The notes: generated from the sequence alone by a model not told the origin. A stretch of DNA of 64,000 bases from Thermoplasmatota archaeon (GCA_036148495.1 JAYYHK010000036.1:2125-66124), one strand, 5' to 3'; positions 1 to 64,000 are shown, counted from the stretch's first letter. Program-made: numbers and translations.

Positions 1-171
1 GAATCCGTTGGAACAAACTACGAGGGAGCTTCCGGAATCATCAATTTCCTACCTAACGGAGATATTGGTGGTAATGGATACGATTTCTGTACCTACGGTG
101 GAGACGATGCAGCAGGAACATACACTTGCAGCAAGTTCTGGACCGCAGAGAACGGAGTCGAGTCAGCATAG
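1..171 (+). CDS. ABC transporter substrate-binding protein (Leu/Ile/Val-binding family), C-terminal fragment; 5' end lies outside the window
   Basis: Frame-1 translation is open from position 1 to a TAG at 169-171. It reads ...GASGIINFLPNGDIGGNGYDFCTYGGDDAAGTYTCSKFWTAENGVESA*, which resembles the C-termini of LivK-type binding proteins. It lies directly upstream of the permease/ATPase genes. The ORF-track call 8..202 is in a different frame. Confidence 0.5.
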   Translation, partial: ESVGTNYEGASGIINFLPNGDIGGNGYDFCTYGGDDAAGTYTCSKFWTAENGVESA

Positions 172-308
172 AAAAAGTCCAAATTTAATTTGGAAAACGT
201 AAGAGCGCTGCAGCAGGTTCACCGAGCCTGCTGTGGTGTCATACACGTTTCTTAGGGATTTAATTTTTTTAAGTCGGCTTTTGATAGGAATGTGTTATTA
301 GGTTTAAT

Positions 309-3300
309 ATGATAAAAGCTGACTTAATCAATAATTGGAACTCGCTTACTGGGCTAGTTCAAAGACTAATAATAGTATTTTTTCTTTTTTTGGATTCTTA
401 TATTGGTTTGATATATCAAAGAGGATCTCTTAACTTTATTGATTTAATTTTGTTGGGTAGCCTACCTCCTGATTTCGTATGGTTACTTCAAACATTTCAA
501 ATGATATGCATGGGATTTTTACTTGTAAAGATATTATTTGATGATGTGCCACCCTCTAGATTGCGAACTGTCATAATGTGTTTATCTCCGTTTTTATTAG
601 TATTGCACGTTCTTCTATCCCTTCACATTTTAATGCTTGGCCAAGGCTTGGTAGCTAATCTCACATTCAATCTAGGTACAATCGGTATTTCAACACTAAC
701 GTGGTCTTCAACTTACCTTGCTATTGCGGTAGGTTGTACGTTAACTTACAGTGTCCAGAGGTATGGTAATTTTGCCCAAAGCGAGTTTTTCATGTTGGGA
801 ATGTATGTAGGAATTGCATTTATGTGGACAGACTTACTATTTCCAATTAGCGAAGCTCCATCAGATGGAACTTTGGTATGGTCCTTATTTGCATACGTTG
901 TTTTAGGTGCTTTCGTTTTAACAGGTATAGCTGGAGTTATCATAGATCGTTTAGTTTTCAAAGGATTTAGAGATAGTAAATCTTCATCAGATGTAATGAT
1001 GATAGCTTCTTTAGGCGTTGCAATGATTCTTAGATCCTTAATCTATTTGCGTTTTGGGTCTAACACTAAACGTTTTGTTCCAGACAAAGATTGGATGTCA
1101 AGTGAACAACGGTGGGAAATTTCTACGCATACTGCAAAAATAAATCTAGGAAATTTAAATTGGCCAGTTATCGAAGAAAGCACTACTAACTATGCATATA
1201 ATAATGCCTTTTTGCCGATTGTAATTTTCACCAGTGTATTTCTTTTAGTTATACTCCTAAATTATACACGTTTAGGTCGCAGAATGAGAGCTGTTGCAGA
1301 TAATCCAGAGCTAGCGGCTAGTAGCGGAATTAATGTTGAAAGAGTGCAGATGGCAAGTGCATTCTTGTCTGCAGGAATATCTGGTCTAGGTGGGGCGGTT
1401 TTCGGACTTACGGTACTATTCAGTCCACAAACAGCCTTTACCCTTCTCTTACCTGCTTTTGCAGTTATAGTTCTGGGCACCATAGGCTCAGTGCAAGGCG
1501 CAATTGTAGCTTCTCTAATTATTGGGTTTGTAAGGGCTATTTCTGAGCCAGTCTTATCAGGAATAGGAAATCCTTTAGAGAGAACAAATTATTTTGCTCT
1601 CGCAGGGGTTACTCCATATGCAATAATCATAGCAATTTTATTGATTATGCCTGAAGGAATAGGTAAAGCCTATGAAGAATGGAACATAGAAAGGATACGA
1701 AAACGTGCGGCAGTCAGAAGGAAATTGAGTGCAACAAAATCGACAATTTTAGGAGTTCTGTTTGGTTGGGCAGGTGCCCATCACATTTCTCAGGGAAGAA
1801 ATTCCCGCGGTTGCTTAATGCTAGTTCTAACGATAAGTTCGTACATTCTGGGAATGTCCTTGTCTTTCATTCGTGAAAACTCATTTGCTGGCCAGGGTAA
1901 GTTATCGCCTCCTGAAGGCCTTAACTCAAATATGCATGAAACTTGGCTTTCAGTTGTTGAAAGGGAGCAAACACTGATTGAGATATTAGGCCTATTTGGA
2001 GATATATTGTGGCCTTGGGTTCCTATCTTTATTTGGTTATTTGCAATTTATGAATCTTATTTAATATACAATAATCAATACAAAGATTTATTGCAAAACC
2101 CTAAAGCAAGAGTTATGGATTTTATTGACAAATATACTGTACTTTTATCAGAACGATTTAAGTCCTCTAAAGACAGATTTCAATTTGCGCCAAGTGAGTC
2201 TAAGTATACGGATTATGTTAATGAATATCTTCATAGTATTAATTCATTTGTTGGGGGAAAGTTTAGCCAATTATCTTCTACATTTTACGAAAAAGTCGGT
2301 GCGGAGTACGGTAAGGAATCAGAGAAAGGATCAAATGCTTTATTTTTAGTATTTCTCCTGATATTAATTTTAGTTGTCAGCTGGCTTCCGTCAGTGAATG
2401 ATTTTACAAAATTACTCCAGGTCTCAAATTTTCTAATTACGCTTTCTATTTTTTTACTTTTAGCTTTCTCCTTGAACATTCACACAGGAATGACTGGTCT
2501 AGTTAATTTTGGAGTTATTTTCTTTGTAGCTATTGGAGCAATAATTGTTGGAGTTTTAACTGCATCAAGTGATGTATTTGGTTACGATTGGCCTATATTT
2601 CCGGCTTTAATTGTCGCAGTAATTGTAGGCGGCTTTTTCGGATGGTTGTTAGCCTATCCTACAGCTAGATTAAGAACAGATTACTTTGCAATTATTACCA
2701 TTTCATTGGGTGAAATATTAAGGATATTGCTAATGGGAGAGCCTCTTCTTCGTGTTGGAGGTAATGCTTCAGCCATTGGAATTCAGTCTTATCCTCTGCC
2801 CTTACAGGAGTGGTGGTTTTGTGGTTCAGAAACGCCAGTTTCCTCAACTGGAACTAAATACTCACCGTTAGCTTGTTCAGCAGATCCTGAAATAGACAGT
2901 ATGGCACGTAAAGTAGCCGAACTTCTAGAAGTGACTGGTATTGATCTAGAAGGCAAAGCCGCGCCTTACATGCTACTTTTATCAATAATGGGAATATTTA
3001 CTGCACTGGTCGTTTGGAAAGTGTTGGATATTTTATTCAAATCACCTTGGGGTAGAATTTTGCGCTCCATAAGGGAAGATGAAGAAGTTGCTCAACATCA
3101 CGGACATGATATTTTCACTCACAAAGCTAGAAGTCTTGCATTAGGAGGAGCAATTGCAGCCTTAGCTGGGGCCTTTTGGGCATGGAAGCTAACAGGTTTT
3201 CAGCCTAGTTTCATGTCTCCTGCTAAATCCACATTTTTGGTTTGGGCCGCTTTCATTATAGGAGGTGCAGGTAATAACAAAGGAATGTTAATAGGAGCCA

Positions 3301-3731
3301 TGATTATAACTCTCACAGAGTTCCTCTTTAATGTTTTAGTGGCAGCTCAAGGTAGTTCAACACTTCCTCTGGCAGATACTTCCTCATTTATTGATGAAAA
3401 GTTTGTTTGGATGGTAACGTCTCCATTAGAAGTTGGCTCCATATTGTTCATAATCTCAGTTGCATTATTGTTTTTGAGGAAATATGAATTTTCTGAAGTA
3501 TTCTTTTGGTTTTCTCTTATTTTCATTGTATGTCACCTTGTCTTTGATGACCGTTCAATTGACTTGGTATTTCCCGAAGCACTAGGAGGAATTAAAGCCC
3601 AGATGACTTACATCAAATTGATGCTAATTGGATTGCTGATTATGCTATCGTTAAAGTATAATCCAAAGGGTTTACTTCCTGAAGTTCCATATCGTCCCGA
3701 GCGTCCAAAGGAGGCCGTGAAAGATGAGTAA
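309..3731 (+). CDS. Fused branched-chain amino-acid ABC transporter permease (LivH-like + LivM-like) with an internal TM2-domain-like insertion
   Basis: The LivH signature RLGRRMRAVADNPELAASSGINV sits at about aa 322. The LivM-like core starts LNIHTGMTGLVNFG...YFAIITISLGEILRI at about aa 715. Between them, around aa 470-520, lies ILGVLFGWAGAHHISQGRNSRGCLMLVLT, which resembles a TM2 domain. The single 1,140-aa ORF is multi-pass hydrophobic and is followed by two Liv-type ATPase genes. Confidence 0.8.
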   Translation: MIKADLINNWNSLTGLVQRLIIVFFLFLDSYIGLIYQRGSLNFIDLILLGSLPPDFVWLLQTFQMICMGFLLVKILFDDVPPSRLRTVIMCLSPFLLVLHVLLSLHILMLGQGLVANLTFNLGTIGISTLTWSSTYLAIAVGCTLTYSVQRYGNFAQSEFFMLGMYVGIAFMWTDLLFPISEAPSDGTLVWSLFAYVVLGAFVLTGIAGVIIDRLVFKGFRDSKSSSDVMMIASLGVAMILRSLIYLRFGSNTKRFVPDKDWMSSEQRWEISTHTAKINLGNLNWPVIEESTTNYAYNNAFLPIVIFTSVFLLVILLNYTRLGRRMRAVADNPELAASSGINVERVQMASAFLSAGISGLGGAVFGLTVLFSPQTAFTLLLPAFAVIVLGTIGSVQGAIVASLIIGFVRAISEPVLSGIGNPLERTNYFALAGVTPYAIIIAILLIMPEGIGKAYEEWNIERIRKRAAVRRKLSATKSTILGVLFGWAGAHHISQGRNSRGCLMLVLTISSYILGMSLSFIRENSFAGQGKLSPPEGLNSNMHETWLSVVEREQTLIEILGLFGDILWPWVPIFIWLFAIYESYLIYNNQYKDLLQNPKARVMDFIDKYTVLLSERFKSSKDRFQFAPSESKYTDYVNEYLHSINSFVGGKFSQLSSTFYEKVGAEYGKESEKGSNALFLVFLLILILVVSWLPSVNDFTKLLQVSNFLITLSIFLLLAFSLNIHTGMTGLVNFGVIFFVAIGAIIVGVLTASSDVFGYDWPIFPALIVAVIVGGFFGWLLAYPTARLRTDYFAIITISLGEILRILLMGEPLLRVGGNASAIGIQSYPLPLQEWWFCGSETPVSSTGTKYSPLACSADPEIDSMARKVAELLEVTGIDLEGKAAPYMLLLSIMGIFTALVVWKVLDILFKSPWGRILRSIREDEEVAQHHGHDIFTHKARSLALGGAIAALAGAFWAWKLTGFQPSFMSPAKSTFLVWAAFIIGGAGNNKGMLIGAMIITLTEFLFNVLVAAQGSSTLPLADTSSFIDEKFVWMVTSPLEVGSILFIISVALLFLRKYEFSEVFFWFSLIFIVCHLVFDDRSIDLVFPEALGGIKAQMTYIKLMLIGLLIMLSLKYNPKGLLPEVPYRPERPKEAVKDE

Positions 3732-4527
3732 TGTTCTAAAAGTAGATAAGATACGTAAAGAATTTGGAGGTCTTGTCGCAGTTAAAGACGTATCATTTGA
3801 GGTTAATGAAGGTGAATTTATAGGATTAATTGGTCCAAATGGTTGTGGTAAATCTACAACTTTCAATTGTATTAGCGGTTCCCTAGAACAAACTTCAGGA
3901 AAAGTTAATTTCTTTGGTAAAGATATTTCAAATTTAAGACCAGACGAAATCCAAAAAATAGGTATGACTCGAACTTTTCAACATACGAGATTATGGCGTG
4001 AAATGACTGTAATTGAAAATTTATTAGTTCCTCCTAGAGATCAATTTAAGCCAAGTATTTGGAAATCAATTTGGGAAGGCAGAGAGAACGAAAATGAAGT
4101 TAATCGCTTATCGAGAGCATATGAAGTGCTTGAGCAATTAGAAATTCCTCATATGGCTAACAACCTTGCAAGCGAACTGTCTGGAGGCCAGAGTAAACTC
4201 GTTGATATTGGGAGATCAATGATGGGAGAACCTAAGTTACTTCTACTTGATGAACCTGTTGCAGGAGTTGCAGGTCCACTTGCCATGAAAATATTTTCTA
4301 ACTTAAGGAAATTAGTTGATGATACCGGAATTTCAATTTTAATTATTGAGCATAATATGGACTTTGTCTTGAGACAGGGAGTAGATAGAATTGTAGTAAT
4401 GAATGAGGGTGAAGTTCTCATGGTAGGATCTCCTGATGAAGTTAAAGGAAGTAATGAAGTTATAGCTGCATATCTGGGTTCCTCTGAAGATTGGGAATGG
4501 GAAAAATTGGCACAGGAGGGAGACTAA
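3724..4527 (+). CDS. livG: Branched-chain amino-acid ABC transporter ATP-binding protein (LivG-like)
   Basis: Walker A GPNGCGKST, ABC signature LSGGQ and Walker B LLLLDEP are present. The start overlaps the end of the permease by 8 nt. Confidence 0.9.
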   Translation: MSNVLKVDKIRKEFGGLVAVKDVSFEVNEGEFIGLIGPNGCGKSTTFNCISGSLEQTSGKVNFFGKDISNLRPDEIQKIGMTRTFQHTRLWREMTVIENLLVPPRDQFKPSIWKSIWEGRENENEVNRLSRAYEVLEQLEIPHMANNLASELSGGQSKLVDIGRSMMGEPKLLLLDEPVAGVAGPLAMKIFSNLRKLVDDTGISILIIEHNMDFVLRQGVDRIVVMNEGEVLMVGSPDEVKGSNEVIAAYLGSSEDWEWEKLAQEGD

Positions 4528-5246
4528 TGGCAAGATGGCTTGATGTTAAAAATATTGAAGGTGGTTACGGTTCCGTCAAAATTATTCACGGAATCGATAT
4601 GCATGTTGATGAAGGTGAATTTGTGACAATTATTGGTCCTAACGGCTGTGTAAAATCGACTCTAATCAAGATAATTTTTGGAATAGCAACTCATTATGGA
4701 GGAGTTGTTATGCATAAAGGAGATAATGTTTCTGGTTGGAGAACAGATAAATTAGCATCTAGGGGGATAGCTTATGTTCCCCAGGTGGATAACGTATTTC
4801 CTTCACTATCAGTTGAAGAAAATCTACAAATGGGTGGAAATTCTCTCCCAAACAGCCTTTTGAATGAAAGGATAGGGCATGCTTTGGAAATGTTTCCAGA
4901 TTTGAAGAACCGAACTCACGATTTGGCCGCATCTCTGTCAGGTGGAGAAAGACAGATGTTAGCAATAGGAAGAGCATTGATTAATCAGCCGGATTTTTTA
5001 TTGTTAGATGAGCCTACTGCAGCGTTAAGTCCTCTTTATCAGCAACAAATTATAGAGAGAATTGATGCACTTAGGGAAGTTGGTATTACCGTTTTGATCG
5101 TAGAACAAAACGCAAGACTATCCTTAGCTAGATCTGATAGAGGATATATCTTGTCTAACGGTAAGGTTGTCCATACAGGAAATGCTGAGGACATACTAAA
5201 TGACCCTCACATTAATGAATATTTTTTAGGTACTAAAGGGGATTAG
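4527..5246 (+). CDS. livF: Branched-chain amino-acid ABC transporter ATP-binding protein (LivF-like)
   Basis: Walker A GPNGCVKST, signature LSGGERQ and Walker B LLLDEP are present. The ATG at 4527 overlaps the livG stop (TAATG). The ORF-track start at 4491 probably gives an N-terminal over-extension. Confidence 0.9.
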   Translation: MARWLDVKNIEGGYGSVKIIHGIDMHVDEGEFVTIIGPNGCVKSTLIKIIFGIATHYGGVVMHKGDNVSGWRTDKLASRGIAYVPQVDNVFPSLSVEENLQMGGNSLPNSLLNERIGHALEMFPDLKNRTHDLAASLSGGERQMLAIGRALINQPDFLLLDEPTAALSPLYQQQIIERIDALREVGITVLIVEQNARLSLARSDRGYILSNGKVVHTGNAEDILNDPHINEYFLGTKGD

Positions 5247-5250
5247 TTTC

Positions 5251-6186
5251 TTGGGTACTCAAAGAGCTTCCTACAATTCTAGATTAATTTATATTTTAAT
5301 GTTTTTTGTAGCTTTTTTCTGGGGTTTAGCTTGGCCCGTCGGAAGAATTCTTGCAACAGACTTGTTGAACTATCCATTCTCAGTGATGTTTTTAAGGTAC
5401 ATATTTGCAGTTCCAGTTTTATTCGGCTGGCTTTGGTTTAAGGAGGGAAATGTCATTCCTTTGAAAAGAGATTACAGCTATTTGCTGTTGTTGGCTTTTA
5501 CTTCTGTTTTTCTTTATCAGGTTGGTTACATGTATGGAATGCAAAAGACAGCAGCATCAGATGCTTCTTTGATTATAGGATTTAATCCTGTGTCGGTTTC
5601 AATATTATCTGTTTTTATTTTATCGCACAATTTGACCCGAAATGGAGTCTTAGGTATTCTTCTTAGTTTCATTGGAGTATTATTGATATTTTTAGCATCA
5701 CCTAACCTAGATATCGACTTTTATGACCGGATAGTTGGTAATGCATACATAATGCTCGGGGCTTTTGCATATGCTATTTACGTAGTATCTATGCGTAGAT
5801 ATGTTTTACTTACCCAGCATAAACCTTTGAGTTCTCTTGCTACAATTTCATGGGCGTCTTTAGTTGGGTGCATTCTTTTTGTCCCCTTTGTAATTTTAGA
5901 AGCTCCATGGGAACGTATTTGGAATAATCAAGAGTGGTTACTAATTGCTTATCTCGGAGTATTGTCTACAGCTCTGTGTTATGTCTTTTTTGCAATGGGG
6001 ATTGAAACTATCGGGGCAAATAAGGCAGCTAGTTTCATAAACGTTGTACCTATATTTGGAATATTGTCAAGTTGGATATGGATTGGAGAGAATCTGGGAT
6101 TTGTGCAGATTATTAGTTTTATTTTAATTTACTATGGAGTAAAATTAGTTAATCAACAGCCAGCAGAAGAATTGCGAAAAGAATAA
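5251..6186 (+). CDS. EamA/DMT-family transporter (about 10 TM)
   Basis: An all-hydrophobic 311-aa protein with two EamA-like halves. It uses a TTG start at 5251. Confidence 0.75.
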   Translation: MGTQRASYNSRLIYILMFFVAFFWGLAWPVGRILATDLLNYPFSVMFLRYIFAVPVLFGWLWFKEGNVIPLKRDYSYLLLLAFTSVFLYQVGYMYGMQKTAASDASLIIGFNPVSVSILSVFILSHNLTRNGVLGILLSFIGVLLIFLASPNLDIDFYDRIVGNAYIMLGAFAYAIYVVSMRRYVLLTQHKPLSSLATISWASLVGCILFVPFVILEAPWERIWNNQEWLLIAYLGVLSTALCYVFFAMGIETIGANKAASFINVVPIFGILSSWIWIGENLGFVQIISFILIYYGVKLVNQQPAEELRKE

Positions 6187-6222
6187 TTTAGCCTAGGCTA
6201 AACTTTTTATTGACATAGTCTA

Positions 6223-6888
6223 ATGGACTGCATGGATTCTGTAGCTGTAGAAAATTATCTAAAGTCATTGTGGCAACTTGGGTCGGCTGACGTATCAACT
6301 TTAGATTTAGCGAATCATTTGAGCGTAGCACCAGCTTCAGCAACAAAGATGGTTAAACGACTAACGAAAAAGGGTCTTGTCAATCATACTCCATACAAGG
6401 GCGCTTCACTAACGCCAGAGGGAGAAGCTAGGGCATTATCTGTAGTCAGAAGACATCGCCTTCTTGAGACTTTTTTGTCTCAGACTCTGGATTTAGGCAG
6501 CGAGCAACTTCACGATGAAGCAGAACGTTTAGAGCACGCTTTATCTGATGATCTTGAAAAATCGATAGCAGAATATCTTGGAAATCCTACTAGAGATCCT
6601 CACGGACATCCAATACCAGGTCCAAATGGGGAATTACCTTCAGATAATGATTTAACGTTAATCAAAGCTCCTCACGGTGTTAATTTGAAAATCACCCAAG
6701 TTCCGGATAGGAATTCTGAAATGCTAACTTGGCTTAAAAAAGAAAATATTCTTCCAGGTAGAGAAATTAGTATAATATCTGAAGATAAATTTGGTGACTG
6801 CGTTTCAATAATATTAAATAAATCTGAAAAACGTGTATCACTTTCAGTTGCTAGTCAAATTTTTGTTTCAATGGAGGAAAGAGATTGA
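6223..6888 (+). CDS. Metal-dependent transcriptional regulator, DtxR/MntR/IdeR family, with a C-terminal FeoA/SH3-like domain
   Basis: The N-terminal wHTH SVAVENYLKSLWQL...LANHLSVAPASATKMVKRLTKKGLV and the dimerisation helix RHRLLETFL match DtxR. Metal-site His/Glu residues are present. The C-terminal roughly 70 aa resemble FeoA. Confidence 0.85.
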   Translation: MDCMDSVAVENYLKSLWQLGSADVSTLDLANHLSVAPASATKMVKRLTKKGLVNHTPYKGASLTPEGEARALSVVRRHRLLETFLSQTLDLGSEQLHDEAERLEHALSDDLEKSIAEYLGNPTRDPHGHPIPGPNGELPSDNDLTLIKAPHGVNLKITQVPDRNSEMLTWLKKENILPGREISIISEDKFGDCVSIILNKSEKRVSLSVASQIFVSMEERD

Positions 6889-8018
6889 ATAGAAAAATTA
6901 TCAACAAAGATCTTTCAAAAATTTCCTTTGAAGCTTTTTTAGATTTGTGGAAGATCAGACACCGTCGTATTGGTGTCTTGATTATTATTCTATTTTATGC
7001 ATTTTTTCCAGGTGAATTAGGAGAAGTTACACGTTTGTCATTATTCGACGCTTATATACAAGTTACAGTTTTTGTTGCAGCGACATTATTACTATTTTTT
7101 AGCCTTGAACATTTTTTTAAAATGGATGTTGGTATTTTATTGAAAAGAGGAGAAAATTGGCAAGTACCTATGGCTAGTTTTCTAGGAGCACTTCCAGGCT
7201 GTGGAGGTGCGGTTGTAGTTATTACTGCATTTGCAAGGGGGAATATTCGTTTAGGCGCTATGGTTGCAGCGCTAATTGCTACGATGGGTGATGCAGCTTT
7301 TTTACTTTTAGCTAAAGAACCTATTACTTATCTGAAGTTGATGGGAATTTCTATCTTTGCAGCAATAATCAGTGGATGGCTTGTGGATAGATTTCATCAA
7401 GGCGAGCTTTACAGTTCAGAAGTCAATAAATTAGATTGTAAAAGTATAGGAAATCTTAGGGATAGGGATAAATTGTTCATAGGCTTTGCAGCACCAGGAT
7501 TAATACTGGGAATTATTCAACTTGCTCAAATTAACGTGGCCGATTTTGGATTATTGGTTGTTTCTTTAGGTCTTTTAGGAGCATTTCTTTCAATTGTCAT
7601 TTGGGCAGTTTCACCAATAAATGCAGTATCTTCAAATGAGGATCACCCATTCACCAGGTCTACGGAGGAAGCTTCTTTTGTAACTGTTTGGGTAATTGCA
7701 GGTTTTCTGGCCTATGAGTATGCATATTCTTTTTTTGGATTAGATTTGGAGGTTCTCGCCGATGCTGCGTGGTTATTTTTACCTCTCATTGTAGTTCTCG
7801 TTGGTTTTATACCTGGATGCGGTCCCCAAGTCTTAGTTACTACGTTATACCTTAATGGCATAATTCCATTTGCAGCACTAATAGGAAATGCAATTTCTAA
7901 CGACGGTGATGCATTGTTTCCTGCAATTGCATTAACGCCTAGGATGGCAATTATAGCAACACTTTACAGTGCCATACCAGCTTTAATTATTTCGTATTTT
8001 TTCTTATTTATAGGTTAA
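6885..8018 (+). CDS. Two-repeat polytopic membrane protein with duplicated PGCG motifs; candidate metal-ion permease controlled by the upstream DtxR regulator
   Basis: GALPGCGGAVVV and FIPGCGPQVLV occupy equivalent positions in the two halves. A TTG start is preceded by GGAGG. The protein is strongly hydrophobic. The functional call is an inference from context. Confidence 0.5.
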   Translation: MNRKIINKDLSKISFEAFLDLWKIRHRRIGVLIIILFYAFFPGELGEVTRLSLFDAYIQVTVFVAATLLLFFSLEHFFKMDVGILLKRGENWQVPMASFLGALPGCGGAVVVITAFARGNIRLGAMVAALIATMGDAAFLLLAKEPITYLKLMGISIFAAIISGWLVDRFHQGELYSSEVNKLDCKSIGNLRDRDKLFIGFAAPGLILGIIQLAQINVADFGLLVVSLGLLGAFLSIVIWAVSPINAVSSNEDHPFTRSTEEASFVTVWVIAGFLAYEYAYSFFGLDLEVLADAAWLFLPLIVVLVGFIPGCGPQVLVTTLYLNGIIPFAALIGNAISNDGDALFPAIALTPRMAIIATLYSAIPALIISYFFLFIG

Positions 8019-8029
8019 TCGTTACTAAA

Positions 8030-8485
8030 TTAGTGTCTAATGTTATGCTTTTCAAAGTATTTCTGATGGTATTCCTCAGCCTTCCAAAAAGTATCAGCTT
8101 TAGTTATTTCAGTAACAATTTTCTTGTTTAGTTTCTTTTGAAATTCATTAAGCGATTTTTGAGCTAGCTCTTTTTGCTCTTCATCGTAATAAAATATTGC
8201 AGATCTGTATTGATTACCAATGTCTGGCCCCTGTCTGTTTAACGTGGTTGGGTCATGTTTTTTCCAAAATGATTCAAGTAAGTCTTCGTAACTTATTACA
8301 GTTTCATCGTAATTAATCATGACGACCTCGGCGTGTTCTGTTGAATTACTACACACTTGCTCATATGTGGGATTTGAAGTTTTACCTCCACTATATCCAG
8401 ACACAACCTCACTTACACCTTCTAATTTAGAAAAGTTGTATTCAACACCCCAAAAACATCCAGCTCCAAACATTGCTTTTTTCAT
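8030..8485 (-). CDS. msrA: Peptide methionine sulfoxide reductase MsrA
   Basis: The GCFWG active-site motif lies near the N-terminus, and the length (151 aa) fits MsrA. Confidence 0.9.
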   Translation of the reverse strand: MKKAMFGAGCFWGVEYNFSKLEGVSEVVSGYSGGKTSNPTYEQVCSNSTEHAEVVMINYDETVISYEDLLESFWKKHDPTTLNRQGPDIGNQYRSAIFYYDEEQKELAQKSLNEFQKKLNKKIVTEITKADTFWKAEEYHQKYFEKHNIRH

Positions 8486-9690
8486 TATTTTACCCTTGAA
8501 GCAATCCAGTCCTTGAAAAGCTTCATTCCTTCTTCCAAATCCTCTATGTTAATTCCTGAAAAGGCTAGTCTTATGTACGAATCAGCTTCATTGTTTAGTG
8601 GACGTCCAAAATGGTGTCTTCCACAGAAGCTTACTCCTGTGTCCTTAAGAATAATTTTTCTAAACTCTTCTACGCTGTCGAATCCTGTATTCTTTAATAA
8701 ATCTGTTATTTTTGGGAATACATAAAATCCAGCTTCAGGCATATGGGTTTCTATTCCTTCAATATCATCCAGGATATTTACAAGTAAGTCGCGTCTTTTC
8801 TTTAAGGCATCTAGAATATCCTGCGTTTCTTTTTTTGGGGCTTTTAATCCAGCTAAACCTGCATATTGAACAAAGTGTGTTGTACATGATTCCATGTTAA
8901 CATTCAATCTATTTATCTGTTCAATTATTTCCTTTGGGCCAATAGAAGCTCCAAGCCTCCACCCAGTCATTGCAAATTTTTTTGAAAAGGTATACATTGT
9001 TAACGTTCTTTCATACATCCCAGGAAAGCTTGCTATCGATCTAGGTTCTCCCTCATAAAGCGTATCGAAGTAAGCATCATCTGAAATTAAAAACATATCA
9101 TTTTCAATAACAAGCTTTGCTAATCTCTCTATTTCATCATCAGATGAAGATGCTCCTGTTGGGTTGTTGTAATTATTGTAAAAGATGTGCTTTGCTCCAT
9201 TGCCAATTCCACTTTCAATTGCGTTAAAGTCAAGCTTCAAGCCCTCAGAAGTATTTACGTATCCATATGGTATCGCAATTCCTTTGTAAAATTCTATCTG
9301 AGATTCATATATTGGATATCCTGGGTTAGGATAAAGAACAGAGTCTCCTTTTTCCATTGTCGCAGCAATATATTTTCCGATGCTAGGTTTCCCACCAGGT
9401 TGTATTGAAACATTGTCCATATCATATTTAATTCCTCTAGCTTCCCCAACATCTACAGCTAAGGCTTCTCTTAATTCAGGAATTCCGGGTGCTGGACAAT
9501 ATCCTGTTTTACCTTGATTTATGGCTTCACTAACAGCATTACAGATTGTCTTTGGTGTGGGTAAATTGATGTCGCCTAAATGGAAAGGATATATTTTTTT
9601 GCCAGTAGCGGCCAATTCGGCAGCTTCTGCGGAAACAGCAAATGCTGTTTCACTTCCCAAAAGACTCATTCTGTTAGCAATTTTCATCAT
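8485..9690 (-). CDS. Class I/II PLP-dependent aminotransferase (aspartate/aromatic aminotransferase family)
   Basis: NPTGA motif, PLP-lysine context SKKFAMTGWRLG, and a 401-aa length. Confidence 0.9.
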   Translation of the reverse strand: MMKIANRMSLLGSETAFAVSAEAAELAATGKKIYPFHLGDINLPTPKTICNAVSEAINQGKTGYCPAPGIPELREALAVDVGEARGIKYDMDNVSIQPGGKPSIGKYIAATMEKGDSVLYPNPGYPIYESQIEFYKGIAIPYGYVNTSEGLKLDFNAIESGIGNGAKHIFYNNYNNPTGASSSDDEIERLAKLVIENDMFLISDDAYFDTLYEGEPRSIASFPGMYERTLTMYTFSKKFAMTGWRLGASIGPKEIIEQINRLNVNMESCTTHFVQYAGLAGLKAPKKETQDILDALKKRRDLLVNILDDIEGIETHMPEAGFYVFPKITDLLKNTGFDSVEEFRKIILKDTGVSFCGRHHFGRPLNNEADSYIRLAFSGINIEDLEEGMKLFKDWIASRVK

Positions 9691-9757
9691 ACTTTGAATA
9701 AAACTAGGGTTTTATTGTTTGCGTAATCTTTATACGGATACATTAATAGATTGAATT

Positions 9758-10156
9758 ATGGTAAGCGAATGGCGTAAAAATCTTGATAAATTTTTGCAAG
9801 AACATATGCTCGCAGTTAGCTTAGTGTTTGCAATAATTAGTGGATTCATGACTTACGTAGGAATGATGGGTGAATTTTATTCAACTTCCTCATTATCTCC
9901 TGACATGATACTAGATGTCATCGGAGATTACGATATTTTCGTATTCATTTTTGGCTTGATTATTTTTGGTTTTTCAGCCTATTATCTTTGGTTAACTAAG
10001 CACTACATGGATAGATTTGAAGAGATAATATCTACAAGCTCTAAAAAAGAGTTCCAAAGGAATTGGACTGAAATAGAGCAGATAGCACGGTATCAACTTC
10101 CTAAAGAGTACAGAAAAAGAGTAGCAGAGGCACGCAAGAAGTTTGGTTTGAAGTAA
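9758..10156 (+). CDS. Hypothetical small membrane protein (2 TM)
   Basis: A 132-aa ORF with two hydrophobic helices, immediately upstream of grpE. Confidence 0.45.
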   Translation: MVSEWRKNLDKFLQEHMLAVSLVFAIISGFMTYVGMMGEFYSTSSLSPDMILDVIGDYDIFVFIFGLIIFGFSAYYLWLTKHYMDRFEEIISTSSKKEFQRNWTEIEQIARYQLPKEYRKRVAEARKKFGLK

Positions 10157-10222
10157 TTGAGAAATTTTATATAGAAGACTTTTTACTCTAATTAGAGGTT
10201 AACAACCTTAGGTTCATTACTG

Positions 10223-10771
10223 ATGGAATTGGAAGAAAAATTTGAAGAAACAAATAACGACGACGAATCTGTTGTCCCTGACGAAAAGTCAGTTGATGAA
10301 TTATCAGTTCTTAAGAAGGAATTGGAAGATGTGAAAGATAAATTTGCGCGTTCAATGGCTGATTTGGACAATTTTAAGAAGAGAATCGAAAGAGATCGTG
10401 AGCAACAAAATCTTAAAAGTAAAGGTTTAGCAGTATTAAACTTTCTTGAAGTTGTGGAATTAATAGATAAGGCATCTAACTCAGACTACCCTGATTTAGC
10501 CAGTGCTGTTGAAGGCATAGGTGGGATTCAAAAGTTTACTAAATCATTTTTAAAATCAATGAAAGTTGAAAGATTTAATCCTGTTGATGAACCCTTCGAT
10601 TTCCGTTTCCATGAAGCATTAACAACAGTAGTTAACGAAGATATTGAACCTCATACAATAGTGGATGTGATTCAAGCAGGATATTTAATTGAAGGAGAGC
10701 TACTAAGGCCTGCAAAGGTAGTAGTATCCAAAAAAGAAGAAAAAAAAGAACAAGAAGAAAAAGGTGAGTAA
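10223..10771 (+). CDS. grpE: Nucleotide exchange factor GrpE
   Basis: An acidic N-terminus, a coiled-coil, and the conserved C-terminal FDPxxHEA-like motif FDFRFHEALTTV. It lies directly upstream of dnaK. Confidence 0.9.
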   Translation: MELEEKFEETNNDDESVVPDEKSVDELSVLKKELEDVKDKFARSMADLDNFKKRIERDREQQNLKSKGLAVLNFLEVVELIDKASNSDYPDLASAVEGIGGIQKFTKSFLKSMKVERFNPVDEPFDFRFHEALTTVVNEDIEPHTIVDVIQAGYLIEGELLRPAKVVVSKKEEKKEQEEKGE

Positions 10772-10774
10772 AAA

Positions 10775-12640
10775 GTGGCAAAAGAAGTTATAATTGGCAT
10801 AGATTTAGGTACGACAAACTCTGAGGCAGCCTATCTCGAGGGAGGTAGACCTGTAATCATACCTTCAGCAGAAGGTTCGACCTTTGGTGGTAAGATGTTC
10901 CCGTCTGTAGTGGCATTTACCAAAGATGGTGAGAGAATTGTAGGAGACCCAGCTAAAAGGCAAGCAGTGTTGAACCCTGAAAACACAATAATGCACATCA
11001 AGCGTAAAATGGGAACAAAGCATAGAGTTAATATCAAAAAGAAAAAATATTCTCCAGAAGAAATTTCTGCTATGGTACTTCAAAAGATAAAAGCAGATTC
11101 TGAGGCTCATTTGGGAGTTGATATTGAAAAGGCAGTAATCACTGTGCCGGCTTACTTTAACGACAATCAAAGACAGGCAACTATAGACGCAGGAAAAATT
11201 GCAGGTTTGAAAGTTGAAAGAATAATTAACGAACCTACCGCAGCTGCACTCGCATATGGTCTAGATAAAGAAGGAGAGTACACAGTAGCAGTTTTAGATC
11301 TCGGCGGCGGTACTTTCGATGTTACTATTATGGAGATGGATAACGGAGTTTTTGACGTAATATCAACATCTGGTGATAATAACTTAGGAGGTACTGACAT
11401 GGATGATGCTCTTGTAGATTACTTAGCAGATTTGTTTAAGGAAGAAAATGGTATTGATTTAAGGGATGACCAAGCCGCACGACAGCGTCTGCATGATGCC
11501 GCAGAAAAAGCAAAGATAGAATTGAGTAACACTCTAAAATCCACTATTAATCTACCCTACATTTGGTCAGATTCAAGTGGTCCTAAGCATCTTGAGCATG
11601 ATTTTACTAGAGCTAAACTCGAAGATATTGTTGGCCCAGTAATTGCAAAATGTGAAAAACCGATTAAGCAAGCCTTCAAAGATGCTAAGATGAAGCCAGG
11701 CGACGTCGATAAAGTTATTCTTGTTGGAGGTCCTACAAGGATGCCAACAGTACAGGAGGCATTTGAAAAATTTGTTGGCAGAAAAGCTGAAAGAGGAGTT
11801 GATCCAATGCAATGTGTAGCAATGGGTGCTGCTATTCAGGCAGGTGTTCTTGCTGGAGATATCAAAGATGTTGTTCTACTTGATGTAACTCCTTTAACTT
11901 TAGGAATTGAGACAGAAGGCTCTGTAATGACTCCTTTGATTGATAGAAATACCACAATTCCAACTAATAAGTCTAAAATATTTTCAACGGCTGCAGATAA
12001 TCAGCCTGGAGTTGAAATCCATGTTCTACAAGGTGAAAGAACTATGGCTGCAGATAATGATACATTAGGGAAATTTCAGCTGGTTGGAATTCCTCCTGCA
12101 GCACGAGGAGTACCACAAATTGAAGTTAGCTTCGATATAGATCGCAATGGTGTAATGAATGTGACAGCTAAGGATTTAGGTACTAATAATGAGCAGAAAA
12201 TTGAAATTACCTCAAAATCTAATTTGAGCGATGAAGAGATTGAAGAAAAAGTCAAAGAAGCCGAGCAGTATGCAGATGAAGATAAACAAGCTAGAGAAGT
12301 AATTGAAACTAGAAATCAAGCCGAATCATTTATTTATGCTACAGATAAAGCGATTAAAGATCTTGGTGATAAAGTAGATGACAATACTAAAGTCTCTGTA
12401 GACGAAGCCAAAGAAAAATTGAAAGAGGCTATGAAAGGGGACGAACTTGAACCTATGCAGAAAGCATTTGAAGAATTTCAACAAGCGTCTCAAGCAGTAG
12501 CTGAAATGGCTTATCAACAAGCGGCTGAAGAACAAGCTAAGAATGAATCTGCAGATCCGGAATCAGCTGACAAGTCAGATTCTAAAGATGATGACAATGT
12601 TGTTGATGTAGACTACGAAGAAGTTGAAGAAGAAAAGTAG
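10775..12640 (+). CDS. dnaK: Chaperone DnaK (Hsp70)
   Basis: [27 protein letters not shown], and a length of 621 aa. Confidence 0.97.
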
Positions 12641-12673
12641 GCAAGTATAAATTCCCCTTTTCTTTGTAGAATT

Positions 12674-13495
12674 ATGACTGACAAAGTCTCTTTTACAAAT
12701 TTTGGAAGAAGACGTAAAGTTCGTAAAATTAAGCGTAAAAAGACACAAGGTTCTAGCATAGTAGCTACGCCAAGAGACCGTTCAGCCACAGTACCAGTGC
12801 AAGAATCAGTAAGTAATTTTGCTCCAAATTCAAATAAATTTAAGTTTCCTCTTCTTGAAATATCAGTAACACAAGTGAATCCTTCTGGGAAAGATTCATG
12901 GTGTGAGATGCAAGTCTCCTTGCGCAATATTGGTAACGGAGCAGCTCGTTCAATTACAATTTCCTTTGATAATTTAGAATCAAGAGGAAAAACTGTGGTC
13001 GATGAGTTGGAAGTTGATTCAAATATAATTCTTGATCTTGAAGTCAAATCAAGTTCTAGAGAATCTTCGATAACAAGAATGGATGTATTTTATCACACAA
13101 TAGAGGGGGATACATTTTCAATAGTCAGGAGAGACTGGTTTCCAAACGAAAACAGGAATGAAATTATTTTTCATAATGAAATTCCACCTGGAGAGGAAGC
13201 TAAAGCTAATTTATACTCCAGGAAAGAAGTTATGTCAGATGATTTTCACATAATATGTACTAAGTGTGAAGCTAGATCTCCGGCTAATTTTAGAATATGT
13301 GGCAAGTGTGGCTCTAGACTTCAAAAACGAGCAGATAGGTCACAAGATTGGGGTAGTAATCTCAAAGAGACAACAGCTGTACAAGATAACCGGGAAGTTT
13401 TAATGCAGAAATTGCGAAAACTTGGTGATCTGAAAGAGAAAGGCATGTTGAGCGATGATGAATTTTCAGCGGCTAAATCAAAGCTACTTAGGTAG
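12674..13495 (+). CDS. Hypothetical protein with a CARDB/NEW3-like segment, a C4 zinc ribbon and a C-terminal SHOCT domain
   Basis: CTKCEARSPANFRICGKCGS forms the zinc ribbon. The C-terminal KGMLSDDEFSAAKSKLL is a SHOCT motif. An internal VSLRNIGNGAARSITISF resembles the N-x-G-N-G motif of the surface-protein repeats. The N-terminus is basic (GRRRKVRKIKRKK). Confidence 0.55.
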   Translation: MTDKVSFTNFGRRRKVRKIKRKKTQGSSIVATPRDRSATVPVQESVSNFAPNSNKFKFPLLEISVTQVNPSGKDSWCEMQVSLRNIGNGAARSITISFDNLESRGKTVVDELEVDSNIILDLEVKSSSRESSITRMDVFYHTIEGDTFSIVRRDWFPNENRNEIIFHNEIPPGEEAKANLYSRKEVMSDDFHIICTKCEARSPANFRICGKCGSRLQKRADRSQDWGSNLKETTAVQDNREVLMQKLRKLGDLKEKGMLSDDEFSAAKSKLLR

Positions 13496-13496
13496 C

Positions 13497-15035
13497 CTAT
13501 ACAGCTTCTGCATCAAGAACGTCATCGTCAAAATTACCGTCTGATACTGGTCCTTTTTTCACAGAATCAGCTACTTTGTTGTTTAGGAAGAATATGAAAA
13601 TTACTAAGATTATGGCCCATTGAATTACCATAGTAATAATTGTGAAAAGCCCTAGCCCCATTCCCTCTATTGGGGAATTACTTTGATCCTGTAGTTTTTC
13701 ATAAATGAAAAATCCGAAAACAGCGATAAATTCAAGAGGAAACACGTATTTGATTATATATTCCCACCATTTACCTATTTGTAAATCAGCATATTTGGTA
13801 TTAATGAGGTTGTTTCTGAAGTCACTTACGCCAAATCTCATGACTACAACTGCCACCATTAATCCAGATACAATTAGTCCAGTGCCCCATACAAAGTCTT
13901 GATTGTCTAAAAATTCTAAGCTTACTGCTGAAGGTATGCCGGCAAGGGCAACTGCCAGAGCAATGTATCTTACAGCTTCTTTTCTTTCCCAACCCATGTC
14001 TACGAAATTAACAACACAGGCTTGGAATGTAGAAACCATAGATGTTAATGCAGCGAATGACATTGCCAAGAAAAAAACACTACCAATTATCCATCCAGCA
14101 GTTCCCATAGATGCGAATAGAGCAGTTAAGTGGATGAAAGTGAGGCCTGAAGATCCTGATTCAACGGCTTCCAGACCTTCAGCAGTTGAGCCAGACAGTG
14201 CAAAAACGGTACTTAGTACTGCAACTCCTGCTATCAGTGAAACTGAATTGTTACCTAAGCCTGTTAGGAAAGCATTTAGTCCAATATCTTCTTTTTTCCT
14301 CATAGCAACAGCATAAGTAATAGCCATACCAAATCCTGCAGATGTGGACCAAGCAGATTGAATTAGTGCTCTAATCCATGTCTCACTCCTGAAAAGGTAT
14401 TCAGTTTGAGGAATAAATAGAAACTTAAGGCCAATTATAGCACCTGATGGATTCAGGAAGAATGGATAAATCATAGCCACAACAAGGAAAGAAATTAAAC
14501 ATGGAATCAGAATTTTGTTAGCTCTTTCTATACCGCTGATTCCATTGTAAACAATAAATGCAGAAAGTCCTACTGCAATTAGCTGAAAAAATATTACCTC
14601 GAAAGGTGAAGAAATAAAATTTTCCCATAATGCTTGGGTTTGTGCAGTATCATCTGCGGCACTCATTTCTCCAGATATAGCAATCCAGAAGTAGCGAATA
14701 GTCCATCCCATAACCACAGCATAGTAGAATCCTACGGCAGTACCTACCCAAAGCATCCAAATTCCCAGCCAAGTGAAATTACGTCCAGCCATATCTCTCA
14801 TAGCGCCAACAGTACCTAGCCTAGTTTTCTTTCCAATAGCAAATTCAGCTATCAAAAGGGGAATTGACCAAGCAAATAGAAACAGGAGCCATCCGATCAT
14901 GAAAGCCCCTCCACCATTAGCAGCAGCTTCTCTGGGGAATCGCCAAATATTACCAGTTCCTACAGCAGCTCCTATGGTTGTTAAAATAAGTCCTAATCTT
15001 GACGAGAATTGTTCATTTTCTTTTCCATCAGCCAT
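13497..15035 (-). CDS. Sodium:neurotransmitter symporter family (NSS/SLC6) transporter
   Basis: The hallmark GTGNIWRFP lies near the N-terminus. The protein has about 12 TM segments and is 512 aa long. Confidence 0.9.
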   Translation of the reverse strand: MADGKENEQFSSRLGLILTTIGAAVGTGNIWRFPREAAANGGGAFMIGWLLFLFAWSIPLLIAEFAIGKKTRLGTVGAMRDMAGRNFTWLGIWMLWVGTAVGFYYAVVMGWTIRYFWIAISGEMSAADDTAQTQALWENFISSPFEVIFFQLIAVGLSAFIVYNGISGIERANKILIPCLISFLVVAMIYPFFLNPSGAIIGLKFLFIPQTEYLFRSETWIRALIQSAWSTSAGFGMAITYAVAMRKKEDIGLNAFLTGLGNNSVSLIAGVAVLSTVFALSGSTAEGLEAVESGSSGLTFIHLTALFASMGTAGWIIGSVFFLAMSFAALTSMVSTFQACVVNFVDMGWERKEAVRYIALAVALAGIPSAVSLEFLDNQDFVWGTGLIVSGLMVAVVVMRFGVSDFRNNLINTKYADLQIGKWWEYIIKYVFPLEFIAVFGFFIYEKLQDQSNSPIEGMGLGLFTIITMVIQWAIILVIFIFFLNNKVADSVKKGPVSDGNFDDDVLDAEAV

Positions 15036-15037
15036 TT

Positions 15038-17398
15038 CTAACTCCTTTTAGCTTTCCTTGAGCTCTTCTTAGGAGTTGAGACGTTTCCTTCCTTTTTCTT
15101 TTCAGCTTCAGTGGCAATACCAACAGCCTTGTACAAGCCGCCCCAAACAACACCGTATAGTATTCCCATCATAAATATCATCGCGAAAAAGTCTACGTAA
15201 GGATTACCAAATCCAATTATGTCATCGACAAAAATTGTAATAGGCTCAGCACTTCCATATCCGGTAAAAACAAAACCTCCACCGAATGCATATGCAAGTC
15301 TAGAATCTTGACCCACGGCATAGAATTGCACGTCCATCGAGTCCTCAGTTTCAGGTATTTTAGCTTCGTATACTGAATTTCTTACGTTTACAAATCCAGA
15401 GCTGCTGTTGTAGTTTGAATAATCCTTAGAATCACAGTTGGTTATACAAGACATTGTAATTTCATTCCACATATCTTCCTGCATTTGCTCTGTCCTATAC
15501 ATCAATTTTAAAGATTCCTGCAGAAGATACTGCGAATTTTCAACACTTACTTTAACGGAGATATCATCATTAGAGTACATTCTATCTTCATCAAATTCAA
15601 CGCTTGAGTCAGTACCAAAACCCACTTTTTCGGCGTCTTTGTTAGAAAGAATTGTCAGTTTTGGCATCATAGTATCTTCAGGGGAATTTATCGAGTCTAC
15701 TCCTAAGTTCCCGGTGTCTGACGTAATCATTTGTCCGATTCTTGCTTTAGGAGATTCATCTAAAAAGTGAATATTTGTTAGAAGATGCATCCTGACAGTT
15801 GGCCTAATGAGCAATGGGTCTGCATGGAATCCACTTGTCAAGCCCCCCTGACTACCACATTCGTTTAGCTCAACAGTATATGAGAATGAGCCTTGCATTC
15901 CATACAGATAATCGTTAATATCTCCAGAAACTTTGTACCCTCCTTGATCTTTCCAGTTTCCATAACCTGTGACATTCATTAATGGTTTAACTTGATTTTC
16001 CATGTAAAGTTCATGAGGAGGGTCTTGGTCCTTGTAACCCCATGGCCAAATGTAAAGGGCTGAGCATGAATGGTACGAAACGGAATTCATAAAATTGTGT
16101 TTCATATCATGTGCTTCGGTTCTATAATTTCTAATAAAATCACCATCTGGTGCAGTTACAAACATTTCAGGCCAATTATCTCTTATAAATCCATTTTCAT
16201 AATCTTCGAGATATTTATCTTGAGGATAGTCGTCATAAATATCAAGTCTCCATGTTAAGTATTCGATAACCTGGGTTTCAGGCTCAGAAAAGCCCCCTTC
16301 ACGATCCTCATCAATCATTCCGTCTCCGTCATCATCAATATGTAGTGCATCCGGAGGATCTTCATCAATTCCAGTTTGTGTATTTTGGTCGCCAATACTT
16401 ATCGGAGTATCACACAGGTCACTATCGCAGTCGCCGTCGTCGTCAAATAAATCTCTTGGACCGTGATATACATCTGAGCATGGGTTATCGTCATCGACAG
16501 TGAATTCGACCTCTAAATCATCTCCAATGACGGCTTGTCCCTGAGTGTTGTGAGACCATTCCATAGGATAATTACGATTAATATCAACGCCGTCACATTC
16601 GTCTCCATATCTGTCATTTCCGTCATTATCACGCATATTTTTACGCCAAAATCTGTCCGGGTCTTCTCTATCAAAATTATACCCATCGGGATTTAAAAGT
16701 GGAATAATCCAAGTTTCACGGTTGTTTACTAAATGTGTTACGCGAGCTTCACTAGGATCTTCGTCAATTCCTTCGTCAATAATACCATCTCCATCATTAT
16801 CTATTCCATCGAATAATGCCCGTCCAAATTCATCAACTCTACCACCTTGCTCTCCATCACCGTCATTATCAACACCATCAATCATGTCTTCATTTACTAG
16901 CCCATCTCCGTCATTGTCAATAGGGCCTTCTCCGTAGAAATAAGTTAGATAGTGTATGAAATACATTACAGTTGGAATCGTCATCCATTCTCTGGAATGA
17001 TGATTACTAACTAAGAAATATGTTTCTTCATCGGGGTCATCATAGAAATCAGGTTCGTTAGCTACATTATCTGAAATTTTAACTCCGTAGATCTCATTTC
17101 CTTGCCAAGTCTGACCAGCAGGAATTATATCGGTTAATGTATATAGCTCTACAATGTCAGGATATTGAGTTGCAAATTCTAATAGCTGTGCATAAACTTC
17201 AGCCGAGGTTTCATAATAGTCGTCATAAAATATATCGAATGGGAACGTAATAGTTCTATCTATGGTGTCATTTTCATGACCATCAAACCCTTTTGGATAA
17301 TCATTAATCTTTGTAACTACAGGTTCATCTAGAGACCCTGTACTAACAGTGGTCAAACACAGCATGAGAACTATCGACATTGTATAAGCTTGATTCAT
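15038..17398 (-). CDS. Secreted, membrane-anchored M14 zinc carboxypeptidase carrying Asp-rich calcium-binding (thrombospondin type-3-like) repeats
   Basis: An N-terminal signal peptide is followed by the M14 zinc-ligand motif HSREW and several DNDGDG / DDDGDG repeats. A C-terminal TM helix precedes a Lys-rich tail (KKKEGNVSTPKKSSRKAKRS). Confidence 0.8.
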   Translation of the reverse strand: MNQAYTMSIVLMLCLTTVSTGSLDEPVVTKINDYPKGFDGHENDTIDRTITFPFDIFYDDYYETSAEVYAQLLEFATQYPDIVELYTLTDIIPAGQTWQGNEIYGVKISDNVANEPDFYDDPDEETYFLVSNHHSREWMTIPTVMYFIHYLTYFYGEGPIDNDGDGLVNEDMIDGVDNDGDGEQGGRVDEFGRALFDGIDNDGDGIIDEGIDEDPSEARVTHLVNNRETWIIPLLNPDGYNFDREDPDRFWRKNMRDNDGNDRYGDECDGVDINRNYPMEWSHNTQGQAVIGDDLEVEFTVDDDNPCSDVYHGPRDLFDDDGDCDSDLCDTPISIGDQNTQTGIDEDPPDALHIDDDGDGMIDEDREGGFSEPETQVIEYLTWRLDIYDDYPQDKYLEDYENGFIRDNWPEMFVTAPDGDFIRNYRTEAHDMKHNFMNSVSYHSCSALYIWPWGYKDQDPPHELYMENQVKPLMNVTGYGNWKDQGGYKVSGDINDYLYGMQGSFSYTVELNECGSQGGLTSGFHADPLLIRPTVRMHLLTNIHFLDESPKARIGQMITSDTGNLGVDSINSPEDTMMPKLTILSNKDAEKVGFGTDSSVEFDEDRMYSNDDISVKVSVENSQYLLQESLKLMYRTEQMQEDMWNEITMSCITNCDSKDYSNYNSSSGFVNVRNSVYEAKIPETEDSMDVQFYAVGQDSRLAYAFGGGFVFTGYGSAEPITIFVDDIIGFGNPYVDFFAMIFMMGILYGVVWGGLYKAVGIATEAEKKKEGNVSTPKKSSRKAKRS

Positions 17399-17612
17399 CT
17401 AACATTACATTAGAGGCTTACATTATAAAATTTCTTCAATAGATATCTTCATTAATATTGTCCAAAGTAATAGATAATGCTTAAGTGTAAAGACTGCCCA
17501 CATTGGTATGGTGGTGAAGACCATGGATTCGGTAGCTGTAGGCTTAAGTTGCAAGTAAAAAAAAAGAAATTTTTAACTTTTGGACAGCAAGATTGTGATG
17601 AGGGATATTTAG

Positions 17613-18464
17613 ATGGTTAAAGTCAGAAATCTCCTCGAATCTGATCTAGATAATGCCAAGTATTTAACAGATTCTGAGGATTGGGGGAATTCAAAAAGTG
17701 ACTGGGTGCGCTTATTCAAAATGAGCACACCTCTAGGTGCCTATCAAAATGATAAATTGGTTGGAGTTACTACGGCATTTGATTTTGGCAGTTTGGGGAT
17801 GATTGGAAATGTTATTGTTTCGGCTAAGTTTAGAGGCAAAGATATTGGGAGCAAACTAGTAACTGAGGCAAAGAAGAGACTTGAATCTTGCGATTCAGTG
17901 CGAGTTCATTCAAACATGAATTCGACAAGGTTTTACAAAAAATTGGGTTTTACTCCCGAAGGTATGTCAACATTATTTCGATTAGATGCAGAGTTAAAAG
18001 AGTTTCAACCTTTTGCTATTGATTCGGATGATAATATAGTTCCTGCGGAAGGATACCTTGATGAAATTTTAGAAATGGATCAGAGACAGTTTGGGGGAGA
18101 TAGATCTGAGCTTATCAAAGATTTCATTAGAAACTTACCACAATGTGCATTTGTGGCGCTGGATGAAAATCAAGTCGTCAAAGGATTTATTGTTGTTAAA
18201 GGAGATGAAAACTGGTACGAAGTTGGCCCATGGGTTGTTGAGCCAGGATGTAAAAATTGGAGAGGTATGCTTCAGAAATCAGTATTTGCTATCCCACCAA
18301 AGTCTACGGTTGATATATTTGTCCCAGCACCAAATCACCGTATCACGAGCCTACTTGATTCGGTTGGGTATAATGCTGATTCTTACTATATGTCAATGTT
18401 TTACGGTAATGATTGGCCGGATGAATCAAACATATGCGCTAGAGGAGGAGGTGACAAAGGTTGA
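17613..18464 (+). CDS. GNAT-family N-acetyltransferase with a C-terminal extension
   Basis: An acetyl-CoA-binding-like segment VIVSAKFRGKDIGSKLV...FYKKLGF. The protein is 283 aa. Confidence 0.65.
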   Translation: MVKVRNLLESDLDNAKYLTDSEDWGNSKSDWVRLFKMSTPLGAYQNDKLVGVTTAFDFGSLGMIGNVIVSAKFRGKDIGSKLVTEAKKRLESCDSVRVHSNMNSTRFYKKLGFTPEGMSTLFRLDAELKEFQPFAIDSDDNIVPAEGYLDEILEMDQRQFGGDRSELIKDFIRNLPQCAFVALDENQVVKGFIVVKGDENWYEVGPWVVEPGCKNWRGMLQKSVFAIPPKSTVDIFVPAPNHRITSLLDSVGYNADSYYMSMFYGNDWPDESNICARGGGDKG

Positions 18465-19657
18465 AATTCTTCAACACACTTACTGGTAAAAAAGAGGATT
18501 TTCTTGCTGATTCTAATAATATAGGATTATACATCTGTGGCCCTACAGTCTATTCAAAAACACATCTTGGTCATGCAAAATCATATGTTTCTTTTGACAT
18601 TTTGAAAAGGTGGTTATCCTACAAAGGATATGAAGTAACACACATACAAAACTTCACTGATGTTTCAGATGAAACCGCTCTTGGAGCTTTAAAGGAAGGG
18701 ACTGACGAAGAAAGTTTTACCCAGAAATATGAAGATGAGTTTTTGGACAAAATGAAAAAATTATCCAATACATTTGCAACAAAATACACAAGAGCCTCAG
18801 AGTTCGTCAATCAAATAGCTATGGAAACTAAAAAACTACTTGATTCTGGTGATGCATACCAAACACAGAAAGGTGTTTTTGTAAGAATTAAACAGGAAGA
18901 ACATGGTAAATTATTACGAGTTAATCTTGAGGAATCATTAGTTGAAAAGACCTGTGATGTAGATTCAGGTCCTAAGGAAAGCCCGCATGATACCTTGCTA
19001 TGGGGTCCTCCTTTGGAAGGTGGTAAATCTTGGGAAGTCGAAGGATTGCCGCCAGGAAGACCAGGATGGCATTTGGAATGCACTCTAATGTCATCTTCTG
19101 AGTTAGATTTACCAATTGATATTCATTGGGGTGGAATAGATTTGATTTATCCGCATCATGAAACTGAAATGATTTTAGCTGAAAAATTAGGACTAGGTAA
19201 TTATTGTGATTTTTGGATGCACAATGGATTAATGGAAGACGCTGAGGGCAAACTATCAAAATCTAGAGGCGAAAGGATAACCTTAGAAGAAGTTTTTGAG
19301 GAATGTCCGCCAGCATCATTAAGATTTTATTTGCTGAGTTACCATTATCGAGATTTTACGCCTTACACACCTAGTGCACTTTTAGAAGCTTGTAACGAAG
19401 CTGAAAAGTTGGGAATTAATGCTGTAGACTGTATGATTGTTGATCCGACAGATCCTAGGGAAGATGAAGAATTAGTATCTCTAGTTTCAGAATTCGAAGA
19501 AGCACTAGCTGATGATCTTGATACACCTAGAGCTCTTAAAGTATTGCGAGATTTAGATAAGATAGCAGGAAAACGCTTAAGAGATAACAACAATTTAGGA
19601 CCAGTTTCAGGTATGTATAGTATTTTTGAATGTGTCTTAGGTTTGTTTTCTAATTGA
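18461..19657 (+). CDS. cysS: Cysteinyl-tRNA synthetase (short form)
   Basis: The HIGH motif HLGHA and the KMSKS motif KLSKS are present, with zinc-site residues (CG...HLEC...HHETE). The TTG start overlaps the GNAT stop and is preceded by AGGAGGAGGTGA. The C-terminal DDLDTPRAL belongs to the anticodon-binding domain. Confidence 0.9.
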   Translation: MKFFNTLTGKKEDFLADSNNIGLYICGPTVYSKTHLGHAKSYVSFDILKRWLSYKGYEVTHIQNFTDVSDETALGALKEGTDEESFTQKYEDEFLDKMKKLSNTFATKYTRASEFVNQIAMETKKLLDSGDAYQTQKGVFVRIKQEEHGKLLRVNLEESLVEKTCDVDSGPKESPHDTLLWGPPLEGGKSWEVEGLPPGRPGWHLECTLMSSSELDLPIDIHWGGIDLIYPHHETEMILAEKLGLGNYCDFWMHNGLMEDAEGKLSKSRGERITLEEVFEECPPASLRFYLLSYHYRDFTPYTPSALLEACNEAEKLGINAVDCMIVDPTDPREDEELVSLVSEFEEALADDLDTPRALKVLRDLDKIAGKRLRDNNNLGPVSGMYSIFECVLGLFSN

Positions 19658-20096
19658 TTTTTTTTAAAATTAAGTCTGTAACTTCACAATCGGGTAATTT
19701 TTTTTCCATTAGCCAACCATACCATTCAATTGATATTTTAGCACCATTATCTGTTTTTTTAGCTTTGAGAATTCTATCATTTGCAATAGTTTTTCCGTCT
19801 AGCAATATGCCATTTTTCCCGAATGCAAATGGCCGAGGATATCCTAGATATATCAAACTCAAAATTAACAGAGCCAATGATAAATAAATATCGACTCCTT
19901 GAGCATAATCAAGAGAGATGATAAAAATCATAGTGCTAGGAATCAGTAATCCATTGATTCCCTTTCTCTCAATCTCCTTCCAAAAATCTAGTGTAATAAT
20001 TTTACTGTCAGGTTCAGGTTTTCGAAAGAGAATGGCTACATCATACAACAGTACAATTAGTAAAATTATTTTTGCAAATTGTAATAAATCATCCAT
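19650..20096 (-). CDS. Hypothetical membrane protein with a PH-like domain
   Basis: Two or three TM helices plus a GKNGILLDGKTIANDRIL segment. It overlaps the tmk start. Confidence 0.45.
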   Translation of the reverse strand: MDDLLQFAKIILLIVLLYDVAILFRKPEPDSKIITLDFWKEIERKGINGLLIPSTMIFIISLDYAQGVDIYLSLALLILSLIYLGYPRPFAFGKNGILLDGKTIANDRILKAKKTDNGAKISIEWYGWLMEKKLPDCEVTDLILKKIN

Positions 20097-20673
20097 TTCT
20101 GACCTCAGAAACTAGTCTCCAAACTTCATCAAAAATTACCTCAGGAGTCCTTGTAGCATCTATAATTCGAACTAAAGAATCATCTTCTAAATCTAGGTAA
20201 GCCTTCCGAACTTTTTCCAAGTGTTCTTCTTTTTCGAACACATCAGCGACACTATGGCTTCTAACGCGTTTCATTGCTAAATCAGCAGGTAAATCGAAGA
20301 TCAGTACAATATCTGGTTTAGGCGCAAATTCATTATCTCTCCTTATTCTGTTAACATCAATTCCTGCAGCTGCTTGATATGCCATTGTGGAATAATAATA
20401 CCGATCCATAAGAACAATCTTGCCATCATCAAGAGCCGGTTTAATTTTTTGATTAACATGCTCTTTGCGATCTAAGACAAATAATTCCAAAATTTCTTCA
20501 GTGGTAGCTTCAATATTTCCACTTAGCATTTCCCACAGTTTTTGTCCATACTTTCCATTTGTTGGTTCTTTCAGTAATATTGTTTCTTCCTTGTTACGCT
20601 CAAATTTATCCATTAAAAATTGAGACTGTGTAGACTTTCCACATCCGTCAATTCCTTCTAGATTTATGAGCAC
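20089..20673 (-). CDS. tmk: Thymidylate kinase
   Basis: A P-loop EGIDGCGKST begins at residue 5, and the length is 194 aa. Confidence 0.9.
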   Translation of the reverse strand: MLINLEGIDGCGKSTQSQFLMDKFERNKEETILLKEPTNGKYGQKLWEMLSGNIEATTEEILELFVLDRKEHVNQKIKPALDDGKIVLMDRYYYSTMAYQAAAGIDVNRIRRDNEFAPKPDIVLIFDLPADLAMKRVRSHSVADVFEKEEHLEKVRKAYLDLEDDSLVRIIDATRTPEVIFDEVWRLVSEVRNG

Positions 20674-20720
20674 AATATATGCACAGGAAGGGTCTTAATT
20701 AGGGGATTTGTTGGTAATTT

Positions 20721-21944
20721 GTGTCGATTTGGTTTGAAGGTTATGGATGTACAGCAAATCAGGGTGAAACTCTTGAAATGAGAGATCATGCAAATGAGTT
20801 AGGCCACGAGATTGCAAAGGATTCAACTTCAGCGAAAACTGTTGTTCTTGGTACTTGTACAGTAATAGAGTCAACGCAAAACAAAATGGAAAAGCGTATT
20901 TCTGAGCTAATGGATCAAGGTAAAAATGTGATAGTTAGTGGATGCATGGCTACTGCAGATACCAAGGTTTTGAATTCCAAATTTCCTAATGCTCCTTTAG
21001 TCTCTCCTGGAGACATCAAAGGATTAGGGGATTTGATTGGTAGAGGTGGCTGCAAGCCAGAAACCTTAGAATCTCCTTTTGCATCTATTTTACCCATATC
21101 TTCAGGATGCCTTGGTAGATGCACTTATTGTGCAACTTTGAAGGCCAGAGGTCGAGTAACATCACGTTCAGTAAATGACATATTTTTCAAGGCTCAATAT
21201 GCGATAGATTCTGGAAGTAAAGAATTATTGTTAACTTCACAAGATAACGGAGCATTTGGAGCAGATACTGGAACTAGTCTCGAGAATTTACTAATGGAGT
21301 TATCACATTTGGATGGAAAATTTAGACTAAGAGTAGGCATGTTGAATCCAATGTTAGTTGCTGGACGTTCACATGAAATGGCTAAAGCATGGGGCGATCC
21401 GAGAACTTACAAATTCATGCACCTGCCAATTCAATCGGGTTCACAAAAGATATTGGACTCTATGGTTAGAGATCACACACTTGAAGAGTTTTGGGAAGTA
21501 GTGAATGTGTTCAGAGAGTATTATCCTGAAATGATGATTATTACAGATGTAATAACTGGTTTTCCGGGTGAAACGGACGAAGACCATCAGGAGACAATTA
21601 GTTTGTTAGAGGAATTGTTGCCAGATTTAGTTAATGTTACACGTTTTTCACCCAGAAAAGGTACGCCAGCTTCCAGATACAAGAGAATAAATGGTAGAAT
21701 AATTAAAAAACGTTCCCGTGAGTTAACAGTTCTAAGAAAGGAATTGGGTGCTAGAAGCTTTAAACGATTCGTAGGACGGAAAACTTCGATTTTAACCGTT
21801 GAAAATCAAAAGAGAGGTAGTACTCTTTGCCGGGATGATAATTATCGTCCAATTATTTTGATGGAAGAATTGCCATTAGGCGAATTTTATGATGTTGAAA
21901 TAATAGATTCTGAGTATGGTTTTATGACTGCAATATTAGCTTGA
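20721..21944 (+). CDS. Radical-SAM methylthiotransferase of the MiaB/MtaB family (archaeal e-MtaB-type, probable ms2t6A tRNA methylthiotransferase)
   Basis: An MTTase N-domain cysteine pattern, the radical-SAM CxxxCxxC motif (SSGCLGRCTYCAT), and a C-terminal TRAM-like domain. Confidence 0.85.
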   Translation: MSIWFEGYGCTANQGETLEMRDHANELGHEIAKDSTSAKTVVLGTCTVIESTQNKMEKRISELMDQGKNVIVSGCMATADTKVLNSKFPNAPLVSPGDIKGLGDLIGRGGCKPETLESPFASILPISSGCLGRCTYCATLKARGRVTSRSVNDIFFKAQYAIDSGSKELLLTSQDNGAFGADTGTSLENLLMELSHLDGKFRLRVGMLNPMLVAGRSHEMAKAWGDPRTYKFMHLPIQSGSQKILDSMVRDHTLEEFWEVVNVFREYYPEMMIITDVITGFPGETDEDHQETISLLEELLPDLVNVTRFSPRKGTPASRYKRINGRIIKKRSRELTVLRKELGARSFKRFVGRKTSILTVENQKRGSTLCRDDNYRPIILMEELPLGEFYDVEIIDSEYGFMTAILA

Positions 21945-22087
21945 TGTAATAGTAAAATACTAATACACTGCTTTTTCTACAAAATTATGCCCAAAGAGTT
22001 CAAAGCTTTCATTAAAGGACAACCCGTTAAGAAAATTATAGATCCAAAAACAGGTCAGGAGAAATGGGTTCCAATAGAAAGTGAGTC

Positions 22088-22693
22088 TTGAACACAGCCT
22101 TTCTATCTGGTTTTTTTCTTAGTTTTTCACTTATTTTAGCTATAGGTCCACAGAATGCCTTTGTTTTACGTCAAGGATTACTCAAACAGCATGTCCTTCC
22201 AATAGCACTTTTCTGTACATTATCAGATATCATTTTGATACTATTAGGTATTTTTGGCTTTGGTTCCATTATCTCAAATTTCGATAATTTCTCTCAATAT
22301 ATGTTTGTAATTGGAGGGGCTTGGCTATCTGGGTATGGCTTTCTAAGGCTGAAAGGGGCCTATTTAGCAGATAGTTTTCTCCAAGCCTCTGATGAGCAAG
22401 AAACAAACTTAAAATTAGTTTTAACTAATTGTGCAATATTGACTTGGTTTAATCCTCATGTTTACATAGATACTTTAATTTTAATTGGTACAGTTTCCAT
22501 CAGATTTGAAGACACTCTTGATTTTGGCTTAGGTGCTTGCTTAGCTAGTTTTATTTTCTTTTTTTCATTAGCATATGGAGCAAGACTTTTGTCTCCACTT
22601 ATGAGCTCAAAAAAGGCATGGCAAATTTTGGATTTATTTATTGCTTCAATAATGTTTATTTTAGCGCATTCAATGTTTCAAGAAGTTTTCTAA
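22088..22693 (+). CDS. LysE/ArgO-family amino-acid exporter
   Basis: The N-terminus FLSGFFLSFSLILAIGPQNAFVLRQG is typical of LysE. About 6 TM, 201 aa, TTG start. Confidence 0.85.
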   Translation: MNTAFLSGFFLSFSLILAIGPQNAFVLRQGLLKQHVLPIALFCTLSDIILILLGIFGFGSIISNFDNFSQYMFVIGGAWLSGYGFLRLKGAYLADSFLQASDEQETNLKLVLTNCAILTWFNPHVYIDTLILIGTVSIRFEDTLDFGLGACLASFIFFFSLAYGARLLSPLMSSKKAWQILDLFIASIMFILAHSMFQEVF

Positions 22694-22726
22694 AGTAATA
22701 ATAAGGACTGCTTGTTCTGAAAATTA

Positions 22727-23380
22727 ATGAAATTAACTGCATTGACTCTCAGCTCAGACCGTTATTATCCTCGTTATGCGAATTTCATTCAAGAGGCAGA
22801 AGGTACTCCTGAAAGAATTCAATCAGTTAACGATTTAGAAAAATACGATGTTTTAGTGTTGTCTGGTGGTGGAGATATGGGAATTAAGAGTGGTGCTTAT
22901 GGTTTACAGTCTGAAGATTTACCTATTGATGGTGTTAAAGATGATAGAGATGAATTAGAATTGGCTTTACTTAAGAGAGCTGAGGAAACAAAAATGCCAG
23001 TGTTAGGAATTTGTCGAGGTTTACAAGTAATGAATGTCTACCTTGAAGGCACATTATGGCCCGACATCAGTCAAGGAGGTTACGATGGTGCTATGCATAG
23101 GGAAGGAGATGGTGGAGAGCCTCCTAAGGGAGATATACCTCACTGGACAAAAATGGAAAATAAGGAATTTGAAGTTATAAGCCATCATCATCAAGGCGTG
23201 AGAGAATTAGGCCAAGATCTTCATGTTCTGTCTAAATCATCAGACGGCATGATCGAGGCAGTTAAACATAAATCATTACCTTGGTTTGCAGTTCAGTGGC
23301 ATCCAGAAAGGACACCTGAAGGCCTTGGCCGAGCCTTACCACGCGAATGGTTAAGGAAAGAACTTCAAAATGTACAATAG
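22727..23380 (+). CDS. Class I glutamine amidotransferase-like / peptidase C26 (gamma-glutamyl hydrolase, PuuD-like)
   Basis: The nucleophile context LGICRGLQVMN and the His motif VQWHPE. Confidence 0.8.
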   Translation: MKLTALTLSSDRYYPRYANFIQEAEGTPERIQSVNDLEKYDVLVLSGGGDMGIKSGAYGLQSEDLPIDGVKDDRDELELALLKRAEETKMPVLGICRGLQVMNVYLEGTLWPDISQGGYDGAMHREGDGGEPPKGDIPHWTKMENKEFEVISHHHQGVRELGQDLHVLSKSSDGMIEAVKHKSLPWFAVQWHPERTPEGLGRALPREWLRKELQNVQ

Positions 23381-24197
23381 GGTTACATTACTTGGTAATG
23401 CGCAAGATGCAGGGCGTCCTCAATTTGCATGCACTAAGCCGTGTTGTGAAGATGCGAGGTTAAATTCTGAACTTTCCAGAATGCCAGTATCTCTAGGGTT
23501 GCATGGTGATTCTTTTGGATTAATTGAAGCCACGAGATGTATTGATAAGCAATTGACGATGGTTAACAATCCCAAAATTTCAGACTTATGGATTACACAT
23601 GCCCACCTTGGACACATCGAAGGTCTAGGCCAATTTGGCAAGGAATCAAGTAATCAGAAAAATATACAATTACATTGTTCAGATTCTGTTTATACTTATC
23701 TTCAAAGTCATCCAACATGGAATAAATTATTTTTAAGAGGTAACTTATCGGTTGCAAATTTTTCAAATAACAATGTAAAGCCCATTAAGGTTCCTCACAG
23801 ATCAGAAGATTTTGAGACTCATGCATTTTTAATCAAAGGTTCCCACGAGAAATTGCTATTTTTACCAGATCACGACACATGGGAAGCTACTCTTTCAAAA
23901 GTGGAATGCCGTAGTCCAAGAGATTGGTTTAATTCCTTGGATGTAAATATAGTCCTTCTAGACGGAACATTTTGGAGTGATAATGAGCTCGGAAATCGTT
24001 CGCAGGGAAACGTTCCTCATCCATCGGTTAAACAAACTCTTGAATTGATGGGTAAACGTAGAGAAGATGATCCTAGAATAATATTTATTCATCTTAATCA
24101 TACTAACCCACTTCATTACAAAAGCTCTGAAGAATATCAAAAAGTTGAGCAGATGGGTTGGGAAGTTGGTATAGAAGGCATGGAGTTTGAAATTTAA
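23370..24197 (+). CDS. PqqB-family MBL-fold protein
   Basis: The N-terminus LLGNAQDAGRPQFACTKPCC parallels PqqB LGSAAGGGFPQWNCNC. Other parallels: THAHLGH; LLDGTFWSDNEL (PqqB LIDGTVWQDDEL); IFIHLNHTNP (ILIHINNTNP); and C-terminal GWEVGIEGME. Confidence 0.8.
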   Translation: MYNRVTLLGNAQDAGRPQFACTKPCCEDARLNSELSRMPVSLGLHGDSFGLIEATRCIDKQLTMVNNPKISDLWITHAHLGHIEGLGQFGKESSNQKNIQLHCSDSVYTYLQSHPTWNKLFLRGNLSVANFSNNNVKPIKVPHRSEDFETHAFLIKGSHEKLLFLPDHDTWEATLSKVECRSPRDWFNSLDVNIVLLDGTFWSDNELGNRSQGNVPHPSVKQTLELMGKRREDDPRIIFIHLNHTNPLHYKSSEEYQKVEQMGWEVGIEGMEFEI

Positions 24198-24844
24198 TGT
24201 TTCAATCTTTTAAAAATTTTTTTCACATTAAAATAGTAATGAATTTGTATTCATTGAGGAATTATTTTACAAATAACGGTGCGGTTTGGTTAAAGTTAAA
24301 TGGTTCAGATTTAGAAAATATGATTTCTAAAATAATTGATTACAATAGATTCGATTTAAATGATAAAAATATTTTGGATTTAGGGTGCGGAACTGGTACA
24401 ATGCTACGGTATGCAGTAGATAATCATCAATGTAATGTATTTGGTGTTGATTTAATTAGATTAAATATTTACCAGGCTAAGAAAAAAGTACCAAGTGGAA
24501 TTTTTTATCGAGGTGATATAATTGATTACCTTAACGTCCTTAATGAAAAATTTGACTTAGTTATATTGTATGGCGTAATTGGATGTTTTACTTTACCCAA
24601 TCAGAGATTAATAATTGACAAAATATTAGAATCTCTAAATCCTGGCGGATTGTTGTGGATTGGTGCTAACTTGTACGAAGATTTTGATTATAAATTCCAA
24701 ACCTATCCTGTGCCGAGAAATTTTTACGATGATTACAAAAAATCCGAGCAATATACATTTGATGAAGTCTCAGAAGTTGAATTATTTGGGAAACACAAAT
24801 ATGAACCCAAGCAAACTTCGGTTATGATTTCTTACCAGCCGTAA
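24197..24844 (+). CDS. Class I SAM-dependent methyltransferase
   Basis: Motif I ILDLGCGTGTM. The start overlaps the PqqB-like stop. Confidence 0.8.
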   Translation: MFQSFKNFFHIKIVMNLYSLRNYFTNNGAVWLKLNGSDLENMISKIIDYNRFDLNDKNILDLGCGTGTMLRYAVDNHQCNVFGVDLIRLNIYQAKKKVPSGIFYRGDIIDYLNVLNEKFDLVILYGVIGCFTLPNQRLIIDKILESLNPGGLLWIGANLYEDFDYKFQTYPVPRNFYDDYKKSEQYTFDEVSEVELFGKHKYEPKQTSVMISYQP

Positions 24845-26091
24845 GTTTCAGTTACTTTTAGGCTTGATTTAATTTTTAATAGTTTTCCAGCCATAGGTAG
24901 TAAATCTGGATTTTTGACTAGTACACCTAGCATTTTTAGCCAAGGAAGTTGAGAATAATTGTTTCCATCGTATATTTCTCCAATTAAATTTAGAGTTCTT
25001 TTGTCTAGTGAATAAATTAGTTTAGACTGGTCAACAAATTTTTGTTGTGTCCAAGGTTGTCTTTTCATAATTCTGTCGTACCAAACATGCGGTTCTAAAT
25101 CAGAATGTAACGCTTTTTCACACCTTTCCCAATATTGACCTTTTAAATCATGGCAATTGACAGAATGTGAAGGTGGTTTTAAATCTCCAGTACCAAGCTC
25201 TTTTCGGATTGCAATCGCAGCATATTCTCCTGATAGCATTCCTACGTGAACTCCTCCTTTTGTGATGGGGTTAGTGAGGCCGGCTGCATCTCCTACAACA
25301 TATGCATCCTTTGTTGAGAAGTATGGAATAGGGCCATCTCTTGGAATTAACCCTCCGTTTTGCTTGTGACCTAATTCATTTTCTATTCTTTTCTTAGGAT
25401 CAACACTCATATGTTCCTTGCAGAAATAGTCTAGTCCTGCTTTGGCCCCATTAGTTGCCACTATTCCTACATTAAAAATGTCATCTCTGGGAAATACCCA
25501 GATGTATCCATCTTCATATCGGGGGTCTATGTAAAAATCAAAATAATCAGTGTCTGGAAAATCTACATCACTCCTCTTAAATTTGTATTGTAGTCCAGGA
25601 AGTAATCTCAATTTTTCATTTCCTTTTAATCCAATTTGAGTAACAATGTTTGGAACACGTCCTTCTGCAACAATGAGTTGTTTAGCTTTTGCTACCTCTC
25701 CATCTTTTGATGAAAGAATCCAACCCTCTTTGTCCTTATTTACCTTCGTTACTCTAAGCCCTTCGTATCTTTTTGCGCCAGCATCCACTGCGTCATCTGA
25801 AATTGTTCTGTCTAATCCCCACCGGTGGATGGAATAGCCCGGAGACATAAGTCCGACAGATTTTCCGTTTGGCATCCTTATTCTGTTTCCTTCGACCTCT
25901 CTTATCGCCCAATCACCCACAGGATAATTAGTGTGTTTTAATGCAATTTTACCTAATCCTTCTCCACAATGTATAGGGTCTCCAACACGTCTTTTTCTAT
26001 CAAAAGTAACAACTGAATGTCCAGCCTCAGCCAATCTCAATGCAGCCATTCCTCCTGCAGGCCCCTGTCCAACTACAGCTACATCGTACAT
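24832..26091 (-). CDS. Geranylgeranyl reductase-family FAD-dependent oxidoreductase
   Basis: An N-terminal FAD fold YDVAVVGQGPAGGMAALRLAEAGHSVVTFDRK and a GGR-like length of 419 aa. Confidence 0.85.
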   Translation of the reverse strand: MYDVAVVGQGPAGGMAALRLAEAGHSVVTFDRKRRVGDPIHCGEGLGKIALKHTNYPVGDWAIREVEGNRIRMPNGKSVGLMSPGYSIHRWGLDRTISDDAVDAGAKRYEGLRVTKVNKDKEGWILSSKDGEVAKAKQLIVAEGRVPNIVTQIGLKGNEKLRLLPGLQYKFKRSDVDFPDTDYFDFYIDPRYEDGYIWVFPRDDIFNVGIVATNGAKAGLDYFCKEHMSVDPKKRIENELGHKQNGGLIPRDGPIPYFSTKDAYVVGDAAGLTNPITKGGVHVGMLSGEYAAIAIRKELGTGDLKPPSHSVNCHDLKGQYWERCEKALHSDLEPHVWYDRIMKRQPWTQQKFVDQSKLIYSLDKRTLNLIGEIYDGNNYSQLPWLKMLGVLVKNPDLLPMAGKLLKIKSSLKVTETYGW

Positions 26092-26121
26092 ACAACAATT
26101 CTACTGAGGCTCAATAAAAAA

Positions 26122-26910
26122 CTAATCTTTATTCATAGAGTCTCTAAGAACAGGTCTTGCATCTCTATATTTTTGAACATTTCCAAGAGGTATCTTGCAA
26201 ACGATTGTTCCTTCTTCAAATTTTTCAATTTCCTCCATAATCTTTCCCCTTGGATCAAAGATGCATGACTCTCCAGCAAAAACTAAATTACCTTGTGTCC
26301 CTATATTGTTCACAAATCCGTAATAGCATGTAGTCTCAATAGCTCTAGCAGGCAAAACTCTGTGGAATAGAGGTCTTGAAGTCGTTGGGCTCGCAGCTAA
26401 ATTGATAATAACGTCAGCACCTTGCTGTGCCAATTTCATTGATACGTCTGGAAAAAACAAATCATAACATATTTGTACACCTATATTTCCAAAGTTAGTC
26501 TCGAATACCTTGGGTTCATTTCCTTCACCAAAATAAGTTTTCTCTTCAAATGGGCCAAAATTAGGCAAGTACTGCTTTCTACAATGTCCAATATATCCAT
26601 CAGGTCCAATCATTATTGCCGAATTAAACAAAGATTTATTGGCCCTTTCCACAATACCTGTGAGAATAGTTATGTCTTGTTTCTTTGCTATTTCTTTGAT
26701 ACCTTCCTGAGCCTGACCATTTCCGGGAATCACTTCGGATACATTATTGTAGTTATCTTTTAAGTTGTAACCAGTAATAAATAATTCAGGAAATGCAATT
26801 AAATCAATATTTTTTTCTTTTTGAGCGTTAACAATAGTTTTTTCCATTATTTTCAGATTTTCAGATACGTTTCCAAGAATTATTGGAACTTGACCTAATG
26901 CCAAATACAT
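26122..26910 (-). CDS. Carbon-nitrogen hydrolase (nitrilase superfamily)
   Basis: The Glu-Lys-Cys triad context is present: AFPELF ... ICYDLFFP. Confidence 0.9.
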   Translation of the reverse strand: MYLALGQVPIILGNVSENLKIMEKTIVNAQKEKNIDLIAFPELFITGYNLKDNYNNVSEVIPGNGQAQEGIKEIAKKQDITILTGIVERANKSLFNSAIMIGPDGYIGHCRKQYLPNFGPFEEKTYFGEGNEPKVFETNFGNIGVQICYDLFFPDVSMKLAQQGADVIINLAASPTTSRPLFHRVLPARAIETTCYYGFVNNIGTQGNLVFAGESCIFDPRGKIMEEIEKFEEGTIVCKIPLGNVQKYRDARPVLRDSMNKD

Positions 26911-26977
26911 AAACTCCTAAAGGGGTGCAATAATATAGTGTTGTCAAATTTAATTTAGTCCCTCTTTATCGTATAAT

Positions 26978-27781
26978 GTGGATATCTCTAGAGATACTTT
27001 AGTCATAATAAATAATTTCATTAAAACAAGAGTGAAAGATGCTAATTCAGATGGCGTAGTTTTAGGTTTATCTGGAGGCATAGATTCTGCTGTAACATTG
27101 TCTTTGTCAGTGGCAGCTCTTGGTTCAGACAGAGTTACTGGTTTGATAATGCCTTACGAGCATACTGAATCAGTTGACCTAGCAAAACACCACGCAGAGC
27201 AACTAAATGTTAATACTGAAACTGTAAGTATTAAGCAGATTGTAGAATCTTTCAAATCCTCCTCTTCATTATTTGCTGAGAAATTATCTGAGGGTAATCT
27301 ACATTCAAGGATACGTATGTCAATTTTGTACGGAGCTGGATTTTCATCTAACAGACTTGTTGTTGGGACTTCAAACAAATCAGAACTTTTAATTGGTTAT
27401 TGGACGAAATGGGGAGATGGAGGTACAGATTTTCTCCCAATAGGTGATTTATACAAATCTCAAGTCTATTCTTTAGGAGAAGAATTAGGAGTTCCATCTG
27501 GAATTTTATCACGAAAGCCTACTGCAGAATTGTGGGAAGGTCAGACTGATGAAGAAGAATTTGGCTTTACATATTTAGAGCTTGATCAAGTTTTATTTAA
27601 TTTGGAAAGATTTGATAATGTGTCTCAAATATCTGAAAAAACAGGAATATCATTAGAAAAAATAGCTAAAATTAAGAAATTAATTCAGTTGTCTATACAC
27701 AAAAGAGTTTTTCCTCCAGTATGTAAGATAGGGCTCAGAACAGTTGGGTTAGACTGGCGTGAAACTATAGGAACTCAATGA
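26978..27781 (+). CDS. nadE: NH3-dependent NAD+ synthetase
   Basis: The PP-loop LGLSGGIDSAV is present, and the length is 267 aa. Confidence 0.9.
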   Translation: MDISRDTLVIINNFIKTRVKDANSDGVVLGLSGGIDSAVTLSLSVAALGSDRVTGLIMPYEHTESVDLAKHHAEQLNVNTETVSIKQIVESFKSSSSLFAEKLSEGNLHSRIRMSILYGAGFSSNRLVVGTSNKSELLIGYWTKWGDGGTDFLPIGDLYKSQVYSLGEELGVPSGILSRKPTAELWEGQTDEEEFGFTYLELDQVLFNLERFDNVSQISEKTGISLEKIAKIKKLIQLSIHKRVFPPVCKIGLRTVGLDWRETIGTQ

Positions 27782-28053
27782 TTTTTATAATTAAATTATT
27801 ACGACAAATCACGTAGTAATAAATTGAATGCTTTTTATTATTAAATTTGTGGAACCAACACTCGTTTTTTGGCAGGTTCTACTCTTTTTTGTTCATTTTT
27901 TGAGTGGAGGTATAACGAAAAATGGAACTTTTTGCTTTTTTTTTAAACGTATGAAATACTTATTATATGGTTGCTTAATGGCAGAAAATCATGAAATTAA
28001 ATCAAGTTTTTGTAAATGTTGAATCATTTCTGCCACCTCGGGGGGTGGCCTAG

Positions 28054-31000
28054 TTGCCTGCCAAAGCTAACGCACTAAAAATACCTAGACACTTCACAGA
28101 AAGTGGTAAGGATCCTTTTGATAAGTTATCCTGGTCTAAGAAAGATGTTGAAATTAGAAACTTTGACGGCACTGTGGCTTTCTCTATGAAAGATGTTACA
28201 CTTCCTGACAATTACAGTCAAGTTGCATCTAACGTTCTTGCACAGAAGTATCTTAGAAAAGCAGGTATTCCTAAAAAGCTTAGAAAAGCAAAGGAAAAAG
28301 GAGTTCCATCTTGGCTTCAAAGAAGTGTTCCTGACCTTAAGGCTATGGAAGACTTACCCGAGAATGAAAAGTTCGGAGAGGAAGTTGATGGTAAGCAAAC
28401 TTTTAGAAGATTAGCAGGAACTTGGACATATTGGGGATGGAAACACGGATATTTTGCTAGCGAGGCAGATGCTAAATCCTATTTCGATGAAATGTGTTAC
28501 ATGCTTGCGTTTCAGATGGTTTCTCCTAATTCACCACAGTGGTTTAACACTGGACTAAATTGGGCATACGGTATCGAAGGTCCTGCACAAGGACATTATT
28601 TTGTAAATCCTAAAACTGGAGAATTGGAACGCTCTGTAAATGCGTACGAACACCCACAACCCCATGCATGTTTCATTCAGTCAGTTTCAGATGATCTAGT
28701 TAACGAGGGCGGAATAATGGATCTTTGGACAAGAGAGGCCCGTCTGTTTAAATTTGGTTCAGGAACAGGAAGTAATTTTTCGAAGATAAGGGGAGACGGC
28801 GAACCATTATCAGGTGGAGGAATGTCTTCAGGTCTAATGTCCTTTTTGCGCATTGGCGATAGGGCAGCAGGAGCAATAAAATCAGGTGGTACTACCAGAA
28901 GAGCTGCAAAAATGGTTAGCTTGGATATGGACCATCCAGACATTGAGGCATTTATAGACTGGAAATTAACTGAAGAAGAAAAAGTAGCTGCATTAGTGTC
29001 AGGTTCACAGCATCTTCAAAATCACGCGAACGAAATATTAGCTGCAATACAAGCACACCCAGATGAGGATTCAAAGTTTGATCAGTCTAAGAATACTCCA
29101 TTAGCAAAAGCAATCAGTGTCGCTTTACAGGCTTATGTTCCTGAGAATATAATTGCAAGAGTTCTTGAATTAGGAGAGCAAGGCTACACCCACATGGACA
29201 TTGAAACATATGATACTTCATGGGAAGGGGATGCTTATTCAACGGTTTCAGGTCAGAATAGTAATAATTCAGTAAGAGTCAGTAACGATTTCATGCAAGC
29301 TGTTCTTGATGAAGGCGATTGGAATTTATTTTGGAGGACAGAATTAGACGATGCAAAGGAAGAAGGCAGGGACCCAAATCCCTGTAAATCAATTCCAGCC
29401 AACGATCTTTGGAATAAAATATCTAAAGCAGCCTGGTCTTGTGCAGATCCTGGATTGCAGTATGACACAACCATTAATGAATGGCACACATGTTCTCCGG
29501 ATGGGCCAATTCATGGTAGTAATCCTTGCTCAGAGTATATGTTCTTAGATGATACTGCATGTAATCTTGCAAGTCTCAATTTGGTTAAATTCTATGACGA
29601 AGAGACAACGAAGTTTGACACAGAGAAATACAGCCATGCCATTAGGTTGTGGACAGTAGCCTTAGAAATATCAGTTTTGATGGCCCAATTTCCGTCCGAA
29701 GCAATAGCTCAAAGAAGTTATGATTACAGAACTTTGGGTTTAGGATATGCTAACATTGGTTCTTTGTTAATGAGAATGGGTATTCCATATGATGACAACA
29801 GAGCTTTCTCGATTTGTGGTGCTTTGACGTCTATACTTGGTGGTGTTTCCTATGCAACAAGTGCTGAGATGTCTTCAGTGCAAGGGCCATTCCCAAGGTA
29901 TGAAAACAACAAGGAGAATATGCTAAGAGTTATGAGAAACCATAGAAGAGCTGCTTACAATGTACCTTCTGATGAATACGAAGGGCTCACAGTGACTCCT
30001 AGAGGTATAGACCCTAATTATTGCCCAGAATATTTGCTTTCCGCAGCACAAAATTGTTGGGACCAAGTAGTTAAAGATGGTGAAAAGTTTGGCTTTAGAA
30101 ATGCTCAAGCTACTGTTATTGCACCAACTGGAACAATAGGAATAGTTATGGATTGTGATACCACCGGTATTGAACCAGACTTTGCTCTTGTAAAGTTTAA
30201 AACACTTGCAGGAGGCGGTATGCTTAGAATTATTAATCAGTCAGTTCCAGTTGCTCTTGATCGCTTAGGGTATGACTCAGCTCAATCTAAAGAAATTGTA
30301 GATTACGTAATTGGTACCGGAACTTTTTCAGATGCGCCAAGCATTAACAGAGAATCTCTAATAAGAAAAGGGTTGACTAACGATATCATTGATTCCCTAG
30401 AATCTCAGATTAGCAGTTTTACGTCCTTAAATTTGCTAATTACACCATCTATGGTTGGCTCGGATTTTTGTGTAGATAAGCTAAGAGTTAAAAAAGAGTT
30501 TTTGGATGACTGGAATTTTGATTTACTTGATCATTTAGGATATACCCAAGAGCAAATAACTGAAGCTAATGACTTTATTTTTGGTAGATTAACAATAGAG
30601 GGCGCACCGCATATAAAAGATAGTGATCTAGCAGTTTTTGACTGTGCAAATAAATGCGGACAATATGGTACAAGATTTATTGGCTGGAGTGCCCACATTA
30701 ACATGATGGCTGCAGCTCAGCCATTTATATCTGGAGCAATATCCAAAACAATTAACATGCCTCATGAATCCACAATTGAGGATATCAAGCAAGTTTACAT
30801 GGATTCTTGGAGGGCCATGATTAAGGCTAATGCTTTGTACAGAGACGGTTCAAAATTGAGTCAGCCTCTTATGTCAGGAACAGTTCTGAAAGTAGATATC
30901 GAGGAAGAAGAAATGATGTCAGAGACTATGATTAGTACAGAACAAGCTGTTGAAACAATGGCCAAAGCACTTCCTACGTCTGATGCAGTTCCTCTTGCAA

Positions 31001-31743
31001 GAAAAATAGTAACTCGCTACATTGCTCAAAGAAGAAAACTTCCTAATAAGAGGAAAGGATATATCCAAAAAGCAAAGATTGGAGGTCACAATGTTTACTT
31101 GCATACTGGAGAGTACGATGATGGAACTCTTGGTGAAGTTTTCATCGACATGCATAAAGAAGGTGCAGCTTTCAAGGCATTGACTAATGCATTTGCTATA
31201 GCAGTAAGTCTCGGTTTACAGCATGGTGTGCCTCTGAAAGAATTCGTAGATGCTTTCGTATTCACAAGGTTTGAACCTAATGGGCCTGTAGTAGGTAATG
31301 AAAGAATTAAAATGTCAACAAGTATTCTAGATTACATATTTAGAGATTTAGCAGTTAATTATCTTAACAGAAACGATTTATCTCATGTTAAGCCAGAAGA
31401 CCTAAAGCCAGATATTGTAAGAAGCGAAGGTGAAGCAGAAACTGAACAGAATTTAAATTCTGGATTGACTCCAGCTGGTGATGCAAGTGATGGACATGAA
31501 ATACAATTGACATTAGATGATATGGATGTTTCTTCAGCAGATACTTCATCATTCCAATCTACTGTTACAGATTTATCGACGGCAAATGCACCTCTTCTGT
31601 CAGGAGACAGTACCATAGTTAAGGAAGCCGAAAAATATGGGTTTGAAGGAGATCCGTGTCCTGAGTGTGGCCAATTTACATTGGTCTCAAACGGAAGCTG
31701 CTTGAAGTGCGTAAGTTGCGGTTCGACAACTGGTTGTTCATAA
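28054..31743 (+). CDS. nrdJ: Adenosylcobalamin-dependent (class II) ribonucleoside-diphosphate reductase
   Basis: A conserved C-terminal region ...[31 protein letters not shown]...FTRFEPNG and a terminal CPECG...CLKCVSCG zinc ribbon are present. The protein is 1,229 aa. It uses a TTG start with a G-rich ribosome-binding site; a first ATG start further downstream is possible. Confidence 0.93.
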
Positions 31744-31785
31744 ATCGAACTGAAAGCTAAATAAAGGCAAGACAATAGCTAATTA

Positions 31786-32010
31786 ATGAGTGTAAGCAGG
31801 CTACTGTCTGAAAAGCTTTCAAGCTTCGAAAAGTACAATAACAAAGAATTGTATAATTTCGGTTCAGGTAGCTTCAGTTCTATGATAATGAGTAGATTAA
31901 TTCCTGGAACCATTGGTTTCATAGCTTTAAACGATTCTATAGACTACACTATATCTTTAACATACTTTACATTGAACTTTGAAAACATAAGGGAGATTGT
32001 AGAAATATGA
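31786..32010 (+). CDS. Hypothetical small protein (74 aa)
   Basis: An ORF filling the nrdJ-taw1 gap with no recognisable motif. Whether it codes is uncertain. Confidence 0.3.
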   Translation: MSVSRLLSEKLSSFEKYNNKELYNFGSGSFSSMIMSRLIPGTIGFIALNDSIDYTISLTYFTLNFENIREIVEI

Positions 32011-33098
32011 TGGAAACAAATTCAAAAAATAGAAATATAGGCAAGATACCCAAGGAAAATTTACGAGAACCAGATGGGGAGGAGAGAAACCTTCTTTTCA
32101 CAGATGAATATAAAGAAGCCTTAGAAAAAGCATCATATGAAATAGTAGGTAATCACTCTGCAGTCGAAATTTGTGGATGGACTAAAAAGACAATTAAAGG
32201 TTCTGAAGGAGGGTGTTACAAGCAAAAATTTTATGGCATAAGATCGCATCAGTGTACTCAGATGACACCAGCAGCAGTAGCTTGTGATCAAAAGTGTGTA
32301 TACTGTTGGCGTGTAAACGAAATGTTTTCAGGAAAACAAGATTTAATGGAGTATGCAAAAGATGATCCTGCAGATATTGTGCAAGGCTCAATTGAGGGAC
32401 ATCTAAGGAAAATTTCTGGTTTTGGTGGAAATCCAAATGTAGACCAACAAAAAGTTCTAGAATCTAAAACAGTTCGCCATTTTGCGATTTCATTAACAGG
32501 AGAACCCACTCTTTACAGTAGGCTTCCTGAAATGTTACGCGAATTAAGGGAACGTAAAATTTCTTCATTTTTGGTGACTAACGGCTTACATCCTGAAATG
32601 ATTGAAAGGCTCAGGGATGAGGATTCTCTACCCACACAACTTTACATGTCACTTGACGCGCCGGACGAGAGAACCTGGAAAAGAATTGATGTTCCTTTAG
32701 TACCTAATTTTTGGGACAAAGTCAAAAGTACTTTGAAATTAATGGACGGTTTGAAGACTCGTAAAGTCCTTCGCATGACAGTAGTTAAGGGATGGAATGA
32801 TTTTGATGTTGCAGGCTACGCCAAACTCATTAGGATGGCAGGGGAAAGAGTCATGATCGAAGTTAAATCATACATGCATATTGGTCCAGCTCGTGAGCGT
32901 CTAAGTAAAGATAATATGCTAACTTATGATGAGGTTTTAAATTTTTCTAATGCCTTGGCTTCAGAATTAGGGTGGAAAGTAATTGATGAGGCGCCCAACA
33001 GTTTAATTGCGTTGGTCGCAGAAGAGGATTGGGATGGTCGAGTAATTGATTTCGGAGACCCTCTTACAGGTCATTTAGAAAGTACATTTGAGTGTTAG
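32007..33098 (+). CDS. taw1: tRNA 4-demethylwyosine synthase (radical SAM, TYW1/Taw1)
   Basis: VEICGWTKKTIKGSEGGCYKQKFYGIRSHQCTQMTPAAVACDQKCVYCWR matches the TYW1 cysteine cluster. Confidence 0.9.
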   Translation: MMETNSKNRNIGKIPKENLREPDGEERNLLFTDEYKEALEKASYEIVGNHSAVEICGWTKKTIKGSEGGCYKQKFYGIRSHQCTQMTPAAVACDQKCVYCWRVNEMFSGKQDLMEYAKDDPADIVQGSIEGHLRKISGFGGNPNVDQQKVLESKTVRHFAISLTGEPTLYSRLPEMLRELRERKISSFLVTNGLHPEMIERLRDEDSLPTQLYMSLDAPDERTWKRIDVPLVPNFWDKVKSTLKLMDGLKTRKVLRMTVVKGWNDFDVAGYAKLIRMAGERVMIEVKSYMHIGPARERLSKDNMLTYDEVLNFSNALASELGWKVIDEAPNSLIALVAEEDWDGRVIDFGDPLTGHLESTFEC

Positions 33099-33135
33099 TC
33101 AAAAAAGGTAAATAGTACTAGCACAGACTCATTTT

Positions 33136-33900
33136 GTGGATTATATTGATGGAATAGGGAATGCCTTCAAGAAATACATAGGAAAAAATTCAGTAGAAAG
33201 TCTCCAGGAATCTATCAACCAAAAACCGATGATATTGATCGCAGGTGATCAATTAACGGGAAAGTCGACTCAGGCTAAAAATTTAGCAGAAGAATTTAAT
33301 GGGATATTTCATTCAGTAGGTAATTTATTTCGTGAGGTTGCAGCCAAACGAGGTATTACAGTTGCTCAACAAGCTAAGTTATTGCTAACTGAGAGAGGAA
33401 TAGACGTCGAAATAGACTACAAAACTTGCGAAATGATATCTGGAAAGGATATTGAAACTGAAATTGGAGTAATCGAGGGAAGACAACCAGCTTACATGGG
33501 AAGTTTCATGCAAAATTTAGGTAAAAAAAATATAGTCCGTATATACTTTCAATGTTCGATAAGGGATCAAGCACTTCGCTTTCTTCGTAGAGAAATAGGT
33601 GAAGATGCTTATCAAAAAGGATTAAAAAATGTTCCAAATGTAAATTACGAAAATTTGGAATCTTTAAGAGAAGAAATCATAAACTTACAACTAGATGATG
33701 GTCATGACGTAATTGAAAAGTTTGTTGAAAACCAGAATCGTGATGGAGATGATAGAGCTAGGTATTCTTCATTATATGGTTTTGACTATGGCAACTTGTC
33801 AGGGTATGATATAGTTGTCAATACATCTAATAAAGAAGCAGATCAAGTATTTTCTGAAGTAGTCAATGAGTTAGAAAAATTTGGCTTCAAAATAAATTAA
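33136..33900 (+). CDS. P-loop nucleoside-monophosphate kinase-like protein (adenylate/cytidylate-kinase fold) with a C-terminal extension
   Basis: ILIAGDQLTGKSTQAKNLAEEFNGIFHSVGNLFRE resembles the GxxGxGKxTQ and downstream motifs of AK/Cmk. Confidence 0.5.
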   Translation: MDYIDGIGNAFKKYIGKNSVESLQESINQKPMILIAGDQLTGKSTQAKNLAEEFNGIFHSVGNLFREVAAKRGITVAQQAKLLLTERGIDVEIDYKTCEMISGKDIETEIGVIEGRQPAYMGSFMQNLGKKNIVRIYFQCSIRDQALRFLRREIGEDAYQKGLKNVPNVNYENLESLREEIINLQLDDGHDVIEKFVENQNRDGDDRARYSSLYGFDYGNLSGYDIVVNTSNKEADQVFSEVVNELEKFGFKIN

Positions 33901-33923
33901 TAGCACCCTACCTGTGACTAACT

Positions 33924-35384
33924 GTGGATTTATCTGTTAATGAAGTAAAACTGCTTAAAGTTCTCAAAAATGGAACTCTTTCACCGGAGGCAGCTTCGCT
34001 AGAATCAAATCTTGGCGATAAGGAGACAATGTCTGCAGCCTCATGGTTGAGGAGTAAAGGATTGGTTGAAATTTCTGAAACCTCAACAAAATATTACTCG
34101 ACAAATGAAGAGGGAAAAAGGTATGCTGAACAGGGTTTACCAGAGAGGCGCGCAGTAGAATGGCTCAATCAAGCAGGTGATTCATTACTTTCAGAGCTGC
34201 CTTTGCATGATGATGAAAGCAAAGTAGTAATCGGGTGGCTTAAGAGAAAAAACTTTGCAGAACTGGAAAAGACAGAAGAAGGTCTAAGACTTATTCCTAC
34301 AGGGAATCTAGATGAAACTTCTGATGAGCCTTTACTTTTGATGCTCAGTAAATCACCGTTATCAGAAAAAGAAATAGATCAAGAAGCTCTTAAATTGTTG
34401 AAAGGAAGACAATTACTTAATATTAAAGAAGAAGTAGAGAGGACTTTTACTTTAACAGAAGAGGGCAGTTCGTTCGATTTAGAAAGTTTGAATGATGATT
34501 TGATTGGTGATTTAACTCCAGAACTAATTCAGTCAGGTGAATGGAAAGATAAGTCATTTCAGAGATATGGTGTTGAAACTAAAGTAGAGGTGAGCGATTT
34601 TTCTACACTACATCCCTTAACTAGGTTTACTGAAGAAATTCGAAATATTTTTTTACAAATGGGTTTTACGGAAATAGAGGGAGACTATGTAGAATCAGCA
34701 TTTTGGAATATGGATGCTCTATTCATTCCTCAAGATCATCCAGCGCGTGAATTACAAGATACATTTTATTTGTCTGAACCAGCGTCTTTTGTAATTAATG
34801 AGAAGGAAATTTTAGAAGCTGTTAAACAAATTCATGAAGATGGAGGTAATACAGGTTCTAAGGGATGGGGTACTAATTGGAGTAAGGAGAATGCACAGCA
34901 AGCCCTCCTAAGGACACATACGACAGTGGGAACTATAAGATACTTAGCAGATAATCCTTCACCTCCAGCGAGAGTTTTTAGTGTTGGAAGAGTATTTCGA
35001 AGGGAAGCCCTAGATTCTACACACTTACCTGAGTTCACGCAAGTAGAGGGAATTATAGTTGAGCCTGAGGCAAACTTTGGAATGTTAATAGGAGTGCTTA
35101 AAGAATTTTACAGACGAATGGGATTTAATGATGTACGAGTTCGACCTGCTTATTTCCCATATACAGAGCCTTCTTTAGAAGTAGAAGTTAAGTTCGGTAA
35201 TAAATGGCTTGAATTAGGAGGAGCTGGGATTTTTAGGCCTGAAGTAACTGCACCATTCGAATTGGACTGCCCAGTTCTAGCTTGGGGTTTAGGTTTAGAA
35301 AGATTAGCTATGTTACATCTTGATATCAAAGATATTAGAATGCTTTATCAAAGCGATTTAAAATGGCTTAAAGAAACAATTTAG
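33924..35384 (+). CDS. pheS: Phenylalanyl-tRNA synthetase alpha subunit (archaeal type)
   Basis: Class II motifs are present, including FRPEVTAPFELDCPVLAWGLGLERLAML. The length of 486 aa is typical of archaeal PheS. Confidence 0.95.
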   Translation: MDLSVNEVKLLKVLKNGTLSPEAASLESNLGDKETMSAASWLRSKGLVEISETSTKYYSTNEEGKRYAEQGLPERRAVEWLNQAGDSLLSELPLHDDESKVVIGWLKRKNFAELEKTEEGLRLIPTGNLDETSDEPLLLMLSKSPLSEKEIDQEALKLLKGRQLLNIKEEVERTFTLTEEGSSFDLESLNDDLIGDLTPELIQSGEWKDKSFQRYGVETKVEVSDFSTLHPLTRFTEEIRNIFLQMGFTEIEGDYVESAFWNMDALFIPQDHPARELQDTFYLSEPASFVINEKEILEAVKQIHEDGGNTGSKGWGTNWSKENAQQALLRTHTTVGTIRYLADNPSPPARVFSVGRVFRREALDSTHLPEFTQVEGIIVEPEANFGMLIGVLKEFYRRMGFNDVRVRPAYFPYTEPSLEVEVKFGNKWLELGGAGIFRPEVTAPFELDCPVLAWGLGLERLAMLHLDIKDIRMLYQSDLKWLKETI

Positions 35385-35569
35385 TCTATACTAATACTAA
35401 CTTTTTTGATAACTATGTTTTCTCCTCTCTGAATGAAAGTCACGTAACACTCTCCAGGAACTAGCCCCAAGTCTTCTTCCACCCATTTAGGTAAGTATAT
35501 TCTTCTATTGATATCATATTTTTTAACATCAGTTATTGGCATACTCATATTCTTACACTGAGTAACCAC
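35381..35569 (-). CDS. AbrB/SpoVT-like swapped-hairpin DNA-binding protein
   Basis: RRIYLPKWVEEDLGLVPGECYVTFIQRGENIVIKKV fits the AbrB/MazE pattern. The protein is 62 aa. Confidence 0.5.
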   Translation of the reverse strand: MVTQCKNMSMPITDVKKYDINRRIYLPKWVEEDLGLVPGECYVTFIQRGENIVIKKVSISID

Positions 35570-35639
35570 TCTAAAAGGGTTTTGGACATTTAGGTTATTA
35601 AGGTGTTAATTTTATCATCCCCATTTACTATTAACTTGT

Positions 35640-36614
35640 ATGAGTTCAATACGTATTGCGGTTACCGGGGCTGCAGGTCAAATAGGATATAGTTTACTCC
35701 CCAGAATTGCAGCTGGCGAGATGTTTGGTTTGGATAAAAAAATTTCTTTACAACTTTTAGAAATTCCTCCTGCGTTGGAAGCGTTAAAAGGTGTAGCAAT
35801 GGAACTTGACGATTGTGCATTTCCTCTATTAGAAGAAATTATAGTAACTTCAGATTCAGCTGAGGCTTTCAAAGATGCAAACCTTTGTCTGTTGGTTGGT
35901 AGTAAGCCTCGCGGGCCAGGGATGGAGCGCTCAGACTTATTGAAAGACAACGGTAAAATTTTTGTGGGGCAAGGCAAAGCGATCGCTGAAAATGCAGCAG
36001 ATGATTGTAGAATAGTAGTGGTAGGTAATCCATGCAATACAAATTGTATGATAGCAGCCTCCCAATCTAATCGTTTTGATAACGATAGATTCACAGCAAT
36101 GACTCGTTTAGATGAAAACAGGGCAGTGTCAATGCTAGCAAAGAAAGCTAATGTAACTGTTGAAGATGTGAACGGACTTGCCATCTTTGGTAATCATAGT
36201 CCAACAATGTTCCCGGATTACTCCAATACTTATATTTCAGGCGAAACAGCAGTTGACGTAATTAGCGATGAGCAATGGTTACAAGACGAATACATACCAG
36301 CAGTTGCAAAGAGGGGTGCAGCCATCATCAAGGCAAGAGGTCTTTCTAGTGCAGCTTCAGCTGCAAATGCGTTAATTAATCATGTTCAGAGCCTTTACAC
36401 TGTGAGCGATAAAATACATTCGATAGTAGTTTGTAGTGAGGGACAGTATGGTTTTGCAAAAGGAGTGTGGGCAGGAATGCCAGTTAAGACAGTTTCTCCC
36501 GGTAAATACGAAGTAATTGAGAATTACGAGCACGATGATTTTGCCAAGGAGGCACTAACTAAGACTAATGAAGAATTAGTTTCTGAAAGAGAATTGGTTT
36601 CAGAATATCTTTAA
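35640..36614 (+). CDS. mdh: Malate dehydrogenase (NAD, cytosolic/Thermus-type)
   Basis: The N-terminus [26 protein letters not shown]...[28 protein letters not shown] is near-identical in pattern to type-2 MDH. Confidence 0.9.
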
Positions 36615-38185
36615 TCAGGTCCAGCTTTAGAGTAATCGCCAAAGCTTTCATACTTTACGAAGTTATTTTTGAATAGAGTAATTAATTCATTTGCTTTCAA
36701 ATCATATGCCTCTTTATCATTCCAAGTATTTTTAGGATTTAAAATAGTAGAATCAACACCAGGAACTTCGTTCGGAATTAAGATTTTAAAATTAGGATCT
36801 GGTGAAAAGCTCGCATCATCAAGCTTACCTTCTAAAATCGCAGTCAACATTTTTCTGGTGAGGGGTAAATCTATTCTTTCTCCGGTACCATAAGCTCCTC
36901 CACTCCACCCTGTATTTACTAGCCAAGCCTGAGCATTATGTTTTTTCAATTTATTACCCAGTAGCTCAGCATATGTTGTAGGAAACTGTGGCATGAAAGG
37001 CGCGCCAAAACATGTGGAAAATGTAGCTACAGGTTCGGTTATGCCTCTTTCAGTACCTGCCACTTTTGCAGTGTATCCGCTCAAAAAGTGGTACATGGCC
37101 ATTTCAGGAGTTAATTTCGATATAGGTGGTAAGACACCAAAAGCATCACAAGTAAGAAAAATGACATTTTTTGGATGTCCTCCTTTTTCAGAATGTTCTA
37201 TGTTACTGATGTGGTTAATAGGATACGACACACGAGTGTTTTCGGTTATTGTTCCGTCGTCATAATCTACCACGCCATCATCATCAGTAATTACATTCTC
37301 AAGCAATGCTCCAGGTTTAATTGCATTAAAAATATCAGGTTCTTTTTTAGGGTTTAATTTTATCGTTTTAGCATAACACCCACCTTCAAAATTAAAAATA
37401 CCTTCATCAGACCATCCGTGCTCATCGTCACCAATTAGCCTTCTGTTTGGATCGGTTGAAAGGGTTGTTTTTCCAGTTCCACTTAGTCCAAAGAATAAAG
37501 CAGAATCATCATTCTCACCTATATTGGCAGAGCAATGCATTGGCATAACGCCCTTCAGAGGCAAGTAAAAATTTAGAGCTGAGAATATCGATTTTTTAAT
37601 TTCTCCAGCATATTCAGTCCCTCCAATTATGGCCATTTTCTTCTTCAGATTTAGTACGATAAAAACTTTTGAATTTAATCCTAATTCTTCCCAATTCCCA
37701 ATATTTGTGGAGGGTGCACTCAGTACAGTAAATTCAGGATTTAAATTTTCTATTTCACTTTTCGTTGGTCTAATAAACATGTTGTGTGAGAAATGACCTT
37801 GCCACGCCATCATTGTAACTACTCTCAATGGTAGCCTGTACCTCTCATCAGCCCCAGCAAATCCATCAAATACAAAAAGATCTTTATGCTCCATTTCCTT
37901 TTTGACAGCTTTCTCTAGAACATCAAACGATTCTTCACTTAGGGGTAAATTTACGTCTCCCCAGTCAATCAAGTTTTCTGTTTCCTCCTCTTTAACAATA
38001 AATCGGTCGTTTGGAGATCTTCCGGTATATATTCCCGTGTTAATAATTACAGTTCCGTTTGAGGAAAGTCTGCCCTCATTTCGATTCAATTCTTCATTTC
38101 GCCATTCCTCTTGTGTAAGATTTGACTTAACTGATGAGGGTTTTATTCCCATCAATTTTAACTGATGAAGCATACCACTTCGCAC
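36611..38185 (-). CDS. pckA: Phosphoenolpyruvate carboxykinase (ATP)
   Basis: The kinase-1a motif [11 protein letters not shown] is present, and the length of 524 aa is typical of PckA. Confidence 0.95.
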
Positions 38186-38352
38186 ACGATATTGTATTTA
38201 TAATTGAGGTATGTTTTTCAACCTTCAAAATGCTTATAAAGATAGATTATAGATTATATAAAATTGCCTTTAAGTCTTTATTTGGGGCTACCTAATGGCC
38301 TTAAGTAGAAAAATGGCTTTTAACGTTAAACCTCGTGTAAGTGAGACCTTTT

Positions 38353-38429
38353 CTGGGCCGGTGGTCTAGGGGTTATGACGTCGCCCTTACAAGGCGAAGA
38401 TCGGCGGTTCGATTCCGCCCCGGCCCACC
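38353..38429 (+). tRNA. tRNA-Val (anticodon UAC) with genomically encoded 3' CCA
   Basis: The acceptor stem GGGCCGG/CCGGCCC, T-arm GGCGG-TTCGATT-CCGCC and anticodon arm GUCGCC-CUUACAA-GGCGA fold by hand into a cloverleaf, followed by ACCA. Confidence 0.9.
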
Positions 38430-38448
38430 ATTCTCGTCGTAAGCAAAA

Positions 38449-39181
38449 AATGCTAGGTCAAAATTTTTTAATAGATTCTAACATTTCCAAAAGAATAGTA
38501 GATTCGGCTGAGATTTCAGAGGGTGAAAAGGTATTAGAGATTGGCCCCGGAAGAGGAGCACTTACAGGACTATTATCTTCAAAAGGAAATTTAATAGCTA
38601 TTGAGAAAGATAAATGGCTAGCTGTAGTACTAAAACAAAAATTTAAAGAAAATGTAGAGATTATTGAAGGAGATATTCTAAAATGGGATGTACCTCCTAT
38701 AGACGTTATAGTTGCTAACTTACCATATTCAATTTCGTCACCAATTCTATTCAGATTATTTAATTATGAATGGACTCGAGCAGTTTTGATGTTTCAAGAA
38801 GAGTTTGCAAATCGTTTAGTTGCAAAACCGGGCTCCAAAATCTATGGTCGCTTATCTGTGATGGCAAATCACTTCGTAGATACTAAGAAGTTGTTTAAAG
38901 TATCTAAGACTGCCTTTCAGCCTCAGCCTAAGATTCATTCACAAGTAGTAAAGTTAGTTCGCAGAGAACCAGATTATGCATTAGATGATTTTGACACCTT
39001 TGAAAAAGTAGTTAAATCAATATTTACACATAGAAGGAAGAAAGTACGGAATTGTATAAAGTTGACTTTTCCTAATCTCGTTCTTGATAACTTAAATTAT
39101 ATGGATTTAAGGGCTGAGATTCTTACTCCTTCTGAAATTGCCGAGTTATCAAATTCAATCTTTCAACTCAAATTAAAATAA
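38449..39181 (+). CDS. ksgA: 16S rRNA (adenine1518/1519-N6)-dimethyltransferase KsgA/Dim1
   Basis: MLGQNFLID...LEIGPGRGALT and NLPY catalytic motifs. The ORF-track start at 38375 lies inside the tRNA, so the start is trimmed to the ATG at 38449. Confidence 0.9.
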
Positions 39182-39511
39182 TTTCTTTAACAAAAGCATA
39201 TCAGTTAAACTAGCTTTTACCTTCAAATCACCTGTCATATATGCTTTGATTGGTGACATTTCCTTATTAATTAAAGCAACTAAAACATCAGATGTTGCAG
39301 TTACAACTAGGTCTTTATTTGTGTCTTCAGATTCAACAAAAGGGTCTAATTGCATATCTTTTAAATTCGAAATATAATTTTCACCATCTGAAACTGAAAT
39401 ACAAATACTTCTTTCCTTCCCCTCTATTACACCAGAAAATTTTGGTTCATCTTTTATTCGACGGTTAAATTCTGATACTTTCTCATCCAATATTTTTTTT
39501 ATATTATTCAT
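39173..39511 (-). CDS. SCP2 sterol-carrier-like domain protein
   Basis: The C-terminal KAYMTGDLKVKASLTDMLLLKKLF matches the SCP2 consensus. Confidence 0.65.
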   Translation of the reverse strand: MNNIKKILDEKVSEFNRRIKDEPKFSGVIEGKERSICISVSDGENYISNLKDMQLDPFVESEDTNKDLVVTATSDVLVALINKEMSPIKAYMTGDLKVKASLTDMLLLKKLF

Positions 39512-40153
39512 CTAGTCACCGAAATCACTAAGTTTTACTACAGGCCTAATCCGTTCAATTGTTTTCCAACTTTTGCGAGTACCTGGAGGCCACCTTGAAT
39601 TATCATGAAAGTAGCTCTTCAAAAACTTAATTGTCCTTTCATCAGAGGGGTAACCACTTCCAAAGTCCCCTATTTCTTTTTTAAGTTTTTTGATTTCTAG
39701 CTCTCTAGTTTCTTTAGCTATTATTGATGCAGCAGCCACTACAGGAATCATGCTGTCCGCTTTGTGCATGGAAATAACGTCTGTGTCATTTGGATTAGTC
39801 AAGTTTATTTTGATTTCTCTTCCAAATCTTTCTTCGTTGACATCAGCAGCATCTACGTATGCTACATTTGGATTCAGTTTACTAATTACTTTTTCAAAAG
39901 CTTTCCTATTAAGCAGGTTAAGTTGGTTTTTCATCCTATATTCATCAATTTTTTCAACGTTAATAATTTCAATTTCATAGCTATAATTCTGTTTAATCAG
40001 ATTGAAAAGTTTTAACCTTCTTTGAGAACTGAGTAGTTTCGAATCCTTGAACCCTAAATTTTCAACTAGTTTAGCGTTTTCAACTGAAACTGCAGCAACG
40101 ACCATCGGGCCCATAACTGGACCTTTTCCGGCTTCATCCACTCCACAAATCAT
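39512..40153 (-). CDS. rnhB: Ribonuclease HII
   Basis: MICGVDEAGKGPVMGP (GIDEAGRGP motif) and a length of 213 aa. Confidence 0.95.
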   Translation of the reverse strand: MICGVDEAGKGPVMGPMVVAAVSVENAKLVENLGFKDSKLLSSQRRLKLFNLIKQNYSYEIEIINVEKIDEYRMKNQLNLLNRKAFEKVISKLNPNVAYVDAADVNEERFGREIKINLTNPNDTDVISMHKADSMIPVVAAASIIAKETRELEIKKLKKEIGDFGSGYPSDERTIKFLKSYFHDNSRWPPGTRKSWKTIERIRPVVKLSDFGD

Positions 40154-41361
40154 GTTTCTAGAACCAAATTAGCCCATTTTCGAGCCATGAAATATATTGC
40201 CGCCTTTTCGGGAACTTCAACAACCGAATCAGGCATCAGCTTTGCTATATTTCCCATAGATACTGGGTAATTAACGATAGATCTAATTTTTGTAGCTTTA
40301 TCACCAAAAACGGTTGCTTTTTTCATAGGATCAAAATTCTCTAACTCCTTAGTGTTAATGGTTGTGACTCTCAAACCAGAGCCGCCATGCAAAGACCCAG
40401 GTAATCTTATCAATCTGTGAACATCTCCCGTAACTGGTTCATCGGGGAAAATTGCAGCTTCTTTAATTGCTGTACGAACTAAATGTCTCTGAGTTCCCTT
40501 GGATAAGGAATTAAAAATATTTTCAGTATCTTCATTTAGATTAATATTTGACTTTCCAAGCTTCAACTCTTTCAATTTTCCGTTTAATTCATCATCGCTT
40601 GTTGATTTTAGATTGTTAATTAAAGCAGTTATTTTTCTTGATATAATACCACTCCATCCCTTTGCTTTCAGTGAGGGTAATTTTTTTACGCCAAGATTTT
40701 TACGTTCGATACCTTTTCCTCTGATTGCAAATTCTTTAGTGTATCCAGCATCTACCAAGATGTTTTCTAAATTTAAACCCTTTCCGGTCATATAATCAGA
40801 AAGCTCTCTTCTTGCACCAGAAGGTAGGGAAAGCACAGACGGGGTTCGCACGTGGACATGATATCCTCTACCCCCACTAAAGGTGATGAGCAAGTCTCTT
40901 TCGTCCAGAGCAAAATCACCTAACAAAATGTCGTGAACGAGCCTGAAAGTCTGCTCGCGAATGTAATCCATTAATTTAGAGAATGTAATTTTCCCCTTTT
41001 TTACATCTTCCATCTCAGGCAAATGATCTGCATCTAAATCAAAAATTAAATCAGCCCCTTGCCACTTTTTTTCTATCATAGTCTTACTTCCAGGATCACT
41101 GTAATATGCAACGGAATGGTATGAATGGGCAGGTGCAGTATTTTCTAGATAAGCTTTAATTTCATTTATTGTGCTGAAACGAACATGTCTATTCATCACA
41201 CCACCACCCCATTTAAGAAATCCCCACTCTCTAGCAGTAAATCTTGGTGGAAGCATAATATCTGCGGACCTATAATATTCACGAAATTTTTCTTGTAAAA
41301 AATCTTTTGTCTTAATTGGCTCAATTTCTTTGAGTAGGCTCATTTCAAATAAGTCTCCCAT
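40150..41361 (-). CDS. priS: DNA primase small (catalytic) subunit PriS
   Basis: The catalytic DLIFDLDADH and the FSGGRGYHVHV motif. Confidence 0.85.
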   Translation of the reverse strand: MGDLFEMSLLKEIEPIKTKDFLQEKFREYYRSADIMLPPRFTAREWGFLKWGGGVMNRHVRFSTINEIKAYLENTAPAHSYHSVAYYSDPGSKTMIEKKWQGADLIFDLDADHLPEMEDVKKGKITFSKLMDYIREQTFRLVHDILLGDFALDERDLLITFSGGRGYHVHVRTPSVLSLPSGARRELSDYMTGKGLNLENILVDAGYTKEFAIRGKGIERKNLGVKKLPSLKAKGWSGIISRKITALINNLKSTSDDELNGKLKELKLGKSNINLNEDTENIFNSLSKGTQRHLVRTAIKEAAIFPDEPVTGDVHRLIRLPGSLHGGSGLRVTTINTKELENFDPMKKATVFGDKATKIRSIVNYPVSMGNIAKLMPDSVVEVPEKAAIYFMARKWANLVLET

Positions 41362-41744
41362 TTTGATTTAGCTCGAAAGATGCCTTGGCTCAACCATCCA
41401 TTTCTCAGCTTTTGAGTAATGGTATATTCCCATGGTTTTCTTGGTAAAGATGATGCAAAATGTCTTAATAGTTCATTCTCTAAATTTTTTTCCTTAGACT
41501 CTAGTTCGATACAACTAATATTCCCAGAACTGGGTTTTTCTTCCCAAATATCTGTTTTAATTTTAAAGTTTTCTGTGTCATACTTGTAAACCATGGCGGT
41601 CTTTTCGTGGGCAATTACGAAGGATACTTTGGTGTGCGTACGTCTTTCTGTAGTCCTTTTATAATTGTATTCCTTCTTATCTAAAAGTTTTCGAAATGAA
41701 GCTGCAGTTGTTCTTGATTCAAAACATACAGGTAATTTTACCAA
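41340..41744 (-). CDS. Hypothetical protein (134 aa) between pheT and priS
   Basis: An ORF overlapping both neighbours with no recognised motif. Confidence 0.45.
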   Translation of the reverse strand: MVKLPVCFESRTTAASFRKLLDKKEYNYKRTTERRTHTKVSFVIAHEKTAMVYKYDTENFKIKTDIWEEKPSSGNISCIELESKEKNLENELLRHFASSLPRKPWEYTITQKLRNGWLSQGIFRAKSKWETYLK

Positions 41745-43351
41745 TGGATTTCTCCACCAACTACCGGATAGCCTAATTCGAATTTTTCAAGGGTAAACGG
41801 ATGAATTTCTCCATATCTTAATAATGTGCTACCATCGCTTATTTCTATACTTCTTCCAGGAATATAAATAGAATCTTCACATTCTTTTGGTTCACCTTTT
41901 ATTCTAAGCCTTAGTGCAATACTATCGGCAATCGTTCTAGCTTGAGAAAAGGTGTTTTTGCTCGCAATTTGCATCCAGGCCAGTGATTGCGAATTAGTAT
42001 GCATTTTAACAATATCTCCAATTTCAAAAACTTTCTGTGGTAGTTCTCGATGCTTGTTATTTTTCAGCAACTCTAAAAGGTTGGGTAATATACTTGAGCG
42101 GAGTACATGATAATCTTCAGTAACTGGGTTAGCAACTTCAGTTTCATTTTGGCTATCTCTTCGAGTATACTCATGAAGCATTTTTTTTGAGGTTAATGTC
42201 AGTGTTACAACCTCTTGGAATCCCAATCCTAGCATTATTTCTCTGCAATGACTTTCACGCTTTCTTGAGTCTAACGATTCACCAAATAGTGTCATTTGCG
42301 GTAAAGTTTCAGGAAATTCATCGTAACCAATTCCAATTGATACTTCTTCGAGTAGATCGATTGGGTGTAGAATATCCGCCCTATAAGCAGGTACTTTCAC
42401 ACTCCATTTATCATTTTTTAGTTCAGGCTCCATTCCACATTTTCTAAATGCCTTGAATATAACAAATTGACCGGGGTCAAATCCAAGTAATTTGATAAGA
42501 TATTCATTATCAATTTCGTGGACTCTAGGGTCCATTGTTGGTACAATTTTATTCTCTGAAGGAAATTTAAGTTCAAGTTGTTCAATAGTTCCTCCTCTCT
42601 CAACCAATGCTGCTGCTACTATGTTAGCACATGCATCGACAGCATTTTGGTCGAGTCCAGTTACATCGATTAGCACGTCAGTAGTGTCTTCAGTTATTGT
42701 TGTTAATGCTCCATTTATTATTGGAGGCAATGATGCTACTTCATCGTTTGAATCTTTTATAATTGGATATTTGTTAAATTCAGATAATAGATGTGCGTAT
42801 TCTTTACCTTTCGGATGTTCTTCCAGTATTTCTTGAGGGGTCATTTCATAGTCCTTTTGTAAAGGAACAAATGCAGGTTCATGTGGTGAGCAAATGTCAT
42901 ATGTAAAAGGGCCTTCGATTTTTGATAAATCGTGGATACCAATTGATACTTTTTTTCTTTTCCTTCCTAGAGTAACGTGTAACTTTTCTTGAAGTTCCAT
43001 CAAGCATTTAATTGATATGTCGTCTAGAGTCACACCTCTAACAATTCCACCTGATATACAAGGTCTTATTTCCATTACCTCCTTTGAAATAAACATATGT
43101 GTAGTTTGTGGCTTCACTTCATACTCAATTAAACCTAAACTTTGTTCAGTAAATGATCTAAGTGCTCTTGCAACTCCCTCTGTCGAAAGTAAATCAGGTC
43201 TATCTGGAAAAAATTCAACAATAGCTTCTGAGTCATTTATTTCATCAGGATCAGCGCCTATCTTTGGAATGATATTAGCAAAATCATTCGAAGATAATTT
43301 AACTTTAAGCATACGGTTTAAATCTTCTAGCACTATGTTAATGACTGGCAT
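41738..43351 (-). CDS. pheT: Phenylalanyl-tRNA synthetase beta subunit (archaeal type)
   Basis: The N-terminus MPVINIVLEDLNRMLKV is of B3/4 type, and the length of 537 aa is typical of archaeal PheT. Confidence 0.9.
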   Translation of the reverse strand: MPVINIVLEDLNRMLKVKLSSNDFANIIPKIGADPDEINDSEAIVEFFPDRPDLLSTEGVARALRSFTEQSLGLIEYEVKPQTTHMFISKEVMEIRPCISGGIVRGVTLDDISIKCLMELQEKLHVTLGRKRKKVSIGIHDLSKIEGPFTYDICSPHEPAFVPLQKDYEMTPQEILEEHPKGKEYAHLLSEFNKYPIIKDSNDEVASLPPIINGALTTITEDTTDVLIDVTGLDQNAVDACANIVAAALVERGGTIEQLELKFPSENKIVPTMDPRVHEIDNEYLIKLLGFDPGQFVIFKAFRKCGMEPELKNDKWSVKVPAYRADILHPIDLLEEVSIGIGYDEFPETLPQMTLFGESLDSRKRESHCREIMLGLGFQEVVTLTLTSKKMLHEYTRRDSQNETEVANPVTEDYHVLRSSILPNLLELLKNNKHRELPQKVFEIGDIVKMHTNSQSLAWMQIASKNTFSQARTIADSIALRLRIKGEPKECEDSIYIPGRSIEISDGSTLLRYGEIHPFTLEKFELGYPVVGGEIHW

Positions 43352-43407
43352 CCTAGGTTCCTATTGTGAAGGTATTATAAGGAAATGTGTCGAAAACTAG
43401 TTTAAAA

Positions 43408-43512
43408 CTACTTATTACGCCTTCTTTCACGTTTGCGACGGCGCATTTTTTTCTTACGCCATTTCCAACGCTGTTTTCCGGCTTTTTTCCAAACTCGGGA
43501 GCTTCTCTTCAT
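43408..43512 (-). CDS. rpl41e: 50S ribosomal protein L41e (34 aa); absent from the ORF track
   Basis: The reverse strand encodes MKRSSRVWKKAGKQRWKWRKKKMRRRKRERRRNK*, which matches the archaeal/eukaryotic L41e pattern (KRSSRrWKKKGrmRWKW..KR.RR.KRER). It sits in the pheT upstream gap. Confidence 0.8.
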   Translation of the reverse strand: MKRSSRVWKKAGKQRWKWRKKKMRRRKRERRRNK

Positions 43513-43556
43513 ACTATTAGGATGTTCGCACTCGCCCACTGTATTTAAAATGCGAC

Positions 43557-43769
43557 CTAGTAAGAATCAATAACTATATTTCCATTCTCTACTCTTTTCT
43601 TTGCATCTATAATCAAATCTCCGAGTTCGCTATTATCTTCGGTTTTGAACATTATGCGTACTTTTTTCAGGTTTATTTGACAATTACATCTAATACATTT
43701 CTTAGTTTTAAACTGTAAATCAGCCCCAGTAACAAATCTACATTTTGGGCAGCATATCACTCCAAACAT
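43557..43769 (-). CDS. Small C4 zinc-ribbon protein (DUF1922-like)
   Basis: CPKC...FKTKKCIRCNC followed by KKVRIMF; 70 aa. Confidence 0.5.
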   Translation of the reverse strand: MFGVICCPKCRFVTGADLQFKTKKCIRCNCQINLKKVRIMFKTEDNSELGDLIIDAKKRVENGNIVIDSY

Positions 43770-43843
43770 AATTGTAACATTTTAATTTGGATTAAATAAA
43801 TCTTGTGGGAAGTATTATTTGGCCTTACCTACTTAGCACGATA

Positions 43844-45184
43844 ATGAAATATCCGGAATTTCCCAATCACGAAAAATATACGCAAATTCGTACGATTCTT
43901 AACGGGGATTGTGACGGAGAAGTTTGTGTAAGAGGTTGGATTTATCGAACACGCTCATCAGGTAAGTTAGCCTTTATCGTTTTAAGAGATTCAACAGGTA
44001 ATATTCAAAGTACAGTATCTAAAAAAAATGTTAGTGAATCAGCTTTTTCGGATGCTCGAAAAGCTCTTATTGAGTCCTCAGTTATTGTAAAGGGAATTCC
44101 TGCTAAAGATGATCGAGCTCCAGGTGGATGGGAGATAAGGGCTACAGACTTTCAAGTTGTTCATTTTGCTGAAACTTTTCCAATTACAAAAGATCAGAGT
44201 GATGAGCATTTGCTAAACAATAGGCATTTGTGGTTACGTAGTCAGAACATGGTGGCATCACTTAAAATCCGTTCAACGGTTTTCAAGGCATTTAGAGATT
44301 ATTGGACAAGTAATGATTTTACCGAAATTCAATCGCCGAGCTTTACGACTTCAGCTTGTGAAGGAGGCTCAACTCTCTTTAATGTATCTTATGATGATGA
44401 AAAGGAGAAAACCGGCCAAAAATTTTATGCCCATTTAAGTCAATCCTGGCAATTATATGCTGAAGCTACAATGTTTGGTTTGGAGAATATTTTCACTTTA
44501 GCACCTTCATTTAGGGCCGAAAAGTCTCGAACACGTCGCCACCTAACTGAATTTTGGCACGCAGAAGTTGAATCTGCTTGGATGCACAACCATCAAATGA
44601 TGGAATTAGAGGAAGGAATGATTGTGTTTATCATCGAATCTGTTTTATCAAATAATCGAAAAGAATTAGAAATATTGGGCAGAGATATTTCAGTTCTTGA
44701 GAATATCAAAGCACCATTCGAAAAAATGACTTATGAGGAAGTACTTGGTAAATTGAATTCAATGGGCTTTGATTTGTCATGGGGTGACGATTTTGGATAT
44801 AAGGAAGAGAAAGCCCTTACCCAAGACTTGAAGTCGCCAATGTACATTACAAATTTTCCCAGGGAGAAGGGTTTCTATCATAGACCTGATCCTAGCGATC
44901 CTAGGTCTTTAGTTTGTCATGATTTACTTGCGCCAGAAGGATATGGGGAAATAATAGGAGGAGGCGAAAGAGTTTGGTCCTCTGAAGAGTTAATAGAAAG
45001 AATTCGTGAGGAGGGACTAGAACCAGAGTCTTATGGCTGGTATTTAGATATCCGTAAATTTGGTAGCGTACCTCACTCAGGATTTGGTTTAGGTATAGAT
45101 AGAACAGTCAGCTGGATTTGTGGTTCAGATCACATTAAACATGTCATTCCTTTCCCAAGGACAATGCGTAGAACAACACCTTAG
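43844..45184 (+). CDS. asnS: Asparaginyl-tRNA synthetase
   Basis: The class IIb motif FRAEKSRTRRHLTEFWHAEVE is present; the SRTRRHL signature points to AsnRS rather than AspRS. The C-terminal motif-3 region is GFGLGIDR. The ORF track also offers an earlier start at 43805. Confidence 0.88.
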   Translation: MKYPEFPNHEKYTQIRTILNGDCDGEVCVRGWIYRTRSSGKLAFIVLRDSTGNIQSTVSKKNVSESAFSDARKALIESSVIVKGIPAKDDRAPGGWEIRATDFQVVHFAETFPITKDQSDEHLLNNRHLWLRSQNMVASLKIRSTVFKAFRDYWTSNDFTEIQSPSFTTSACEGGSTLFNVSYDDEKEKTGQKFYAHLSQSWQLYAEATMFGLENIFTLAPSFRAEKSRTRRHLTEFWHAEVESAWMHNHQMMELEEGMIVFIIESVLSNNRKELEILGRDISVLENIKAPFEKMTYEEVLGKLNSMGFDLSWGDDFGYKEEKALTQDLKSPMYITNFPREKGFYHRPDPSDPRSLVCHDLLAPEGYGEIIGGGERVWSSEELIERIREEGLEPESYGWYLDIRKFGSVPHSGFGLGIDRTVSWICGSDHIKHVIPFPRTMRRTTP

Positions 45185-45186
45185 AT

Positions 45187-46146
45187 TTATTTTAAATCTT
45201 TAGCTTGCTTAACCCAATTGTCTCTCTTTACTCTACCTGGGAAAAATTCGATCGCTTCATTAACTTGTTCTTCTAACTCAGGTGTCATGTTTGATATTTG
45301 TTCGTAGGTGTATATGCCTAGAGCATTTAATTTTTGCTCTAAGAAAGGACCAATACCCTTAATGTTTTTTAAATCATCCTTATTTTCTTCATCAGCTGTA
45401 CCAAGAGTTTTAAAATCAATACTGTCTTTTTTTTCTGCAATTCTGGCTAAATCATCTTCTTTGCTACCGCTATCTTTTTTCTCAGCCTTTCTTGGCTCTT
45501 TATCTTCAGAATCAGCTACTCCGTCACCGTCAATATCGCCTTTACCATCTTCTTCCATAGGTCCTTTAATTTTCTCATCAATAGGTCCGGCACCTCCAAA
45601 TATTTCCAATGATCTAGCCACTCTTTTTCTAACGTAAGGTTCAGGATCGTTCAATGAACCAACGAGGGAGTCGCGAGCATCGCTGGAACCAGCAAATCTT
45701 CCCAACCCTTTTGCAGCTTGCCATCTTACGTACATGTCATCATCATCCATGCATTTGATTAGGTAAGGTAGAACAGCCATCCTACCAGTTCGTCCCATTG
45801 CATCTGTGGCTATTCTTCTAGCAAAAGCATCGCCATTTTTTAGTAAGTCATTAACCAGTGGCTCAAGCCCCAGTTCGCTCATATTTTGGAATAATTCTAT
45901 AGCTCCCTTATTCACAAAAGAAGCACTACTTCCAGCTTCGCTTTCTTCATTTTCCAGTATAGTTTCAACAAGATTGTTAGAAATAGAAACCTCACTTAGG
46001 GGTAACATTGCCTTTAGAGTTATGAGTGCTTCATTACGTGTTTCAAAGCTTTCATCTCCTAAATCCTCAATTAAATTTTGTATTCTACCTGATGAGCCGC
46101 CACCAATATTCGAATCACTTTCCATCTTAATCAAACCATTACCCAA
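45187..46146 (-). CDS. HEAT (PBS-lyase-type) repeat protein with an acidic/Lys-rich linker and a C-terminal helix-hairpin-helix DNA-binding motif
   Basis: Repeats of the type ARRIATDAMGRTG...YVRWQAAKGLGRF...YVRKRVARSLE, and a C-terminal IKGIGPFLEQKLNALGIYTYEQISNM. Confidence 0.6.
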   Translation of the reverse strand: MGNGLIKMESDSNIGGGSSGRIQNLIEDLGDESFETRNEALITLKAMLPLSEVSISNNLVETILENEESEAGSSASFVNKGAIELFQNMSELGLEPLVNDLLKNGDAFARRIATDAMGRTGRMAVLPYLIKCMDDDDMYVRWQAAKGLGRFAGSSDARDSLVGSLNDPEPYVRKRVARSLEIFGGAGPIDEKIKGPMEEDGKGDIDGDGVADSEDKEPRKAEKKDSGSKEDDLARIAEKKDSIDFKTLGTADEENKDDLKNIKGIGPFLEQKLNALGIYTYEQISNMTPELEEQVNEAIEFFPGRVKRDNWVKQAKDLK

Positions 46147-46184
46147 TTACAGTATTTAATATTTAAACATCTGTATGGAAGATT

Positions 46185-46874
46185 ATGGCTCCCCTAATTA
46201 TTTCTCACAGAGGTAAGGTCGATTTATCTAGTTCAGAGAATAGTTTAGTTGGGATTCAAGAGGCAATTGATCTGGGAGTGAATATGATTGAATTTGATGT
46301 TAGAAATACAGTAAATGACGTTCTAGTTTGTTATCATGATGAATCAATTAAAGGTAAGCCTATTTCCCACATCGAATACGAGGAAATGAAAGCATTAGAC
46401 AAAGATGTTTGTAAGTTAGAAGAAGTTATTGAACTGTGTAAAAATAAGGTTGGAGTCAATGTAGAGATTAAGGAAGAAGGTTATGAGCAAAAAATTATTG
46501 ATTTATTAGTTCCTAATTTTAGCTACGCAGATATACTGATTACCTCTTTTAAGTCCAAAGTAATTCGAAAAATTAAACTTAAAGACTCTAAATTAACCAC
46601 AGGATTTTTAATTGGAGAGTCACTTAGTTACAACACATTCTACAGAGTAATCAAGGAATCTTTTACGATGAGAGAATTTTTGTATTCTAAGGCAGATTTT
46701 GTGTGTCCATTCTATAAAATTTACGAAATTGGCTTAATGCACAAATTTAAAAAATTAAAAATACCAATCCAGCTTTGGACTGTAAATGATTTAAGTTTAT
46801 TAAAAGATTTAATAAACAGAGATTTCCACTCTGTAGTAACCGATGTATCAGGTAAACTTTTGCAGGAGCTTTGA
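46185..46874 (+). CDS. Glycerophosphodiester phosphodiesterase (GDPD family)
   Basis: IISHRG...ENSLVGIQEAIDLGVNMIEFDVRNTVNDVLVCYHDE matches the GDPD N-terminal motifs. Confidence 0.85.
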   Translation: MAPLIISHRGKVDLSSSENSLVGIQEAIDLGVNMIEFDVRNTVNDVLVCYHDESIKGKPISHIEYEEMKALDKDVCKLEEVIELCKNKVGVNVEIKEEGYEQKIIDLLVPNFSYADILITSFKSKVIRKIKLKDSKLTTGFLIGESLSYNTFYRVIKESFTMREFLYSKADFVCPFYKIYEIGLMHKFKKLKIPIQLWTVNDLSLLKDLINRDFHSVVTDVSGKLLQEL

Positions 46875-46877
46875 AAT

Positions 46878-48125
46878 ATGACTGAGTTAGACTTAGAAAA
46901 AATAAACAAATTTGCACCATTTTGTCTATCTTGCTTGGGTCGCTCAGTTGGATTAGTCGGTTTTGGTCTTGACAATAGAGAGAGAGGGTTGGAAATGGCC
47001 AACCTCATCGAGATATCATCAGGTATTGATACCGACAAAGAATTAATATGTGATTCAGAGGATTGTAAAATTTGTGATGGATTAATTGGGGAAATTGATA
47101 ATTTTATAGATTTATGCTGTGATTCAATATCAGATTATTCCTTAGAAACTTTCAAAATTGGAACTATTGTAGATAAAGACATACTCAACACAGAGTCAGA
47201 ATTTTCAAAAATATTTGGTTTAAATTTATCGGAAACTATCAAATCTCAATTGAACAGAGAAATAGGAATTGGCGTGTTTCAAAATCTTGATATTTCAGCT
47301 AGGCTTGATAGTCCTGACTCAACAATTATAGTTGATACTAGGTATGATACTATTAACCTAGAAATTAAGTCTATTTTTATTGAGGGAAAATACAATAAGT
47401 ACGATAGAACTATTCCACAAACTTATTGGCCTTGCAGTAAATGTAAGGGAAGAGGGTGCAGACAATGTAACAATACAGGCCAATTATACCCAGATTCAGT
47501 CCAATCACTTGTAGCGGCACCTTTCATGAAAGCTACATACTCAACAGAAAATTTATTTCACGGTATGGGTCGGGAAGACATAGATGCAGCTATGTTGGGC
47601 TCAGGTAGGCCTTTTGTTTTGGAATTACGCAGACCTAAAGTTAGGGATATAGATTTAGATAAAATGCAAATTAAAATTAACACAGCAAACAAGGATAGAA
47701 TTCGAGCTTCTGATTTTAAATTAGTCCCTCGTTCAAGAGTTGCGGAGTTAAAAAAAACAGTTTGCGATAAGTCATACAGAGTAGATGTTTCAGTTCCTGA
47801 GGAACTTTCTATAGAAAGGCTTAAGAACGGGGCGCAAAGGTTGAAGGAGAAGCTTGTCAAGCAGCGGACACCGACACGTGTAGCGCACCGTAGAGCAGAT
47901 CTGATACGCCCACGCTTTGTTGAATCGGTAAAGGTTTTATCTTTTGAGCAGGGAATGGTCGAACTAGAAATCAAAGCTCAACACGGAACCTACATTCGTG
48001 AACTTGTTAGCGGAGACATGGGACGTACAGTGCCCAGTTTTTCGTCGCTGGTTGATGGGGCATGTAAGGTAGAGGTTTTGGATGTCCTTAATCTCCATCT
48101 TGAAAACGAAGAGGAAACAAAATGA
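46878..48125 (+). CDS. pus10: tRNA pseudouridine(54/55) synthase Pus10
   Basis: An N-terminal Zn-ribbon with THUMP-like region (CLSCLGRS), a second cysteine cluster CSKCKGRGCRQCNNTG, and the catalytic region GREDIDAAMLGSGRPFVLE. Confidence 0.8.
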   Translation: MTELDLEKINKFAPFCLSCLGRSVGLVGFGLDNRERGLEMANLIEISSGIDTDKELICDSEDCKICDGLIGEIDNFIDLCCDSISDYSLETFKIGTIVDKDILNTESEFSKIFGLNLSETIKSQLNREIGIGVFQNLDISARLDSPDSTIIVDTRYDTINLEIKSIFIEGKYNKYDRTIPQTYWPCSKCKGRGCRQCNNTGQLYPDSVQSLVAAPFMKATYSTENLFHGMGREDIDAAMLGSGRPFVLELRRPKVRDIDLDKMQIKINTANKDRIRASDFKLVPRSRVAELKKTVCDKSYRVDVSVPEELSIERLKNGAQRLKEKLVKQRTPTRVAHRRADLIRPRFVESVKVLSFEQGMVELEIKAQHGTYIRELVSGDMGRTVPSFSSLVDGACKVEVLDVLNLHLENEEETK

Positions 48126-48415
48126 CCAAAAGATCACAAGGATTAAGGAGTGGTTCACGCCACAAGCTTTCACGCTCTTTTAGGGAGAAAGGACTGTCCC
48201 CAATTACACGCTCATTACAAACTTTCGAGGTTGGCGATACTGTCAACGTAGTAATTGATCCTTCATATCAAAAAGGTCAACCACATCACAGATTTCATGG
48301 ATTAACTGGTAAAGTTACAGGAAATCAAGGTAAGGCTTATGTGGTGTCAACACGTGTAGGAAAAATGCTCAAGGAGTTAATAATAAGGCCAGAGCATCTC
48401 AGGAAAGCCAAGTAG
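48122..48415 (+). CDS. rpl21e: 50S ribosomal protein L21e
   Basis: MTKRSQGLRSGSRHKLSR...HHRFHGLTGKVTG...HL, 97 aa. Confidence 0.95.
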   Translation: MTKRSQGLRSGSRHKLSRSFREKGLSPITRSLQTFEVGDTVNVVIDPSYQKGQPHHRFHGLTGKVTGNQGKAYVVSTRVGKMLKELIIRPEHLRKAK

Positions 48416-48424
48416 GAGCAGAAA

Positions 48425-48910
48425 ATGGAAGCAGAAAAACAACCAGAACCAGTACCTTTAGGTGTAGCTAAAGAATTACTCGAAAAAGAATTAAGCTTAC
48501 GAGAAAACCGTTTGAGATGCGTTGATTGTGGCAATTTCCAAGCAGTTCCTGATGTTGAACCAGATACTGAAAAATCAGATGATGATGAATCAGATGAATA
48601 CACAGGTCCTGTTTGTGAAAAATGTGGTTCAAAAAGATTAATGTTAATAGAACAAATACAATATGAGCACAAGTTAGCCCTTGATCATGTTCGTTTGATT
48701 ACTCAGGCTACTCCTGGTCAGGGAGCTCAAATTATAGAGAAAGTTATTGAATTAGAGCATGTTAATGATTACTATGCAGCTAAAATTGTAGATGTTTTAC
48801 CCATGCATGCTGATGATGTAAGGTCTATCTTTGCCAGGGAGCGTTTCTCACTTGGGCATGATGAAATAGATACTATAATCTCTGCAGTAAAGGAGACCAT
48901 GGGGGTATGA
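48425..48910 (+). CDS. rpoF: RNA polymerase subunit Rpo4/F-like (Rpb4 family) with an inserted C4 zinc ribbon
   Basis: The C-terminal IIEKVIELEHV...VLPMHADDVRSIFARER...DEIDTIISAVKE matches the Rpo4 HRDC-like region. It occupies the conserved L21e / rpoF / DUF655 position. An extra CVDCG...CEKCG insert is present. Confidence 0.6.
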   Translation: MEAEKQPEPVPLGVAKELLEKELSLRENRLRCVDCGNFQAVPDVEPDTEKSDDDESDEYTGPVCEKCGSKRLMLIEQIQYEHKLALDHVRLITQATPGQGAQIIEKVIELEHVNDYYAAKIVDVLPMHADDVRSIFARERFSLGHDEIDTIISAVKETMGV

Positions 48911-48913
48911 TTT

Positions 48914-49453
48914 ATGGAAGATTATGCCTACGTTCTTGATGTTTTGCCGGAAGGGAGACCAGATAGCAAAAGGCGATTCAGAAGAGAGCCTTTAGTTTAC
49001 GGTTTAGGTATAGAAGAGTTCAAAATTTTTGATATGCAGCCTATTGCTGGTGCAGCAATAAATATTGGAGATAAATGTTACATTGGTAAAGAAACAGAGG
49101 ATAGAACTCAAATTGACCATGTTAGAGCAAGAGTGAATTATTCAGATTTAACACACACAGCACAAAGTGAACTTAGCTTTGTTCTAGATGAGATTGTTAA
49201 AGATAATGAAGAGAAATTCATACAATTTTATAATCATGCAGGCCCTATTTCTCGTCGTTACCACTCTCTAGAGCTTATTCCCGGATTGGGTAAGAAAACA
49301 ATGAATCTAATTGTGAGTAATAGACCTTACAAAACTTTTAAGGAAATGGAAGAGAAGATCTCAAGTTTTCGCAATCCTGAGAAGTATTTATCTCAACGAA
49401 TTGAAAATGAAATCCGTGAGACTGATCAAAAATATCGCCTCTTTGTGAGATAA
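48914..49453 (+). CDS. DUF655-family protein (archaeal conserved partner of L21e/RpoF; predicted nucleic-acid binding)
   Basis: MEDYAYVLDVLPEGRP... is the typical DUF655 N-terminus. The gene lies in the conserved order after rpoF. Confidence 0.8.
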   Translation: MEDYAYVLDVLPEGRPDSKRRFRREPLVYGLGIEEFKIFDMQPIAGAAINIGDKCYIGKETEDRTQIDHVRARVNYSDLTHTAQSELSFVLDEIVKDNEEKFIQFYNHAGPISRRYHSLELIPGLGKKTMNLIVSNRPYKTFKEMEEKISSFRNPEKYLSQRIENEIRETDQKYRLFVR

Positions 49454-50395
49454 TTATACAGAATAAGTGTATTGTATTGCGCCAGCTATTCGAGCTCTAA
49501 CATCTGCATTACCAGACAAAGAAATTTCTAAAGTCCAATTCCCACTACTTCCAGCTACAGAACCCATAATGTGTTGATTAGTTCCTGGGCTAAAAGTTTC
49601 GATTAGTACTTCGGCTCCTTCATGATCGCGTAGTATTAGCTCCCCGCTTCCAGAGCTGCCTATGTCAGCCTCTAGATAGTATACAATGTAATTCCAAGGT
49701 CCGTATCTTTCATGACCGCCATTCGCAAATTGAGTATCATAGACTCCAAAGTCAGGTCCGATAAATTCTTCATCGAAAAGGTCTCCTCCTCTGCAGAAGT
49801 ATGAATTTCCAGTGTAGCCGCTGCCATAGTTTCCTAGATTCATAATCAGTACTAATTCACCATTAGAGTTTGTATATTCTAAATTATTAAACCATCGTGC
49901 ATTTTTATCAAAAGTATACGCCATGAATGCTCCAGAGTCAGCGTTGGCATTAATCTCAGCTACAGATTCAGTAATGTCAATTACACTTGCTCTGAATTTT
50001 TCACCATACATACTGAATTCCCAGCTCTTGTCCATTTCTAACGGAAAATTGGCAATGTTTTGCGGGATATTGTTCTCGTAGACAGAAAAATCAGACATTT
50101 GAACACGTCCTAATGCAGGATTATAATTAAGGACAGCATGCCTTTTTGCGTCATCGAGATTTCCAGCTCCTACATAGTAGTCCGAATCATCGTCATCTAC
50201 AGAAACGACCATAGTGGTGGAAAATTGCTTATCATCTACAGTAACTGAGTACTCCCAGAAATCTCCTTTATTCCAGTTCGGAGAGTACAAGTACAAGCCA
50301 TCTTTTTCATCACCAAAGAATCCATTTTCTAAGCAACCGCTGCTCACAGTAGTCATGAAAATAACAATTGTTACTATGAATGAGGTCTGCTTCAT
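49454..50395 (-). CDS. Hypothetical secreted lipoprotein-like protein
   Basis: A signal peptide ending in the lipobox-like VSSGC, a Gly/Asn-rich sequence, and no TM segment. Confidence 0.55.
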   Translation of the reverse strand: MKQTSFIVTIVIFMTTVSSGCLENGFFGDEKDGLYLYSPNWNKGDFWEYSVTVDDKQFSTTMVVSVDDDDSDYYVGAGNLDDAKRHAVLNYNPALGRVQMSDFSVYENNIPQNIANFPLEMDKSWEFSMYGEKFRASVIDITESVAEINANADSGAFMAYTFDKNARWFNNLEYTNSNGELVLIMNLGNYGSGYTGNSYFCRGGDLFDEEFIGPDFGVYDTQFANGGHERYGPWNYIVYYLEADIGSSGSGELILRDHEGAEVLIETFSPGTNQHIMGSVAGSSGNWTLEISLSGNADVRARIAGAIQYTYSV

Positions 50396-50419
50396 ATCCT
50401 ATCACTAAAGTACAGTTAA

Positions 50420-51514
50420 TTATAGTTCACTATATCCTTCTAGTTTGAAATGCTCTCTTGCCTCAGATACAGTGTAGAAAGATCCAGTGATTAATGTTTT
50501 TTCACCAGTTGACGATGAAATAGCATCTTTTACGCTTATAAATTTCCTACATTTCACATTAAGTTGATTACATACTTCGTAAATATAATCGGATGAAGCA
50601 CTTCTTTCACTATTTAGATTACAAGCCGATACAGTGCAATCTGCCGGCAATTTAGCTATAAATGCTTCAATGTCTTTATCAACAAGCATTCCCAAGATTA
50701 CTTCTTTGTAGTTATCATCTATTGATAATATGTGTTCTATAGCTTGTTCGTTATGTGCAGTATCAATTGTAAAATTTAGATGCTTTTCTTGTCTACCTGG
50801 AATGTTCATAATAATTGGTTCAACCGAAAATTCGAGTACGTTAGTACACGCCTTAATCCAATCTGCAATTTTCAGTCCCTTGATAATTTTCTTTGATTCA
50901 GGTATGTACTTGTGATATTTTTCGTCCCACCCAGTTATTACTGTGGCGTTTTTTCTTACAATTTTAGCTTTTGTTGCAGCAATTTTTTCTAAGCTATCAC
51001 CTAAATAATCTACGTGATCTAATCCTAGCGTAGTTAAGATTGCAATCTCCGCATCTGCAACATTTACTGCATCCCACTCGCCTCCTAAACCAATTTCCAT
51101 TATAGCATAATCCACATTTTTACTACTAAAATAAATGTAAGCGAGAGCTGTTAAAGCTTCAAAATAGGTTATTCGAAGACTATTCTGTTCAGACAGCATC
51201 TTTATTTTTAATAAATACGTAGCAAACTCCTTTTTGCTTATTATATTATTACCAATTTTAATTCTTTCCCGTACGCTGTGGATATGTGGGGACGTAAAGC
51301 ATCCTATCTTTCTGTTAGTTTGCATTAAAGTATGATTTAGGTTGAAACAAGTGCTCCCCTTAGCATTTGTTCCACCTACTGCTATAATTCTCAGTTCGTT
51401 TTGCGGATTTCCAGCCAAATTCATAAGCTTCTTTATTCTTTCAAGACCTGGCTTAATTTTGTTCTGGTTTAATTCATTTAGCCAAAGTAGTGTTTTTCCA
51501 TATTCTTTAGACAT
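50420..51514 (-). CDS. Folylpolyglutamate synthase / dihydrofolate synthase-like Mur-ligase family protein
   Basis: The P-loop VGGTNAKGST is present, and the length of 364 aa fits the family. Confidence 0.75.
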   Translation of the reverse strand: MSKEYGKTLLWLNELNQNKIKPGLERIKKLMNLAGNPQNELRIIAVGGTNAKGSTCFNLNHTLMQTNRKIGCFTSPHIHSVRERIKIGNNIISKKEFATYLLKIKMLSEQNSLRITYFEALTALAYIYFSSKNVDYAIMEIGLGGEWDAVNVADAEIAILTTLGLDHVDYLGDSLEKIAATKAKIVRKNATVITGWDEKYHKYIPESKKIIKGLKIADWIKACTNVLEFSVEPIIMNIPGRQEKHLNFTIDTAHNEQAIEHILSIDDNYKEVILGMLVDKDIEAFIAKLPADCTVSACNLNSERSASSDYIYEVCNQLNVKCRKFISVKDAISSSTGEKTLITGSFYTVSEAREHFKLEGYSEL

Positions 51515-51519
51515 ACTAA

Positions 51520-51810
51520 TTATTCAATTGATTCCCATTCAACTGTATCTGGAGTAACAATTCCTTGATCGTTTAAGATTCCTCTAAAATTGTCTGGTGA
51601 AACGCCTGCAATCTCAGCACCTTTAGTTAATGTGGCCTTTCCTTTCTTATATATTTCGACTGCAGAAGCGTATCTAAGGTGATTCTTCTTTTCTATCATA
51701 AATCTAAGAGATTCTTTAACAACGTCTGACCTGCTACTGAAATGTCCAGAATCGACGAGCGCTTCTATCTGCATGACAAGTATCGGAGGTAGGGAATAGG
51801 AATTACTCAT
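51520..51810 (-). CDS. Small DNA-binding protein with a ribbon-helix-helix N-terminus and a UPF0175-like C-terminus
   Basis: ILVMQIEALVDSGHFSSRSDVVKESLRFMI resembles CopG, and LTKGAEIAGVSPDNFRGILNDQGI resembles UPF0175. It is divergent from the giant surface-protein gene. Confidence 0.55.
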   Translation of the reverse strand: MSNSYSLPPILVMQIEALVDSGHFSSRSDVVKESLRFMIEKKNHLRYASAVEIYKKGKATLTKGAEIAGVSPDNFRGILNDQGIVTPDTVEWESIE

Positions 51811-51890
51811 ATAATAACTATTATTAACTATTATTAATAATTATTCACTAAGCTTTATATGCTACTTTCTGGTGAAAATATTGATACGTT
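51811..51890. promoter_or_regulatory. Divergent promoter region carrying a CTATTATTAA direct repeat (x2) and a TTTATAT TATA box about 31-37 nt upstream of the giant-gene ATG
   Basis: Read directly: ATAATAACTATTATTAACTATTATTAATAATTATTCACTAAGCTTTATATG. Confidence 0.4.
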
Positions 51891-54800
51891 ATGAGCCTTA
51901 ACCTAAAAAATTGGTTTGCTAACACATTAGCGCTCGCGCTAATATGCTTTGGATTTCTCTTAATCACAGGGGTAGCTTCAGCAGATGCTTATGATCATAA
52001 AATGACTGTAAGTCCTAGCTCTCAATCCGGTGATCCAGAAGAACAATTACAATACACTATAACCATAGAAAATACAGGTGACAATGATGACACATATGAT
52101 ATGAGCGTAACTAACTCTACCATTCCTACAGGTTACACGGCATTCATTTTGCCATCTACCTTGTCAGTTGAGGAAGATGAGTCTGGAACTGCTACATTGT
52201 TCATTAAAATAGCCAACAGAACGACAAATACAGCAGAGGGTGGAGATACTGCTCAAATTAGTTTTAAGTCTAAATCTCAGAACAGCGACAGTGGAGGCAA
52301 AACTAAGACACAGACGGCATCCTTGACGGTCAATAATGTATACGGAACAACTTTGACACCAAGCGAAGGTGAAAAAACCGTTGATCCAAATGAAAATGTT
52401 AAGTTCATGGTCAGCGTTAAAAATTCAGGGGGCAATACAGAAGACAGTGTAACAATTTCTTTCACTGCAAATGGTGTAGATTCATGGGATATAACTCCTC
52501 AGCCATCAACATTAACCCTTGACATAAACGAAGTTGGCTTCTTCAATCTTTCAGTAACTCCAGATATCGAAGCTGTAGCTGGTCTGAAAAGTATTTCAAT
52601 TATCTCAACTTCAGAGGATGGTCAAACGGTTTCTTCAACATCTGTAACCGTTAAGGTTAATCAACTTCCTGCGCTTCAAGTAGATAAAGTCGATTCAAGT
52701 TCTAAAGACGTAGAGGCTGGAAAGCGTGTTTATTACTCCTTTGAGGTAACAAACAAGGGAAATGCAGTCGATACCTTCAATTTGGAAGTTGACACTTCAA
52801 GTTTACCAGTTGGTTGGGATGCTTCGCTTGATCAGGACAAGATAAGTAATCTAGGAGTTGACGATAATATCACTCTTACAGATGTACTGGTAGTCAAAGC
52901 CCCTGAGGATGCAGCTGCTGACGTAGAAACGCAAATTATAGTAACTATTTCTTCCGATTACAATGCATCTATCAATTCTACCTACACATCAAGAACAACA
53001 GTTCTTCAAAATTATGAGCCAAAATTAGCAATCCAAGGTGAAGATACCCAATCTGCAAAGCCAGAGGATCAAGTAAACTTTACAATCAAGATTACTAATG
53101 ATGGTAATGGTGAAGATGACATTTCATTATCTTTGATTGGAGGTAATGCAAGCTGGGGTCAGCTTGGAGATTCGGCTTTTACTCTTGCAGCAGGTGCAAA
53201 TGATACTACCACATTAAGAGTAACTCCTCCAAAAGGTACCGAGGCAAAGAATGGATATACCTTAATTGTTAAGGCTACATCCGAAGATGATTCTACAATA
53301 ACCACTAGGAACATATTCATTAATGTTCTTCAAATATATGAAGTTTCAGTTCAGGTTTCCGGTGAAAGCTCAAAGAAGGGAGATCCAGGTGATGAATTAA
53401 TTTTTGAAATGACGGTAAAGAACAAAGGTAATGGAGAAGACACGGTATCTCTGTCTTTAGAAGGAGCAAAAGCTTCTTGGGCATCCATCGTCGACGAAGT
53501 TGAACTGGCAAGTGGAGAAAGTAAAACAGTCAACTTAACTGTAAACATCGATGACGATGCAACAGTAGGAGATAACGATATTATTGTGAACGGTACCTCT
53601 GAAGATAATCCTTCGGCGTATGACACAGGAACAGTAAAAGTTTCAGTTAATAAGCAGTTCAAGGTAGATGTTGTAGTTTCTTCCAAAAGCGGAGATCCTG
53701 GCACTACTGTTGAATACGATGTTAGAATTCAAAATGAAGGCACCGGTAATGATACTTTTACAGTTAATGTAGATGATTATCCAGCAGGCTGGTCAGTAGA
53801 TCCTGTTTCTTTCCAAGTAGAAGATATTCCTGCAGGCGGTGAGAAATTAGTAAAGTTGAATGTCTCAATTCGATCAGGTGAAGATAACAAGGCTTTTACA
53901 ATCAACTTAACAGCTTCATCAGATGAAGCACAGAAAGAAAATCCTCCGAAATATGCTAATAAAACAGTCAGTATTATTACAATTGTAAATCAAGAATATT
54001 GGATTGACTTGTCTGTTGCCGATGCTGACAGAACAGTTGAAGCTACAGTAGGAGTTCCAGTATCTGTAAAGATAGATGTGAGTAACCTAGGGACTGGTGA
54101 CGATATAATTGCTATGACTAATACGCCTCCAGAGGGTTGGACAGGTGTTGACTTCAGCAACCCTTTCGTTAACGTGGCAGAGAATGGTCAAGAGGAAGTA
54201 ACTCTGACGATTACGGTTCCGGAAAGTACTTCGAAAGGAGATTATGAACTAGTTGTTAGAGGAGTTTCAGATTGTGACGGTTGTGAAAATGGTACTAAAT
54301 CAACAGATTCCATTACTTTAACAGTCAAAGTCGATTTAAGCAGGGGTGTTCAAATTAGTACTGATGTTACTGAAATTGAAAAGTTACCTGGTTCCACTGC
54401 ATCTTTCACAATAGACGTCAAAAATACTGGTGATGGATCTGATAATTTAATTGTTTCAATTCTTAATGATGATTTGGGCTGGGCTTCAGCCAACACCACA
54501 TCTCTCACCCTTGACAAAGATCAAACTGGTTCAGTTACTGTAAATGTAACGTTACCAGAGTACAATCTAGATAGCTTATCTAATCAAGAGAGAAATGCAC
54601 TACAAGCCAACAGCTATTCTATAACTGTGAAGGTTAAGTCCGGTGGTGATTTGGAAGTTAGCGATACAGCTTCACTTCAAGTAGATATAGGACAGATTTA
54701 CGGAGCCAGTGTAGAAATTGTAGGGAATTCGGTAATCACTTCCTACCCTTCAACTGAGACTCAAGCATCTGAGAGGACTGAAAAGTTTACGTTCAAGCTT

Positions 54801-57224
54801 ACAAACACGGGTAATGGCCAAGATACAGTAAACGCTGAGACAATTGCTACTACATATCCAGATGATTGGAATGTAGAACTTTTCCAAAATCCATCATGTT
54901 CAAGTTCTTTTTCAGGTTCAATAGGTGCAGGACAATCTAAGTATCTTTACCTGTGTGTAGAACCTGATCAAGATTCAGATATTGGAAATTACAGTGTTCT
55001 TACGGAGTTTTCACCTAATTCAGGAATTGATCCTGCGGTTCAGGTATCAGTAAATCTCGAAGTAGCTTCTCCGCGAAGAGAATTAGATGCTACAGCCATT
55101 GATAGTTCAAAAGAGATATATCCTGAATATGAAGGAAGTACAACTCAAAACAGTGTAAAATTCAAGGTCAAATTGGATAATACAGGTTCGAACGATGATA
55201 TTTTCATTCCAGAAGTTGAATCTACTCTAGAAGACGGCTGGACGGTAACTTTCTTCCAAGACAGTTCGAAAACACAGTCTTGGCCGAACTCTGGTGTTAC
55301 TATTGAAGAAGGAGAACTTGATGATTTATGGGTGTTTGTTTCCGTAAATGATGAAGCTGAAGTGGGTAATGAAACCATCAAAATTTCTGTAAGAAATGAA
55401 GAAGATGACCCTAATGCACGACAAGAGATTGATTTAGTGGTTATTATCCAAAGACCGGAAATAGTTGTTAAGCAGAGCAATATTCGAATCGAAATTGATG
55501 GAGTATTTGGTAATGCTTCAGAGGTTAAAGACGGAGATACTGTAGTTGTTTATGTTGATGTTGAAAACACTGGTACTGCAGATGCAGATGACGTTAACGT
55601 TGAAATTTACTATTATCCGAAAAAAGCACCAACAACTCAGCAGGAAATTGATGAATTGTTGATTGCAGGATTTGAATTTGATGATTCTAAAAATACTTAC
55701 ATTTACCAGTTGTACGGAAGTAATGGTAGATCAACTAACATTAAAGAAGGAAATTCAAAAGAGATTGTTTCAGATGATTGGTTAATTAAGGGCGGCGAAT
55801 GGTATGTGGAAGCCAGGGCTGATTACGATAAAAACAATGATAATGGCGAAATCCTAGAAGAAAATGAGAACAATAACGATGCAAGGTATTCAGAATTGTT
55901 GAGGGTGAAACCAGATTTACAGATCACTGCAATGCGTGTTGATAGTAAATATGCAGGCGATAACTCTGGAACTCCTAATGTGGACGACACTGTAACTTTT
56001 ACAGTTACTGTAACGAATGCTGGAGCAGCAGATGTCGACAACAGTCGTCTGTACATAACCGCTGACAGCAGCACAGACAACGTAGTATTGAGAGATCGTA
56101 CAAACCAGGAATATGTTTTGTTTGATTTAGATGCAGGTGAAACTCAAGAGGTTCGCTTCAGATGGAAGGCTACTCTTGAAGAATGGACTGCTTTTAGTGC
56201 TGAAGTAAACCCAGTTTGTGATGATTTCAATATTCCAGACTTCACTTGCGAATCCGATGGAGATGGCTTTTCTTCAGACACTGGCCGCATGTTCGACGAG
56301 CTCGGTAGATATTCTGATAATGTTTGGCCTAGAACTGGTGTTTTTGAACAAAGTGGTTCTCCAGTTGAATTTTCAGTGTTGCCAGACTTCAAAATTACAG
56401 ATGTAGATATGGATCCAACGAATCCACAAGTAGGCGAAAAAGTTGATATTACTGTAACTGTTAGAAATATCGGCAACGCAGACTGGCAAATATCAACTAA
56501 GCCACTTCAAGTGAAATTTGAAGATGGAGCAGGTACTGAGCTAACTCAACAAATAAGTGAATCAATCGATAAAGATGCCACAACAGAGGTAAGTTTCAGT
56601 TGGACAGTTCCTGACAAAGATAACAAGGATTTCTTGACTTTGAGCTGGACCATTGATGCAGGTACAGGAAGTTTTGAGATTCAACAATGTAATGATTGTG
56701 ACACTACCAATACTGGAGATGGAACAGATAATGACGAATTCATCATGGAAGATTTTGAGCTTCAACTTCAGGCAGTCCTTGGAGAGATTGAATTTATTAA
56801 CACTTTATCTGAAAGAGAATTAGTTAAAGGTGTACCTTTACTATTACCAATTTTATTCTTGGTAGGATTAGTCGCTTTAGCTATTCCAGTTGTTTTACTC
56901 CGCAGAAGGTCCGGAGGCTCAACAGCAGCAGATGATTCAGAAGAATCAAGCGATGAGGAAAGTTCTTCTGAAGAGCCAGTAGCAGCACCTCCATCTAAGA
57001 TTAGTGTGGCAATAGTGTCTACAATAGACGGTAAAACTGCAAATGTTAAAGTTCCTTCGAACATGCCAGTGAATAAACTGTTGCAAAACTGTGTAGGTAA
57101 ATTCCCATTACCTCATGCTAACTTTGCAGTAATGTTGAATGGTGTCGCTGTAGACAATAACTTAACATTAGCAGATGCTGGTTTGACAGATAAGTGTCAA
57201 GTAGATTTAGTACCACTAGAGTAA
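51891..57224 (+). CDS. Giant (1,777 aa) surface protein: signal peptide, about 13 CARDB/NEW3-like repeats, a C-terminal TM helix, and a cytoplasmic acidic Ser-rich linker followed by a ubiquitin-fold-like tail
   Basis: The signal peptide MSLNLKNWFANTLALALICFGFLLITGVASA is followed by 13 repeats at roughly 110-150-aa spacing of the motif h-x-V/I-x-N-x-G-x-x-x-D (ITIENTGDNDDT, VKNSGGNTED, VTNKGNAVDT, ITNDGNGEDD, VKNKGNGEDT, IQNEGTGNDT, VSNLGTGDDI, VKNTGDGSDN, LTNTGNGQDT, LDNTGSNDDI, VENTGTADAD, VTNAGAADVD, VRNIGNADWQ), often followed by P-x-GW. The TM helix is VPLLLPILFLVGLVALAIPVVLL, then RRRS. There are many N-x-S/T sequons. Confidence 0.9.
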   Translation: MSLNLKNWFANTLALALICFGFLLITGVASADAYDHKMTVSPSSQSGDPEEQLQYTITIENTGDNDDTYDMSVTNSTIPTGYTAFILPSTLSVEEDESGTATLFIKIANRTTNTAEGGDTAQISFKSKSQNSDSGGKTKTQTASLTVNNVYGTTLTPSEGEKTVDPNENVKFMVSVKNSGGNTEDSVTISFTANGVDSWDITPQPSTLTLDINEVGFFNLSVTPDIEAVAGLKSISIISTSEDGQTVSSTSVTVKVNQLPALQVDKVDSSSKDVEAGKRVYYSFEVTNKGNAVDTFNLEVDTSSLPVGWDASLDQDKISNLGVDDNITLTDVLVVKAPEDAAADVETQIIVTISSDYNASINSTYTSRTTVLQNYEPKLAIQGEDTQSAKPEDQVNFTIKITNDGNGEDDISLSLIGGNASWGQLGDSAFTLAAGANDTTTLRVTPPKGTEAKNGYTLIVKATSEDDSTITTRNIFINVLQIYEVSVQVSGESSKKGDPGDELIFEMTVKNKGNGEDTVSLSLEGAKASWASIVDEVELASGESKTVNLTVNIDDDATVGDNDIIVNGTSEDNPSAYDTGTVKVSVNKQFKVDVVVSSKSGDPGTTVEYDVRIQNEGTGNDTFTVNVDDYPAGWSVDPVSFQVEDIPAGGEKLVKLNVSIRSGEDNKAFTINLTASSDEAQKENPPKYANKTVSIITIVNQEYWIDLSVADADRTVEATVGVPVSVKIDVSNLGTGDDIIAMTNTPPEGWTGVDFSNPFVNVAENGQEEVTLTITVPESTSKGDYELVVRGVSDCDGCENGTKSTDSITLTVKVDLSRGVQISTDVTEIEKLPGSTASFTIDVKNTGDGSDNLIVSILNDDLGWASANTTSLTLDKDQTGSVTVNVTLPEYNLDSLSNQERNALQANSYSITVKVKSGGDLEVSDTASLQVDIGQIYGASVEIVGNSVITSYPSTETQASERTEKFTFKLTNTGNGQDTVNAETIATTYPDDWNVELFQNPSCSSSFSGSIGAGQSKYLYLCVEPDQDSDIGNYSVLTEFSPNSGIDPAVQVSVNLEVASPRRELDATAIDSSKEIYPEYEGSTTQNSVKFKVKLDNTGSNDDIFIPEVESTLEDGWTVTFFQDSSKTQSWPNSGVTIEEGELDDLWVFVSVNDEAEVGNETIKISVRNEEDDPNARQEIDLVVIIQRPEIVVKQSNIRIEIDGVFGNASEVKDGDTVVVYVDVENTGTADADDVNVEIYYYPKKAPTTQQEIDELLIAGFEFDDSKNTYIYQLYGSNGRSTNIKEGNSKEIVSDDWLIKGGEWYVEARADYDKNNDNGEILEENENNNDARYSELLRVKPDLQITAMRVDSKYAGDNSGTPNVDDTVTFTVTVTNAGAADVDNSRLYITADSSTDNVVLRDRTNQEYVLFDLDAGETQEVRFRWKATLEEWTAFSAEVNPVCDDFNIPDFTCESDGDGFSSDTGRMFDELGRYSDNVWPRTGVFEQSGSPVEFSVLPDFKITDVDMDPTNPQVGEKVDITVTVRNIGNADWQISTKPLQVKFEDGAGTELTQQISESIDKDATTEVSFSWTVPDKDNKDFLTLSWTIDAGTGSFEIQQCNDCDTTNTGDGTDNDEFIMEDFELQLQAVLGEIEFINTLSERELVKGVPLLLPILFLVGLVALAIPVVLLRRRSGGSTAADDSEESSDEESSSEEPVAAPPSKISVAIVSTIDGKTANVKVPSNMPVNKLLQNCVGKFPLPHANFAVMLNGVAVDNNLTLADAGLTDKCQVDLVPLE

Positions 57225-57233
57225 TCACAAGCA

Positions 57234-58412
57234 ATGCTTGATGTTTTAGTCGTTGGTGCTGGGCCGAGCGGTTCTAGAACCGCTTGGAATTTTGCCGAAG
57301 AAGGCTATAAGGTAACTTTGATAGATAGGGCTGAAATTATCGGCGAACCTTGTCAGTGTGCAGGTTTAATTACTCCCAGAACCTTTGAGTATTTAGGATA
57401 CCAGCGACCAATATTGCAAGAGATGGACGGTGCCAGACTATGGGGCCCCAAGGATTCATTTTTAGAATTCCAAGCCTCAGAAACTAAAGCCTTAGTTATA
57501 GACAGACCTGATTTGGATCGCTCCATAGCAGAAAAGGCATCAGAAGCAGGCGCCAATGTTCTTCACGGCCATACATATTTGGGACACGAAAAGATAGAGG
57601 GCGGAATTGAAGCCAGAATAAGAAATAAATCAGAAAAATTTAGTATTCAAACCAGGCTACTCGTTGGCGCAGATGGTCCATTATCCAGAGTAGCTAAAAA
57701 TGCAGGAATTAGTGGTAAAAGGGAGATATTGACTGCATTTGGTGCAGATGTTAAAGGATACAAAGGTAAAGATACTCATGTAGATCTTTTTGTTGGTTCA
57801 GAGCTTGCACCACGTTTTTTTGGTTGGGGAATACCCACAGGACCTAACGAAGGTCGTATAGGTATAGCAACAACTTTACCTCATAAGCCAATGCCTTTCT
57901 TTAGAGATTACTTTTTGAAGGGTGCACCATCCAAATTGCTCGGAGGCGCAAAAATTATCAATTTGATTAGTGGCTTGATTCCTTTTGGAGTTGCCAGTCC
58001 AAGTTACACTGACAATATTATTTTGACAGGCGATGCTGCGGGTATGGCAAAGCCAACATCAGGGGGTGGGATTTATTCAGGTTTAATTTCAGCAGATGCA
58101 GCTTTTGAAGTAGCTTCCAAGGCTTTGAATTCGGGTAATCTGAGTTCAGCCAACCTGAGCGAATATCAAGCACTCATAGTGAATAGAATAGGAGGAGAAT
58201 TAACTAAGGGTAGTTACTTGAGAAAAGCTTTCTTGAGTTTGAACGATAATCAATTGGCTGAAATCATATCAATCTTAGGTGAACCCAAAGTTAAAAAAGC
58301 TATAGAAAAAACGGGAGATTTAGATTATGCTTCTTTAGCTGCTTTTTCTGTACTTAAAACGCAACCAAAATTGATTAAATTTGCCCCTCATCTTTTGAAG
58401 CCATTTATTTAG
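57234..58412 (+). CDS. Geranylgeranyl reductase-family flavoprotein (second paralog), 9 nt downstream of the giant surface-protein gene
   Basis: MLDVLVVGAGPSGSRTAWNFAEEGYKVTLIDR...CAGLITP, 392 aa. Confidence 0.85.
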   Translation: MLDVLVVGAGPSGSRTAWNFAEEGYKVTLIDRAEIIGEPCQCAGLITPRTFEYLGYQRPILQEMDGARLWGPKDSFLEFQASETKALVIDRPDLDRSIAEKASEAGANVLHGHTYLGHEKIEGGIEARIRNKSEKFSIQTRLLVGADGPLSRVAKNAGISGKREILTAFGADVKGYKGKDTHVDLFVGSELAPRFFGWGIPTGPNEGRIGIATTLPHKPMPFFRDYFLKGAPSKLLGGAKIINLISGLIPFGVASPSYTDNIILTGDAAGMAKPTSGGGIYSGLISADAAFEVASKALNSGNLSSANLSEYQALIVNRIGGELTKGSYLRKAFLSLNDNQLAEIISILGEPKVKKAIEKTGDLDYASLAAFSVLKTQPKLIKFAPHLLKPFI

Positions 58413-59150
58413 TTCGGGATAGGTTTCTTCCTCTTCCAAATAGAAAACTACAGATAGTCCAGCAAATATAACAGTAAGAGAAATTAGTATGTAAAGAGGC
58501 CATTTTGGTATAGGTTTCTTTACTCCGAAAGAAGAGTCCGGAATTATTCCATCGACTTTTAATGAGTCGAGATTAATGTTTCCAGGGTAATTTTCAGATA
58601 GATTAGTAGTGGCGTTTGTCCATTCCTCCATACTCCAATATCCTCTGGACTGAAGCACTCTTTCCGTCGCATTAAATTGAAAATTCATTGAGAATCTAAC
58701 AAAGTATGTTCCTTCTTTAGTATCCTCATCAGTGTTTATGTCAAATTTAAGTCTCACAGTTTGGTTGACTTCGATATTTTCAATACTGAAGCTTGCACTT
58801 TCTGAATTCGGGCTATCTGAGCACTTTTCTTCCTCGTTCTTATATTTCCAGCAATTCTCAGAGATAGTGGGCCTTTTATCTGAATTAATGCTGCCCAAAC
58901 TCTCAGATTCATCAATATCAGCTCTGTGGTAAATTTCAGCAACAATCTGAACTCCAGTAAGATTTTCAATATACCTATTTTTAATATCAAGAGAAAAAAA
59001 TCCGCTTTCGCCTGGTTCTAACTGAGGTGTTGCGAAGTTGTGAAAATTAGGTATATTGCCAGGATGACTTGTATATTCATCAATTTCAGATTGAACTGCA
59101 GGTAGCATCATAATCATCAAGACAATGCCTAGAGCCTTTCTCATTACCAT
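58335..59150 (-). CDS. Secreted, C-terminally TM-anchored hypothetical surface protein
   Basis: The start is trimmed to MVMRKALGIVLMIMMLPAVQSE (signal peptide), because the longer ORF-track start overlaps the divergent gene. Multiple N-x-S/T sequons are present. The C-terminal TM helix is LYILISLTVIFAGLSVVFYL, followed by a charged tail. Confidence 0.5.
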   Translation of the reverse strand: MVMRKALGIVLMIMMLPAVQSEIDEYTSHPGNIPNFHNFATPQLEPGESGFFSLDIKNRYIENLTGVQIVAEIYHRADIDESESLGSINSDKRPTISENCWKYKNEEEKCSDSPNSESASFSIENIEVNQTVRLKFDINTDEDTKEGTYFVRFSMNFQFNATERVLQSRGYWSMEEWTNATTNLSENYPGNINLDSLKVDGIIPDSSFGVKKPIPKWPLYILISLTVIFAGLSVVFYLEEEETYPELNKWLQKMRGKFNQFWLRFKYRKSS

Positions 59151-59226
59151 GTCAGATAAGCATCCCTTTAAAACGAGTTTCACACTTCGGCAGATAGAAT
59201 TTATAAGGGATAGTCTTTGAGAAATC

Positions 59227-60828
59227 ATGAGAATAGCCAGAGTTCTAGTATTATCTTCAATTTTTTTTTTGGTTATCATCGGTTTTTTTGTTGTAAATGC
59301 GGATGCAATGCCCGTTTATGTTAAAGATTTTCAAGGAGAGACATTGACTTTAGATGTTGAGCCAAGTGATACTATTGAAAATGTAAAGGCTAAAATCCAA
59401 GACATTACTGGGACTTCTCCAGCTGATCAACGTTTGATTTTTGCTGGAAAAGAATTAGAAGACGGTAGAACTTTGTCCGACTATAATATTCAGACAGAAT
59501 CAACGTTACATCTTGTTTTGAATTATAATTTTACTTCAGGCTTGCATGTGGATGAAGGCCAAGATATACTTATAACTCATTCTCATATTTGGTTAGAGGG
59601 CGATTTTTTGATTGACGGAAATCTGTCCATCGAAAATTCACATATTAATGTAAATCGCTCCTTAGATATGACTATTTCTGAAATTAGAATAAATTCTACA
59701 GGAATTCTAAACATACATAATTGTACATTTTCCACAGTTAATGATGCGAATTTATCTTACAGTATGTACACTATAGTTTCTGATGCCGGTTCGCTCATTA
59801 TAACCGAATCAAATATAGAATATTCTATGATTTGGCTTGTCGGTGGTCAAGCTAGTATTTCAGATACTTCAATCAATGGCCAAAGTATAGTAAACTATGG
59901 AATATTTTCAGAAGATACAATTTTGAATTTAAGTAATGTCTCGATTTCAGGTTATAGTCTTGGCCTTCGTTCAATTGGTACTGTCCCGTTCCAAGAACAA
60001 GTAACATTTTTCAATTGTTCATCATGGATGACTCAAGAATGGTGGGTTAATTTCACCGCAATAGATACAACAACAGGATTACCAATTACCGGTTTTCAAA
60101 CTAGGCAGTGGGATGTAGATGGAACAATGATAGGTAGTTGGAACTGGGCCAAAGAATTTGAAATTAATTCAGATGGTATACGAATAGACCATACTTCAAA
60201 CTTCTCGGCATTCGCAAATTTTGGTTTTGCTCACGTTGATGACGAATGGTCTCAAGTCATAACCGAAAATACTGTACTTACACGCTATTTTAACCTTAAT
60301 TTATCCTCAATAGCTTATGAATCAGCAGAAGTTTATGCATCAGGGGAAGTGTGGGAGCCAGGTCAGAAAGTTCCTAAATGGTCAGAGATTAATGTGCTAG
60401 TTACAATTGCTAATCCTACTGATTATAATTTTTCAAATTTATTTCTGGATATGGATATTAATAATAACAAAGGTTTTGCCAGAGCTAGTTTGTCACTTTC
60501 CCCTAACAGTGAAACAATTGGTAACATTTCTTGGCAGGCCTCTTTAGAAGGCCCTTTGTCACTAAAGATTACTACTTTTCTAGAGCTAAGCTCATCAGCT
60601 AATCGGACGTTGTCAATGTCCAAATTCGTGGAAGTAGGCAGTAAAGATGTTGAAGAAAAAGAATCAGGAAATATGCTTGTTTTACTTGCAATTTCTATCA
60701 TTTTGGCTGCATGTTCCTTCATTATATATTCTGGCGTTGAAGAGGCGGATGAATTATCTGAAGAAGAAATAGCCTTAGCTTCAGGAAGTAACAAATCAAA
60801 TAAGATTGGCTCAGATGAAGAAGAGTGA
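59227..60828 (+). CDS. Secreted protein: signal peptide, eukaryote-like ubiquitin domain (no GG tail), right-handed parallel beta-helix-like region, C-terminal TM helix and acidic tail
   Basis: Residues 28-99 read [71 protein letters not shown], about 75% identical to eukaryotic ubiquitin. The downstream sequence is rich in I/N/S/G with beta-helix-like periodicity. The C-terminus is [22 protein letters not shown] followed by an EE-rich tail, and about 15 N-x-S/T sequons are present. Confidence 0.85.
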
Positions 60829-61811
60829 ACGTGTCAGCGATAATATTAGGTATTGAGTCAACAGCCCATACAGCAGGCGTTGGAATTATTACTTCAGAGG
60901 GCAAAATTTTGTCTAATCAGAGGTCGATGTATATTCCGGAAGAAGGTGGAATCCATCCACGTGAGGCTGCAAGGCATCATTCCGACACTTTTCCAATATT
61001 GTTTGAGAAAGCCTTTCAGGAAGCTAAGTTGAAGCCTAATGATATTTCCCTAGTTTCGTATGCTAGAGGTCCTGGTTTAGGGCCCTGTCTCAGAACAGGA
61101 GCTACTGCAGCCAGAGCTTTTGCTTACACTCATGATATTCCCCTTATTGGAGTAAATCATTGTGTGGCTCATTTAGAAATCGGGTTACTTGAAGGGGCAA
61201 CAGATCCGGTTTTACTTTATTTGTCTGGTGCCAATACTCAAGTTATAGCGTATGCTTCTGAAAAGTATAGGGTGTTTGGTGAGACTATTGACATTGGAAT
61301 TGGCAATGGTTTAGATAAATTTGCCAGAGAAGCTGGAATGGGTTTTCCAGGCGGTCCGAAAATTGAAAAATTAGCGAAAGGTCCAGAACTATTGGATTTA
61401 CCTTATTCAGTAAAAGGGATGGATATGGCCTTCTCTGGTTTAATGACTGCAGCGAAGTCTAAGTTAGATTCAGGCCACTCTATTGAAACTGTCACATATT
61501 CATTACAAGAGCATGCTTTTGCAATGTCTTGCGAAGTTGCGGAAAGAGCTCTGGCACATACTGGAAAGACTGAATTAGTATTAGGAGGAGGTGTAGCATG
61601 TAACGAGAGACTAAGAGAAATGGCTACTATTATGACTGAGGAACGAGGAGTCAAGTGTTTCATACCTTCGAAAGATTTGTGCGTTGATAATGGAGTAATG
61701 ATTGGCTGGTTAGGCCACCAAATGGTCAGTGGAAATTATGAAATAACTGATGAAGATAACAGAGTTCATCAAAAATATCGTACAGATATGGTAGAGGTAA
61801 CTTGGAGATGA
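60825..61811 (+). CDS. kae1: tRNA N6-adenosine threonylcarbamoyltransferase Kae1
   Basis: [16 protein letters not shown]... is the Kae1/TsaD N-terminus. The metal-binding His pair (HCVAH) is present, and the length is 328 aa. Confidence 0.95.
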
Positions 61812-62410
61812 TTTTTAGAGGTGCTGAAGCAATTGTTGAAAAAATAGACTGGCAAGGGTTCCCAGCAGTATCGAAGATTCGAAATGAAAGGTCTTACAGA
61901 CATCCGGATTTAGAAAAGAGATTGGTGAAAGAGAGACTGAGAAGCGAGTCTCGAATTATTGAGCGTTTATTATCAGATGGCATTTCAGTTCCATCAATTT
62001 ATGAGGTTAATGTAGATAAGTCTCAAATAATCATGGAATTCATTGATGGTATTACTCTCGAGAAAGGACTTCGAACTGATAATTTCGAGGAATATTTGGT
62101 TTCTTCAGCCAAATTATTGTCACAAATACATTCATCAAGCATAGTCCATGGAGATCCCACAACTAGCAATTTTATGATTTTAGATAAATTATATGCAATA
62201 GATTTTGGACTTTCCAGTTTTGATGACGACGCTGAATCCAGAGCTTCAGATCTTCGGGTTTTTTTGGAATCTTTGGAAGCTCATCATTCTGAGATATTAG
62301 GGAGAGATATTTTCTTGGCTGCATACTCTAAATGGTCTCAGTCGAAAGAAGTACTCAATGCTTTGGAAGTATTAGAGTTACGTGGCCGGTATAATTTAAT
62401 GCGAGGTTAG
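61802..62410 (+). CDS. bud32: KEOPS kinase Bud32/PRPK (Kae1-associated kinase), separate from but overlapping kae1
   Basis: The catalytic IVHGDPTTSNFM and IDFGLS motifs are present in a minimal 202-aa kinase. Confidence 0.85.
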   Translation: MEMIFRGAEAIVEKIDWQGFPAVSKIRNERSYRHPDLEKRLVKERLRSESRIIERLLSDGISVPSIYEVNVDKSQIIMEFIDGITLEKGLRTDNFEEYLVSSAKLLSQIHSSSIVHGDPTTSNFMILDKLYAIDFGLSSFDDDAESRASDLRVFLESLEAHHSEILGRDIFLAAYSKWSQSKEVLNALEVLELRGRYNLMRG

Positions 62411-62455
62411 GCTCACTGTAATAAATCCCCCCTACTAATACTCAATAGGCTCACT

Positions 62456-64000
62456 TTGAATATAATACGAAAGTTCTTCGCACTAGCTTTTCTCTCAATG
62501 ATTGTTATGTCAATCCCTGACGTAGAAGCAGACAAGGAACCTGTATGGAGCTGGTCTTCATCTAGCCCCGTAACTAACGTCGCAATATCATCAGATTCAA
62601 TTAATCTTTCTGCAACATATGGTCAATCAGTATCATTGTGGAAAAATGGAACATCTTCCCCTTATAATACAAAGACTCTCTCGCAAGGTATTAGTTACAT
62701 GGAAATGTCATCTAATGGAATGTATGTTTTAACTGGAGAAGAAACAAATAAGTTGACTCTGTGGCAAGATGGAACTAAAGTATGGGATAAAGGCGGATTT
62801 CTCAATGGCTTGTACGGGATAGATATTTCCTCAGACGGTTCGAATATAACCGCAGTAGATCGTAGAAATGTTTATTTCTTTGATAAAGGAAGTAATAGTG
62901 AGGTATGGAATGAAAACTTTGCGACTCAAGAAATGTCTACTGTAGCAATTTCTCCAGATGGTAGATATATTGCTGCAGGAACCTTTGATGGGAATGTGTA
63001 TGTTTTTTTAACATTAGATAAGGATGATGTATGGTACCATTCTGATGCGCTCGATGGTAAAATAACAGATATCTCTTTTTCAGGAGATAGCTCACATTTA
63101 ATTATTGGAACAGAATCTGGACGAGTTCATGTATATTCTTCGGAGGGAGGAGACCCTATGACAATGTTTCAGCCTAACGAGGTTTCATGCGTTGCGGCCG
63201 GATTAAATTCTAAGTATTATATTTACGGAACTTCTGAAGGCATGTTGACGCTTTTTGATGGCATTCTTGGAGCAGATATATGGCAAAAAAATATTGGTGG
63301 TGAGATTAAAGATTGTGTGTTCAATGGAAGAAGTACATACGTTTTTGCTGGTTCAGATAATAGAAAAATTGTTTTAGCCAATGTTACTACAGGTGATGAA
63401 GTTTGGAGAGTAAACGCAGTTAGTTCAGTTAATTCAGTTTCTCTATCGGACAGAGGTGAAAATTTATTGGTTGGTACAAATTCAGGTCTATCAATTTATT
63501 ATGAACAGTTGTTAGATAATCAGGCTCCAGTTGCAGAAATAGATCAAATAAATCCTACTATAGCTTTGCCTGGTGAATCTGTTACTTTCGTAGGTTCAGC
63601 TACAGACATAGATGGTTTTGTTTCAAATTACCATTGGTCTTCATCTATAGATGGTAATCTTTCCAACCTCAGTAATTTCACAATTTCAAACTTAACAATG
63701 GGTTTGCATGTAATTTCATTTATGGCTCAAGATGATGAAGGTAGGTGGGGTATTCCTGTCTCAATGGAATTAGGTGTTGGTGATTTTCCCGAAGTTTCAA
63801 TTTTATCAGTTTCTAATTGCATTGATTTGGAAAATTGTTTGATAAGCTTAGGTGATACACTTTCAGTCATTGCGATTGCTTCCTCTTTGACATCAGACGA
63901 TATTTCAATCGAAGAATATGAGTGGATTTCAAATATAGATGGCTTAGTTTCTAGCAGTTTAAATTTATCAACTACAGATTTGAGTCTAGGTTCACACACA
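62456..64000 (+). CDS. Secreted beta-propeller (PQQ/WD40-like repeats) plus PKD/Ig-like repeat surface protein; 3' end lies outside the window
   Basis: The frame is open from the Bud32 stop to the window end. A TTG at 62456 would give the signal peptide MNIIRKFFALAFLSMIVMSIPDVEA; the first ATG is at 62498. Propeller-like blades include YVLTGEETNKLTLW, IAAGTFDGNVYVF and LIIGTESGRVHVY. Repeated roughly 95-aa modules follow (YHWSSSIDGNLS...GLHVISFMAQDDEG and EYEWISNIDGLVSS...). Confidence 0.7.
   Translation, partial: MNIIRKFFALAFLSMIVMSIPDVEADKEPVWSWSSSSPVTNVAISSDSINLSATYGQSVSLWKNGTSSPYNTKTLSQGISYMEMSSNGMYVLTGEETNKLTLWQDGTKVWDKGGFLNGLYGIDISSDGSNITAVDRRNVYFFDKGSNSEVWNENFATQEMSTVAISPDGRYIAAGTFDGNVYVFLTLDKDDVWYHSDALDGKITDISFSGDSSHLIIGTESGRVHVYSSEGGDPMTMFQPNEVSCVAAGLNSKYYIYGTSEGMLTLFDGILGADIWQKNIGGEIKDCVFNGRSTYVFAGSDNRKIVLANVTTGDEVWRVNAVSSVNSVSLSDRGENLLVGTNSGLSIYYEQLLDNQAPVAEIDQINPTIALPGESVTFVGSATDIDGFVSNYHWSSSIDGNLSNLSNFTISNLTMGLHVISFMAQDDEGRWGIPVSMELGVGDFPEVSILSVSNCIDLENCLISLGDTLSVIAIASSLTSDDISIEEYEWISNIDGLVSSSLNLSTTDLSLGSHT

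Follow-up and report, generated by a model that had tools for sequence, protein, structure and literature searches.

Two questions are raised by the region between positions 51,520 and 64,000 of the window (the whole 64,000-nucleotide stretch analysed): whether its cluster of surface-protein genes is a hypervariable island, and how a near-eukaryotic ubiquitin came to be encoded within it. The window belongs to the core chromosome of a Marine Group III (MGIII) archaeon and is about 96% identical to MAG RS352; the region is a fixed, order-wide gene block rather than a variable island. Within it, housekeeping genes (kae1, bud32 and a GG-reductase paralog) lie among those for four type I membrane glycoproteins: a giant with 13 Ig-like repeats, a small protein without a known family, a beta-solenoid/beta-sandwich protein and a propeller-PKD protein. 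Ubiquitin-fold modules had been singled out in the initial annotation as the unusual part of the region, rightly so: the near-eukaryotic ubiquitin on the tip of a surface glycoprotein is its one real oddity. Variability exists inside this one gene, as a swappable 5' cassette with or without ubiquitin, and not in gene content. Taken as a whole, the data are probably best explained by a fixed block in which a captured ubiquitin, carried on an exchanged cassette, serves as a surface tip.

The gene order folC, RHH, giant, GGR, small transmembrane (TM) protein, beta-solenoid protein, kae1, bud32, propeller was found in the same orientation in all informative MGIII loci retrieved (about 30 species plus metagenome contigs), and it is kept although protein identity falls to 25–50% among the loci compared. 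The lone difference occurs in the most distant locus, L006, where another gene stands in place of the propeller. The neighbouring genes are housekeeping genes, encoding RNR, PheRS, AspRS, DnaK and Pus10.

The block begins with a gene on the minus strand (51,520–51,810) for a small RHH and UPF0175 DNA-binding protein of 96 amino acids (Pfam UPF0175, 31.2 bits, cutoff 27.9), to which RHH_8 gives a weak match (20.7 bits) and the NCBIfam ParD and CdrS models give only matches below their cutoffs. Its identity is 98–100% within the epipelagic clade, 86–92% in deeper MGIII lineages and 59% in L006, and in the loci compared it always holds the same position, divergent from the giant gene. The intergenic region between them contains a 34-nt core (51,826–51,859) that, in an alignment of 16 lineages with saturated synonymous sites (alignment A5), is unchanged in 15 save for two positions that vary and scattered substitutions in single lineages; the window carries a T where the leading C stands elsewhere. 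Tandem direct repeats with 10-nt spacing (51,812–51,841), an inverted repeat (ATTATTAA/TTAATAAT) and a TATA-like TTTATAT within the core suggest that it is probably an operator and promoter. The tandem 10-bp repeats beside the giant's TATA box are the probable binding site of the RHH protein, which would thereby control its own gene and the giant-GGR unit.

The giant itself (51,891–57,224, plus strand) is a type I membrane protein of 1777 amino acids, composed of a signal peptide, 13 CARDB-type Ig-like repeats, a TM helix (residues 1650–1668), an acidic/Ser linker and a C-terminal ubiquitin-like domain, as recognized from Pfam matches (CARDB at 1.7e-30, NPCBM_assoc, FixG_C and DUF11), hydropathy and a V.N.G motif that recurs 13 times at intervals of 104–150 residues. 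Its cytoplasmic tail of about 109 residues ends in the ubiquitin-like (beta-grasp) domain (56,988–57,221, plus strand), which lies at the extreme C-terminus, closes with ...LVPLE and has no Gly-Gly. This domain is nearly invariant across the order, with a mean column identity of 87% (alignment A4). Profile comparison with ubiquitin modules (hhalign) gave 78.6% probability, in register over 67 columns; TUG-UBL1 reached 22.3 bits, just under its 23.3 cutoff, and PDB profile matches to ubiquitin, SUMO and ISG15 were weak (E = 0.014–1.5). EsaB/YukD is the NCBI family name on one fragment of the tail, and a YukD Pfam match, in L006, was only faint.

Nine nucleotides past the giant's stop codon, a short gap kept in all loci, begins a cytoplasmic FAD enzyme of the geranylgeranyl-reductase family (GGR; 57,234–58,412, plus strand; TIGR02032, 204.6 bits, cutoff 158.8), which falls far under the lipid-reductase equivalog cutoffs (121.6 versus 780). 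Its 3' end is overlapped convergently, by 78 nt, by the gene for a small type I membrane protein, p314 (58,335–59,150, minus strand; about 271 amino acids from Met44 of a long ORF), recognized by hydropathy and consisting of a signal peptide, an ectodomain, a TM helix and a basic amphipathic tail. This family has no Pfam or NCBIfam match; its juxtamembrane segment, TM helix and tail are conserved order-wide, including in L006 and L009. Beyond the beta-solenoid gene lie kae1 (TsaD/Kae1; 60,825–61,811, plus strand; PF00814, E = 6.3e-82), whose start overlaps the preceding stop codon by 4 nt, and, overlapping kae1 by 10 nt, a bud32-like small kinase (61,802–62,410, plus strand) with RIO1, ABC1 and Pkinase matches. 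The last gene, read from a TTG start on the plus strand (62,456–64,000) and running past the window's end, encodes a signal peptide, a WD40/PQQ-like beta-propeller and PKD domains. Its ortholog in the conspecific locus L011 (96% identical) has about 855 amino acids, with further PKD domains, a TM helix and a cytoplasmic tail of about 95 residues that is conserved across the order and ends in a CPxC...CPxC zinc ribbon.

The gene map of the initial annotation, and roughly the genes that it described, were borne out, as was its clustering of membrane-anchored, probably glycosylated surface proteins; its RHH/UPF0175 gene does border the giant gene divergently, a pairing kept across the order. It had counted five genes of one design, of which four signal-peptide, TM-anchored proteins were found: the GGR paralog is not a surface protein, and the supposed two secreted TM-anchored proteins reduce to p314. 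An N-terminal signal and a C-terminal TM helix, judged like all cleavage and topology of the surface proteins from hydropathy and motif reading, are seen in the giant, p314 and the beta-solenoid protein, and in the propeller protein through L011, the helix lying beyond the window. The short charged tail that was also described fits the beta-solenoid protein (acidic, 32 residues) and loosely p314, but neither the giant nor the propeller ortholog. Sequons are dense in the sense that surface proteins carry 1.24–3.0 per 100 residues, 3 to 7 times the density of the window's cytoplasmic ORFs (mostly 0–1, typically near 0.4); set against composition, however, the giant has only the expected count (22 observed, 23.1 expected), and the beta-solenoid protein alone is clearly above expectation. 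As had been stated, no PGF-CTERM motif is visible at the C-termini of the surface proteins, and NCBIfam scans of the giant's last 140 residues and of p314 returned no match of any kind. The likeness drawn to the M14 peptidase at 15,038–17,398 (PF00246, E = 1.2e-40) also stood: the peptidase is real and combines a signal peptide with a TM helix and a basic tail.

The ubiquitin-bearing gene, ubq533 (59,227–60,828, plus strand; PF00240, E = 2.3e-24; hydropathy), encodes a type I surface glycoprotein of 533 amino acids arranged as signal peptide, ubiquitin, beta-solenoid, two beta-sandwich domains, TM helix (residues 483–501) and acidic tail. The structural model of its body is good (pLDDT 88.9, pTM 0.77), that of the full length poor (pLDDT 57), and the body model found no global match in the PDB (TM-score at most 0.25); the body family has only 25 matches among 1.84 billion representative proteins. 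Sixteen sequons are present where 7.7 are expected, and nine are invariant in 14 orthologs. The eukaryote-type ubiquitin module (residues 28–100; 59,308–59,526, plus strand; PF00240, 85.4 bits) opens with ubiquitin Met1 immediately behind the predicted cleavage site of the signal peptide (NADA|M). It shares 73% identity with human ubiquitin and, as modelled, superposes on solved ubiquitin structures with 0.8–1.0 Å rmsd. No TM helix separates it from the nine invariant N-x-S/T sequons, and ubiquitin therefore lies on the glycosylated-ectodomain side of the membrane.

Thirty archaeal copies of the module are 63–93% identical to ubiquitin, the highest being P0048 (67 of 72 residues). Fold-core residues are kept in about 100% of them, the L8/I44/V70 patch in about 50% and K63 in 10%; the C-terminal Gly-Gly occurs in none of the 30. 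A ubiquitin that is permanently fused and lacks Gly-Gly cannot be conjugated, and the loss of the I44 patch in about half of the lineages argues against simple mimicry toward eukaryotic ubiquitin-binding domains. Substitution patterns (module dN/dS 0.05–0.24) indicate that the ubiquitin is under purifying selection with its fold core kept, and the signal-peptide codons are still selected as well (pN 0.08–0.11 versus pS 0.51–0.61).

Ubiquitin is present in some epipelagic MGIII lineages only; orthologs at the same position in L005, L006, L008, L009, L014–L019 and L022–L040 lack it, their signal peptide being joined straight to the body. A nucleotide mosaic and conflicting trees delimit a swappable 5' cassette of about 650 bp (59,180–59,850, boundaries approximate, plus strand), which covers the promoter-proximal 50 nt, the signal peptide, ubiquitin and the first ~100 beta-solenoid codons. 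Between L043 and L012, which carry ubiquitin, and L017, which does not, nucleotide identity is 0.83–0.97 on both flanks and 0.0–0.7 across the cassette, and the L017 and L012 proteins share 76.8% identity over the N-terminal part but 95.0% over the C-terminal one. Neighbour-joining trees made from short alignments of these two parts conflict. The favoured reading of these sequences is that the tips with and without ubiquitin represent alternative alleles of one cassette, swapped between genomes that are ~90% identical on both sides. A single ubiquitin gain followed by two or more losses could also yield this pattern, but the sharp nucleotide breakpoints favour exchange.

These observations can be assembled as follows. 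Because the membrane-proximal and cytoplasmic ends of the four surface proteins are their best-conserved parts (the ubiquitin-like domain, the zinc ribbon, the amphipathic helix), these proteins may be permanent parts of the envelope, docked to conserved partners in the cytoplasm, rather than interchangeable adhesins. A subset of epipelagic MGIII would have captured a eukaryotic ubiquitin gene and inserted it behind the signal peptide of the beta-solenoid protein, ahead of the mature N-terminus, so that export and predicted signal-peptide cleavage would leave a mature ubq533 beginning at ubiquitin Met1. Ubiquitin would then occupy the membrane-distal tip of a putatively glycosylated stalk, outside the cell, where purifying selection appears to preserve the folded module, with drift in its classical recognition surface, and homologous recombination would move the cassette between closely related genomes. 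As to the function of the displayed ubiquitin, we infer that the distal tip meets external partners, for example viruses, grazers or eukaryotic cell surfaces, and that ubiquitin provides a very stable, non-conjugatable tip that would alter what this end presents.

Ubiquitin could instead be a passive folding or stability cap, fast-folding and protease-resistant, that aids folding as well as export and shields the exposed solenoid end without any specific ligand. Strict conservation limited to fold-core residues, with drifting recognition patch and lysines, fits such a role, as does the dispensability of the module, seen from sister lineages in which alleles without ubiquitin function. Proteins fused behind an N-terminal ubiquitin are obtained in better yield and fold better, natural examples being the ubiquitin-ribosomal protein fusions. 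However, a cap leaves unexplained both the upkeep and exchange of two cassette types among close relatives and the ~300 nt of divergence that extends into the solenoid alongside ubiquitin, and the dN/dS values point to constraint beyond the bare fold, though not decisively. We regard this explanation as unlikely.

Considerably less probable is a released effector, in which ubiquitin, severed from the exported protein, would act on competitors as a diffusible toxin or signal. A precedent exists in Bacteroides BfUbb, an exported eukaryote-like ubiquitin that kills related strains (PMC11467351), and some archaeal copies retain ...LVLRL(S/G) at the junction. Against release stand the absence of Gly-Gly from every copy, the variable junction sequence, the in-frame fusion to a conserved TM-anchored body in every copy, and the lack of an adjacent protease or immunity gene in the loci compared. 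Archaea are not known to have a periplasmic PPIase that could serve as a target like that in Bacteroides.

The initial annotation's own proposal, a hypervariable surface or adhesion island whose gene content differs among relatives between conserved kae1 and folC flanks, draws on the clustering of several large secreted, TM-anchored, sequon-rich proteins and on the variable N-terminal cassette of one gene, but it is highly improbable, because orthologous loci have identical conserved content. The surface proteins are no faster-evolving than their neighbours, being 85% (giant), 76% (p314), 72% (ubq533) and 74% (propeller) identical to those of L001, versus only 63% for the folC-like housekeeping gene. 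Their cytoplasmic tails are among the most conserved sequences of the block, GC content is flat, the block has no tRNA genes, and Pfam scans of its main ORFs matched no integrase, transposase or mobile-element family. An assembly chimera or eukaryotic contamination is conceivable in marine metagenomes, where ubiquitin is abundant in co-sequenced eukaryotic DNA, but is for practical purposes ruled out by the recurrence of the same in-frame fusion in at least 29 protein clusters from independent ENA, JGI, NCBI, Logan and Tara assemblies, on contigs up to ~67 kb, by the divergence of the copies among themselves and by their archaeal composition (GC3 0.23 in ubiquitin versus 0.26 in the body).

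Among known systems, Bacteroides BfUbb and BoUbb resemble ubq533 in placing a plainly eukaryotic-type ubiquitin behind a type I signal peptide in a prokaryote (PMC11467351), and in being confined to some strains or lineages; the signal peptide implies that in both cases ubiquitin acts neither in the cytoplasm nor in any conjugation cascade. As a small free protein, BfUbb is released, enters target cells and inhibits a periplasmic PPIase there by binding it (PMC11467351), whereas the ubiquitin of ubq533 is the N-terminal domain of a TM-anchored glycoprotein with no evident release signal, target or immunity factor, in a single-membrane archaeon. Eukaryotic fusion precursors (polyubiquitin, Ub-eL40 and Ub-eS31) share the in-frame N-terminal ubiquitin from Met1, to which the archaeal copies are 63–93% identical, but in these cytosolic proteins deubiquitinases cleave behind Gly76 and so yield conjugatable ubiquitin, whereas in ubq533 the RLRGG end is gone and the fusion is permanent and exported.

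Beta-grasp proteins of archaeal genomes also include the ubiquitin systems of Caldiarchaeum subterraneum and Asgard archaea and the SAMP/Urm1 modifiers. Such archaeal ubiquitin-type modifiers are cytoplasmic proteins with a Gly-Gly end, encoded with E1, E2, E3 or JAMM genes (PMC5654768, PMC4327156); ubq533, by contrast, has no Gly-Gly, no conjugation gene in its block and an extracellular location, and a module so nearly identical to the eukaryotic protein speaks for recent capture, not for archaeal ancestry. The giant's tail is comparable to EsaB/YukD and TUG-UBL1, which are likewise small non-conjugated beta-grasp domains that belong to or accompany a membrane protein on its cytoplasmic side, but it scores below the Pfam thresholds, has no type VII secretion context and forms the C-terminus of a 13-repeat Ig-like protein. 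With archaeal CARDB/Ig-repeat and PGF-CTERM/archaeosortase substrates the block shares a signal peptide, tandem Ig-like repeats, probable N-glycosylation and a C-terminal anchor; it differs in having no PGF-CTERM motif and in the long, conserved cytoplasmic modules that take the place of a short basic stub behind the anchor. Finally, the block resembles the surface-protein islands of planktonic archaea and bacteria in its clustered surface glycoprotein genes and in signs of recombination at an exposed domain, but its gene content and order are fixed order-wide and its variation is confined to one ~650-bp intragenic cassette.

The ubq533 gene (59227–60828, + strand) encodes a protein of 533 aa in which residues 28–100 (59308–59526, + strand) form a ubiquitin module, matching PF00240 (85.4 bits, gathering cutoff 25.4; E = 2.3e-24) and sharing 73% identity with human ubiquitin. 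The module structure, cut from a full-length model that was poor as a whole (built with 14 close homologs; pLDDT 57) and had a local pLDDT of 70–85 in this part, superposes on a large number of experimental ubiquitin structures, with 71 residues aligned and an rmsd of 0.8–1.0 Å. Thirty archaeal copies are identical to human ubiquitin at 45 to 67 of 72 residues (63–93%), the homologous protein P0048 showing only five differences. At up to 93% identity, this ubiquitin was clearly acquired by gene capture, either from eukaryotes or from viruses that infect them, and D16, S22 and Q28 of the archaeal module may point to a resemblance to stramenopile ubiquitin. ubq533 was not found in the scanned viral contigs, and a viral vector was thus not identified. 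GC3 is 0.23 in the module and 0.26 in the host gene. The captured ubiquitin serves a purpose other than conjugation. Gly75-Gly76 is kept in none of the 30 copies, so that the module is not a conjugatable ubiquitin-like modifier; it runs without a break into the remainder of the protein, hereafter the body (...LVL(R/N/Q)YNFT...); and neither the main ORFs of the surrounding gene block nor ten large ORFs elsewhere in the window contain E1, E2, E3 or deubiquitinase families.

Met1 of the ubiquitin lies directly after an AxA-type motif (...NADA, followed by the Met of MPVYVK) that ends a signal peptide predicted from hydropathy and this motif. No TM helix separates the ubiquitin from the glycosylation-type sequons, which places it on the ectodomain side, outside the cell. 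Translation from the ubiquitin Met, giving a cytoplasmic, tail-anchored product, was rejected, because the upstream codons are under purifying selection (pN 0.08–0.11 versus pS 0.51–0.61) and resemble those of ubiquitin-free orthologs. The dN/dS of the module itself (0.05–0.24) is about the same as in the rest of the gene. The ubiquitin is of eukaryotic type, fused, devoid of Gly-Gly and selectively maintained.

Full-length homologs of ubq533 were found in marine metagenomes and in MAGs named Marine Group III (MGIII) euryarchaeote, CG-Epi4 or Thermoplasmatota, and their public annotation reads only "ubiquitin-like protein". The body, compared with 1.84 billion representative proteins, gave only 25 hits, and four full-length distant members (P0121, P0124, P0126 and P0131) have no ubiquitin. 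A body-only AlphaFold model with distant ubiquitin-free orthologs in the alignment reached a pLDDT of 88.9 and a pTM of 0.77, and consists of a short beta-solenoid of ~160 residues and, after it, two beta-sandwich domains. In a Foldseek search of the PDB, the body had no global match (TM-score at most 0.25), only local beta-sandwich resemblance to transglutaminase C-terminal domains, complement MG domains, arrestin and the Wzt carbohydrate-binding domain, from which no function could be drawn. The body has the look of a stalk or a scaffold for binding, not of an enzyme.

The orthologs that occupy this same position in all deeper MGIII lineages lack ubiquitin, and so do those of CG-Epi1-like epipelagic genomes (L014–L019 and L022), in which nothing intervenes between signal peptide and body. 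Ubiquitin is present in the window, in L011 (a conspecific locus at 96% identity), and in L001/L013, L012, L041, L042 (CG-Epi4) and L043. A tree of the solenoid part (residues 104–260) sets ubiquitin-bearing and ubiquitin-free alleles cleanly apart, whereas the two are interleaved in trees of residues 261–480 and of kae1 plus bud32. L017, without ubiquitin, shares 76.8% identity with the ubiquitin-bearing L012 over the N-terminal part and 95.0% over the C-terminal part; the corresponding values against L014, likewise without ubiquitin, are 83.2% and 77.3%. In sliding-window comparisons of L043 and L012 with L017, nucleotide identity is 0.83–0.97 through the upstream TM-protein gene p314 and the intergenic region to about −50 relative to the start codon, 0.0–0.7 between about −50 and +600, and 0.85–0.97 from about +600 through kae1. 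This dip between the two flanks indicates a ~650-bp cassette that occurs in two forms and appears to be exchanged between close relatives by recombination. It includes the signal peptide, any ubiquitin, and the first ~100 codons of the solenoid. The cassette is surprising and directly testable. Very close relatives differ only by cassette type, and natural populations thus offer a ready comparison for the role of surface ubiquitin.

The ubiquitin would be exported and would lie exposed at the outermost tip of a glycosylated stalk, where ubq533 would meet external partners, and such interactions would account for the persistence of both cassette types. Across the 30 archaeal copies, hydrophobic-core positions are ~100% conserved, the L8/I44/V70 recognition patch is present in about half, and lysines are retained at K48 (53%), K11 (23%) and K63 (10%). 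A passive role of the ubiquitin in folding or capping is possible, though on the whole unlikely. A speculative reading of low probability is that some epipelagic MGIII deliberately display the captured eukaryotic ubiquitin, either as mimicry toward eukaryotes, whose targets could be the ubiquitin-binding proteins of grazers after ingestion or phytoplankton host surfaces, or as a decoy tip against viruses, with the cassettes under frequency-dependent selection. If true, deliberate display would be the first instance in Archaea of ubiquitin mimicry outside the cell, and would give direct molecular access to archaeon–eukaryote interaction in plankton. A released effector like BfUbb is quite improbable; proteins of the BfUbb type are small, free and released, consisting only of a signal peptide and ubiquitin, whereas the module of ubq533 was always found fused to a ~430-aa TM-anchored body.

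The initial annotation had likened 51520–64000 to a hypervariable cell-surface or adhesion island. Related loci were collected by contig look-ups and by scanning GTDB, each species represented by one genome, with alignment A3. The scan yielded 30 loci, MGIII single-cell genomes and CG-Epi1 among them; every window gene was placed on all loci by tblastn, and gene order was judged where the contig was long enough. The order and orientation DUF655, p313, folC-like, RHH, giant protein, geranylgeranyl-reductase-family gene (GGR), p314, body protein, kae1, bud32, propeller proved constant: it is identical in all informative loci (~30 species) and persists down to 25–50% protein identity, with the sole difference seen that the propeller is replaced by another gene in the most distant, high-GC locus L006. 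Identity to L001 is 72–85% for the surface proteins, 92% for kae1 and 90% for GGR. GC content across the block (0.35–0.41) can be set against a window mean of 0.37 in a flat window (0.34–0.41); Pfam scans of the block's main ORFs returned no integrase or transposase families; and no flanking tRNA was found, the only one in the window being tRNA-Val at 38355–38430. Since orthologous loci keep the same genes in the same order and orientation, the synteny comparison that the annotation had itself named as its refutation goes against the island, and its hypervariable gene content was not found. The block is conserved core genome, the cassette is the real variability of the region, and the island claim, ordinary in kind, is wrong; a hypervariable surface-protein island retains only a marginal probability. 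Many independent assemblies, on contigs of up to ~67 kb, carry the in-frame ubiquitin fusion, so the fusion is not a chimera and an artefact is practically out of the question.

Several further observations emerged from these loci. No gene of the block evolves faster than the folC-like Mur-ligase gene (50420–51514), which is 63% identical to its L001 counterpart, compared with 72–100% for its neighbours and 100% for the adjacent RHH gene. The 313-aa protein p313 (49454–50395), with a hydrophobic segment at its N-terminus and without a match in Pfam or NCBIfam, stands constantly upstream of the block in all MGIII loci at 47–96% identity and may be another membrane protein of the same neighbourhood. 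The high-GC loci L006 (ERZ23498639 scaffold_2462) and L009/L010 (Logan SRR3496313 and SRR3496315) keep the block with a body protein only 25–30% identical and almost unchanged tails of the giant protein (ubiquitin-like) and p314; they may represent a deep sister lineage of MGIII. Two contigs titled "Pirellulaceae bacterium" (L014, JBJLEF010000011.1) and "uncultured Flammeovirgaceae bacterium" (L021, CAJXAT010000187.1) carry the MGIII-specific block in full synteny at 64–100% protein identity, and look like archaeal contigs mis-binned into bacterial MAGs.

The surface proteins of the block were said to be five of one design, with signal peptide, dense sequons, C-terminal anchor and short charged tail. 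Four were found. The giant protein (1777 aa; 51891–57224, + strand) has a signal peptide, Ig-like repeats of the CARDB/NPCBM_assoc/FixG_C type with 13 occurrences of a V.N.G signature spaced 104–150 aa apart, one TM helix (aa 1650–1668) and a tail of ~109 aa. p314 (58335–59150, − strand) has a signal peptide, a TM helix and a basic tail, and matches no family; a longer ORF reaching 59279, which overlaps the start of the ubq533 gene, is probably not used. The third is ubq533, and the fourth, a signal-peptide-bearing WD40/PQQ-like propeller with PKD domains, extends from a TTG start at 62456 (+ strand) past the window end. Hydropathy gave a signal-like N-terminus and one C-terminal TM helix for each of the giant protein, p314 and ubq533. 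The propeller anchor lies beyond the window, and the ortholog of ~855 aa in the conspecific locus L011 has a TM helix. The same N-terminus and helix were seen by hydropathy in the M14 peptidase, in line with the likeness proposed for it. A short charged tail holds for ubq533 and loosely for p314, and not for the giant protein or the propeller ortholog, whose tail of ~95 aa ends in a CPxC...CPxC zinc ribbon. Sequons occur at 1.24 to 3.0 per 100 aa in the surface proteins versus mostly 0–1 (typically near 0.4) in cytoplasmic ORFs of the window; relative to composition, the giant protein carries 22 where 23.1 are expected, and ubq533 alone is clearly enriched (16 observed, 7.7 expected), with nine of its sequons invariant across 14 orthologs. 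The reported absence of PGF-CTERM agrees with C-termini read directly, where no PGF motif was visible, and with NCBIfam scans of the last 140 aa of the giant protein and of p314, which gave no match.

The juxtamembrane segment, TM helix and amphipathic tail of p314, as well as the zinc-ribbon tail of the propeller, are conserved order-wide, high-GC outgroups included. The last ~76 residues of the giant protein (...PSKISVAIVSTIDGKTANVKVPSNMPVNKLLQNCVGKFPLPHANFAVMLNGVAVDNNLTLADAGLTDKCQVDLVPLE), also cytoplasmic, are nearly invariant across the order (87% mean column identity), whereas identity in the ectodomain drops to ~45%. This tail scores 22.3 bits against TUG-UBL1, just under the cutoff of 23.3; aligns in register with the ubiquitin modules at 78.6% probability in hhalign; hits only ubiquitin, SUMO and ISG15 in a PDB profile search, weakly (E = 0.014 or worse); and one fragment of it carries the NCBI label EsaB/YukD family. 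Its relation to the ubiquitin of ubq533 is not detectable by BLASTP (E = 1.5) and appears at profile level only, so the two modules are not counted as a single acquisition. The tail thus seems to be an old ubiquitin-like domain, separate from that of ubq533. A search with its profile returned contig-end fragments of the same protein only, with no indication of other host proteins. The order-wide occurrence of such a cytoplasmic tail is surprising and directly testable. Because their most constrained parts face the cytoplasm, the surface proteins look like fixed envelope components with intracellular partners. MGIII archaea have not been brought into culture, and almost nothing is known of how their cells work; a fixed, order-wide set of envelope proteins, whose putative docking modules in the cytoplasm are conserved, is now defined for them.

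The giant gene is transcribed divergently from a gene for a 96-aa RHH/UPF0175 protein (51520–51810, − strand), identified from the ORF listing and family scans, which exceeds the Pfam cutoff for UPF0175 (31.2 bits versus 27.9) and falls below that for RHH_8 (20.7 versus 25.4). The 80-nt intergenic region is alignable across 16 lineages between which synonymous sites are saturated, and contains a 34-nt core (51826–51859), CAACTATTATTAATAATTATTCAC(T/G)AA(G/C)CTTTATA, unchanged in 15 of the 16 apart from two variable positions and isolated single-lineage substitutions; in the window's own copy T replaces the leading C. The core comprises 10-bp tandem repeats and an inverted repeat, which abut a TATA-like TTTATAT ~38 nt upstream of the giant ATG, and the RHH protein is 98–100% identical within the epipelagic clade. 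The natural reading would be that the RHH protein binds the tandem repeats at a shared divergent promoter. The proposed divergent regulator is thus supported, if not proven, by the conserved core, its repeats and the conservation of the protein, and the two make a candidate regulator–operator pair in MGIII that is directly testable.

Gene spacing suggests two transcription units, giant–GGR and ubq533–kae1–bud32 (possibly with the propeller), with p314 between them on the opposite strand. The giant stop and the GGR start are 9 nt apart in the window and similarly close in all loci. Owing to the overlaps of ubq533 with kae1 (60825–61811, + strand; 4 nt, 60825–60828) and of kae1 with bud32 (61802–62410, + strand; 10 nt, 61802–61811), the surface glycoprotein apparently shares a transcript, and possibly coupled translation, with two KEOPS/t6A genes; this arrangement is kept order-wide. 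The 3′ ends of GGR (57234–58412, + strand) and p314 overlap convergently by 78 nt (58335–58412), and overlaps of ~69–80 nt were called in L001, L005 and L006. The FAD enzyme encoded by GGR passes TIGR02032 (204.6 bits, cutoff 158.8) and stays far under the equivalog cutoffs for digeranylgeranylglycerophospholipid reductase (NF041160, 121.6 versus 780; NF041080, 87.6 versus 580), in keeping with its description as a paralog, that is, a divergent family member. Downstream of the propeller, L001 (15872–21614), L041, L042 and L043 carry an ArsR gene, a 180-aa protein of no assigned family, an ABC-2 exporter pair, a GXGXG protein, a polyprenyl synthase and a NUDIX gene. A polyprenyl synthase near a divergent GGR and several glycoproteins hints, speculatively and by analogy with Haloferax, at synthesis of a dolichol-type glycan carrier, on which the GGR paralog might act.

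The remainder of the window is ordinary core chromosome, encoding class II ribonucleotide reductase, PheRS alpha and beta, AspRS, DnaK, PEPCK, Pus10 and the M14 carboxypeptidase. The class II (B12-dependent) reductase (28054–31743; 1229 aa, with a C-terminal TSCPD domain) is above typical length. An unusually long ORF at 309–3731 (1140 aa), with many hydrophobic segments and BPD_transp_2 (branched-chain amino acid ABC permease) as its sole Pfam match, is possibly a fused permease.

In the literature searched for ubiquitin in MGIII or MGII, no description of ubiquitin in MGIII was found. A survey of the archaeal ubiquitin toolkit (PMC4327156) lists only a UCH deubiquitinase and RING E3 genes, from the single-cell genome of a Marine Group II archaeon. 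The MGIII case bears no resemblance to the ubiquitin operons of Caldiarchaeum and Asgard archaea. To our knowledge, the secreted ubiquitin toxin of Bacteroides is the only described parallel. That secreted homologue, the nearest precedent, leaves the cell by way of a signal peptide and is lethal to related strains, acting on a periplasmic PPIase (PMC11467351). As in Bacteroides, the ubiquitin of ubq533 is of eukaryotic type, captured, presumably exported, and patchily distributed, and, as in BfUbb, its predicted signal peptide (hydropathy and AxA motif) directly precedes ubiquitin Met1. Unlike the Bacteroides homologue, it is a domain of a membrane-anchored glycoprotein, in an archaeal host and without toxin context.
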